Below, piece after piece: positions 1-64,000 of a stretch of 64,000 nucleotides of DNA. Within the stretch, counting starts at the first letter, position 1, and each line of letters opens with the position of its first letter. Made by a program: the position numbers and the translations under genes. Origin of the DNA: Rhizophagus irregularis (lineage: Eukaryota); the NCBI RefSeq assembly GCF_026210795.1, contig NC_089429.1, positions 5,456,001 to 5,520,000 of the forward strand. The letters are read 5' to 3'. The notes below the pieces were generated by a model that had not been told where the DNA came from, did not search any database, and worked only from the letters and a program-made list of their open reading frames with translations.

Positions 1-2
1 CA

Positions 3-200
3 AAAAAGATACAAAATATTATTAGTAATGATGAAGAAAAATCTCTTTATGTTAATTTTGTTGATATGTCAGATGATATAGGATATAATGAAAATAGAAT
101 AAAAAGTACTTGGGGTGATAATCTTGAAAAATTGAAAGAATTGAAAGGAAAATATGATCCAAATGTTTTCTTTAGAAAAGGTGCTATCATTTGGCCATAA
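3..200 (+). CDS. C-terminal end of an FAD-linked oxidoreductase (berberine-bridge-enzyme-like domain), 5' truncated by the window edge
   Basis: Frame from position 3 reads KKIQ...LYVNFVD...[24 protein letters not shown] (TAA 198-200). This matches the BBE signature YxN...WGxNxxRLxxLKxKYDPxxxF. Confidence 0.85.
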
Positions 201-656
201 AAAAAAATTAATTTTAATTTTTAATTTTATTAGTCTAAATACTATATAATTTTATTACTTTTTACTTTTTTTTACTTTTTTATTTTACTTTATTTTTATT
301 TTATTTATACAGTAGTATTACTTGTGTATTTTATTATTCAGTAGTATTACTTGTTTATTTTATTTTTTACTTTCTTTCATTATATTATTATTAAGCAAAA
401 TTTTTTGTTTCGCTTTATTATTTTTTGTATTACCCGAAAGAATTGATTATTAAATAAAAGTTGTTTGTGTCCATCTACTACCTGTACGGCTGTACCTTTG
501 TATCACCTATTATTATTTGTATCATTAAGAAATTTTAACCAATAAAAATTATTTGTAGTATAAATTGTAATATAAAAAAGTCAATTAATAAATTATATTA
601 AACTGAAGATATATACTTTGAATGATAATGAACTTTTGTGTTGAATTAAAAATTTA

Positions 657-1147
657 ATCCCCTGTCGCACTGTCACTCTTACTAATTTTTAAAAATTGCG
701 TGTGATTAGCTGAGTTTATAAAATGGCCGGGAATCTTCGTTTACTTATTTCCCGGCCTCATATAGATAGCCGGGAAATTACTAAAATAGTTAATATTTAA
801 TGAGTAACACGCTCCAGCGGATTTGTGTATTATTTATTCCATGGGGAGTTGGGAATAATAGGGTTTTTTTTCCCTTCCCCTTCCCATGATATAAATGGGT
901 AATCCCCTGTCGTACTAAGTGTCACTCATGATCACCTTCATACTAATTTTTAAAAAATTGCGAGTGATTAGCCGAGTTTATAAATGACCGGGAATCTTCG
1001 TTTAGTTATTTCCCGGTCTCATATAGATAGCCGGGAAATTACTAATTTTAGTTTAAAATAGTTAAAATAGCTAATATTTAATGAGTGACACGCTCCAGGG
1101 GATTACCCATTTATTTCCAACTCCCCATGAAATAAATAACACAAATA
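657..1147. repeat. Tandemly duplicated small foldback/MITE-like element
   Basis: 657-824 and 901-1104 are near-identical copies bounded by aatcccctg...cag(c/g)ggatt. The second copy is additionally flanked by inverted repeats (about 822-858 vs 1110-1147; 891-909 vs 1097-1115). Confidence 0.65.
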
Positions 1148-1411
1148 AATACATTATTTATTAGGAACGTGCTTATTTACAGTATATTTTTTTTTTTAAT
1201 TTTTAAAAAAATAAAACGATAGATTGAGATTCATTCCGTGTGAAGATAAGTAATAGGGTATCGATAACTTTCACGTTGCAGCCGTGAAAGGCATGAATAT
1301 ATCATCAAAAAAAAAAATCACTGGCGACCAATTAGTAAAGTATCAATATTTTGCCGTCAATAAAATGTCCGTAACTCATCGAATAACTCCGAGGATCAAT
1401 ACTGCGAGAGC

Positions 1412-1452
1412 AATCTACGTATAATTGTGGTCACCACAATTATACGTAGATT
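1412..1452. repeat. Perfect 20-bp-arm hairpin palindrome
   Basis: aatctacgtataattgtggt-c-accacaattatacgtagatt. Confidence 0.9.
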
Positions 1453-1564
1453 AGAGGTTGGAACCGGATTTAAAAAATAAATTCGGTTTCATTTTAACTT
1501 ATAATATATCCGGTTCCTTCGAATCCTTCGGTGTATGGAATATGGATTTATTATGTCCGGTTTC

Positions 1565-2706
1565 TAGTGCTTCGACCCGGATGAAAACCGTCATCCGGAT
1601 TACACAAAAAAAAAATCCGGATTATATCCGGATTGACCCGGATTTTGAATCCGGATCAGATAATCCGGATTATATCCGGATTGACCCGGATTTTGAATCC
1701 GGATCAGATAATCCGGATAGAAACCGGAAACCGGATTGGATTTACAAATGATCGGCAATAATTCTGGCCAGAATTCATAACGCCGGCCAGAATTACAAAT
1801 GTGTAACATTAAATTTTCATGCCAGCCGATAAAAAATTTTTTGCCCGGTGGCTAAACTATTTTCCGGTGTCACGTGATGTTAATTTCGGCCAGAATTACA
1901 AATTTGGCCAAAATTATCCAAGACCACGAAATTTACATAATTCCAATTTCATTAAATACTTTTCTTTAAAACAATTTCATATTATTTCAGCATTGTCTCA
2001 GAATATTGTTTAACATTTCTTTGTAAATTAACTAATTATGAAATTTTAAACAAGATATTTTTATATACAGCTAAAGATTACTATAAATAGATGTGTTGGA
2101 TTAGTAAGGCAATTTTTTAAGGATTTGTTTCTTCTTTCAAAAATTAAAGAATCATTTGAATCAAATTATATAACACTAGTTTTAATTTTTAAAAAAGTTG
2201 TTATAATTATATAAATTTATAATATTGAACAATTTTTCATTTAAAACAATAATTATTATTTTGTTGTAACAAAAATAATATAAAGTTTTTTTTCTTTTGA
2301 ACGTTTGAATGTGAATCTAAAATTATTTGTTATTTGTTAATGTATAAATTTAAATAAACAAATCTGATACAAACTTCAATTAATAAATTATAATTGAAAA
2401 ATCTTCTTAAACTTACTGTATTAAAAAGTTTAATATAACAAATATAAATTTAATAAATTTTAATAAAAAAATTGGTATTAGGCGCAAAAATAATTAGCCA
2501 TAATATCATTTAGATATAGATCTTTATGGATCAGCAAAATTATTATTAATAAAAAAAAATAATAAAAATTTCATCCGGATTCCGGGTCAAACCGGATATT
2601 TTTCATCCGGTTTATAATCCGGATGAAAACCGTGAAAATCCGGATATCCGAAAAAAAAAAAAATCCGGATCAATCCGGATTGATCCGGATACGGGTCGAG
2701 GCACTA
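1565..2706. mobile_element. Non-autonomous hAT-type DNA transposon
   Basis: TIRs tagtgcttcgacccg / cgggtcgaggcacta. Exact 8-bp TSD ccggtttc at 1557-1564 and 2707-2714. Dense subterminal atccggat repeats at both ends and an AT-rich decayed interior. Confidence 0.88.
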
Positions 2707-2974
2707 CCGGTTTCTTTCAATATTCGAAAAAAATTCACTATAATTTTAGGATGTCCAATATTCATTTACTTTATATATTATAATTTTGATATATTGGCTA
2801 CTGTGATAAAATTATCTTGTTTATTTTTTTAATTAACGGATAATAATAAAATTCAATTACGGACAAAATTTTGACTGAATACATGATGGTGATGCCTACT
2901 TGATCGAAAATTTAAAACTCCTGAATCATTTATAAAACCGGTTTGCATGTAAAATAATCTAATGATCTTGATCG

Positions 2975-3442
2975 TACAGTCGACCCTTAACGAATTAGGC
3001 CGATCAGGCCTTCGTTATGAGAAATTCGTAACGAATTTATTCGGTATAGCGGAAAATTTTGGTATAATGCAGTAAAATAGAGAAAAACCAAAAAGGAAAC
3101 TTCGAAACATAAATCATCCATCTTTTGATAAAATGAATTAAAAGTGGTAAAATTGCTTATTCGAGAAAAATTTCATAAAACCAGCATCAAATTGCTTTTT
3201 ACAGTATATTAAAATTTATCTTGTAAAAATCTGTTATATTAAGAAAAGACAATTCGTTTTAAAAGAAATTCGTTATAAAAGGGTCATTTATAAGATTTTC
3301 TTCGTTCAACGTTATACTGTATTTTATTAGTAAAATTCGGGGTAACAAATTTTTTTCATATGATTAAATGCGTATCACATTAAAGATTCGTTATATCATG
3401 AATTCGTTATATTAAAATTCGCTATAGAAAAGGCTGACTGTA
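2975..3442. mobile_element. Degenerate Tc1/mariner-pogo-like MITE(s) with TA-CAGT ends
   Basis: tacagtcgacc at 2975; inverted ...actgta ends at 3321 and 3442; internal ttcgtta/taacgaa repeats. Confidence 0.4.
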
Positions 3443-6369
3443 CATCTATATATGGATCATTACCATCTTCAAAAGACAATTTCCATATACTGTAACTGAT
3501 TAATACTGCCTGTTGCTTCGCACCGGGATCAATCACATAGTACTGTAGTAAATTGTGCACACAAATAATATTCTGGAAATTAGCTAATAGCATGAACAAA
3601 AAATATTAAATTCTTTAAATTTATCATAATTTCAGTGATAAAAAATTGATATCGTCAATTAAAAATGAACATTGCATGATACGAATCTAACCAAAATCAG
3701 TTTGGCGAAAAATCGTGATATATAAAATTGACATAATTCTATGATAGCAATTCGTAATAAATTTAACGGACACATTTCACAATTCAAGTTAATTTCACAG
3801 AATTTTTTAATTATATAAAATCATTACTCACTTTATATGATCGTTACAAGATCCTATATAATGTACGATTGTATGACACAATTTATTAAGTTGCTTTCAA
3901 AATTATACTTTTGATTACTGATCCAGGGACCTCACTAGCAATGAAGTTCATTAATCCTTTCAGGTGTTATATTATTTGGATATCTTTTTGAATAAATTGC
4001 AAAAGTTTGATGCTAACTTTAAGGATATCTTGCGCTTTCTGTGGACATTCCATAATCCTCTAGTGATATAACTTGCGTTAATTCTAATCATTTCGACATT
4101 TCCGGCGTTTGTGTATTTTATGTAAGGTTGATCGGTTGAGGTCAGTTGACATTTATCAGTTTCATAATTTCTTGTGGGATGTGACGTAAAAATAAATAAA
4201 TCAGTTTCACTTTTTTCTTTTAAACCCTTGTATTGTGAGATTCTGTATACTGAATTATACTGAATTGTAAATTATTGAAAATTAGTACCAATAGCAGCAA
4301 TTCAAATTAAATCGAAGGAATAGATGGGGCCTATCATATATAACATAAACTAAGTCCCACACTTGTAAGCGCTGTAATATTAGAATCACTCATGCGAATA
4401 TATTTAAAAAAAATTTATTCATGCGAAATCTTTTTTCGCCTGATACGTATACGTGTATACATAAAATAAATAATATGAATATTAAATACATCTCCAAATA
4501 CCTTTATTTGTTTTGTGGGTGTGGGTGTGGTGTGGGTGTTTGGTGTGGCATGAATTCCATCGCTCTTTCTCTTTTTCTCATCCTTTCCCTTTTCCTCTTT
4601 CTCGAGGTCCTGATCAATGTCGCTGCACATCAACGTTTGTGATCAGGTAGCACCAAGTTCATTTTAAAAGATCTGGCTAAGTTAGCAACAATAGATAGAT
4701 TGTAATATATCAAATAAGCTGTACTTCCATTAATTTATTGAGATTTATGCAAGCAATATCGTTACGAAATAGGAATTAAAATAAACCTGTGGATAATAGG
4801 AAGACTATATTAATATGGATGCCAATTCTAATTAAAAATGAAGTTTTACTAAAAAATATTTTAGTTACGACTTTTTGCTGGATCAGTATATATTGAAAAA
4901 AAAAAATTATGAATTTTTTAATTTTATTTTGTCAATTTTGCTATAATTTTAATTTAATTTAAACAAAAAAGCACAACTCTTCATTTAATAAATTCGAATT
5001 TATGTAGTCTTTATCACATTGGATCAGATGCTGCTGCCAGAAACACCAAACTAAAAGTAGCGATATTAAAAGGTAATTGTTGAACGATGCTTCTGATTTG
5101 AGGATTTAAGAGTTAGTCGTCAAGATAAGGATATTCGACATACGCAGAAGGAATCAAGTATAATAGCCTCATTTTTTTCAAATTAAACCGAACCATGATT
5201 AGTGATTTGAAATAAAGTCGAATGGAGTCAATAGTAAAATTTAAAAATATTGTAAAAAAAAAGATTTATTAACAACTTTAAATATTATGATAAAAATCAG
5301 CTCTTTTTTAAATAAAACAATCACGTTAGTAATGACCTCTGTAATTTCATTTCCCTTGTATTTTCCAAGAAATCGTATATAAATACATAAAAAATCAAAC
5401 AAAAAAGATTGATATTTTAAAGTTTTTACTTTAAGGGTATTTGTTCTTACACATGATAAAAAATTGAATTTGGATTCTCAGGCTATATATTACTCCTATT
5501 TCTTTTTTGGTTTTAAATGATATGAAATTCAAGGCCATTATGTATGGTGATGGTGCGCACTGCAGGGTTCACGATCGGGCTAGTTTCTTCCCAATTGCAT
5601 CCAAGGTTACAGCCTGCCAACGAACTGATGGTATTTCATTTACTTAATTATTTATTTAGCGCAGCATCATTTATTTAATTTACAGGAATGGTTCATATTT
5701 AACGCGTTTGAAAATTGTAAACTAAAAATATATATATATATAATTTTAAAGATAAAAGCAAAGTCAATAGTACATTAATATTATTTATATAATACAATGC
5801 AAATAAAATGAAGAATAAATCAAAAGATTAGAAAGAAAAAATATATATACGAAAATTTGTAAAAGGTAGGAAAAAGCCAAGACTATAAATGACAGTCAAG
5901 TCAATTGACCGACCTTTTTATATATATACCAAATGTATATCAGTGTGTGATCTACCTTCTCTCTCCTTTGAAAATTGAAATTGAAAAAATAATGTCATAC
6001 ATGGAAAACAGTGTAACGAACAACTACCAATTCATAAAACCATTGCAACTTCTGTATGACTTACGATTTTGCAACTCTGTTTTATTTATCGTAAATTTAA
6101 GCTATTAATTTTCTGATTAAAAAAAATTTACTATCTGTTAATCAATTTTGTAAATTATCAGTTTTGGACTTTTAAATAATTCTACTAGTTGTAATATTTG
6201 TTACAACACCACCAATATATTTATAATAATAATAATTTATTGTGAAAATATTGAATTCTTTTAGATTCCACTCTTTTGACTTCATCTGGTTTATTAGCCT
6301 GAGCTTTAATCCCATTGTCATTTTTTTTTAACATAAATAAATACTTTTGTTGATGAAACAAAGTTCATC

Positions 6370-8955
6370 ATGGGAGATGAAAATATTAAAGTAGTCGTTA
6401 GGTGTCGGCCTCTCAATTCTAGAGGTAAATAAAAATTATTGTGCATTCTTACACATTGAAATTTTATTTAAATTTATTCTGATGTTTTAATTAGAAATTG
6501 CTCGGGGAGCAAACCGTCTCATCAGCATGGTTGGGAATCAAACATTTATAACCAGGCCAGATGTAAATGATCCTGGAAATGCTAATAAACGAGATGGTAT
6601 TGAAGATGTGAAATCGTTTACATTTGATAAGTCATATTGGTCTTTTGATAAGAATGATCCAAATTATGCTACCCAAGCAATGTTATACAACGATCTCGGT
6701 GAAGAATTTCTTGACTACGCTTTTGAAGGTTACAATACATGCATTTTTGCTTGTAAGTCTCTATATAATTATTAACTATAATCAAAAGCTGTTTTAATTA
6801 AACGTAATAATTATTATCGAATTTATGCTTTAGACGGCCAAACCAGCGCAGGGAAATCTTACTCTATGGTATGTATGATAGAAATATTACACATATAAGT
6901 GACAAATTTATTAATTCTTTAACTTTATACACTATGAAAGATGGGTTATGGAGAAGATAAAGGCATTATGCCTCTCACTTGTTGTGAATTATTTAACCGC
7001 ATAAATAATAACAAAGATCTTGAACTCACATATCAAGTACAAGTCTCTTATATTGAAATCTACAATGAAAGGGTTAGAGACTTATTAAACCCTAAAAACA
7101 AAGGAAATCTTAAAGTTAGAGAACATCCGGCTTTAGGACCATATGTAGAAGATTTGTCAAAGCTGATAGTTAACTCTTTTATTGATATTGAGAAATTAAT
7201 GGACGAGAGTAACAAGGTAAATTTGAGATCATATAATGTTATTAATAATTTTTAAGTAACTAAAATTTTACGAATTATTAGGTAAGAACAGTCGCTGCAA
7301 CAAATATGAATGAAACATCAGGTCGGTCGCATGCTGTATTTACCCTACTGGTAACGCAAAAAAGGCATGACACTCAAACAAATATGGATACTGAGAAAGT
7401 ATCTCGCATTAGGTAAATTAATTTTATATACTTTTTATTTTTAATTCACTCGAATTAACGTTTTCATAAATTGTATATTAGTTTTGTGGATTTAGCTGGC
7501 TCAGAACGTGCTAATTTAACTGGTGCAACTGGAACTCGGTTGAAAGAAGGAGTAAACATCAACAAATCATTAACAACATTTGGTAAAGTTATTGCCTCTT
7601 TAGCTGAATTTTCTGTTGATAAAAAAAAGGGCAAGAAAGAAGTTTTTGTCCCATATAGAGATTCTGTATGTTATTTTCATCTAATTTATTGTTGAGAATT
7701 TTTTTTTATTTAGCTAGAACAAATGCTTTTTTTTTAATCAAATATGGTTTTAACTTGGTTGTTGAAAGACAATTTAGGTGGAAACTCTAAAACCGCCATG
7801 ATTGCTGCCATTTCTCCAGCTGATTATGTTGAGACGCTTAGTACCTTACGTTACGCTGATGCGACTAGACGTATCAAGAATAAAGCTGTTGTTAATGAAG
7901 ATCCAAATACAAGACTTATTCGTGAACTTAAAGAAGAATTACCGATGCTGCGCAGTAAACTTGGCACTTATGATTCAAGTGAACCTTATGATCCCAGTGT
8001 TCCTCCTTCTCAACAAATTGTTGTACTTCAGGATAAAAATGGAAATACTATAAAGAAGACAAAAGAGGAATTAATCGATCAAACTCAAGCTTCTGAAAAA
8101 TTAATGGAAGAAGTTAACGAATCGTGGGCGGAAAAAGCACGAAAAACTGAAGAAATCCAAAAAGAACGTGAAAAAACGTTGGAAGAACTTGGTATTATGG
8201 TTGAAAAGAATATTGTTGGCATACATCCTCCTAAGAAAGTACCATATCTTGTCAATCTCAATGAAGATCCTCTTTTGTCAGAATGTTTAATTTACCAAAT
8301 AAAACCTGGAAAAACACGAGTCGGTCGCATTGAGTCTGATATTCCTTTGAATATACGTTTAAATGGCGACAATATATTAGATGAACATTGTTGGTTTGAA
8401 AATATAGATGGAGTTGTTACGCTGCATCCTCACGAAAATAGTACGACAATGATAAATGGTATGCGAATAAATAAAGCAAAAGAACTGAAATCTGGGTATC
8501 ATATCATTCTTGGAGATTTTCATGTGTTTCGTTTTAATAATCCTCAAGAAGTTAGTGAACGAGCGAAATCGAAACAATTAAGCATTAATGTACCACTAAC
8601 TTTAAATGAAAATGGAGAGGATAGCGCTGAAGTTTCCCCTACAAGTACAGATTCTTTAGATACTTGGATAGATTGGAACTTTGCAAGGAGAGAAGCAGCA
8701 TTAAACTCCTTAAACTCCAGAACTGATACTACTGATACTACTGATACTAGACATATTACTGATACTACTGATACTACTGATACTACTGATACTACGGTTG
8801 GGATAGATGAATCTTTACAAAGGTTGAGGGATGATCTCAAAAAAATTCAAAGTGGCCGAAGGACTCGTCCTGATAGCAGAAATAGTGATTTTGATGATAG
8901 CTCTAATGAGACTTATGAGAAAGTTCATCAGCGAAAATTTTTTTACGATCCTATG
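6370..8955 (+). CDS. Kinesin-3 (Unc104/KIF1-like) motor plus FHA domain, lacking the normal C-terminal tail; 5' part of a kinesin-kinase chimera, possibly a pseudogene
   Basis: Exons at about 6370-6424, 6495-6752, 6834-6868, 6941-7216, 7282-7412, 7482-7665 and 7747-8955. Motifs: [11 protein letters not shown]-loop [57 protein letters not shown] region [25 protein letters not shown]. The acceptor before 7747 reads atg rather than ag. Confidence 0.9.
8722..8795 (+). repeat. 9-bp coding minisatellite (actgatact)n encoding TDT repeats
   Basis: Directly visible tandem units in the kinesin-kinase linker. Confidence 0.9.
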
Positions 8956-9022
8956 GTAAATTTTTTTAATCTCGTACAATTTTTTAAAAATTGTTATGTG
9001 ACACACATTTACTTAAAATTAG

Positions 9023-10227
9023 GAATGGATCAAAAAGAAAATAGAGGAACATGATATTAATTACTTTGAATATAGTGAATTTGGCAAATTTATTGAAATT
9101 GGTAGGGGAGGATTTGGTATTGTGAGTAAAGCAGAAACTAATGATAAAAAACAAGTTGCACTGAAAGGTCTCACAAATTCAGTAATCGAGGAAAATGTTA
9201 TTAAAAATCTCGTAAAAGAGGTAAGATTTGTGTCTAAATCCATCATAATGTATAAATGGCTTATAATAAAAATTAATATATTTTATTCTTTATTTAGTTA
9301 AAACTTCTTCGTATGGTTAGTTATCATGATAATATTAACAGATTTCTTGGAATAACAAATGGTTTGTGTTTATAGTTTAATTTATTTAATTTAAATCAAT
9401 AATATTTAAATATAAATATTAGAAAAAATGATATGCTTGACATTATCTTAGAGTATTTATAATAATCCTGCATATACCGTATAATATAGATCATGCTGGA
9501 AATTATATTATGGTATTGGAATACGCCGATGAAGGGAATTTGCGAGATTATTTAAAGGTAAAATTTGATTCATTACAATGGGAAAACAAGATTCGAATGG
9601 CGTTGGATATTGCATGTGGATTAAAATGTTTGCACTCTAGAGACATAGTCCATAGGGACCTGGTAAGCCAATAATTTATTTTTATAATATCGTTTAAATG
9701 ATGATAATTTTTAATAACATAAATGATCAATTTTATAGCACTCAAAAAATATCTTAGTGAATAAGGGTAGATTATTAATTGCAGACTTTGGATTATCTAA
9801 ACATTTAGCAGAAGCTACATCTAATTCTATGGGTAGTAGAATTGGAATTATTGAATATGTTGAACCACAATGTTTGAGGAGTGTTAATTACGTAAAAGAT
9901 AAAAGTTCTGATGTTTATAGTTTAGGTGGGCGTCCTCCTTTTTGTTATACGAAAGAACGAGATATGTTAGGTTATCACATTGGTTATATGAATCTTAGAG
10001 AAGAACCAATCGAAGGTACACCTTTAGAGTATCAACAACTTTATCAAAAATGTTGGGATGGTGATCCAAAGAAAAGACCCGATATTAACCACGTATTCAA
10101 TGAAATTTTAAATAAATCTAATGCTAATGATACCAACGAACAATGTGAAGTAGCATCTAATAATAATAATTCAAATATACAATCAGGCCAATCAGATCTA
10201 TGCATAGAAACCAAGTTGATTGATTAA
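9023..10227 (+). CDS. TKL-like Ser/Thr/Tyr protein kinase domain, spliced in frame to the upstream kinesin exon; alphaF segment deleted
   Basis: Exons 9023-9220, 9298-9361, 9490-9662 and 9739-10227. Motifs GRGGFGIV, VALK, HRDLHSKNILV, IADFGLS. SDVYSLG runs directly into GRPPF, without the usual VLLWEISS-type segment. Confidence 0.85.
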
Positions 10228-10890
10228 ACAAGTTAATAATAATTAAATATCATTAAATGAAAAGGACAAGTTTGAAGCAATCTAGAAGTGTCAACCGCAC
10301 TATATAAACAGGATTCATTGTATACATAGTATAAGTATAATGATAAAGAATTTTATATATAAAATTCTTTTATATATTTATATATAATAATATACAAATA
10401 CTAGGCTATTGCCAGGAACTGAAGACGTATCCAGGTACGAAAATGATAGTACATGAAATAAGTAAAAACAAATCTAAGATGATAAAATTTTTAAATAAAT
10501 TAAATTAAAATTGTTTAGATTATTGTAGATTTGTTGTTCCATTGGCATTGGATCTCGGATAATTAAATTTACATAAGAAAGAACTGTATTTATTAGACAT
10601 CAATTTAAATTTGCATGCTTCAAAATTTTCCATCATATGATCCATTCTACTAAAGTACTTTGAATCATAGAATTTAAAGAATCATAATTGATTAAGGCTC
10701 AGAATATTTTTACCAGAAAAAAGCAACATTTGACAGAGGATTCATATCAGCTTATGGAAACCATCTACTTGAAAAGAAAATTTTTAATAATATAAAATAT
10801 TAATAAAAAATTTAAACAAATGAAAAAAAATATTAAAAATATATAATAATACAGATAATAAGTAAAATATAATTATATGTAAAAATATTA

Positions 10891-11072
10891 TACCGTATTT
10901 TATCAAAATTAAGCACCCTATTTTGCAAGAGTTTTGGATGAAAATTTTGGGGTGGTGTTTATTTTTGATATTATTTTTATTAGAAATATATATAACTTTT
11001 GCATAAAAAATTTTGAAAAGTTTATGGGGGTGCTTATTTTCAAGGGGTGTTTAATTTCAATAAAATATGGTA
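10891..11072. mobile_element. Tc1/mariner-pogo-type MITE
   Basis: Inverted ends taccgtattttatcaaaattaagcaccc / gggtgtttaatttcaataaaatatggta, TA-flanked. Confidence 0.75.
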
Positions 11073-11617
11073 TTTAAATGAATAAAATACAATAAAAAAA
11101 TATTGTTTGCTCCATATTACTTATTTTTAGTGAACTCATTTATCATTTTTTTTAAAAATATTTAATTATAATAATTCAGGCCAGCATTATGGAATTACAA
11201 TCTTAGTTCAGATTATAAAAAATTTTGACCAATAAAATTACTTATATAGTATAATTTAAATTATTTATACAAAAATCATTTAAATTATATATTAATAATT
11301 TTATTTATATATTTTCTTGAAAGTTTAACTAGTAGTTTAATAGTATTTAACTATTTATTTTAAATTCAGATTTCCATATATTTTCATAATATTCAATATG
11401 AATTTCTATGTGGATTTTAAGTGGAAAAAATTTTCTGATAAAATTTTAGTGTTCTGTATTAGTATTATAGTATTTACTAGTTTAGATAAACTATTTATAT
11501 ATATATATTAAATATTTGAATATGAATTTAATAAAAATTTTGTAGATAATTGCTATAATATAAATTTTTTATAATTTTTACCTTAATGTACTATAAAATA
11601 AAAAAAAAAATTTTAAG

Positions 11618-12281
11618 TATGGTGCAAGTAAACTATACTCGACAATCACGTGATGATGTTTCAATTTTCTGGCGCAAGTTTCATATCACGTAATCAGGTA
11701 TTATCCAATAAAAAATGAGAATTTTTATATATTACAATGTTTCGTATATAATATTTTATGTCAAAACGAAAATTTTATTTATTAAAACTCTTCATATTTG
11801 AATTATATGGTATTGTAACGACCTTTTTTTCTAGGTATCTTACTGCTAACTTGTTGTTGTCATTTTGTTTTTATGTGATATCAGTAAAGCCAGATTGAAA
11901 TTTTCTTATTCACATGTGAAGATTTTCTCATGAATCAAAAGGTTTTCTCATTATTAAAGGAATTTTCTCATGATCAAATGAATATGATAATTCGGGCTAG
12001 CATTGAAATATCATAATTTCAGCCTGAATTATAAAAATTTTTGACCAATAAGATAGAGTACATATGATTAAATTTAGGGCGATCATATAAAAATCGGTTA
12101 GTTTTAAATGCCTATAACTTTTTATACAGATTTTTTTTCAAAAATCTGACTGGTAATTTGATAGTACTTGTCTTGAAGAATAAAACTACCAGTTTATTTT
12201 CTTTAAAATTTATTTTTTAAAATTTTATAAGATTTTTTAGTATTACAATTTTATTGTTGAGTATAGTTTACTTGCACCATA
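11618..12281. mobile_element. Non-autonomous TIR transposon, TA-flanked
   Basis: TIRs tatggtgcaagtaaactatactc-g-acaat / attgt-t-gagtatagtttacttgcaccata. Confidence 0.8.
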
Positions 12282-13577
12282 GTTTACTAAAAATTAATAT
12301 AAATAAATTTGCTAATTATTTTACTTACTTAATAAATAAATTGGCAATTAATTAAAAAATTAAAAAATTAATTAAAAAACTATTAAAAATAAGAAAATTT
12401 TAAATTAAAAAATAAGTATTATATTATAATATAATAAAAATAATAATTAATAAAAAATTAAAAATAAATAAAAAGAAACTTTATTATATAATTATATATA
12501 TAATATTATAAGTTTTTTACTTCAAATCACTGGAGATAATCATCATTGTTGACTAGAATTATCAATTTTTACTGGCATTATATTTTTTTAATACTAGTCG
12601 ATCATCATAATTTCAGCCACCAGTAATCATTACCTCTAATGATAGTTAAAAAAATTTATATTATAAATGGATTTTTAAAATTAAATAAATATTGATTTTA
12701 ATTTATCTATTTTAATATTATATTAATATGGGTTTAAAATTTAAACACATCTGCATTTGAATAAAATTCTGCCTATTATTAAGATAGATCACCCTGTAAC
12801 CTAAGGTAAGGTTTACATATAAAACTCTTTGAAATTCCTACTATAAAAGGAAATTTTATGTTACATTGTTATGATTTTTTCAATTAACCAATAGAATTTA
12901 AGCAAATCCTAAGGTAAGGTTTCATATAAAAGTGAAATTTCTACTGGTAACATATCTTAGTAGTAAGCGGAATCCTGTTTGAATGCACCTTATGATATAA
13001 GTCAAAAATAAAGTTTTAAACCCCTTTTGTCATAGTAAGTAAAGTTGTAAAGGAGGCAAAAATACACATATAATGTGAGTTTATTTATAAATATATAAGG
13101 TATAAATTGCATTTATTTAAAAAAATCAGAAATTTGCTGGTATCATGTAATAAAATGATCCGCATTTTTATTATATAAAATTTTCAAAAAAGAGGAATGC
13201 GTTCAAAACACAAAATGCATTCAAATTTTAATACAAAAGGTTTTTTAAATTATATAATATTAAAAAATATTAAATTATATTTATTTAGAGTTTTTAAATC
13301 TTTAATTTTTTTTTTAATAAAAATAGTTTTTTTTTAAAATTTTATTAAATTAAATATTTTATATATTTAATAAAATATAAAATAATTATTTTAATAAATT
13401 ACTACATATAATATTAAAATATAACTTAATTTTATATTATAATATTTTTAAAAGGATATTTAAATAGAATTATTGGAAATGTATTTAGTTTATTAGTAAT
13501 ATACAGTAATTGTATTAATCTTTTATATTTAATAAAATATATTAAATAAATTTAAAAAAAAAATATAATAGTATAAA

Positions 13578-13758
13578 TGTTGTGCCTCAGATTGATTCTT
13601 GCCTCAAATTAAAACTCACGCTGCGTAAGATCAATACCAGATCACGTGCATTACATATATGGTAATTTTACTATGTAGATCATCACGTGTATATACATAA
13701 TTCGTCACATCCTATTGGTAGTTTTAATCTGAAGCAAGAATCAATCTGAGGCACAACA
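13578..13758. mobile_element. TGT...ACA MITE with 4-bp TSD (Ginger-like termini)
   Basis: About 39-bp TIRs tgttgtgcctcagattgattcttgcctcaaattaaaact / agttttaatctgaagcaagaatcaatctgaggcacaaca. taaa is duplicated on both sides. Confidence 0.75.
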
Positions 13759-14399
13759 TAAATATTAATTAATATTAATTAAATTATCTGTTATTTATAA
13801 AATTTTTATAAAATTATTTATGATTAATTTAATTTTTATTTGGTTTTATATAAATTTTTTATAATATTTTCTCTTTTTATAGAAGATCTTAATAAAAAAT
13901 AATTTAAAAAATTTTGTAAATTATTTTTGACCTTTCTTTTTTTTCAATTTTATTAATTATAGTTATCTTTAGTTATAACGGATCTATTTATACTAAAATT
14001 TTATTATATTGAACTGGATGAATTTTATAATGAAATATTATATGATATATTTAATTTAAATTTAACTGACTCTTATATATTAATTATATAATAATATACT
14101 TTTTAACAAACAGTTATATAATAAATTCACTTTATACTAAACTAAACCTTCTGAAATAGAAGGTTTTCAATATTTTTATAATTATTTTTACTGGATTAGA
14201 AGTAATAACTACTAAATATTATTATTACTTTTTTTTTAATAAAAAAAATAATGAAATTTAAAAAAGCAAAGTAGAAATATTTAGTTATTACATTAATCAG
14301 AGCTTTTTATAACAATATTTTTATTTATTATAAAATTTTTTATATATGTAAATAGACTGTAAATAAAAAAAAACAATTTAAAGTCAATTAATAAACGTT

Positions 14400-17300
14400 T
14401 TATACAAAAGTCTTTACAAATTTTTCATAAAAGTGTTCTAAAGTCATTTCAAATCCTTTAAGAACTATTTCATCTTTTTCTTCTAAACCATAAGAAAAAT
14501 TTCTATTTCTTAAAGCAATAACTATTGATGAAATAACCCCAAAAAATTCATTTAAAACCTAAAAGAAATAATAAAATAAAATAAGTAATTGATTAAAAAA
14601 CAAAATTATTCTTACAATAAAAAAATATATATATATATTTACCTGCCAAACCTCACCACGTCTTATCCCATTTGCTTCAACAAGAGCTTTTTCATGACCA
14701 TGAGAGAAAAAATCACTAATATACGCATTAAGAATTTCGTCTGTATTAATAAAAGGCATACTATGAAGATCCAAATATATTTCACTATGAAGATGACTAG
14801 TTAAATCTTCTAAATTATTGAAGATATCACCAAGAGAACTACACACTGCAATAAAAGGAGATCGAGTAATAAATGAAATAGCATCGGATCCAAATTTAGA
14901 AATTAAAGGATCTTTCAACAAATTTTGATCTAAATTTTTGGAAGGAACTTTAATTGATGATAAAGGTAAAATATTATCAAGTCCCATTCTAGAGGCATTA
15001 TTTTTTGCATAAGTTATAACATAATCGGTATATAACTCTAAAATACGTTCATTATGTTGTTCTAAAATATTTTTAATATTTTCTGATAAAGGAGGTAGGA
15101 TGATTTTAGAAGGAGTGTCATTATTTTTATACCAATCTCCCGAAATTTTACGTAATTTCAATCTATTAAATAAGTGAGAAAGAACTAAGATCAAGCTATT
15201 CATGATTTCTTCATTTGTTTTTGACTCTGAACAAATTGTGTGAAATACGCCATGCTTAAATAAAATAGCAAATGCAAAGTTGCTTGGCTCATAATAATTC
15301 AAATGTGAAACCACGGCAGATAAATTGATTAATTTGCCATTTGGACTCAAAAAACTTTCATGTCTCAAATATTCAACAGAAAATCTTAATTGAAATTTAA
15401 TTTGTTCAGGTAAATATTCTTTACCAAGGAAAAAGAAAGATTCACCAAATAACCCTTTGATGGTATCTTTAGCATAATTATAATCATCCTCACTTCTAGT
15501 TTTACATGAATTAAGAAAATTAAAGGAACGCAAAGTGAGTGTCGTCGTTAAAGGAAAATGACGTGAAAGTTTTGGTAATCTTGACATCAGAAGTCTTACT
15601 ATCTTTGTATGTGTCAAGCCAAAGAACACTACATGACCAAGTGGATCAAAGCCTCTTCTCCCAGATCTTCCAGACATCTGTCTATATTGTAAAGCGGTAA
15701 GAGAAATTGAATCTCCAACAAATACAGTCGTTTTGCATGGCATATTTATACCAAGAGCTAAAGTACCAGTTGCAATGACTACTTGTAAATAACGTCTTCT
15801 GAAAAGAATCTCAACCGCACTTAGATATTTTCTTGGAAGATCTGTATGATGAATTCCGATACCTCTTTCTAATGCTGCTAATAATAACTTGTAATTATCT
15901 TTCGGTTTATCGCGTAGAAATTTTGTAATTTCTTCGAATTCATCTGAAGTAACTCGACCTTTTTGATTTACGAAAGTAAAATTGGGATCATGGGCTTCCC
16001 AATCAAAAAAGGATGGAATTTTTTCTTCTAATTCTGGTTCATCATCTGGAGCAGTAGTAGCTTTTTTATCTCGTTTTCTCTTTAAATCTTTTTCATAAGT
16101 ATCTCTTCGCATCATTGCTGTTTTCTTTTTAGCTTGATATTCTGGGTCATTATCTCTCTTTTCTTTTTCCGCTAATTCTAATTGTTTTAAAATATTAAAT
16201 GCAAGTTCTTCACATCCTTTTTCATCAAAATGAAACAAAATAGCGGGAAGTTTATCTTGAGCCGATAGTTCACATAGCAATGGTACAATTCCCTCTTCAA
16301 GAAATTTATCCCCATAAACATCAAATTTTTTAGATAGTTCACTAGATGTTGATGCAAATTTTGCAAATCCATTTTTAATATACGTTCCTAACTCTTCAAT
16401 ATCCGATTCTACAGTGTCGTGATTTTCAAGAGCCTGCTTAAGTTTTTGTTCATATTCATCAACGTCTATTCTAGCGATATGATCATTATCTTTAAAATAA
16501 ATACTAGGTTCTAACTTGTCAAATTCGACAGGTGGATTATCACTAACATGTTCTTTCAATACATTCCAAGGTTGAACACACTTTATAAAAACTCGCTTAA
16601 GTTTTTGTTCATATTTATCAACATCATCTCTAGCAATTTTACCTTGATCTTTAAAATATATATCAGGATTTAATTCATCAAATCCATTAGATGAATTATC
16701 GCCCAAATATCTTTTCATTACGCCAAAAAGTTGAACACATCGAGTGGTATTTGCTGTTGATTCTAATTCTGTAAATCCATTTTCAATATCATTTCCTAAT
16801 TCATCTATGGTTGATCTTATAATATGATTTAAAGATTCATCTTTTGCGTAGCTCACAAAAACTTCCTTAAGTTTTTCTTCATAATTATCAGCGTCATCTT
16901 TGACAATATAACCGATCTCTTTAAAGTATTTATTAGGATCTAATTCGTTAAATCCATCAGGTGGATTATCACCTACGTATTTTTTCATTACATCCCAAAG
17001 TTGAACACATTGAGAGGGAACTAGTTTCATGTCGCCAGGGAATCCACATTCTTTTAAAATACTCATTGATAATGTGAATACTGGATTAATAGGAATTATA
17101 CTCTTATTTTGTCGCTGTTTTTCTTTTGGATATAGTGTTGTCTCAATAAGTGACGTCAATGGAAATTTTGGTAAATACACATATTGTTGTAAATCTGAAA
17201 ATCTCTTCTTTGTTATAATAAGTTTCATTTTTTGTTTACGAGCTTCTCTAGATTTAGCTATCCATTCATTAAATGGTTCTGGATTCCCGACTGTAGCAGA

Positions 17301-20300
17301 AAGGGCCAAAATTGGAATGGATTTGCTTAATAATAGTAAACGATCATAAAACTCGCCACCTTCTGATCCAATCATATGAATCTTTAATTTAAACGGAATT
17401 ACGCCATATTAGTTAATTATAATTAAAATAAAGAACTTTATAAATATTTTACCTCATCAAAAATAATTCTTTTTATATTCCGAGCCCATGATGCACGTTC
17501 TGGAGATAAAATTAACGTTTCAAGCATTTGCGGAATTGTTATAAGAATTTGACATTTATCGTGGTTTTCGCGATATTCTCTAGTGTATATTCCCCAAGTG
17601 GATTTATCACCATGATCATAGCTTTTCTCGAAACGACCATAAACCTCAGCTGTTACTTGATTAACCAAAGCCTTCGTAGGAGAAACATATATCAAAATTC
17701 CATCATCACTCTCTTTAAGAACTTTTTCCATTGCATAATATGATATAAAAGTTTTCCCTGACGAAGTTGGGCAGCAAAGTAACGCAGATTCGTCTTTATC
17801 AATTACATCCAAAACTTCAACTTGCCATGCATCTAGCAAAATAAATATTTTTGTTAATAAAACAAATGGACAAAAATATAAAATATCATAAGTTATAAAT
17901 CACAAAAAGAAGTTCGATTACCTGGCTTAAAATGTTGAACTCGAGGATCATCTACAGAATTTGTATTTCGGTCCATTAAATGACCAGCATATAACATTTG
18001 AAATCTCGCGTCAGACATCCCAATAGATAAATCAGTCCAATCACTGGGAAAATCAAATTTAAACGGCTTTTCTTTTGGAGCAATTGTAGGCAATTTCTTC
18101 AAGCGTTTTCTACAATCATTTAATTTAAGTCGACCTAAAACTTTAACTAAGATTTCTTTCATTTTTTCGTCAAAGAAGGATTGGAAATTTTGCGCGATAT
18201 AAAATACTTGATGTAAAATATCTATAGGAATAGACCAATCACTTTTCACCTGAGAATTCATACAATGTTCGGTCCAAAGTTTAAACAAGAATTCCAACTT
18301 TTTGAATTGTCCCCTGAGCATAGTAAATGGATGTTTGATTTTGTCTGTTTTTTCAAGCTTGGCATTCAATAAATTAAGTTGATTTCTAACATTTCCGCCC
18401 TTCGAAATTTCTATTAATGCATCATCGAGGTACTTATCAGATGCGTTCCGAGATTGTTTTAGACTTCCTTGTTCAATTTTTTCTCTTGCTTTTTTTGTAC
18501 CAGTAGCTTCTTTCTTAACTGATTTTGAAGTTGTTTTTGATGATTTTGATGATTTCGATGATTTTGATGACGATCTTGTTCTATCAATAATTATTTTTTG
18601 TCTAAAATACCCTTGTGTACCATTTAATGAAGTCGCATATTGTTCCAAGAACCTCACATATTGCTGATAGCCTTTCCGTTCCATAGAATTTTTATGTTTC
18701 TCATAATAGGCTGCTGACTTAATGACTTTGGGACCTTTGGATATCTTTAGAGAATAGTTATATGTGCTTTCATCATAATCAACGTCTTCAATTAATCCAT
18801 AACGGGGTACGTCAATTTCTGCTTCTAAATCTGGATCTTCAGAAAGTTTTAAATTCATATCCCCAAGACACCCTTTAAAGAACTCATATTCAAAAGGAAG
18901 AAGGCTCGGTTCTTTGTCATACTCTAAATGTGATTTTTGATAAGATTTAATTCGAAACTTTTTGTTATATTTTTCATTATCACTATCTAAAGAATTAAGC
19001 CCATTACATTCGCATAATCGTTCTAAAAGATTCCAACAAGTGTCAAATTGTTGCTTAATTTCAGTAGGAAGATTATTAAATTTTAACACGCCATCGCACT
19101 GAAATTGGATTAAAGATACAAAAAGTCGTGCATCTAAAAGATCATAAAGATTATTATTTAAATCTTGAAAATTTCTCATTTCCTCACGAGGAATGTCAGT
19201 GATATAAATTTTAGTACAATAAGTATAAACATCTTGCAAGAAGAGGTCGACTCTCGTCTTTGCTTTTGTACTATCATCATCATCATCATCAACTGGTGGT
19301 ATAACTCTTGACTTTAAAGGGAGGTAATCTAATAGAATAAGATGAAGCAAAAATATTCTTGCTAGATAATGAAAATCTGGTTTGTCACTATTATTGGTCA
19401 AGACTCCCGTCAAAGATAATAAAACAAGAGCGATTCTTTTCCCTCCATTTGACCATACGTCTAAACATTCTTTGGAAGTTAATAAATCTTTGATAGGTGT
19501 TATCAAATCAAATTTTTCAACAGAATCCTTAATCCACTTTGACTTTTCGTCATAATTCTTAAACGCTTCTGTAGTAAAATTCTCAATATCAGCTAACTTC
19601 GTTTGAGTTTTAAGATCAACATTACCACTTCTTTCAATTAAGAACGAATGTACATGTGAATTTCTAAATTCAAAACCAGGCAAAAGTGCGACAGGCATAT
19701 CCATATGAAGAGTAAAAAAGATAAAAGCTCGTAACACAATTGTCAAACTTAATGAATTTTTTGTTGCAATTCCAGAGATTGACGAATCATCATCATCTTC
19801 AACATAATCATTACTTTTTTCGATCTTTAAATGTTCAGTTGAACCATCACCAGTTAAAACGAACAGCGGTTGCTGATCATCTAAATATTCTTTCCATTTT
19901 TTATTCCACCAATTCTCAAAGGTGTAGATTGGAACTTGAGTATTATTAGATTTTAGGTGATCGATGATGATTTCTCTTGCAAGTCGTAATTTTGGTCGAT
20001 TATTCCATATAGATTGATTAGCATCAAAGAAAACGATATGAAAAACAAATTCACGTTCTCTGAGTTTTTTAAGAAAATTCTCGATCAAAAAGGTAAGAGA
20101 CAAAAATTGACCTCCAGCAAAAGGTTGACCAAAATCAATAAAATCTGATTCAGGATCGTAAAGAAACTTAAAAAGTAAACTATCCCCCTCTATTACGAAT
20201 AATTCACCACCTATAAGGATTAAAATTTTTTAATTTTATCAAGAATATAAAATATATGTTTTACATTTCGTAAAAAAAAAAAAAATTATTCGTACCACCA

Positions 20301-20377
20301 AAATTACCAAGATCTATAAACTTATTACGACATTTACAGTACCATTCATTTAACCAAGATTCAACTTTTTCGTCCAT
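14400..20377 (-). CDS. DDX60-like (Ski2-family) DExD/H RNA helicase, multi-exon
   Basis: ATG at 20377. N-terminal ELFVIEGDSLL; PDxWQ-type motif split by an intron; PTSSGKT; IIFDE(V/I)H split by an intron; LSATVGN; RGIGIHH; VVIATGTLALGINMPC; QMSGRSGRRGFD. The last exon (14558-14400) ends ...EKFVKTFV*. Confidence 0.9.
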
Positions 20378-23300
20378 GACTATTAAAAAAAAAAATATTT
20401 TTTTTTTTTACTTGATGCGAAAAAAGTCCGATCAAATTTAGTGATAAAATCAGGTGTAACGTGATGACAAATTATCAGGTCATAATAGGTCATAATCACT
20501 CATAATCAGTGAAATCTTTAGTACTTTTTGACGAACATTTTAACAATTTCCAATCGACACAAGCAAAAAAACCACTCGATTGCAATCCGGGTCAAATAAT
20601 AATAGCTTTGAATTCTCTTTCGTACATGTTACACTTTCCCGACGAACTTAAATGTGCATTTCGTGAGAGTGACATTATTTGGCCGTTCGCGTAGACGTGA
20701 ATTCTTAGAGATTTATGCAACAGTCAACCTTTGGTTGAAACTTGCCTTCACATAATTACTTTATTCACATAAACTATTCCTCATAGTATCGCTTCTTGTT
20801 ACTATGGAAAAGGGGATTGGATTATTATAGTATTATTACCGAGATTAAAAAGAAGATATTGACGGGGGTTCAGACAGAATACGATTCGGTTATTCAATTG
20901 TAAGCTTCATTTCAGTGTAATAATACTTACAATGAAGCTTTGCATGAAGTTGTAATGTATGATATTACTTCGACTGAGCCATAATTAAGGTCGAGGAATG
21001 CAATGATATTGACAATTGAGTATTACTGAGTTCATAAGTTCTCCATTGAACGAAAGTACTTTCTCATCGCTTAGAACAAATTAAGTGGGTATTTTATGAA
21101 TCGCAGCAATAATTAAAGCGGGTAACAGATAGATGATTGGGATATAATAGAATTTAAAATAAGTATTATCCCGTCACATATTTCCTGATCTTAGTTATTA
21201 TTTTCACGTAATTTATGATACTGTATCGTAAATAATATAGCAGGACATTTTACATAACAAAAATATATGCTAAATTCCATCAAATGAAGAAACTTCACAT
21301 TTATCGTATGATACACCTCTGGAATGAAACATTTTTATTCAGGGTTACTAAAGGATAAAGCACCATTGGATAAAGCACCATTGTGTATCACAGGCTAGGC
21401 TTTGTCTCGCATTGTAATAATATATTGATAATAAAAATACGTTTACCGATTTTTTAATTTTTTAATTTATAATGGTGATATAATTCTCAATATGACTCTT
21501 GACGACCGATAAAGAAGGAAAACATATTAATCTGAATTGAAATACCAGAATTACATCATATGATTTTTATAACCAATAAATTCTGATGGTATTAACTTTT
21601 TTAGATCAATTAGGAGAGTCTTTCAAATACTTGACAAGATGGCATTTATCGACACAACTTGCTCAGTGAGTTTATATATATTAATCTCTTTTCGTCCTGA
21701 TTTGTATGATTTGTAGAACTTTCCAGTTTCCACTCCACTTCGCACTGAGGTTGATAATCTTCATGTGCTAATTTAAGTTATTATTATTATGTGACGAGTT
21801 GTAACTAATACTTATAACTCAATATTTGAATATGCTAAATTTTAACCTATTCGATTATTTTCAATTAATGGATTTAAATCAAACTTTTGAATCTACTGAT
21901 ACAGTAAGTCCTAAGTGATCTTATATATGTACATTGATCAAACTCAGGCAGCTAATCCATACTTAAATTTATATTTAAAAAAATCTGTAAGATGTAATTT
22001 CTTTAAAAAAAGAATGGGAGAAGGATTAATAACCTATTTTTATTGAATCATTAAGGAAATATAAATATGTCTTGCTTGAGCTATTCTTTGTAATTTCTAT
22101 TCTAACACAAGTTATCCACATTTGTATTTCTGATTTGCATTTCCTAGCTGACTAATAAATTCTATGATTCTTTTCGATAGAAACTGTTTGTTTGCCTAGT
22201 TACTACTTACTATACCTCTTGATAGTCTCTTGTGATATAACGTGCTTCTATTGAGAATTAGTGAGATCAGGAATGAAATCAAAAGTATTGAAGTAATCAC
22301 GCTATATAATATTTTCAAGTTCTTGACAATATTAAAATGTATTATTGTTCTTCTTTTCAATAGTTTTTATCGCATACATTTCACTCAACTTTGAATCAAC
22401 ATCAATAGAGACTAATTACCTAAATAAATAAAAAACGAATTAATGAAATTTGAAGAATTTTAAGTTAAGCTTTCGTTTAATTTGTCAAGGAAATATTGAC
22501 CTTCCATAATTTTAGTTTGTCTGTAGTAAAATTGGCGAACTCATGTGCCTTTACCTCCTTGAGTTTTCTTGTCTACTTACGGTAAAATTCTTAAAATTCT
22601 TCCCGAATTCGACCTCAAAATATTTTAAATATTAGACGAGCTATTTATCTTGTCACACAGATCTGTCCGGTTACATCATCGTAAAATATGGCAACAATGA
22701 TCGCTCAGTCCAGCTTAGTCTAAAGCTTGGAGTTACCACAATCTGCGGATAGAACTTTTTTTTAAAAAAAAACCACGTGTTAACCGTTATAATCATTCGT
22801 ATCACGGGCATAGTTCAAAGAAGAATAAGATTGTTTATGGTGCTGATAAATCACTTATGTTGAGTGATAAAGGATAATAATTATTTGTAATGAAGAGACA
22901 TTGGAGTGTATACGAGGTGAAATTTGGAAAACCAAAAGAATTAAAAAGAAAATATTCGGTCATACATATTAATAATATTAATAAATTTAAGGTTAAAAAA
23001 AAAACTGTTATTATTTTAAAAATCCAAATTTTATTGGATAGATCTCAGTTTGAATTATTTTGATTGTAACATTACATTAAGGAATCCTTAAAAAAAAAAT
23101 TATTTTCACGTTGTCTAGTAACATGACTAATGGTCTCTCACTTTTTAACACATTAGATACTCTATATAAATAAAGGTCTCATTAATTTACTACTGCATCT
23201 GCTAATGTCATTCATTAATAATTATTGAACCCAACGAACATATTGACATTGACATACAACAGATGATTATAGGAGGTTTCAATAATTTAAGACATGACGC

Positions 23301-23395
23301 GAACAATCTCAAAGATGGCTTATGATAATTATTGGACAGAATAAACCATTCGATCCAGGGTAATATTATATTAATAGCTCAAATGTAATAATTAA

Positions 23396-25099
23396 TTAAA
23401 AATATTTTTCCCTAATTCTCACTTGTTTAGCAGGAAATACTTTAAAATTACCCTCAGCAATTTCATTCATTTTTCTACAAACTTCTAAATCATTCATTTT
23501 ACAAGTTTCTACATATTTATCATAAATATCCGCTCCAAAAATGTAATCAATTCCAACCCATCTCAAAGAATCTTTTTCTTTTGAAAAATCTGAAAATATC
23601 TTAATATTTTTTTCCTCAATAGCATCCATAATTATAGTTGATAATGGTGAACAGCATTTAGATAAATAACCTTGTAAACCTTTTACGCCTATATTCATTA
23701 ATTCTAAATATTGCAATTTTTCTAACCCAAGTTTCGAAAATTCATTATCTAATTCAGCTTTATCATCAATCATTCCAAGATCTAATTTCAAATGACTAAG
23801 ATTTTTTAAATGATTTATAAAAGTTATTACACTTGCTATGTCAACACGACCATAATCAGCATTTAAAGATAAATGTGTAATATTTTGGCAATGATTAACT
23901 AGCGTTTCAAGTCCTTCGTTGATATCATCAGATATAAATTTAACTGAAACTTGTTCCAACGCATCACCCGCTTTAATAAAGATAGCTTTCACAACCTCCT
24001 TTGGCAATTCACTAAGATGCAAAAATTTTAATCTAATAGAAGCATTAAGAATAGGTTGAATTGATTCAAGCGTTAAAGAACGACATTTTCTTAGAACTAA
24101 AGATTCCAACCTTGTACATTGATAAAGTGAAGTTAAAGAAATTCCTGAAAATATCATATCATCCAATACCAAATGTGTCAATTTATGAACTGGTAAAACA
24201 TTAATTAACAAACAAATTTCTCCATAAACCTTATAAAATCGGCAATAAGTTAATTCAGGTTGCGACGTAATTAATCCTGCCAATATTTCAGCAGTCGAAT
24301 AATTTGGAATCTTTATTCTATTTATATCCAAATGAACAAGTCCATTACATATATTTGGCAATAATTTTAAAAGGTCATATAAATTTCCTCGTTGTTCATG
24401 CTGACATAACGAGTTCGTATAAAATCGAAGTTTAAGTTTTCGTAAATTGACTAATCCAGGTTCATTATCCGCAAAAATATTGCTCTTTGGTATATCCTTA
24501 TTAACCTTATAAGGACTTAGAATAAGATATTTCAAATTAGATGCGCTTCTCATGAATATTTTACATAAAGAATCTACCATAGCATTTGTTGCTTGTGATG
24601 CTGGAGTTTCGGTTTGTAACGTTGTAACTTCACCATCAAGTTCTTTACATTTAACTTCTGAACTTTCCGTTTCTGTGCTTAAAGAATTTGAAGTTTCGCC
24701 AGATTGTTGTAATTTTAACTTATTAAACCATGTTACCGTTGCCGTCTCAATTGCTCCAACATCAAGAATATGTATGTATTGTGCATAATTAAATAAAGGA
24801 AATGGACGGTCCGATAATTTTGAAAAATCAATTCCTTCATTAATTAAATATGATTTTTCTTCTTCGTTAAAGAAAGGAATAAAAACCTCGATATTAATTA
24901 TATTCATTCTCGTCGGATTATATGGCATAGGTCTTCTCCAAATTATCGGAATAACTTTTCGACACCAAAATCTATTTACAAAAAGACATGAATATAATGA
25001 ACGTCTATCAAATTTTAAATACTTAAATATTTCATCAAAACATTCCGAAGGTAATTTTGAAATCGTTATAGGATCTTTAAATTTTTCCGTCGTCGACAT
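23396..25099 (-). CDS. F-box plus RNI-like leucine-rich-repeat protein, intronless
   Basis: N-terminal F-box LPSECFDEIFKYL...SLYSCLFVNRFWCRKVIPIIWRRP, followed by LxxLxL repeats; 567 aa. Confidence 0.88.
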   Translation of the reverse strand: MSTTEKFKDPITISKLPSECFDEIFKYLKFDRRSLYSCLFVNRFWCRKVIPIIWRRPMPYNPTRMNIINIEVFIPFFNEEEKSYLINEGIDFSKLSDRPFPLFNYAQYIHILDVGAIETATVTWFNKLKLQQSGETSNSLSTETESSEVKCKELDGEVTTLQTETPASQATNAMVDSLCKIFMRSASNLKYLILSPYKVNKDIPKSNIFADNEPGLVNLRKLKLRFYTNSLCQHEQRGNLYDLLKLLPNICNGLVHLDINRIKIPNYSTAEILAGLITSQPELTYCRFYKVYGEICLLINVLPVHKLTHLVLDDMIFSGISLTSLYQCTRLESLVLRKCRSLTLESIQPILNASIRLKFLHLSELPKEVVKAIFIKAGDALEQVSVKFISDDINEGLETLVNHCQNITHLSLNADYGRVDIASVITFINHLKNLSHLKLDLGMIDDKAELDNEFSKLGLEKLQYLELMNIGVKGLQGYLSKCCSPLSTIIMDAIEEKNIKIFSDFSKEKDSLRWVGIDYIFGADIYDKYVETCKMNDLEVCRKMNEIAEGNFKVFPAKQVRIREKYF

Positions 25100-26785
25100 T
25101 TTTTTTTTATTATTTTTTCTGTCAAAAAAAAAACCTAAAAATACCCTAGAAAAAAATATTTATACCCCAGTTAACGATTCACAAATTCTTAATTTGGTCC
25201 AGAAATCGAATGATCATCTGATTGCATTATTAACACGTTTAAAAATAAATAATTCCCCTTCACCTTGTATTACTCTATTTGAACGTCACTTCTTAAAAAT
25301 AAATGATTATTAATTATATTGATTAAACATAATGGATCATATCTGATACCATTGACGTGTTAATTATCGATTTTAATTTTTTAATTATATGTCTGAATCG
25401 GAAAAAGAAAATTGCCTTATATAGTAGTACCAAATTTAACAGAATAGCAAGCAAAATTATATTAAAGACGTTCCTTCTCTTAGTATAAAGAATACGAGTA
25501 ACTTTCTCAGCAAATATTATTCACCTGAGGACTTTGGTGAAGAAGATAGTAATGAAAATTCGATGTGATAACACGGAAGTCTATTGAATGTAATTATGGT
25601 TGTTATCATGTTATTAATGTAACAAAGATAATATTGTAGTGGGACTTGTTTCCATTTTAAGTCACTATATGAATAAATTAAATCCGAATAATATCTTAAA
25701 TGAGAGACGTTGGAAAAAGATGAGAACGAGGTTAATATAATGTTGAATGATACGCGTAAAGGTTCTAAAAATATAATAGGTCAAAAAATTACAGAACCCG
25801 ATCTTAGCAGGTAGTGAGAGGGAAAGTTTTATTATCTTCAAATAAAAATTGTTTTATTGGTAAATTAAATAGAACTGATGATTTACAAACGTACAGTATA
25901 TTAATATTCAAAACTATTCAAAACGATAATATAAAGAGTATGGGAATGAAAGTTGTAATGTAAAAATAATAATTATGGGTCCTGAAGAGAAAATAACAAT
26001 GCAAGCTGTTCAGAAATAACCATTGTTCAATGACATATAAAAACGTTGCGGATAAAACGATATAATTGCAAATGCTGGATCAAAAGGAAAAGTAGCAGAT
26101 CTTGGCCCTGGAGAACTTATATGAGTTAGACATGTATGAATACAAAATTTATGCCACATATTATAACAGATTATTTTTTAATTGTAACATAAACGCGTCG
26201 AATATCTTTTAATTGGCCAAAATATTAGGCAACGGTTTAATATTTGATTCATTATATATTACTGGCTAATAAAATGCAAGAAATCCAATTTTAATCATTT
26301 ATCCTCAAATTCAGCGATCCAAAGGTGAAAACAATTCGAAAAAAAAGGCAAGCAAAAAAAACCAAAAAGACCACAAACGAAAGAGATAATATGAAGTTGA
26401 AAAAAACGATGTCGTCAAAAGTCGCATTTTGTTGAAAATCATCCAATTATAAATAACGGTTTTTGCAAGAATAGATGTTGACTCAACAGTATTGGGTAGC
26501 CTTTAGTCCTTAAAAAGAACAAAAAAATAATAAAAAATATTTTTTTTCAGTTATATAGCCTTTTTTGTAATAGTAGAGTGATTTGTGTAAACTTAATTAT
26601 ATTTTATTGGTTATCGCGAAAAATTATCTAATAATCATTACAAAGACATCAAAATTTATAAATTGATTTTCTTTTTTGGTATGGCGTCATGTAATGAATA
26701 TTGAAATGATCTGATCATTACGTTTTATAAATATTTTGAATTCAAAAAAACTTTTTTTTTTCTCTTACTTTTATTTATTTGAAAA

Positions 26786-28118
26786 ATGAAGGCTATTGTA
26801 TTAAATAATTGGTTAAAAGATGTTGATGAGTTGGTGGTTGATAATAATGCACCTGAACCAAAGTTGGGAGATAATCAAGTTTTGGTTGAAATTAAGGCTG
26901 TTGCTTTGAATTTTTTCGATATTTTACAGGTAAATAATATATATATATATATTTGAATATTAAGAATGGTTAGTGAAATATTTTGCGACAATTAACCCTG
27001 GTTTTGGTAAAAATATTAGGTTCAAGGGAAATATCAAGAGAAACCACCGTTTCCTCATATTCCCGGAACTGAGGTAATTTATTATTTTCGATTATTTTTC
27101 GAATTTTTCTACCAATTAAACCTTTTTTTTTTCAGTTTTCTGGAATTGTTATCAAAGCAGGAGAAAAATGTAAAAAATCATTTAAACAAGGAGATAAAGT
27201 ATTTGGTAGTGCAAGTGGATGTTTTGCAGAACGTGTTTCGGCACAAATTAATAATTTACATTTAATACCTGATGGTATGAGTTTTGAAGAAGCTGCAGGG
27301 TTATCTATTACTTATCCTACTAGTTATGCTGCTTTAGTTATCAGAGCTAAATTACAAAAAGGTATATTATACGAAAGAAATATTTCTATTTTAAAGAAAT
27401 TAATAATAGTTATTATTTACAACGTTATAATAATTTTTATCTTTTGATTAAAAGGCGAATGGTGTCTTGTTCATGCTGCAGCTGGTGGTGTTGGAGCGGT
27501 AGCGGTACAAGTTGCTAAAGCTCTTGGAGCAAAAGTTATTGCTACAGGAGGTTCATCAGAAAAATTAGCTATTGCAAAAAAAGTGGGTGCAGATTATGCA
27601 GTTAACTATAAAGACAAAGATTGGCAAAAGCAAGTATTAAAAATTACGGGAGGAAAAGGTGTTGACGTTGTTTATGATCCTGTAGGATTAATTGTTCCTT
27701 CTATTAAATGTATAGGTAATTAATTATGTTCGTTAATTTACTCAAAATGATTTTGGCTAACGCGATTTCTTTCTAAAATAATTTATTAATAATTATAGCA
27801 TGGAATGGGAGACTCGTCGTTATTGGATTCGTAAGTGGCAATATTGAAAAAGTACCAACAAATCTTGTATTACTTAAAAATATATCAATTATTGGGTTAT
27901 TTTGGGGCTCATATGCAAAAAATGATCCAGAACGTAATGATGAAGTTTGGAATGATCTGTTTAATTTATTTGGTAGTGGAAAATTAAAACCTCTTGTTTA
28001 TGAAAAAGTTTTTCATGGATTGGATAACGTAAAAGTTGGCCTAAAAGCTATTGCGAATAGAAATACTTTTGGTAAAGTAGTTGTTATTCCTAATGGTGCT
28101 AGATCAAGTAAACTTTAA
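26786..28118 (+). CDS. NADPH:quinone oxidoreductase-like MDR (zeta-crystallin/QOR family) with peroxisomal PTS1
   Basis: Five exons, missed by the ORF track. Reads MKAIV...VLVEIKAVALNFFD, GKYQEKPPFPHIPGTEFSG, LVHAAAGGVG, GKGVDVVYDPVG, GRLVVIGF, GKVVV; ends ...RSSKL* (TAA 28116-28118). Confidence 0.92.
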
Positions 28119-28679
28119 TTATGGTTTGGATGAGCTTTTTTTTTAATTTATTTAAGATTGTAAAATTTAAAAATTATAGTAAGAGTATATGTATTGATAA
28201 TCAACCATTAAATGTAGAATTTTGTTTAAAGAGAATAAAAATACTTGTGAAATTCTTTTGATTACCAAACTACATAAACTACATGTGAGCAAAATGAGAA
28301 ATGTTCTATGTGACCATGTATTGCTTTTCAATATATTGATATTCCTGCTGCAACAACATTTTGGATGACTTGTGTATTCTTATTGATTTATGTCAATCTT
28401 TGAGTTTGTTATATGAGATCAATTAATCATATATTGTATCTAGGTTTAAGAATAAATAAGACCAGGCAATCTTGTTAATAAAGGATGGTAGCAAATCAGA
28501 ATATATTGTACCTTACAAGAATGGATTGATGGTAAACTATATTATTCTTTTTCAATCTTTTTTTTTTTTGGCAAGAATTTTATTGAATATAAACTCTTTA
28601 AGATATGTTGGTAAAGAGATAACAGGAATTTTATTTGATTTAAATTCAGATAATTAAATATTATAAAATATATTAAATT

Positions 28680-30700
28680 AAGGGCATGCAAATAATTTAA
28701 AATCCAGAAAAATATAAAAACTTATTAAAAGAAAAAAATATCCTATTTGTACTTTATATTAATATATAAAAAAAAGATTTTTCCTTTAAATATATTATTC
28801 TAATAAACTACTTGTAATTTTGTAATAGAGATATTTATTTATAAACATTCCAATTATAAAGAATAATTTCTATATTGGTTATATTAGTATTTATATTAGT
28901 AATTAATTTTTTTTTTATTTATAAATATTTAAAAATACTTAAATATAAGTAGTATATTTCAGATAATTTATTTATTATGATTTTTATTTTTGATTTATTA
29001 GTATTAATTTTAGCCTTTTAACTATTACCTTAAAAATACTTATTTTTTTTTTAATATACTTATAATACTTTTATTAAAAGGATTTAATTAAAGTTAATTT
29101 ATTTACATTATTAATAATTATTATAATTTTAAAAGTTAAATTGGATTATCATATTTATAATTTATATATTATACTATATATTTAGACTTATTTTATAATA
29201 TTAATAAAAATAATACTGGTATTAGTCATTATAATAATTAAATAATGAAATTTAAATATAATTTATAAATATGTTAATATAAAATATTGTTAATTAATAC
29301 ATAATTTTTTAGTTAAAAAATAATATATAATTTAATATAAAATTTATAAAATTATAATTTTCAAATAAAATCATTTTTACAAATATTTAATTAATGTAAA
29401 TTATAACTAATTTTTAAAAAATATGATTTTAAAAATTAAATTAGATTCTCTTTTAATAAAAACAATTTTAAATTTATATTTTTACATATTTATTTCAAAG
29501 CCAATTTTAATATTTATATAAAAAAACTTTGAAAAATATTATATAAATTTATATAAAATTTTACAAAATAATAATATAAATTATAAATATAATTTTAAAT
29601 ATAAATAGTATTTATAAATGCTTAATTTTTAGTTTTTACTAATTATTTGTAATTTTAAAAAATATAATTCTGGCCAAATTTACATCTTTAAAAATTATTA
29701 AAATAAAAAATAAAAATATTATTTTATTAGCAATTTTTATTGAGTGAAAATCTGTATAAATTTAAAGTTAAAGAAAAAGTTTTAAATAATAAAATTTTAT
29801 GCAGATTTTTTAAAAAAAACCTTTGAAAGAAATTAAAGTATAAAATGCAATAATTTCTTTAATATAATTATATTAAAGAACTTTTAGCAAATTAAATTAA
29901 ATTATGATAGTAATATTATAATCTAATAGTAATATTATAATCTAGCAGTAATATTGTATAATATTATAATCTAGTAAAAATAATCTCTAGCAGTTTAATA
30001 TAGTTTTACAGTATATTATAATTTAATAGTGATGTTATAACCTAATATTATAGTCTAATATTGGTCTTATTTTCTATTTTTTAGATGACTTTACTACTTT
30101 TTAATTATTGCTTTAGTTAATTCCTACTATTTAATAATAATATTATAATTTAATAGTAATAAAAATATTATAATTTTATAATCTAATAGTAATACTTTTT
30201 CTAAATATTCCTATTTTTTATTATTAAAAAACTATTTATATTAGTTCAATTTTATGGCTTTTTATTATTAAAGTGTTTATATTATTTTATAGTTTATTTA
30301 ACTTTATAATCTTTTATCATTAAAATATTAGATTAATATTAGTATCATTTTAGTTATTTTTAATTGCCAAAGTATTTACCTGTATTTTTTTTTCTATTCT
30401 CTTTAAATTTCCAAAAAAAATGTATAGTAATCTGTAATGCAATTTTAGTTAATTTTGATTGGTACTATAATATAACTTTAGTCAATTTTTAGGGAGAAAT
30501 TCAGCTTGGCAGTTTAATAATATCAAATTAATATCATGAAGGATAGAAAACTGATAAGAAACTGGCAAAAAACTGGTAAAAAGGTAGAAATCCAGTGAGT
30601 TTTATTAGTTTGCCAGTTTTTAATTAGCTTAGGTGTTAAGTTATTGTAATTTCAGCCAGAAATTATAAAATATTATTGGCTAAAATGATTGTTAATTTAT
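28680..30700. other. Extremely AT-rich decayed repeat block, including a degenerate copy of the foldback module at 55.18-55.46 kb
   Basis: Almost no CpG. Tandem aatattataatctaatagt units at 29.9-30.06 kb. 30490-30690 aligns by eye with 55255-55450 (cagcttggc...aactggcaa...attagtt(t/c)gccagttt...). Confidence 0.5.
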
Positions 30701-31299
30701 TATACCTTGAGTTTTAAGGCATTTTTTGAATAATACAAAAATAATCATAAGAGATTAATATAGGATATACTCTATGTATATTGTTAGGAGAATCATATAA
30801 TAGTGATTTGTGATACTCTACACATATTTACCAACAATTTTATAATTAAAAATTCCATCTTCATGTGACCAGTGACATTTAAGGTCAATTAAAGGGATGT
30901 GAAAAAATGATTTTGGGAGGCAAAAAAAAATCCCTCAGATAAATATAAACATATTGTTAGAAGAATTATATAATAGTAATTCCAGAGGGCTTAATATCAG
31001 ATGATATCCAGCACAGTGTCAAGTAATCATAATTTACTGCGCCTTGAATTCTGGGTATTACTTTTCACTACTTATGTTCTAGTATTTTACTTCTCGCTTT
31101 CTGTGATTGTGAAAGATGATGCTGGGTCAATAAACTTTACTGATAGAATGGATCGTATGTGTCTTCTGTTTCTATTCTTTTTTACAGCTTATTATTCAAC
31201 CATAAACTTTATATATTCCGATGTGAGCAAAACAAATACTTTTATTAAATTAGATTATTATAAGCTATGTACAATAATGACACATAAACTACAGTAGAA

Positions 31300-32700
31300 A
31301 TTTATGCCATAAACGTTTTTCAACAAGTCATCATATGTATAATCATCAACACATAATACTTCAAACTTTGGTTTTTTCGCTTTTTTTTTTGGTTTATTAG
31401 GTGTACGGGACGGGACTCCTTACCTTAATTATTGTTACTTTACCGGGAAGGAATTTTTCTTTCTCGGCTCTTTCTATAATGCGCTTGAATCGAGAAACTG
31501 TGTAACGCAACAATTTCTGTATGTCATAAGATAAAGAAAGTGAGTGTAAAATCTTAAGTCTGAATTGTTACCAACCTTAATTTGCAACATGATGCGTGCA
31601 ATTTTAGTTAGCTTCCAAATTTCATCATACGAAGTAGGGATGTCAAACTTTCCCAATTCAAAATGATGTGTAGAATCCGACTCCTACATATATTATAAGG
31701 ACAGCACGAAGGTAGAACCACGATGATGCGAAACCAGGCATAATTAATTTATTACAAGCATTTAAAACTTGTTTTGAAAGTGCACACACACATATATATA
31801 TTATACTCCACTTTCGATAGCAATTGCTTTGACTAGGGTTCTGTGCATGTCTCTGAGTGTTTTCAAAACCTTAAGAATGTCTGAAAAATTCTTGGTGTCG
31901 TTATCTACTTTAGAGCTTGCACGCTTACATATGGAGAATTCTCGGCCATATGATATATCTTTTCCAAGATCATGTCTCTATATGTAGGAATCTGTTAGTA
32001 ATCAAACAAAAAATATGAAACTTCATAAAGTTACTATACCGTGAACATCAGTCTAGGTGAAACCCTTCAACTTTATCCGGGGCATCTGTTGCTTCACTTC
32101 GTCGATCTCGAGACCATTTCTCCACTTATATGAAAAATAATCAGTATTATCAATAATGAAAAGTACTTAGCAGTTAGGGATATAATAAAACATACAAATG
32201 TGTATCTAGAATATCGTCGAAACAAGCGAAAATGTGTCTTTTGATGAGCATATCTATGTCCCTTTCGGAGTTTTTTCGTTGCGGAATTCCTATGCCTAAC
32301 ATTTCACACCTGATTGTAAAGAAGTGAAGTATTAGAAGCTGTATGTATCCAAGCTGAAATTTAACAAATAAACTTACGTGTAACGAACCAATTCTAAGAT
32401 GTATCCCACCTCTTTATCAAGATAGTCATTCTCTTCAAGAACGAATGATAGTGTTTTATTATTTGTGGGTTCGTCATCAAACAAATCAGGTTCTTCTATG
32501 TTCATCTTCTCTAGTTCGTTTCCTCTGGTCTTCTAACAGTTGCTCCCCGACATGTTCATTCTCGTTTGAATACATCGTATATGTTTTTTCGCGACGACTA
32601 CCTGAAATCTGCATCTGTCATATGTTGATGCATGGTACATTTAAATATCAATTGAATTGATCAAAGTAAAAGCACAAAGCTTGCTTTAAATCTTTCTTCG
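31300..32700 (-). pseudogene. Degenerate intron-containing gene of an expanded fungal family, possibly with a PD-(D/E)XK-like domain
   Basis: Fragments ...ATDAPDKVEGFHLD, GREFSICKRASSKVDNDTKNFSDILKVLKTLRDMHRTL and KFDIPTSYDEIWKL, with stops and frameshifts. Confidence 0.4.
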
Positions 32701-35640
32701 AAAACACGAGACCAATCGGGATCACCTACAACTACCTAACGTCTCAAATAAAAAATAATTACTCTATGCTTCTAATGAATAGTGACTGAGGACGACACCT
32801 ATACTCACAGGGCGAAACTTGACTGAAGCTTCGACTTTATCACTAGGGAGAAGGGGCGACACCTATACTCGCAATCAGGGCGAAACTTAACGCGAGTTCC
32901 TTAAAAACGAAAAAGAGGGTTGAAGATAGAATACTTTGCTTAATTTTCAATATTTCCGCAGTCGTGACAAAACGCTTATTCCACGTTCCATTCAGTTTCT
33001 CATTTTTTTTGAACTTGAAATCAATGTTCAAGCTAACAAATTCCGATAAAATGGGTACATGGATACCCGTTGGAAGTACGACTTAAAGGACTGAAATTAC
33101 ACTAGAGTATATATAGGGAGTCGCGTCTTTTCGCTTCAGAAGTACTTACCGTCAAAACCACATGGATAGCCGGTCGCCGCTCGTTCATTCTTTTGATTTT
33201 TTGGGTAAGAACGCAAATACCGATAGATTAATAAATCACACCGTATGTGCACACTTATTCAAGTATTACGTTACACAATTTATTTTACGAAATAAAGCCC
33301 ATATGTTTATTATTTGTTTGAAGTGAAATATGCTAGAGAAGCAAATGAAATGTATGATGCTATCAAAGAGGGATTCTAGGCCATTTAATGCGAGTCCCAG
33401 CATCAAGTTATTTCTTTGCTCTATAAATAATTTCTACAGTTAATTTGTTTCTATTTATATCGCTAACTACGAGACTTTCACAGCTTCTATAAACACCAGA
33501 TCCCATCCATATCTACAAAATTTTCCACCCGCACACAGAATATTCCCCCGCAAGAGAACTTCACCAAGATTAAGTGATTTCGATCTACAACATAAATCGG
33601 GATTAGCAATTGAGGTAAAAAATAAGCAATGTAGTATACTTACCATTACTATTAATTTTCGCAACATTCTATTCTACCTAAAATTTATTGCTTAATGCAT
33701 TATAATAAAGGTAAAACAATTTTTTTTATCGCACATACGATACTGCGCAGAATTCGGCACGTGAAGATGCAAAATTGTTTGATATACTGCGCCAGACCTT
33801 TGCTGTGAAGTTGCATGTGACGAGATTCATGTGAGTAATTTCACTGCGTCCATTGTACGTACGCGTCTCGGCGAAGATCAAAATGCCGATATATAACAAG
33901 AAGAGTAATATGTCCGTTTTATTTTGGAACATCCATAGATGCGGGAAAATCGATTAACATCGTGATGATATGTTTCAAGAAGCTAGCCGAGTAATAAAAC
34001 CAACATACCTTATAAATAGTTATAATACTTTATGGAATACACTCGTTTGTTTGATTGGATGATAATATCGATGATGCAAATTATGGTAAGCTTGAATGTT
34101 TCGCTTAATTTTTCGTTTTTTTTTATTTGCACAAGGCGGATAAAAGGGTTCACTAACCGGGACATCACCTTTTCCAGGATCGATTTTGGAATATGCTTTT
34201 GGGAAATTATGTTAATGTGATCGCATCACGAAAATCTGATTAAAGCGCAATTTATTTTTTATATTATTTTTTTTTTAATTTTTATTTCTTTTTTGCGGAT
34301 ATTAGTAAATTGGGTTTACTGGATTTTAGATAATAAGATTGGTAAATTTTGATTTTGAAATTTTTTAAAAAAAATTACTATGAAATACTAAAGGTAATTT
34401 TTTAATAACATAATTTATCACCTAATTAGTTCAGTAAAAAACAGTAATTATATAGAATTATAACTTGTAGGTTAAAGCAAAAATAGGCGCTTATAAGAAG
34501 GTATTCTTGTCAGAAGGTGATGGAAATCTGACTGTATATCCTTCTGATTTCCATTTTACTATTTATGGATTTGAATTTGAAAAATCTTAAATTTTTTAAA
34601 TTTTATAATTCCAGCTAAAATTTTTCTTTTTTGCATAATTGAGTAATATTATACAATAAAGAAAATTTTAAAAATAGAGAAATGTATTATATAATATTCA
34701 AAAAAGGAAATTTTTACTATTTGTAGATATTATCTTTGATTTTAAATTGGCTTCTTAAAAATAAATTTTAAAGTTTTACTTTTAAAATTTAATTAAATAT
34801 TTTTTATAAGATTTGTTTTGATAATTTTCTAAGTAATTCTATAGATCTTACCAGCAGGATGGGTGGTCATGAAAATTATTTGTATTACAAATTCTCTCTA
34901 TAACATAAGATTTTTTTTTAAAAAAATTTTTTGGAATAAATTTTAAAATAAATGAAACTTAAATTTTTTTTTTTATTATTACTTTAATGAAATGTTATTA
35001 ATACTTCATTCTTTATTGTATAAAATTACCAATTTTTTATGAGTTTTATGATAAATTAATAATTTTTTTTTTTTAGCAAAATATTTATTAATATTTTTAT
35101 AGATTTTAGATTCTTTTATTTGACAAATAAATTTCAAATTAATTTTATTATTGTTTTTTTTTTAATAAAATAGTTCAATTTTTTTAATAAATTTTCAGTT
35201 TCTTTTATTGAATTTATTTGCAAATATAAATAAATTTTAAAATAGACTTTAAAATATTTTGATTTTTTATAAAACTTCCAATTTTCTTTTTATTTAATAT
35301 TCCTTATAAATTAATTTGTGATATAAATAAATACTAAAAATAAAAAACTTATTTCATAATTATCTTAAAATCTAGCAGTTCAAATTTTATAATTTTTTAT
35401 GTAATAAGTTATATGAAAGTTACAAATAAAAAAATCCATTAAATTCTAATTATTAGATATAAAATAATTATTTTTGATTTCAAATTGAGTTTGAATTAAA
35501 TTTAAAATAAATTGAATCTATGGAGCAGAAATTTGATTTATATAGAAGAAAATTTTAAAGTTTATATAGAATGTTGAACACAAACTATGTGAAATATAAT
35601 GATACCAATGTTATATCCTTTTACTTTTTCTATATAATAT

Positions 35641-35847
35641 ATGTATTTTTGACTGCTCTGCAAGTTTATTTAAGGCATCAAAAAGGGTTTTAAATGCTGT
35701 TTTTGACTTATATATGAAAAATTGTCTTTGCCAATCATTTTCTAAATTTTTTTAAGAACAATCAACAAAATCAATTATTCATAGGTAAAGTCAAAACTGA
35801 TATTCTTTGATGCCTTAAGTAAACTTTTAGAGCAGTCAAAAATACAT
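35641..35847. mobile_element. MITE with about 42-bp TIRs inside an AT-rich decayed block
   Basis: atgtatttttgactgctctgcaagtttatttaaggcatcaaa / tttgatgccttaagtaaacttttagagcagtcaaaaatacat. A related end fragment lies at about 12995-13066. Confidence 0.7.
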
Positions 35848-38800
35848 TTATCTACTAATTTTGAGTTTATACTATTAGTTAAAATGGCAATAATCATATG
35901 ATCCAAATTCAAACATTCCATGTTTAAATAAAAATTGCCTATATAGAATATTACTTTTATTAAACTTATAAATATAGGTTAATTTTAAAATAAAACTTTA
36001 AATTATTTCTTTTTATAATAAAATATTATTAATATTTTATTTATTTTTTTGTAAATCTATTTTTCAACTTTCTTAAATTTATAATGATTTATAAGTGAAG
36101 CTTTATTTTTTTTGTTATTTTTTTTAACTTTAAAATTTTACCTTTTCTATTCATTTTTTAATTAGTAAGATTTAGTTTTAATTTATCTTTAAATTAACTT
36201 TATAGTTATAGATATTAGTTTAAAAGTATAAATAAATATAATTTATATATAAATATAAAATAAATAAATAAATATTAATTAACATTAAAATTAATTAAAA
36301 ATTATAATTAGTTTTTACTAAGATTTTACTAGTTATTTAACTAAGATTTTTTATTTAAAAAAAACTAAAAATAGCTAATTATTAATTATTTGGCTAATTT
36401 TAAATTTTAAAATTTTTAAAATTAACTAGTTTTAAATTATATTTAGTTTAATTAATAAAACTGATTTTACTAAATTTAAATATTTCAACTGGTATAAGTT
36501 TTTATTTTTTTAATCTATTATTATTACTATTTGATTAAGATTTTGAATAAATTATAAGTTACTTGATTTATTTTTAAATTAAGATTATATAATTTTCTAG
36601 TATTCAGTCATCTAATAATTTAATTTTAATGTTTTTTTTTTATTTTATAATTTTTATTGAGAAAAAAAATTATTAAAATTGGATTACTAAATGTTAAAAT
36701 ATTTGCAAAAAATGATTTTTTGAATTTTAGTAAAAAAAAGTAATTTTAGTTAAAAGTTTATTATAATCATTAATCTATATATTAGATATTTGGATTTTTA
36801 TCTAACTTATTATTAATAACATTGGCATTTTTTTATACAGTAATTTGCAATTTAAAATGATTAATTTTAATTTAAAAATTTCTTATTTTTATAATTATAA
36901 CAATCAAACAAATTTTTATATTTCATAAAATCCAAATACTAATATAAAAATATTTTCAATATATTAGTAAACTTTACAATAAAGATGTTAAATCAGTCCT
37001 TTTAGTTTTGTTTATTCTAACCAGTTTTTGGAAAGTAATAAAAGTTTACACCTTTAGAATTTTGTATAGATTAACCCTTTCTAAAATTAAAATATTAAAT
37101 AACTGGGCAAAAAAATGCTTTTTTTCCTTAGATTCTTCTTTATTTTAAATTGATTGATTAAATTGAAACTAAATTTTACTATTTATTTGTCCTCAATCTA
37201 TCAAATTATGTTTGTTAACCTTTTATTGAGCCCATAATTTCATACAGTATTAATTTCTTGATGAGAGCATTTGAAAGTAAAAATTGTGTAAAAAGATAAA
37301 GGAAAAAATGTAAATTTGTAATCAATTAATAGAGTTATAAATTAAATATTAGGATAGTAACTACTAAAATAATAAAATTTTAATAATGTTAAAAATTTGA
37401 AGTTACAAATTTTTGGAATAGCAAAATTTTAAAACTTTCTATACTCACCTACCTTAGTCTAAATAAAAGGCTGGCACAAAAAAGAAAAAAAAGAAGAAAA
37501 GAAAAGTGTTTTTTCATAAAAACTTAAGAAGCCATATTCTTATAAAAGAAAGAAAAGAAACATTTCGTTAGAAACGTTTTTAATTAAAAACTTTGCTTTT
37601 TCTCCACCTCATAAGTCAGCGTCTTTACAAAGAATAAAAAGTTTCTTAAATAGAGTTGCATTGCTTTATCGAAAATAAACACTTAAAGGTTATAAACTAC
37701 AAAAAAAAGCAAAGAAACATTAGCAACTTATTTCTAAAAAAAATAGTTGTTCCCCTCCAATATAAAATTTCATTGTTTAGGAGTCCCGGAATTTAATTTT
37801 TATCGTTATTTTTAATCTAATTTATCTTTTGTGATAAACAAGATAGGTAAAAGATTTCTAATCATTACAATAGAAATTGTTCACATTGTTCGAGTTATTG
37901 TTTAACTTTTTTAGGAATATTGGTTAAATTAACCAGTAACTTTTTATTAACCGGTCCACGCTCTCTTCCTGGGAGTATGTGATGATATCTGTTATATCAG
38001 CGATCCCACCACTTCTGATCGTCTCGGTCTTGATCTTTTATTGAGTGATTAAATATTGCTCGTTTTTACACGATCATTAAATGTCTTTAGTGGCATAAGA
38101 CTGAAAAGACTGTGGCTCAATTCGTTAAAATTTAATAAAATAAACATTAACAAATTAACCGGTTAATTTATCATCAAATAAATAAATAAATAAATAATAA
38201 AATTGTGCATTTTTCTTGGTGGTTAATTTAACCGGCTCGACCCGACATAAATTTCCATTTGTTTACTAGTTTAATTTGTAGTAAATAATAATGTAGTAAA
38301 GGAACGAAAAGAATTTTAAACCTTTTAGGCAGGGTTTTCACTTTTTTTTGCAAGAAATATATTTCTTTTGAATTTAATTCTTCAGTTGCAATAATAAGGA
38401 AAAAAAAGATAATTATTTATCTCATATAACATGACATATTGTTTAATTAAGAATGTTTATTGTTGAAAGTAAGAATGTTTATCATAAATGTTATTAAATG
38501 CGAAGAATGATGAAGAGATTTGTTCATTTACAATGTCAGTTGAGGAGGGATTAAATCAAATATTTGTTTAACGTGTAATAACATTAAATAATCGGTCGTA
38601 TGGTTATATGATGTAATTATAGAAAAGCAAACTATAATATAAAAAGAAAGATTACTATCAAAAAAAAAAATATATATATTCATATATTCATATGTATATG
38701 TTGTATGGTAATATTGAACGTTTTAAAATGTTAAGAAACAGGTTTTTAAAGTTATGTCTTTTATATTTATTTTATTTTCTAATTTTGAAATACAAGATGT

Positions 38801-38922
38801 TATTTAACGTTAATTAGCGAGTTAATTAAAGTTAATTAACTTCCAATAATTATTACTTCAAGTATATAACATCTTGGTATTTTTGAGTTTTCCCCCAATT
38901 TGTTTCATATACAAAATAATAA

Positions 38923-39621
38923 ATGCCGAAAGCGAAACAAAAAAATTCATTGAAAACGAAACGCCAGAGAGAAAAAAAACAACCAAAAACAAAACGTCAG
39001 AGAGAAAAAAAAACCGTTTGGTGTCACTTCATTGTAGTGAAAAATCATGCTAACTCGCATCCCCATGTAAAATGTCAATACTGTTCCAAAGAATATGAAC
39101 GAGCTGTTCCTATACGAATGCAGTCTCATCTAGCATATAAATGTCCAACGGTACCGATTGATACAAAATCACAATTCAGCAATCAGAATTCTAATGATTA
39201 TATGAGCGAAAATGAGCAAAAATTTCTTGAGATTTTACTAGTTGAAGCATTTTCTACTGAAGCAAACCCTTTTTTTGTCGATAATCCACGCGTTATCGAA
39301 TTTTTTAAACGCCTTCGATCATCATTTAAGTTGCCAAGTGGAAGAGAAATGAAAATGCAAGTGGATAAATTGAATAATAGCAGTCGGATTGAATCAAGTC
39401 ATCATGAAGAACAAGAAACTAGTATCGAATCGAGTCTCCAAATTCATCAAAATGATTATTATAGTTATGACTACGCTTACAGTACTAGTAGTTATCACCA
39501 CGAAACATTAGATCCAAATTCTTTAGTTTCACCTGCTCATTTTCAACCAAATGAACAAAATGTGCAATTTAATTATAATTATATTGATCCTAATAGCTCT
39601 TTTTACAATTATGGGAAATGA
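38923..39621 (+). CDS. BED zinc-finger protein derived from a hAT transposase N-terminus
   Basis: VWCHF...HVKCQYC...MQSHLAYKC BED motif, then a hAT-like FVDNPRVIEFFKRLRSSFKLPS segment. No DDE domain; low-complexity tail. Confidence 0.8.
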   Translation: MPKAKQKNSLKTKRQREKKQPKTKRQREKKTVWCHFIVVKNHANSHPHVKCQYCSKEYERAVPIRMQSHLAYKCPTVPIDTKSQFSNQNSNDYMSENEQKFLEILLVEAFSTEANPFFVDNPRVIEFFKRLRSSFKLPSGREMKMQVDKLNNSSRIESSHHEEQETSIESSLQIHQNDYYSYDYAYSTSSYHHETLDPNSLVSPAHFQPNEQNVQFNYNYIDPNSSFYNYGK

Positions 39622-41089
39622 TTTAGATTATAATATTGTAATATTTTTTTAAGTACATATTTCATTTTTTTATTATATTTCGTTTCACTTATCAATTATT
39701 TATATACTATAATTGAAATTTTCGAATTAAGAATCAAATTTTATTTATACTCGTTTGCGCATTCATTTTACAAAATAATTATCTTCGATACGTAAATATT
39801 TTTATTCGTGAAATTTTTATTCGATGCTTCGTTGCAAAGAGAAAAAGAAAAACGTATTTATTCCTATCGCGACAACAGTTTAGTTTATCATTATGTTTAT
39901 TTAAAATGTAAAAAAAATTAAATTACTCGTTATTAAAAAATAAAATTGTTTATTTATATATTATTCGTTATCACTTTTCTTTTTTATTCGTATATAAGGT
40001 CTATTCGAGTTAATATATTTGACTTGCTTCTTGTCATATAATTTTATATAGCTATTTATTTTTGAAAATAATGTTTGATGAATGCTAATAATCTGTTATT
40101 ATTTGGGTGCTATATATATATATATATTTCTTTTCATGAATGTACTGCCTACAATCTCAGGTACGATTAAATACTCCCTATGAAAGGGGTACTCTGGCAT
40201 GAAAGAAATAGGATGATCGACATTCACTTTTTGGAAATTTTTCGGCATTTTCCGATCTGTGGGGTGAAATTGAATGAGTTGAAAGAGGGACAATAACCAA
40301 TGATAGGAGAAATGAACTGGATTATGAAAGGGAGTATTAAGGAAATAACAATCAATTAATATTCACACATTTAATAATATTTTTAAATAGTTATTTATTA
40401 TAACTATTTGCAAAATTTAAAAAACTGCATATATTATCGAAATTTAGTTTTCGAGAAAATTAAGGTAATTTTTGGATAGTTTGTATATCACGGAGACACG
40501 GACCAAAGTACCCGGGTATGATATATCACCAGATTTATTACACGTACTTTTATTATAAGCCAAAACTTTTATGAGAATCAGAATTATATATATATGCATG
40601 GTAAAATTGGATTATTTAAATAACAAAGTTAATAGAAATGTGGATTTTTTTCTAGTAAAAAAGAGAATACTATGCTTAGGAGGAGTAAATGGACCCGTTG
40701 ATATATGAAAATATTTAAAAAAATAAATAAGAAGTGTTACATAGCTACTTACATTGAATTTTACTAGTCATTATCATTAAGCTCTTTAAATATTATCTTT
40801 ACAGGAAACGGAAATCGTTAAGTCCCGGAGCGAAAAAAGATAAAATGGGGGACAGAGAAATTCACGTGAACGATCCTTTTTCATTACTAATCCAATTACA
40901 GAGACTCCATTTTTATAAAAATTTTTTATTTTTATTTTTATTTTAAAAATATAGACGATAACTGGTTATAAAATAAATAAATCGGAATTTTACTGTATAC
41001 TGGGACTTTGCGACATGTGTTATATAGCCAATCATAATTACAGATTGATATATTTCAATTTACCCCTTAAAAATTTAACATTAAAAATT

Positions 41090-42560
41090 CCACCCTCTTC
41101 CACAATTAGTGTTTTTTCGTGTGCGCGTGAATTTTCTGAATACTTTTTTGCTGATAATGGGAAACTGATGTGTCGTCATAGTATCAACTTTCATATAAAA
41201 ACACAGTTACTGCTCATATAGGTTCTAAAACACATATCCGTAATAAAAAAAAAAGAGCAACAAATAAAAAAAAGACAACCAACTATTCAAACTATTGTTG
41301 ATGCATCCGAACAAAAAAATTTATATATAATTTAGTGGATGCATTTGTAGCGGCTGATATTCCATTAGAAAAAGAAATTGGTTGCATGAACATTTTAATG
41401 AAGGAGGTTTTATTCCAAAATCAGATACTTTGCGCCATGAATATTTACCAAAATTATTTGAAATCATATTAATCAACTTAAAGAATATTTTTGTAGCAAG
41501 CGAGTTTCAATTATTATAGATGAAACCACAGATAGTAGAGCATGAAGCGTAGTAAATATACTTTTTAGCTATAATGGTACAACAAAATTGGTTCATGTTG
41601 ATTATTTAGAAAGGTGCAATTGGACAGCTAATAATTCAAATTTTAGTTCAATGGGAAATTCCTTTTGATTCACCACAACTAGTTGCATCGGATTCAGCAG
41701 CTTACATGAAAAAGTGTATTAAAACCACTAATGCCTTTGTTTAGCACACATACTAAATCTTATTGGGTTAGTGCATTTATATTTATTTATAATTAATGTA
41801 AAATAATTTACTGGCATTTAATTTTTAGAGAAGCATGGGCGTCAATCAGCTATTTTCGCGATGGCAAACTTTTGTCTATAGTAAAAGTCAAAAGATGCTT
41901 TATATCATATCTTCAACATCTAATCTAAAAAATATATTCCTTAACAAGATGGAATACCTGGTTTTGTATGGCATTTTATGTATCAACATTTGGATTATAT
42001 TCGTGGATTTTATAATTAAGAAAACAAAGAAAATTCATCAATAGTTGAAAAAATAAATTCAGATTTTACCGATCAACAATCCAATGGACGTATTGAAATC
42101 TATTTAGCATTTATTCAGGAAAATGCACAACAATTTGTGGCAGAGTTCGGTATTTCAAAAGACATGTGATGCAGCTTATAAAAAGCATGTATTACAACAT
42201 CCTGCACGCTCTTTATTTGAGCTGTTCAAGTTTTTTGATTCACGATTTTTATCATTAACAACTGCTAATCGAGACATTTATTTTTATCAAATTATTAGAG
42301 AACTAGTAAATTCATCAATATCTCTTATTCAAGAATGGTCCATTTACATTAATATCAATTTAAATCTTATTGAATTTACTGAATGAATTTTGGGATAAAG
42401 TTTCATTACAATAGCACGTGATTACATTTGGTCGCCAATCTCTTCCCGCGCGGCAGAAAGAAGTTTTCTGCATGATATAATAAAATTTTAGATGATGATA
42501 GACAAATTTAAGCCCAGAATCACTTAAATTTCTTACTATTATGTATTTTAATAACCAAAA
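41090..42560 (+). pseudogene. Decayed hAT-superfamily (CGGBP1-like) transposase
   Basis: Fragments REFSEYFFADNGKLMC, AFVAADIPLEK, IIIDETTDS, LVASDSAAYMKK, TRWNTW, AERSF and LDDDRQ, with many stops and frameshifts. Confidence 0.8.
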
Positions 42561-45500
42561 TAACGAAGTTTTCTTAGTATAATTTGAAAAAATTTTTATC
42601 GGAATAAAATGTAATTTTTTTCGTTATCGTGATAAAAATTTGTGATTTGATATCACAACTATTCGTCTCACCTTGTCACATATCACCACGTTTTACTGTT
42701 TACTATTTATCTGAGGGAACTTTTTTTGTGAAATCCTATTTGAACTGTCACTTCGATCATGTGTCAGTGCATAACGCCGGTCGAGTTCGAAGAATTTTCG
42801 CCGTTGCATTGGGGTACATAGTTATTTTTCATAGTGCGTAAAAATACTGTATATAGTCCTTCGCTTCGCTCCGGATAACAATTTTAACAAAAGGAAAGAA
42901 CAAGTGAACGACTTTTTGAAATTTTTCTTTTTTTCTTTTTTTTTTTTGAAGTAAAAAATGTAACTTAATTATAAGTCAATTTTACCTCTTCATAAATTTG
43001 CATTTTGCATCCTACCAGCTCTCGGAAATTCACCAGTAGGAAAATACTGATCGAAAAGAACATAATACCGTACAAGAGATACAGTGTATTTCTAAATTAA
43101 GTACCCGAAATAAACACATTTGGAAATTGTGAATTTGTTGCTTAATTCGTATAAGGAAAGCTTTCTGTAACCGAAAACTATGTAATAGAGAGAATATATG
43201 TTCGTGACTGTATATATATATATAAAAGCTCGCTTTGGTCCTAAGATCGGTTGGTTGGCATCGGTCTCAAGAAAGTTAAATTCCCAGACATTTTTTAGGG
43301 CAGATTAATTAATTATTGGAGATTATACTTTTCAATTGTTAATTACTGATCCCCTAATTAGTTTGTGCGGAACACTATGATGTTTTGCTATAAAATTTAA
43401 ATAAACTTAATAATCTATCTATACATGTCGTTAAGTAAAACTCTATTTCTTTTATACCTTTTTATACCATACACATTTACAGTTTTGTTTATATTACGCG
43501 TTCTTTATGATTTATTTACCAAATCACTTTATTGGTTTGTGACATTTATTACGTAGTTTTTAGGGGGTTAGCAAAAATTTTACGTTACTCCTAATATTAC
43601 TGGATAAAGATGATAATTATTATCCCTGATCGACATTTGGTACGATTATGCAATAGCAAATTTTACAGTATATGTATTTATTTATCCGTTCCGAGGAGAT
43701 TTTGTTAATTATACTTATAATAGATGGCTTTGAAAATTTGTGTAATTCAGATTTGCATTTTATAGTAGTGATTGATAGTTCCGAAGCTTTACTCATTTTA
43801 AAATTTTTAATTGGAAAAATAAAAAAAAAACCAAGAGAAAGAAAATAAGATTAAACAATAAATATACTATATATATTATCACTGATGAGAATTTGATAAT
43901 TGTGTAAATGGCAAGGGATAAATCAGTTATATCCTAGGTAGCTTTACATGATCGGCCTATCGGCCGATCATTTATCCGATCCTAGTGAAATTTTAATTAG
44001 TCAGGATAACTAATACATAAAATAAATGTTTTGTTTGCACCTGGCATATTTTTCGAATATACAAGTCTTAGTGTGCAGATTCTTATCCTAAAATGGGACT
44101 AAATCCGGTTGGGAAAATATATCGGTACACCAAATTATTAATAATAATGCAGGTTCTTGCCGGCATTATGATGGCTAAAAAAATCTAATTCTTAATATAA
44201 TTTTTATTTTAAAAAGTCATGTTTGGAATTGATATTGTAACCTAAAATATCGGTACATCTTACTATGCTTTACAGCTGATTTCACAATATGCGGGACACC
44301 CATCATTTTTACTCCATGCCGAGAGAAACTCAGTAAAATTCGGTATAGGTATAACTCATAATAAAAATAAAAACTACACCACTGTGCTCGGACCAGTGCT
44401 CCGAATCTAACAATATGGGTTTACCTTATTCTGAACTTTACCGAGTTTTACCGAATGTACCGTCGGTAACTATTAGGTGTCCCGTATATTATAAAATCAG
44501 CTGTAATTATAAGGGGCAAAGAAAAGTATCGGTACATGTTACATCGGGATACTATATACAATATCGGTACAGCGAGGTTTTTTTATCGGTACAGGCAATT
44601 ATCGGTAAATAGAAGTGACTGCATTTAGTGAGATGTATGTGTTTATATCTTTTCGCGCTTTTCATTCCGTTTGCTGTAAATTTTGTCATGAAAATTGTTA
44701 AATTATTTATTTGTTATTTATTTACTTATTTTTAGTTAATGAGTTATATATTTATTTACTTTATTTTTATGGTTGAAATAATTTTTAAATATATGATATA
44801 TTGATAATAAGGAGTATTTTTTGCTTGTAAACTTAGGGTAAGAATGCGTGTAAAAGCGAAGAAGTGTCAAGTTTATATTGTTAGGCTTAAAGAAGGAACT
44901 GGCCAATAGTTTTATTAAAGTTCACATAGATTTGTTAGGTCTATATTTTGATAGTAAAAGTTACAAAATTTTTAATAAAACTTTATAATAATAATAAATA
45001 GTATATAATATATTCACCAAAAAATCAATAATAAACTTACAATCTCTTATAAGCCATGTTTGAAGAGGTTTAAAATTTGATGTAATCGAAAAGTCAAACG
45101 TGATTAGTTTTGGATTACATAAAACCTGTTCGTTTTTACCTGTGTTGCTTCCTTTATTAACAAATAATATTTCTATTCATGTTTCTTCCTTACTGTAAAT
45201 TGGTTTCGTTTTTGACTCATACACTTAACGTCGCTAATTCCGGTAAACCGCGTAATTTTTGCCTGGGTTAGCAAGCATTAGTTGCCAAAATTAAAAAATT
45301 TCGGTAATTAATCTTCGAAAAAAATCGCTACAATCTGCAGTTATTTTTCATTTTATGATTTATTCATGATTTATTAAGTTTGATATTAAAAACTGTATCA
45401 TTTGTTTAATTATAACCAAAAAAATTCATGTATCAGTAATATCATAAAAATACCAATAACTCTCGATGAAAATTGGTATACTGAATATTTGTTTAATTTT

Positions 45501-46795
45501 CTAAGGCTTGTTTCATTTATGAAAGACGTTCATAGATTCACTAAAATTAAAGCTAGTTTAATAAATAAGTAAAAAAAAAAATCAAACGCGGCACAGTAAT
45601 TTTCGTTACAAAAACAGGCATCTCGATTAATATTTAAACTAGATTGATTATTATTTAAAACGCCTATTTACCTTATATTTGTATGCTGTACATGTTGTAT
45701 TGTCCTCCATAACTTATAATATAAACACAAGATCATGCAATAATTATTACTGAACCCTAGCCTACGCCAAAAATGTTGGTTACCCTGACCAATTTATAAA
45801 AATTTGATTTGGAGCTGCCTCCTCATTGTTAAGATAAAGTTTGATTTCACGTGAAATAACGCGTTTGATGTTTTAGATCTCACGATTGAGCGACCTGTTG
45901 TTATACTCTTAAATTATGTTGACAGGCTGTGTAAATTATTGATTGCCAATCATTCCTAAAATGGATTAATGATTTTAGAATAAAATTCCAAACAAAATTT
46001 TAGCTAACCAATTTTTATTATAGTTCAACAATTAGATGTATGATAAATTGTCAGATCTAATAGTTTATATTGTTATAATGAATTTCTTTTTCAACTAGTT
46101 CCTAAGGTAAACTTGGCAGTTAATTGTTAAGCGAAACGAGTAAAAAAAGGAACGAGTGAGTTTGCGATGATGGCTAAAGAATGTGTGACCATAGATTCCT
46201 CAGATTAGATAAGGATTGTCAATGGATACTACTGTTTATAGAGTGACAATGTTTCTTTTATGAACTAAATAAATATTTTATTACATTACACATTTTTTTA
46301 ACGAGAGGAAACAAACAACTTGAGATGCAGTTAAGCCCATCTTGTCAAAATGATCAAATAACTTTAATAAGTATCATACTCTTATTTCCTAAATCACACA
46401 TAAAATGTGGATCTTTCGCTAACGGCTGGCATCTATTTTGTCATTAAATTATACATAATCGTTCTTTCATGATCGAGAAACTCCGTTATTACTATTAAAT
46501 TTGTTAAATCTTCATTTTCAATTTTTCATTTACGAACTGACATATGCAATATGCATATATTTCGTCACATCTTACGTAATCTTATCTGGTCCCGATATGT
46601 AGGCAAAAAATGCAAATCATATGAATTGTGCGACGTCACCACCGTTTAAGGGACAAATTAATTACATATATAATATGCAATATGCGTCGCAGTTGGTATC
46701 ACTATGAAGGCGCTCCTCATATAAAATTACGGTTTTCACATAGAAGTCTGCAGTTGCCTGCGTTTAGAAGAAAAAAAAAATCAAAAAAAAATGTT

Positions 46796-48326
46796 ATGGA
46801 GCAATCAACAAGTTTTAAGCATAAAATTGATTTTTTATTATCAAACACATCATTAAGTCCATTAAGTCAAACAACGGTTAAGTTAAAATACAAAAAAAAG
46901 AAATGTAATGAATGTAATAAAAGGAGAAAAATTACAGACGAAAATCATCAGATTTGCCACATTTGTCACAAAATGAAACCGTTATTTAAACCAAGCGGAA
47001 GCAAAATCATTGATGATTTTATCAGACATACACAAATTAATTATGTTAGAAAAGAAGGAAAATTGGAATTTATTCCCTATGACCAATTCAAAAATTTAGA
47101 ATTTATTGCCGAAGGGGGATTTAGCAAAATTTATAAGGGTATTTGGAAGGATGGCCCAATTTCTAAATGGGATAATAAAAGTAATACTCGTCAATGTGAT
47201 TATACAGTTGCTCTCAAAAAACTCAATGATTCTAAAGATATCACTCATAAGGGATTGAACGAGGTACGTACAACATTCTGTTTTAAATTGATTAATAATA
47301 TTAATTAATAAAGTTTCTTATTTTAGCTTAAGATATTTTATGATTTCTCATTAAAATGGAAAGCAAGTCGAATGTATAGTTCTTACAAATATATTAGTAA
47401 TTATTTTGGAATTACGAGGGATCCTGTTACCGAAGATATTATGATAGTTATGCCATATTATAATTCAGGTGATTTGATATATTATATAACTAAAGTATTT
47501 TATGAGATTAAATGGGAAGAAAAGTTAAAAAACTTAATAAAGATAATAATTGGACTTATGAATATACATAGTGTAAATATTGTTCACAGAGATCTTCATA
47601 GTGGAAATATTTTTTTTGATAACACAAAAAGTGCAATCATAGGTGATTTGGGTATAAGTAAATCTGCAACCGAATCTACAGATGACAACAATAATGAAAA
47701 TTATGGAATTATCCCTTATATGGCTCCGGAAATTTTTCATGGACAAAAATATACTAAAGCTTCAGACATATATAGTTTCGGAATGGTTATGTGGGAGTTA
47801 ATGACAGGTAGAAGACCTTTTTGGGATCGAAATCATGACACAGAACTTATTATTGAAATTTGTGATGGTTTACGACCACCAATTGTTACAAATGCACCTG
47901 GTGATTATATTGAATTAATGCAAAAATGCTGGCATTCTGATCCAGAGAAACGACCGGATGCTTATAATATATATCAAAGTATTCATAAAATATTTAATAA
48001 TGAATGGAATAATCATTTTCGTAAGCAAGAGCCAACTAAAATTATTGAATCATCGGATATTGGACCTGTATCAATAAATGCTCCAGGTGCCATTTACAAA
48101 AGCAGACCTTTAAGTGCCATAATTAATTCTGCAATGTCTTTAAAAATTTCAAGAAAAATTTCAAGAAGTCGGTCGATAAAAATTTCAAAAAGTCGATTGA
48201 TTGGTATGGAATTATCATTCTAAGTTATATTAATAATTAAGTTCTAAATTTATATAACATCTAACATAACTTTTTTAATTTTTAGACACAGATTATATTA
48301 GTAGGGAATTGGAATTTGACATTTAA
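46796..48326 (+). CDS. TKL-like protein kinase with an N-terminal CxxC...CxxC motif
   Basis: Exons 46796-47263, 47327-48203 and 48286-48326. Motifs AEGGFSKIY, VALK, HRDLHSGNI, GDLG, YMAPE, DIYSFGMVMWE; ends YISRELEFDI*. Confidence 0.92.
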
Positions 48327-50479
48327 ATTCTGAATAAAAATTTTTTTTGGATTTCTTATTTTGATTAAGACTTGATTAAGATATATTTATTATAAGAATA
48401 ATAAGGAATAATTTAAGATTAATAATAAGATTTATCGAAAAGAACTTTAAAATAAAATATTATAAATTTAAATAAATACAGTGCATTTATTCAATCATTT
48501 ATTTGAGACTAAAGAATTACATTGTATCGAGCAGTAACAGCAAATTTATTCACAATTAAAATCAAGTGTCTCGATTGAATATTAAAAATTTTATTATTTT
48601 ATATATATTGTTATAATCCCCTTTTATGTTTAGCGAAAGAAAAATACGGCATTTGCATTAATATACATTAGTTATGTACACATCTTTAGTAAAAGGAAAG
48701 TATGTCAATTCTATCCATAAATATAATTCTCTAAAAATTTCCTTTAATGACGAGATTTAATGATTTTTTCATGTTATTTGATATATTGTTTTGAAAAATT
48801 TAATATTAATTCATAGTAATTTTAATATTCGATAATTCTGTTATGTAGGTAAATTTTCAGATGATTGTTATACCCTTCTGAGCCGCTTTCTTATGTATTT
48901 TTTCGGTTCCTATCTTGCATTAATGGCGTTCGTTTAGGAACAACTCATTAACTATAATTTTTAAAATGTTCCCAAACAGATCCCATTTCTCTTTTCTATT
49001 TTTCTTGTCACTCGATATGTTATTAATTGTAAGGGTATTCTGAACTGAGATAATAAACGTTGGGAAATTAGTGAATATAATTTAGCAGGGAAATTTGTTA
49101 TGATCAATCATACAGTAAAGGTATGAAAAAATGATTCGTATGGGGAAAATGAGTACTTAGATAATATGTATGAAAATATGAACACAGATAACTCTTATAT
49201 TTATGATTAAAAATTGAATATAGTAGTATTATTGTATATTTTTTGTAATTTATTGACCAGAAACAAATTTATTTTATGTTTAGAAAGTAGCGCTATATTA
49301 ATATTATTACTAGCGAATTTGGCTCTCCTAATATTTCTTCAAAAGCGTTCCACGATCGACCATCCCTAAAATTGGTACCCAGGCAGCACGCTTTGTTCCC
49401 TACCCGTGCATAGCATCATGTTATTCCAACAAACGTACAGTATTGAAGGGAGAAGAAGGGAGGAAAAAGAGAAAGAAAGGAAAAAAACTGGGTATAGGCA
49501 AGTGATGTTTATTAAAAAGTTTTTATATTTATGTGTCGTCATCAATGTATGAAAATCACTCCACATACTATTATTATATAACATTAGTATTTCTCTCGTC
49601 ATCCTTGCAGTTGGAACTGTCCCAATGAATTAGCCAGCATATATCGGATTGTGGTCGCAGTTAGACAAAACCGTGTGAATCACAATAAAAGTTTATTAGC
49701 ATATAATAGTTTAATAGTATAAATAGTTTAACAGTATAAATTTTCAAATCTCTCCGAATTTGTTATAGTTTTCATATTGAATTTAAATAACTTCTTTGAT
49801 TATAAATTTCATGGAACAACAATTTTTTTATTTTTCAATAAGAACTTAAAATGATTTGAAAATATCTAAACTGTGACAATAATGATGAGCAAAGTGCTTC
49901 AGAAGAAGAAAGTTTTATATTTGATCAACCTATAAAAAGACGTGTATAATGTAATATTTAAATTTTACCATGACACCTATTTACGGTACATATACACTTG
50001 CACGTGATACATATTACGGCGCAGTTACCAGTTACTGACTTTCCAGCGTAAGTGCGTAACCTTAAAAAAATGTCACGAAAAATCACGTGACTTTTTTTGT
50101 CACAACCGTCACCCCACTGCGTTCCATTTTCTATAAGTATCCGAGGGTAAAAACTTATTCGTCACACCTTATTCGTCACATGTGCGCATTTACCAGTTAA
50201 AATTATTTTATGTGAAGCCGGACAGACTATTCAACAGAACATATTCCCTCGAAAGGGAGAGTTATCCTACTTCTAGCTATCATCCATCACCAGGACGGAC
50301 CCGAACTTCTTTGAAGACGTTAGAACCAGCCTGATCCCCCTCCACTACCGAAAGAAGAACAGGAAGTTGTGATACGGCTTCTGATCCTTACACGGTTATG
50401 ACCCCGGCAAAAAGTCCCGGTCACGTGATTGTCAAACAACCCTATCATTTTCTAGTTTTTTTGCCACGCTTTTTATAAT

Positions 50480-50970
50480 AAATGGAATTTTTGAACATGG
50501 AGAAGTTATAGGCGCTTGGAATGTGAAGTAACTAAAAGAAATGAAAGAAAGATTATTGAAGCCTTAACCCATCCTCAGAGTACAATTGAAATTATTTTTG
50601 CTTATAAAAATCATAGAAGAGAAACTCCTCTCTAGAACTGGCAGACCGCTCATAATAATGACCAAAGAGATGTTCGTCATTTAAAATGATAGAAAAGTAA
50701 GCCTTCAGGAATTACATGAGAATTTTGTCAATTTAACTTCAACAGACGTTTGTAAAAAAACTTTAATTACCATCATGAACAAAGGTTTCTATGGTCGTGC
50801 TGGTTTTAAACCATTTGTTAGTGAGAAATAGGAAGAAAAGACTCGCCCGGACCAAAGAACGAAAAGGATGGGTAAATGAATGGGAACGTGTGATTTGGAG
50901 TGACAAATCCAAGTTCGACTTTAGAGTTAATGGTAAAAGATTGAGCCTCAAGAAGAATACAATGTGAGTT
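50480..50970 (+). pseudogene. Decayed Tc1-family transposase fragment
   Basis: Fragments RTGRP..., HEQGFYGR, KPFVSE.NRKKRL and EWERVIWSD(K)SKF across frameshifts. Confidence 0.75.
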
Positions 50971-52153
50971 GTTTAAAGTCACATGGTAAAATTAGAAAGT
51001 ATACTAGGAAAAGTGTTACGTGATCTGCGTGTCATATATTTATTTACCATATTTCAGGGGTCATATAGGTAGTGTTACATAAATCGTGATAAACATTCAA
51101 AAAAAGGAAATAAAATTGTCGATTATGACAACAAATTCAGTACGGTAAATTGTCCTTCGCTAACGCTTCGGACAATTAAGGAATTACTTGTTACCATTTC
51201 TAAAGGTCTCTCTAAAAATTATTTAAGTCGATCCTTTGGATTGGATTTTTATTATTAAATTTCCAATGAAGGGAATAATAAAATTACGGTAACAAATCGC
51301 TGATGTAACACGAAAATCAACGCTATTCATATCCAATCTAAATCCAATCCAATCTCAAATCCAATCCGAATTTAATCAAATAAAATGGTGTGGTAAAGTT
51401 TTTCTTTTTATATGAAAGCACTGAGTGTATTTACAAGTTCAATTGGATTGAATTTGAATTGGGTTTCCCTAATTAGATGAGATTGAATTCAAATTCGCAA
51501 GTAAATTGGATTTTATGTAACAGGATTTTTTTTTTTATTATTATATTTGTTTGGTTTGCTTGAGGAATTCTTAGGCGCTTCCATATGATAAAATCAAGAT
51601 AAAAAATGAATAATTATTTATATGATACTAATGATAGTGTATATTGTCGATCGTGGATATTTCGACATGAAGGAACAATTTCTTTTCCACGTTTGGTCTT
51701 GAATTTTGGAAATTTCAAGCTCCAAAAAGTTATAAAAAAATTCTTTGATTCTTTATTTAAAAGCCACAGTGAGATTTCGGCGAAATTTTAATACTTAAAA
51801 TTATTAAAATACGATATCAATTCACATAATCGTAAATTAAAAAAATTCAAATTCAAAGCCAAGTATATTTTTATTACTATAATTTAAGATTTTACACTTA
51901 TCTCAAAAAAAAAAAAAAATTTGAAATTTTTGATAAATATGATCCTATATAAAAGTATTATTACTAATAATTTACAAAATATTAAATATATATTTTTGTT
52001 TGATAACCTGATCAAAAATATTAAAAAATATTTATTTACATTTTAAGAAGAGAAATTATTGAAACTAAACTCTACCCTAAGAAAGTATTTTTATTAACAA
52101 AAAAAAAATTGCACTAATTCCGCCATGAATCAAAAGTATGTTTAACTTAGTTG

Positions 52154-52486
52154 TTACTGATAACTGATAAAAGGAAACTGGTCAGCTCCATAATATCCAT
52201 TTATATTTTGCTGATAATTATAGCCAAATGAATGACTGTTATTTAATATTTGCAATACCTTTTCTACTATTTTCTCTATATTATCACTATGAATATTATT
52301 TGTATTATTTTGCGATTTTGCATCATCTGGTGCTACTTCGCACTTATCGAGATGAGTTTGCATTCTTTGAGGAACAGCTCGTCGAAAATATTTTGGACAG
52401 TATTTACATCGAACATGAGGATGTGGGTTTTCATGATTACCAATTACGTCAAAGTGTTCCCAAGCTGGTTTCTTTACTTTTGGCAT
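52154..52486 (-). CDS. Small BED zinc-finger protein, paralog of 38923-39621
   Basis: AWEHF...HPHVRCKYC...RAVPQRMQTHLDKC matches HPHVKCQYC...RAVPIRMQSHL..KC. Confidence 0.78.
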   Translation of the reverse strand: MPKVKKPAWEHFDVIGNHENPHPHVRCKYCPKYFRRAVPQRMQTHLDKCEVAPDDAKSQNNTNNIHSDNIEKIVEKVLQILNNSHSFGYNYQQNINGYYGADQFPFISYQ

Positions 52487-54860
52487 TTGGTAATAGTGCT
52501 GTACTTAAAAATAAAGGTATTTTGTAATATAGATAAGAGTTAAAAATTTTGTAAGTTCTTTTTTTTTGTTTTCGTTAATTGACAGAATTTGTCAATTTAT
52601 GGATAAAAAATAATCAAAAAAGAAGTATTTATATAAACTTTACTTTTGATCAAAAAGGCGTCTGTTTGTATGATTTATGAATAAGATTGAACGCGATAAT
52701 AAAATATTTTGGTTAATTTAACCGTTAATATTTACCGTTAAACGCCAGTTAACGTCAATTAACCTTGATGACAAAACTTTAAAATCCAGATTTTTCATAC
52801 GAATCAATTACCGCATCTATAATTAGTTAAATAATAAAGTTAGAGACTTATTGTAGAAAATTAATTGTTCATTTTTTTCTTAAATCCCATTGGTGATTGT
52901 ATCATGGCTTCCTTTAAACGTTTAGTATCAAATTATTTCTTGTGATATTTATTTATTTTACAGAATATAGATTAGCCAAAAATGGTTCTTTCCATCATTA
53001 TAATTATTGATATAAATAAAGCGCACGAAACAAATGCACGAAATAATTTGGCGTTTTTTTTTTAAAAAAAATTAACTGTTAAATTAACTGTAGATCGGCA
53101 AATTTACCGTCAAAATCGTTAAATTAACCGTTAAATTGCGTTAAATTAAGTTAAATTGACCGCAATTAAATCAAATGTTAACCGTCAATTAACTGTAAAT
53201 TAACCATTGTGCGATTTAAAAAAAAAGATAAGGCCACTCAAACTTGTTTGTTTGTTTAACGTACTATTTTTTTAAAAAAAAATCTAAATTTTGATAATCA
53301 TACAAAATATGCCCCCTTAATTCCCGAATTTTTCCAAAATTTCCAAACTTTATTATTTATTTCGCTTAGTTTGGAAAAGTTTAAGAATACTGGAATTTAA
53401 AAATAAATAAAGAAAAAAAGATTCTTAGAACTTAAATTCTGTTTCTAACGCCATGAAAATTTACGTCAGAATCAATCATATATTGAAAGTGTAAATAGGC
53501 TGAACAATGTTTAGTTATTTTAATACTGTTTTTGTAGATTTCTTCTCCATTATTGACAAAAGTATAAATAATAATGATTAATCAAATGAATTAAATGAAA
53601 AAACTATACTTTAGAATCTCTGTAAATCAATATTCAAAATTAATATTAAGCGCAGCCGTGAAAATCAATGATACTCCACAGTTCCCCGTGAAATAACTAA
53701 CTCTCAAAGGATAAACCTGGGAGCACAAATTTTGAGCGGGCGGACGGACCGCGAAACTTTTTCATAAAAATAAATAGTTCCTTCGTTACACGCCGGATAC
53801 ACGAAAATGTCTAGATGATACGAATGAAGCTTTCTTGTCAGCCAAATTATAGTGTACACTAGTGGACTATTCTAATGAATAAACGTGAAATTGGAATGAT
53901 TGGTAATTACACATTCCTAATTTAGTGAATATCGATCTGTATGGTCCCAGCTAAACCGATTTAATATTCTTTCAACTTTCAAGTATCAACTAGCAACGTT
54001 TCTCACGCCAATTATAATACATCGAAAAACACGGCTCCGAGATGACTTCTGACCCCACGCATGGCATTAGTGGCAATTTGATATACACTTCAACAAACTT
54101 TTCTCACTATATAATATACTATATGGCAACAAAATAAGTTTCAAATTTAGTTCTTATAACATCACACTATTCTAATTTCAAGTTCATTTACCATTTACAA
54201 GAACATAGAAAAAGAAGTTGATAAGAGAATTTGGTGAATCTTTTCAGGTAATATTATTATCTGAGTTTTTTCACAGTAGAACTGCTTAAATTTATTTAAT
54301 AAAATGTGTTTTATGTAAAATCATGAGAATAATTTTCTCTATAGACAAGTAGGAGACTCCATCACATTCTCGTTCCGATCCTTCGAATCTTATAACAGTC
54401 TGAGACGCAGTAGCGACACTTAATCTTCCAGAATGACAAAACTTGGTTATATTAGCCAATCAATTTGGGAACATCGATTTAATGAAACAATGGCATGGAA
54501 TATCCCCTCTTGTCACATGTGCCCTGGCAGAATCTTCTGAAATGCAGAAAACCTGAAAATAAAAATACTTTGCCCATATATTTTATGCACGAAAAATCTG
54601 AAAACTGCTTTATGTATCAGGTGCCAGAAGTTAACCGACTTCATGAATACAAGGCGTTACAATGATTCCTATATGGCATGGCTGGCGAAAAAATTGTAAG
54701 TCAAACTGACGCAAAGGCGCTAATCATATTGCAGCTTATATTCTTCATGTTACATTGAAATTTATCATTTAGTTATTTGATAATAATTGTAATTTATTTT
54801 AAACGATAATTTCTTTTGATGGGTCTAGATCAAAAGACTGACAAACAAAAACGCGAATGC

Positions 54861-54922
54861 AGCGGTTTGTCCTAGTACAATTTAATATATTAATATATTA
54901 AATTGTACTAGGACAAACCGCT
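54861..54922. repeat. Perfect 62-bp palindrome with no loop
   Basis: agcggtttgtcctagtacaatttaatatatt|aatatattaaattgtactaggacaaaccgct. Confidence 0.95.
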
Positions 54923-54937
54923 TGCATCAGACTAAAA

Positions 54938-55072
54938 TGTCCTAGGTCATTATAGTCTATTGATTAATATGTACTAGGACATTATAATCTATCAATTAAT
55001 ATGTACTAAGACATAATAGTCTATCAATTAATACGTCCTAAGACATAATAAATCATTGACTAATTTGTCCTA
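54938..55072. repeat. About four tandem 32-bp repeats sharing the palindrome motif tgtactaggaca
   Basis: Units of tgt(a/c)cta(g/a)gacat(t/a)ata(g/a)tctatcaattaata. Confidence 0.85.
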
Positions 55073-55181
55073 AAGTTGGGGTCCGCTTTTCCTGTTTGTG
55101 ACTTATTGGTCAGTAAATATGGGTGTGATGTGCGCCTATTTGGTTGTCTTTAGGATGCCGAAAAAAAGGTGACGGGTAGCA

Positions 55182-55461
55182 CAGTAAATTCGTGATTAAT
55201 TTCGGCCAACACTATTTCTTAATTCTGGCCGATCTTTAGAGCATGTGATTTGGAGGATCCAGCTTGGCGCCATGGTAGCGACCTGGTAGTATCCTGGAGC
55301 TGTCATGGAACTAGTGAGGAACTGGCAAGGAACTAGAGTGATTCTATTAGTTCGCCAGTTTCAGGCCAGCTTGGATGCCAGCTTGAATGCCGAGTTATTT
55401 ATGTCAAAAGATCTGGCCGAAATTATGGAATAGTGCTGGCCAAAATTAACAAAATTTACTG
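55182..55461. repeat. Imperfect inverted-repeat (foldback) module
   Basis: aatttcggccaacactatttcttaattctggccgatcttt versus aaagatctggccgaaattatggaatagtgctggccaaaatt, plus outer cagtaaatt/aatttactg. Confidence 0.7.
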
Positions 55462-55649
55462 CGCCTTACTGCGTCATGATCACGTGTTCAGTTCCTCGCC
55501 AGTTCCAGGCACTTTCCCGTCACTTTCAAGTAACTTTTGAGTAACTTTCGAGGGCCTGGTTTGGTGGTCAGTTGGTTAGAGGATCAGAGGTGTAATTTGC
55601 ATTATATTAATCCGCCCATATATTTTCCTTCTTGATTGCCAATCTCTTA

Positions 55650-55835
55650 ATTGCCGGATGAGGCACGAAGTGCCGAATTTGCAATCCATCATCTATTTGC
55701 TAAAGATGTGTTGCAATCCATTCACTCACTTTTTGATTGCCGGTGAGGCACGAAGTGCCGATGTTGTGCCATTCTTGCAATCCTGCCTTTCGTGACCCTT
55801 TTGATTGCTGAGGATGAGGCACAAAGTGCCGAATT
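55650..55835. repeat. Three dispersed mini-hairpin repeats GGCAC-(G/A)AA-GTGCC
   Basis: At 55662-55674, 55747-55759 and 55818-55830, each preceded by ttgc(c)...tga. Confidence 0.85.
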
Positions 55836-56375
55836 AGTTCAGGCTATATTGCTTTCATACCTTTTTTCGTGTATTCTCCTGAGACTTTCTGCCTTCCCAA
55901 TCTCTTTCCTGCCTATCGGCGGTAGTACACCAAAGCATAATTTCTTATTTTCTTTCCTATATATTATTCTACTTTGGTGTACTACCAAATTTATACCCTA
56001 GTTTTCGCCCGAGCCTTCCTAGAACTCTTTCTCGTATAGTTACTACTCTGGGATACTTTGGGGTACTACTACATCGATTATTTTTAGGCATTATTATATT
56101 GATTACTTTTGGGTACTACCACTGACCCAGTGTTTTGCCAGCAAGCATATTCGCTCAAAATTATATAAAATTTTTATTTTGAACTTTCCTAGTTTCTCTG
56201 TTATTTTATACTGCTTTCTTGCATATACACCATACTTCTTGCGCAAAAAAAAAATGGCTTAAAAAATATATGAATTATATGGATAAGTACTCTTAGCTGA
56301 AATTGCCACACCTCCGCTAGAATACTTATAATATTATTTATATATTTTTTTCTCGTGCAATAATACCGGCTAACT

Positions 56376-56699
56376 TCAATTTCTATCTTCGAACTTCTGA
56401 CCTCCGATCATATAACCCGGCCTCGGATATGCCCAGAGGTGTAAATCGCTAGTCTGAATGTATCGGTCACTTTTTTCTTTCGACTTGGCGCTCCATGAAT
56501 TCCATATTTTTTTCCCGACCACAATCCATATAATTTCAAGAAGTAGTAAGGTGAGTATAGAATATATTATTATCGGCGACATCAAGGAGCTCGCAAGTAT
56601 AGGAGCAGTTGCTTTTGGTAAAGGCACCGCTTCTGCGCTACCTACAGAAATTAATTGAGACGATGGATTAAGAGCAGAAGGTTGTGATGAATCATTCAT
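56376..56699 (-). CDS. Small predicted single-pass membrane protein of the element
   Basis: Hydrophobic stretch IIIYSILTLLLLEIIWIVVG followed by KK. Its start overlaps the upstream stop (ATGA at 56699-56696). Confidence 0.55.
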   Translation of the reverse strand: MNDSSQPSALNPSSQLISVGSAEAVPLPKATAPILASSLMSPIIIYSILTLLLLEIIWIVVGKKIWNSWSAKSKEKSDRYIQTSDLHLWAYPRPGYMIGGQKFEDRN

Positions 56700-57440
56700 A
56701 GGCGGGGCGGAGTATTTACTTTATTATCTTTCTTTGACACTAACTGGTTGCGTAGCAATCTATTTTCCTCCATCAATTTTAATTGTTCTGAAGACCGAAT
56801 ATCCAGCTCCCGTTTGTATATGCTATCTGACGACTCTATCCCTTTTCCCATACATTCTATTGTATATTCTTTTGAACTAAGATCCTCATTTGCTCGTTTC
56901 AATTCAAGCCTGAGAGAATCAATCTCTTTAGGATCGGATGAACTTATTTGGACTGGCTCCTCTATCACCCCTCCCATTACATCCAAATCATGATATGTAC
57001 GCTCTAGATCTATGTCCTCTAACTTACCTTCCAATTCACGTATTTTAGTTTCAAGAGATAGAATTGTAACCTTGTCAGCGGACGAAGCTTTCTGGGCCAA
57101 AGTTGCCTCTCTCTTTAGTGTTTTAATATTTGATTTAAGCGATTTGATTTCGGCAGTATATTTGGCTTCAAGCTCACGTCGACTCTCAGAATGAGACTTC
57201 CGTTCAGAAATAAGTTGGGATCTAACTTTAGCGCTGGACGCATTTAACTGGCTAATCTTATTTCCAATATCCTCCTCTCGCTCCAAATACTCTGAATTTT
57301 TAGCCAACAACTTTTCACAAAGATCATTAATTTCGGCTTTAGAACTAAGAGTGGTATACAATTTTTTTTTGAGCTCTTGCTCATACGCACTACCAAGCCG
57401 ATATCCTCTATTTTTATATCTTTCAATGTATGCACATTGG
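56696..57440 (-). CDS. Coiled-coil protein of the element (5' end uncertain or frameshifted)
   Basis: 221-aa heptad-rich ORF. The frame stays open upstream (...YEQELKKKLYTTLSSK) with no in-frame ATG there. Confidence 0.6.
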
Positions 57441-57711
57441 ACATAATCTTGGCATGGTTATATAGCAGAAAAAAAAAATGCGCGTAACTAAATTTCATCT
57501 ATAGGGCATTTTTTTTATTTTTTCTTGTCAAAATAAAATATCAAATATTCTTTATTGAGAAACATCACTTTTCATCATTTTTTATCATTTTTCATTGTTT
57601 TTTATCGTTCAAAAACCATAAATATTGTTTTTTATCGTTCAAAAAACATAAATATTGTTTTTTATATTTTTTTATCATTCTAAAATATTGCTAGAAATTA
57701 CTGGAGGAATT

Positions 57712-58257
57712 ATGCCTAGCCGATTTTTAAAAACTCATTATCGACGAGGTGCTAGTGTTTTAACGCCTGAGCAGATCGAAAAAATTAGATGCCTTAAAAA
57801 TAAGGTTCCTGCGTATATGATAGTAAGGAACTACCATATTAATAAAGATCGCGTCTCCGATATATGGGATGATTGTGAACGTCTACAACAGAGTGGGGAA
57901 TATGTATTAGCAGATATGTTACCGGAGCCATCAAACCATGACGATATAGTTCACTTTAAGAACGATCCTTTAGGTGTTTCAAATATTTCCTCAGAGAATC
58001 ACAATGAATATGATATCGTTTCCGATAGCAAGAAAAAAAAGACTGGAGGAAAGAAACCCAAGTCCAAGTCTGTTAGAATCTCTGAACCATCTATTACCCA
58101 GAATCAGCCAACGCCTACAAGCCCGGAGAGTTCAGAAGGTTTAAATATTAGCAGAGAGGATCTGAATGCATTTTATGAAAAAGAAGCTAAGAGAGACGAA
58201 AAAAATAAAGCAGAGGTGAATAGACGTCTAGCCGTGTATAAGATATTCCCCATTTAG
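57712..58257 (+). CDS. Hypothetical protein with an N-terminal HTH-like motif (possible regulator)
   Basis: LTPEQIEKIR...AYMIVRNYHINKDRVSDIW resembles a helix-turn-helix. Basic NLS-like KKKKTGGKKPK. Confidence 0.55.
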   Translation: MPSRFLKTHYRRGASVLTPEQIEKIRCLKNKVPAYMIVRNYHINKDRVSDIWDDCERLQQSGEYVLADMLPEPSNHDDIVHFKNDPLGVSNISSENHNEYDIVSDSKKKKTGGKKPKSKSVRISEPSITQNQPTPTSPESSEGLNISREDLNAFYEKEAKRDEKNKAEVNRRLAVYKIFPI

Positions 58258-58352
58258 TTTATCATAGCGTACTAATAATTTCTCACACAATTCATTAAGA
58301 TCCTCTTTAGACTTAAGAGCGCTAAATAACATTTTTTCAAGCTCCTCATAAC

Positions 58353-59367
58353 TCACTTTTTTTTTAATGCGCCATCCTCACTTAAGTCCTGCGAAATGCA
58401 GTCTGGAATCATGGAATTATACTTCTCCGCTAATTAATTACGTCGTATTTCGGCGAATGGACCAATTCACTATTTATTATAAAATTACTATGAATTAATT
58501 ACGTCTGTCAAAATACATTACGTCTGTCAAAATAAATTTAATTAGTATTTTGTCATTTTGACGAAAAGTATACATGGAATCGTCACATTCAGGAGTAATG
58601 TTCGCGCAATTCACCTCGAGCTTGTTCTTGACCTTATGCATATTAATTGGAATAAAAAATTCCTTACCATTACACTCTAGTCTCAATTCCCGTTTTGAAG
58701 CAAGTAAATCATAGTTATATTTATCAAACAATGTGTTAGGTAAAATGAGCATCGGCTTAGGATACTTAACTACAGCAAAATCAGCATATATAGTACATCC
58801 GGGAGCAAAATTTACTGGGACATTTCGGACAGTACCAAGAGATTCTATAGGAATGGTAGCGATGCCTCTAAGGTCATGTTTTTCTTTTGTATCGATTTTC
58901 AGCTTTGATCGTTCAGATATATCCTTGGTCATAATTGGGAAATTAGCACCAGGATCAACTGTGGCCACCGGAATCACTAGACGCTTAATTTTGCATTTGG
59001 TAGTAATGACATCCGTAGCAGTATCCTTTTTCTAAATAAAATATATTTCCATAGGATCATTGATAAATTCATAATCCTCAGAATCAACTGGTATTCTGGA
59101 AGCAGAATTCTGCGATTGAAAAAAAGCTATGGTGGCACCAAACTTTTCATTAAGCACCTTTTCAATAATTTTCTCAATAATATTTTCCAAGCGGGATTGG
59201 TCATCCTGTGATGGCGACTTTGAACTTTGCTTTTTCTTTTTAGAAATAGGAGCTGAGACCAAAGGAGCTGTCTCTATATCTTTTACCTCTTGAGATTTGG
59301 CCGTAATGCGACCCTTTGATTTCTTCTTTTGTGGTAAAGGGGAAGGATTAATCGATTCTTTCTTCAC
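58353..59367 (-). pseudogene. Retropepsin-like (gag-associated) aspartic protease ORF in the -1 frame relative to Gag
   Basis: VATVDPGANFPIM...LRGI...SLGTVRNVPV...ADFAVV...MLIL. In-frame TAG at 59032-59034. Removing the MITE and one TSD copy restores DSMIPDCISQDLSEDGALKKK*. Confidence 0.75.
58418..58572. mobile_element. 155-bp hAT-type MITE inserted in the protease ORF
   Basis: Exact 8-bp TSD catggaat at 58410-58417 and 58573-58580; short TIRs tatacttctc / gaaaagtata. Confidence 0.85.
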
Positions 59368-61556
59368 TTTTTTTTTGTCTTAGTAATATTAATATTAATA
59401 TCAGCTTCGGCTTCAGATTCAGATTCAGATGAAGAACTTAAACCAGAATCAGAAGAGTCATCAGACAACATATCAGAATTAGTATCCGAACTCGAACCTG
59501 AATCTAAAGTGGCAAGATTTACTTTACCCTTTTTGGACTTACTCTTCTTTTTTCTGGGACACTTACGAGAATTGTGACCAGTTTTACCACATTTAGAGCA
59601 TTTATGTTGGGCTAACTTTTTGACCACATTAACCATTTGAGAGTATTTTTTGGAAAGCTTGGCATAATTGGCATCATTGGTGCCCAATCTCTTTATTAAT
59701 TCGTCATTAATATAATTATCTAAAGATGTAAGATCTCTTGGTGCATTAGGTGGCATTCCCAAACGCACTGCACGTATATACATCTTTTCTAAGGCCTCAT
59801 CATTCTGGAGGCGTACTTGAGCTGGTTGAGCTAACTGCTGGGCTCGTAGGGAGGCTATTTCAGATTTTAACTTATCAATCTCAGCTGAAGAATTACTCTG
59901 ATAATTTTGACCTCCATTTAAATTGGGAGCACGCTCCAACCACATATCTTTAAGTTGTGTAAAGAATGCATCAATACCAGCAGGAGCAACAGCTCGCATC
60001 CATGTATAAAGATCACCCGACAAGTGATTCTTAAGAAATCCTACGGTTTGGGCATCACCATCCACTACACCTAATAATAAAGGTCGGATTCTTTTTTCAT
60101 AAGTATCTGGTGAATCTGTGGGTAGAAATCTTTCTTGAGTTAACCTCTGCAGTGCTGACTGCCGACTACCTACTGTTTCACGTTGATATTCTGATCTCAT
60201 CTAAGCGCGTAAAGTAGCTGGAGTATTAATATTAGCATTTCCGTTATATGGGTCTTGGGCAGGAACTGGTAAATATTTTCCTCCCATCTGAGCTTTATAA
60301 ATATTACACTTGACAGCATCATCAAAATCTCCAGCATTTGCATTTTCAAGAGCAGTCATATGCCCTTGTGCAAATGATATTGATTGAATAAATCTATCTA
60401 AATAATCATCAGGAGGTTCTTGGCCTGTATAGGGCTTAGTTTTTCCAAGAACCGGTGCAATCATAGTTAATACTGGTAAACGTCTACCATCAGCCATATT
60501 TCCTAATGGATTATTCTGAAGCGCCAAAATTTGTCCCTGCAAATTTAAAATATTCTGGCCTTTTTGCCTAATCACTAGCTGAAAAACAAACTTTTCACGT
60601 AGCAATTCACCAATGCGGGTTTGTTTTCGTGCTATAATAATTAACATTCTATTTACCTGGTTTTGAGCATTAGTTTGCAATTGTCAGATATTTTGCTGAA
60701 GACGGTTAGTATCTCGCTGATACAATAGCTGTTTAGCAAATTTTTCTCGCAATAATCCTTGAACACGCCTATTTTTATCCCGATATGAAAACATCCAGCA
60801 ATGGGATTCTTGTCTCTCATTATTATAGGCCAGCATAGCCAAGTCCCGTTCTCCTTGAGCATTATCTCTTTCCCTCGCAGTTCTATCAGTCTGAGCTCGA
60901 GATTCATCTAATAACCGCTGAGATCGCAGATTTTCATTTCTCATATCCCTCAACTGTTGTATAAGAACCCGCTCCCGCTCATTCGTTTCATTTAATAAAT
61001 TCTGATACTGATCACGCTCAGCTGTAATATTTTGCAAAGTAACCCGAATAGTATTTAACGAGCCTCTGATACCATCTATAACATTGGCAGGATTCTGCAT
61101 AGGCGTGCCAGCCCCTCTAATGTGATTTTCAATTCGATCTAATCCTTTATTAATATTTACGATATAATTAGCCGTTGCCATACCTAAAGCATTTATTGAG
61201 ATTTTTTTATTTATGAGAATCCGGATTCTTGCTTTAAGACTCCCAACCTTATTTTCGAGCTCTATGATTCGGCCATCTTGAACAAATCCAGCCTCATCTT
61301 TGAATTTTTTATCTTGTTGTAAGATCCTAAGCTGTTTTCGCAAATCAGAAATATCTGATTTAAGTTTCTCTATCTCTTTTTCGTGGACTATGATAGTATT
61401 ATCCTGTAATGAGATAGTCCGATAACATTGCTCAAGCTCCTTCACGAGAGAGCGAACTTTTTTCTCATTGCTCTTATTAGCAAAAATCTCATCTTGAAGT
61501 TCACTACGAAGCTCCTGGTTCGTATCTAAAAGCTGTGAATATGCTGGATCAGACAT
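59364..61556 (-). pseudogene. Single ORF of about 730 codons: long coiled coil, Gag/capsid-like domain and CCHC zinc knuckle, with two premature stops
   Basis: The three track ORFs share one frame, separated only by TGA 60684-60686 and TAG 60201-60203. Motifs PYTGQEPPDDYLDRF, MHR-like QERFLPTDSPDTYEKRI and CSKCGKTGHNSRKC. Confidence 0.78.
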
Positions 61557-61608
61557 GGTATTATTCAGCCCTGATTTATAGTACTATCATAATAATCCTA
61601 CCTTGAGA

Positions 61609-63275
61609 ATGAGTCAACCGCAAATTGTGATAGATCCCGATGAAGAGCTCCGTATAGTCTGTAGACTTCTATTTTATAATATACCTGGTTTTCATCCCAA
61701 TGCAAAAAAACTACATAAAGCGTGTCAGGAAGAAGGATATTCTTTTCAATTACAGGATATCACAAAATGGGTAAAATACCAATATAGTTACCAAATTTAT
61801 CAACAGCCATTGCCATGCAAAGCCGAGGCAAGCTTTTCGAAGATTAAGATTCCAAACAAAGTTCATCAGTGTGATATTCTGCTCCATACTCACAATGATC
61901 AGGATGGTAGAAGGGTTTTCGTTTGTAGTTTGCTAGTCATAGATGTGGCAATGCGTTATAAGGAAGGACGTTCTCTAACATCAAGAAATAGCTTAGAAAT
62001 CTGGATTGCAATCAAAGAAATATATGAGGATCCTTCTAATCCTCTCACATGGCCGACATTATTAATGACCGATGGTGATGCTTCGTTCTGAGGCGCATTT
62101 TCGCGAGGGATGCAACAGTACAATGTCACTATACGTGTTGTTGACCTTTATAGTTTTGAGAGCTTGGCTTTGATTAAAGCGTTCAAGAAAAATTTAGCGA
62201 AATTAATATATAATGTCCAATATGCCATAGAAGGGCGATTAGCTAAAGGGGAGCGATCAAGATTATGGAATAAAATCCTTAAGAAGTACATTGATTTTAT
62301 GAATAATAGTAAGACTCGCCTTATCGGAATGTCACCAGCTCGTGCTATGACTTTGGAAGAAGTCGAATCAAAACCTTCTAGTAAAGCTAAGCGGGCAATT
62401 GGGAGACATGAAGAGATAAAGTTAAAAAAGGGTATAGCGGTTAGATATCTATTGAAATCAGGCGAACTGGAAGGTATCACAGGCACCGAGCAACTGATCT
62501 GTACTGGTCCTTGCGTGTCTATAAGATCAAAAGAGTTGTTATTGGAAGGAATCCACCACAACCAGTCTTATACTATCTTGAGAATGAACCTATCGAATCT
62601 ACTGCCCATTTGATGGGACGAAACCCCAAAAGACCTTTCAAATTCGAGGAGCTCCAAGTAATCGAGGAACCCGATAAAATCGAATATCCGCCTGATGAAT
62701 TTATGCGGAAATACCATGATTCTAGATTTATTCACTTCACTCGAATTGCAGATAATAAGCTAACACAAGCTGAAGGTTATGCAAAGAGACGTGGCAGACT
62801 ATGCCTTGGAAAGACCGGGCAAATAAATGGGCATGATATATATCTTTGGTCTTATAAAAATGGTGCGCATCAATGGGAGTATCCATTAAAGTATATCATG
62901 AAAAAATTCGAATGGTGCCCTCTTTGCCACCACACTACTGAAAGAACTGTACGATATATTTTTGAGGATCTACTAGGCAAGAAATTTCCATCATGTAAGC
63001 CGAATTTTTTGCATGGAATGCAACTTGATGGATATAACGAAGAATTGCGACTAGGATTCGAATTTCATGGCAAACAACACTATAGCCTTAATTCAATGTT
63101 TCATAGGAGAGGCCAGATAGATTTGGATGAACAGAGGTCGCGTGATCAGAAGAAGCGGAATATATGTAAAAAAGAAGGTATATGTCTTATCGAAGTGCCA
63201 TATACATGTGACCTTTTTCCCTACATTAGGTATACGCTAATCGAAAAGGGATATTTGGATGATGCAAGTGGGTAA
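61609..63275 (+). pseudogene. rve/DDE integrase (Polinton/Maverick type) fused to a C-terminal zinc-ribbon plus PD-(D/E)XK-like endonuclease
   Basis: VHQCDIL and LMTDGDASF, then an in-frame TGA at 62089-62091, then MNNSKTRLIGMSPA. A frameshift near 62477 restores [22 protein letters not shown]...PVLYYL...FEEL. The frame then continues into WCPLC...[22 protein letters not shown]. Confidence 0.82.
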
Positions 63276-63361
63276 CCCAATCTATTGGGCAGGGCATTTA
63301 TTGCCGGAACTTGAGAAATTGTTACATTATTTTTCGATATAATAATTAGTTAGATCAAATC

Positions 63362-64000
63362 ATGAAATACGTAATATTCGCAGTGGACAAAGTCAAGCCC
63401 TCGAAAAAATATCAGGGTGATCCTCATGCACCGGCATGGCCTTTTCGAATTATAGTTGCAGGGGCTAGCAATTCGGGCAAAACAAATATGATTCTAAACC
63501 TGCTGGTGATGAACAAATTTTACTATATGTTTAGGAAAAAAAAGAGTTCTAAAATAGGTGAGCGCAATGTTAAATGTGACGATGTGATATTATGTGGCCA
63601 CCACCTTGATGAGCCTAAATACGGTATCGTTCAAAATTTTATAAATATCTCGCGCAAGATAAATCCAAGCCATACTATGAAGATAACACATTTTCTACAC
63701 TCACTCCTGATGAAATTCCAGATCCAAAAAAGTTCAATGCTAAAAGAAGTACACTAATGATATTTGAGGATGTCTGTTCGGACCCTCCAGCTATACAGAA
63801 AAAAATTATTCCATATTTTAGTAAAGGTCGCCATGAGAATATTTCTTCTATTTATGTCTCACAAAAATTTCACAGGATTCCTACGGATATTCGTGAAAAT
63901 GCAACGCATATTGTACTCTTCAGTGGTGGAGGTTCAACCCGAAAATTTGCTGACATTATAAGTCCTTATACAGATGCTGATCCGCACAAAGATTCAAAGG
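63362..64000 (+). pseudogene. A32-like (FtsK-HerA) viral genome-packaging ATPase, frameshifted near 63640, 3' truncated by the window
   Basis: Walker A RIIVAGASNSGKT. The shifted frame gives Walker B LMIFED, then SKGRHENISSIYVSQKFHRIPTDIRENATHIVLF. Confidence 0.88.

What the first reader, a model, noticed from the sequence alone, without database searches (positions are those of the whole stretch)
56376..64000. Hybrid virus-like element: Polinton-type integrase and packaging ATPase paired with a retroviral-like Gag-protease module, no RT
Seen in sequence: an intronless, gene-dense block. The integrase ATG (61609, +) and the Gag-like ATG (61556, -) are divergent and only 52 bp apart, with an A32 ATPase downstream. 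No RT/RNase H or LTR follows the protease. Established: Polintons/Mavericks pair an rve integrase and A32 ATPase with jelly-roll capsids and an adenovirus-like cysteine protease, whereas Gag-CCHC plus retropepsin belongs to LTR retroelements. Inference: this is one element family mixing both virion-building toolkits, possibly a DNA element that uses a Gag-like shell or matrix.
Basis: partly seen in the sequence, partly recalled or inferred. Interest (0 to 1): 0.92.

Follow-up and report, generated by a model that had tools for sequence, protein, structure and literature searches.

The report
Fungal Maverick with retrotransposon Gag capsid
In arbuscular mycorrhizal fungi, a mobile element carries a Maverick-type integrase and DNA-packaging ATPase head-to-head with a gene predicted to fold like a retrotransposon capsid plus a protease, with no reverse transcriptase in view, so it is likely a DNA element that swapped its usual virus shell for a retrovirus-like one; this particular copy is broken.

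Summary
Confirmed and extended. The window holds a dead copy (in-frame stops, frameshifts, a nested MITE) of a conserved Glomeromycotina element. Its layout is gag-pro on the minus strand, 52 bp from a divergent rve integrase-nuclease, followed by an A32 ATPase. It is one family, not a chance nesting: 48 of 48 related loci with upstream DNA have the divergent gag, and 23 of 24 have the ATPase. Adjacent accessions show the pairing in two Rhizophagus species and Diversispora. The Gag core folds as a retro-type capsid (top 36 structural hits). Gag joins the protease through a conserved slippery -1 frame junction. All genes show purifying selection. No RT, LTR, pPolB, jelly-roll capsid or cysteine protease was found, but the right end was not reached. 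The window's clade lacks the canonical third integrase acid (Lys) and has a D-P-G protease motif. Prior art: capsid-less 11-kb Glomus Mavericks with an ATPase are listed, their capsid is reported missing, and one figure legend mentions Gag/retropepsin in a PolB element. Best reading: a Maverick-derived element whose jelly-roll module was replaced by Gag-protease. Particles, packaged nucleic acid and replicase are untested.

The parts
59364..61556 (-). ORF1, Gag-like: ~350-aa coiled-coil N-terminus, CA, linker, CCHC knuckle, Lys-rich then Ser/acidic tail; two in-frame stops in this copy (60686-84, 60203-01)
   Evidence: intact relative L034, 90-92% identical
59916..60515 (-). CA (capsid) domain, NTD + CTD; boundaries approximate, by alignment to L034
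   Evidence: AF2 model of L034 homologue, pLDDT 89.4; VIA top 36 rows are retroviral/retrotransposon CA, best Z 10.6, rmsd 2.6, 82 aligned
59556..59603 (-). CCHC zinc knuckle
   Evidence: Pfam zf-CCHC E 0.011, below cut-off; motif seen in sequence
59364..59379 (-). Slippery A-rich heptamer just before the ORF1 stop; ORF2 opens in the -1 frame with no start of its own (predicted programmed -1 frameshift)
   Evidence: same arrangement in window, L034, L027 and L020-L023, i.e. three lineages
58495..59379 (-). ORF2: linker + retropepsin-like aspartic protease (catalytic Asp at 58956-58954, motif D-P-G); one in-frame stop at 59034-32; tail cut by a MITE
   Evidence: weak DDI1-type hits in PDB, E 0.15-0.33
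61557..61608 (.). 52-bp divergent intergenic spacer (likely shared promoter region)
   Evidence: length 29-66 bp in most loci; sequences
61609..63275 (+). Stand-alone rve integrase (Asp89 and Asp155 kept, Lys at the canonical third acid, 62176-78) fused to a C-terminal Zn/PD-(D/E)XK-like nuclease domain (~62760-63272); stop at 62089-91 and frameshift near 62480
   Evidence: intact 552-557-aa relatives P0183, P0193 and L020; the nuclease label rests on motif recall plus a weak DUF2726 hit
63362..64000 (+). A32-like packaging ATPase (Walker A, FED, GRH/arginine-finger motif); frameshift near 63660; runs past the window end
57712..58257 (+). orfB, small protein with an HTH-like N-terminus (label by inspection)
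   Evidence: positional counterpart in L021/L022 at 25% identity; no Pfam hit
56696..57444 (-). Coiled-coil ORF (frameshift near 57400)
   Evidence: 61% identical to the N-terminus of gene model P0026, which joins it to gag-pro; a coiled-coil ORF sits at the same position in L021
56376..56699 (-). orfA, 107 aa with one hydrophobic stretch; status doubtful
   Evidence: no homologue among session proteins or loci
58418..58572 (.). Nested 155-bp MITE with short inverted ends and an 8-bp target duplication, inserted in the protease tail; not part of the element
   Evidence: (joints skipping it)
54890..56375 (.). Left boundary zone (unresolved): GC rise, short subterminal-like repeats, and another small inverted-repeat element at ~55180-55465

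Best explanation
This is a broken copy of a Glomeromycotina element family that carries a stand-alone Polinton/Maverick-type integrase and A32 ATPase head-to-head with a gag-pro gene pair, and that likely arose from a Maverick whose jelly-roll capsid and cysteine protease were replaced by the Gag-protease module of an LTR retroelement. Shown: the linkage, the gene order, purifying selection, and the lack of RT and LTRs around gag-pro. Predicted: the CA fold and a -1 frameshift that would make much Gag and little Gag-protease, as in retroviruses. Inferred working model: the element moves as double-stranded DNA; Gag assembles a shell that the protease matures; the basic tail and/or the A32 motor load the DNA; the integrase inserts it. 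Copying of the DNA would come from a protein-primed PolB supplied in trans by PolB-bearing Glomus Polintons, or lying in the unseen right arm. The window's clade, with Lys at the third integrase site and a D-P-G protease, would be partly dependent on sister elements that keep D-D-E and D-S-G.
For: Linkage: divergent gag in 48 of 48 loci with >=150 nt upstream of the integrase start, A32 in 23 of 24 loci with >=900 nt downstream (80 loci examined; several are near-copies). Neighbouring accessions: CAB5350276/279, CAB4425235/236, PKB97300/302, GES99015-19, RHZ76311/313. CA fold; a second CA type on the same coiled coil passes Pfam Retrotrans_gag. Frameshift conserved in three lineages. Median dN/dS: 0.16 K-type integrase, 0.15 E-type, 0.26 Gag N-terminus, 0.26 CA, 0.17 nuclease; the single unsaturated pairs gave 0.19 for PR and 0.11 for A32. 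The best 150 profile hits of the integrase are all <=434 aa, i.e. not pol polyproteins; one distant hit carries a chromodomain. The K and E clades together form one branch (SH-aLRT 98) among these. Integrase and ATPase both match genes of a viral contig that also encodes an adenovirus-type protease. 0 of 53 gag homologues carry RT, RNase H or rve. Literature: G. intraradices P_Gi1.2 (11,019 bp) has an ATPase but no MCP, penton or protease (PMC4028283 Table S1); its MCP is still reported missing (PMC7805220); Glomus/Rhizophagus A32s group with Maverick-Polintons (bioRxiv 2026.06.19.733378).
Against: No pPolB was found in the window or in 214 kb of loci, including 10 kb downstream of the integrase in L020, so the replicase is unshown. 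No TIR/TSD pair could be tested. An A32 motor working with a Gag shell has no precedent that I found; it may have another job. The window clade's integrase (48 loci with FES...K) and protease (D-P-G in 7 of 22 homologues, D-S-C in 8) have non-canonical catalytic sites, so activity is doubtful. Gag types and integrase types are shuffled against each other, so no single co-phylogeny exists. The integrase tree lacks named Polinton and LTR-retroelement references, and the 'careful' search did not finish. I could not compare my sequence with P_Gi1.2 itself.
Confidence: 0.62

Rival explanations
1. RNA-route satellite: the element is transcribed whole, packaged in its own Gag particle, reverse-transcribed by an RT borrowed from host Ty3/Gypsy elements, and inserted by its own integrase; the ATPase has an accessory role.
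For: Gag, CCHC knuckle, -1 frameshift and protease are the RNA-packaging toolkit. No DNA polymerase is seen. Types recombine freely at domain borders.
Against: No LTR and no room for one upstream of gag. Genes are divergent and convergent rather than on one strand. The knuckle is missing in 8 of 16 gene models that span CA to protease (two motif mis-matches, P0003 and P0012, dropped from 18; some models are spliced predictions) and in natural loci L010/L011.
Confidence: 0.15
2. No virion: a capsid-less Maverick-type DNA transposon that keeps gag-pro and the ATPase for an intracellular role (a scaffold or condensate that shields the excised DNA from silencing and carries it between nuclei of the coenocytic hypha, or a restriction factor against retroelements).
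For: Enzymes of the window clade look catalytically altered yet conserved. The 350-aa coiled coil before CA is unlike a typical matrix. Concerted loss of morphogenesis genes is known in Polintons (PMC4028283 passage).
Against: The ATPase keeps its Walker A/B and GRH motifs across sequences 40-95% identical. The protease and frameshift are kept, which points to regulated particle maturation.
Confidence: 0.18
3. Chance nesting: a non-autonomous gag-pro LTR element (TR-GAG-like) inserted next to a Maverick integrase in this one copy.
For: The window is full of nested small elements. TR-GAG elements with gag only are described in plants (PMC4350172, search listing).
Against: 48 of 48 linkage at a near-fixed spacing across integrases 40-93% identical and in several genera. 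No LTRs.
Confidence: 0.03

Closest known systems
Capsid-less Mavericks/Polintons of Glomus (Rhizophagus) intraradices: P_Gi1.2 (11,019 bp) and P_Gi1.1 / Polinton-1_GI (11,954 bp), as tabulated in PMC4028283 Table S1
   Same: Same fungal group. P_Gi1.2 has an ATPase but no MCP, penton or cysteine protease, and its size fits my estimate of about 10-11 kb for the conserved core.
   Different: No Gag, retropepsin, frameshift or integrase-nuclease fusion is described in the passages and table rows I read; these elements are treated as having lost or hidden their capsid.
[quoted passage not shown] 2021, PMC8502044, Fig. 5 legend
   Same: [quoted passage not shown] Rhizophagus adintovirus-like PolB is named in the Fig. 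3 legend.
   Different: The text of section 3.4 neither names the host nor discusses the element. That element has PolB; none was seen here. I could not see the figure, and the supplement is cut at 4 M characters with no hit.
Canonical Polintons/Mavericks and polinton-like viruses (e.g. viral contig L084)
   Same: Stand-alone rve integrase and A32 ATPase are homologous (hhalign 98.5% and 99.2%); intronless, bidirectional gene layout.
   Different: No jelly-roll MCP/penton, adenain protease or pPolB detected; gag-pro sits in their place.
LTR retrotransposons (Ty3/Gypsy Metaviridae, Ty1/Copia) and retroviruses; PEG10/Arc capsids
   Same: CA fold, CCHC knuckle, aspartic protease, -1 frame junction.
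   Different: No RT/RNase H, no LTR/PBS; the integrase is a separate, oppositely oriented gene of another lineage; an A32 ATPase is present.
Caulimoviridae (weak BFVD hits); bidnaviruses and cruciviruses (recalled, from no call)
   Same: Caulimoviruses hold dsDNA in a Gag-derived coat; bidna- and cruciviruses are capsid-swap chimeras between virus lineages.
   Different: Caulimoviruses make their DNA by RT and have no integrase or A32; the recalled chimeras use single-jelly-roll capsids, not Gag.

Membership tests
Polinton/Maverick | Stand-alone retroviral-like (rve) integrase | tested here: met
   Sister clade passes Pfam rve; top 150 profile hits all <=434 aa; the window clade has Lys at the third catalytic site
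Polinton/Maverick | A32-like packaging ATPase | tested here: met
   Pfam Pox_A32 above cut-off; motifs conserved
Polinton/Maverick | Protein-primed PolB | tested here: inconclusive
   No motif or tblastn hit in the window or 80 loci, but no locus shows both element ends
Polinton/Maverick | Double jelly-roll MCP and penton | tested here: inconclusive
   0 hits with the putative MCP/penton ORFs of L082/L084, while controls A32 and integrase gave 16 and 60 hits; no ORF of MCP size to the right in L020; the one 465-aa open frame in L055 was not scanned; divergent MCPs could be missed
Polinton/Maverick | Adenovirus-type cysteine protease | tested here: inconclusive
   0 hits with two PLV proteases; ends not reached
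Polinton/Maverick | Terminal inverted repeats and 5-6-bp target duplication | not testable with these tools
   The right end lies outside the window, no genome is held, and the left boundary is unresolved
LTR retrotransposon (Metaviridae/Pseudoviridae) | Gag with CA fold | tested here: met
   Pfam Retrotrans_gag in L003, P0040 and P0049
LTR retrotransposon (Metaviridae/Pseudoviridae) | Aspartic protease downstream of gag, often by frameshift | tested here: met
   motif D-S-G in 7, D-S-C in 8 and D-P-G in 7 of 22 homologues
LTR retrotransposon (Metaviridae/Pseudoviridae) | RT and RNase H in pol after the protease | tested here: not met
   ORF2 ends after the protease in the window and in L020-L023 and L027; 0 of 53 homologues carry RT; no motif hit
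LTR retrotransposon (Metaviridae/Pseudoviridae) | Integrase in the same polyprotein and orientation | tested here: not met
   The integrase is divergent and separate in 48 of 48 loci
LTR retrotransposon / TR-GAG | LTRs flanking gag(-pol) | tested here: not met
   Only 29-66 bp to the integrase in most loci; no long direct repeat in the window or in 9 long loci

The most novel reading that the evidence does not exclude
A lineage of integrating double-stranded DNA viruses of mycorrhizal fungi that package their DNA, with an A32 motor, into a protease-matured retroviral-type Gag shell without any reverse transcription: a cross-realm chimera of Varidnaviria and Ortervirales, and the missing capsid of the Glomus Polintons.
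Probability: 0.35. Interest if true: 0.94.

Novelty: new variant of a known kind. Interest (0 to 1): 0.8.

Why it matters
Glomus/Rhizophagus Polintons have been cited as elements with no detectable capsid, and Mavericks are reported as expanded in Glomerales and recently active. A Gag-protease module fixed beside the integrase and ATPase gives a concrete, testable answer: the capsid was replaced, not lost. If particles with DNA exist, it would be a Gag shell filled with DNA that was not made by reverse transcription, a candidate dsDNA virus-like agent of fungi, and a possible vehicle for moving DNA between nuclei or strains of a key plant symbiont. The conserved integrase clade with Lys at the third catalytic site is a second puzzle: an alternative active site or a structural role.

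Tried and rejected
IMG/VR scans with the window integrase, a Gag piece and the integrase alignment found no true member; L001 was a spurious phage hit. Scans with the ATPase and distant-integrase alignments gave only remote PLV-like contigs at 26-30% identity. The GTDB scan and plasmid search found nothing. No RNA holder was listed, so expression is unknown. Structure prediction of orfD was useless (pLDDT 47) and was not searched. The Atlas gave only hypothetical Mucoromycota clusters and a sub-threshold Nucleocytoviricota lead for orfD, and generic coiled coils for the coiled-coil ORF. Foldseek alone gave no match at E<=0.001, although the listed PDB rows were all HIV CA. No stable RNA structure was found behind the slippery site (-3 to -10 kcal/mol), so the frameshift stimulator is not identified. 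L010 was dropped from the frameshift count because its ORF ends earlier at a different break. The 62-bp palindrome at 54861-54922 was considered as an element end and left open: contigs stop there, as any perfect hairpin makes them stop. Contig depth rises from about 55140, but the tool warns that this is no copy number and part of it is other small repeats. The second protease and the tyrosine-recombinase-like ORF in L020 occur in 1 of 80 loci and are not counted as core. No complex was predicted. Earlier findings of the scan: nothing relevant. Kapitonov & Jurka 2006 is not held; Pritham 2007 was not read.
Full report
Observation. The window is AT-rich fungal DNA with intron-containing host genes; the named homologues of the block come from Glomeromycotina. 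From about 55 kb the GC content rises from about 0.29 to 0.33-0.42. On the minus strand an ORF starts at 61556 and runs, through two in-frame stops, to 59364. A second frame continues to 58495 and holds an aspartic-protease domain. On the plus strand an integrase starts at 61609, 52 bp from the first ATG, and an A32 ATPase starts at 63362. This copy is dead: four in-frame stops, three further frameshifts, and a 155-bp MITE with an 8-bp target duplication in the protease tail.

Is it one element? A scan of metagenome contigs with an integrase alignment returned 80 loci, the best 80 of 90. Of the 48 that contain the integrase start and at least 150 nt upstream, all 48 have a divergent Gag N-terminus, mostly 29-66 bp away. 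Of the 24 with at least 900 nt downstream, 23 have the ATPase. These loci are not independent (L020-L023, L053-L055 and L024/L027 are near-copies), but they span integrases 40-93% identical and four or five Gag N-terminal types. Annotated assemblies agree: gag and integrase, or gag and ATPase, have neighbouring accessions on the same contig in R. irregularis (three pairs), R. clarus and Diversispora epigaea. Gigaspora, Cetraspora, Entrophospora and Paraglomus hold homologues whose linkage I did not test. The longer loci give the order coiled-coil ORF(-), orfB(+), protease-gag(-) | integrase-nuclease(+), ATPase(+), orfC(-), orfD(-), then variable genes such as RING fingers. orfC was found in 12 loci and orfD in 7; orfD is flanked by inverted repeats in L020 and L055 and may be a separate module. 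Gag types and integrase types are mixed, two CA types are swapped behind the same coiled coil, and the nuclease is a separate inverted gene in one lineage: this is a recombining family.

Is the Gag real? A 200-aa region from the intact relative L034 folds with pLDDT 89.4. Against 48,161 solved chains, the top 36 rows are all retroviral, retrotransposon or domesticated capsid domains: PEG10 CTD Z 10.6 (rmsd 2.6, 82 aligned), Copia 9.2 (150 aligned), Ty1 9.2, dArc 8.9, MLV 8.2, HIV and RSV 7.2; unrelated rows start at Z 4.4. Z values of this size can be common for helical proteins, but the uniform ranking is not. Foldseek gave the same family at non-significant E-values. The alternative CA type passes Pfam Retrotrans_gag and aligns with the window's type (alignment A2 holds at least one protein of the second type, P0017, so this is not a clean test). 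The junction to the protease is conserved. In the window, L034, L027 and L020-L023 the Gag frame ends a few codons after an in-frame A-AAA-AAN heptamer, and the protease frame is -1 with a stop just upstream. This is the layout of a programmed -1 frameshift; no stimulatory structure was found and the rate is untested. Nothing follows the protease: 0 of 53 Gag homologues of 488-1066 aa carry RT, RNase H or integrase, motif scans find no RT, and no LTR-like repeat exists. The CCHC knuckle is absent from 8 of 16 models that span CA to protease (two false motif matches dropped) and from L010/L011.

Are the integrase and ATPase Polinton-type? A profile search of 1.84 billion proteins gave best hits that are all short (<=434 aa), not pol polyproteins. 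Six of seven scanned share only the rve domain, and one adds a chromodomain. Most have no name; that they resemble animal Maverick integrases is recalled, not shown. In a quick tree of 52 rows the fungal sequences form one branch (98) inside these proteins, split into an E clade (99) and a K clade (100); the tree has no named Polinton or retrotransposon references. Both integrase and ATPase match a viral contig, L084, that also encodes an adenovirus-type protease and a putative MCP. The ATPase keeps Walker A, FED and GRH motifs over 18 sequences. The MCP, penton, protease and large replicase ORFs of L082/L084/L086 gave no hit in the window or the 80 loci, while their ATPase and integrase gave 16 and 60 hits.

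A surprise against a simple picture. The window's clade keeps the first two catalytic aspartates but has Lys at the third acid: FES..K in 48 loci and FKS..K in 1, against E in 16, one E-clade locus with K, and 14 unread, of 80. Its protease motif is D-P-G, while relatives have D-S-G or D-S-C. Yet the K clade is as constrained as the E clade (median dN/dS 0.16 over 21 pairs versus 0.15 over 10; pairwise estimates, some frames partly broken). Either the invariant Glu six residues upstream substitutes, or the protein is kept for another job and catalysis comes from sister elements.

Mechanism. Most likely a Maverick-derived DNA element took up gag-pro from an LTR retroelement and lost its jelly-roll capsid and cysteine protease, a like-for-like swap of shell plus maturation protease, while keeping the ATPase and integrase. 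Gag and a minor Gag-Pro would build and mature a shell; DNA would be loaded through the basic tail and/or the ATPase; the integrase would insert it; a PolB from related elements or from the unseen right arm would copy it. The linkage, selection and absence of RT/LTR are shown; fold and frameshift are predicted; particles, packaged nucleic acid and replicase are inferred. Rivals are an RNA-route satellite that borrows RT (0.15), a non-virion role for the module (0.18) and chance nesting (0.03).

What is known. PMC4028283 (passages and Table S1 rows) lists two G. intraradices elements of 11-12 kb without MCP, penton or protease, one with an ATPase. PMC7805220 (passages) states that no MCP has been found for them. 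bioRxiv 10.64898/2026.06.19.733378 (passages) places Glomus/Rhizophagus A32s with Maverick-Polintons and has no 'gag' occurrence. PMC11952901 and PMC8647823 (passages) report Maverick expansion in Glomerales with no gene content in the passages read. PMC5294986, PMC6431247, PMC11296320, PMC3671162 and 10.1101/2025.06.16.659975 (passages) add nothing on Gag. Ten library searches found no paper describing the element; the combination polinton + gag + retropepsin + capsid returned only the Starrett paper and its preprint. Subscription papers, including the 2006-2007 originals, were not searchable.

Verdict. The feature is real, conserved and one family. It works like a Polinton in integration and like a retroelement in shell building, and it is not a member of the LTR retrotransposons; Polinton membership is open until the ends and the replicase are seen. 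Novelty: new variant of a known kind, possibly glimpsed once in a figure; categorically new if DNA-filled Gag particles are shown. Interest 0.8.

Noticed in passing
window 54861-54922 and 54930-55060: Perfect 62-bp palindrome followed by three to four 32-bp tandem units that share its core word; sits at the edge of the repeat-rich zone.
   Followed up: partly
window 55180-55465: Small element with imperfect inverted ends (probable MITE) inside the left boundary zone.
   Followed up: partly
window 57306-57385 and 58274-58350: An 80-bp stretch at 71% identity: a short paralogue of the coiled-coil ORF follows the protease.
   Followed up: no
window 53054-53071: Many contigs end here with unlike flanks in all four runs: the end of another high-copy repeat.
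   Followed up: no
window 38923-39618 (+) and 52157-52504 (-): Two related BED-zinc-finger-like ORFs in inverted orientation, 13 kb apart (129-nt arms, 71%); the label is by inspection.
   Followed up: no
window 7738-27444 and 46625-48220: Host genes by inspection: kinesin-3-like, kinase fragments, a large Ski2-like helicase, an F-box/LRR protein, a quinone-reductase-like gene, a tyrosine-kinase-like gene.
   Followed up: no
L020 12697-14485: A second aspartic-protease ORF, a convergent protease-like ORF and a tyrosine-recombinase-like ORF lie 7-9 kb right of the ATPase; seen in this locus only.
   Followed up: partly
L024 1306-1803, L027, L047, L053-L056: In one lineage the nuclease domain is a separate gene in the opposite orientation instead of being fused to the integrase, as a mobile endonuclease would be.
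   Followed up: partly
L024 3065-6381: A transposase-like (hAT-type by inspection) insertion interrupts the right arm.
   Followed up: no
window 59379-62886, run X1: One small run holds four contigs identical to the element interior at depth 210-300 but has no cover of the flank 53737-54670; run type is uncertain and a hole proves nothing.
   Followed up: no
L082 and L084 (IMG/VR): Polinton-like virus contigs with putative MCP, cysteine protease and A32; L084 adds an rve integrase and a 1367-aa ORF with a DTDS motif and an endonuclease VII hit.
   Followed up: partly
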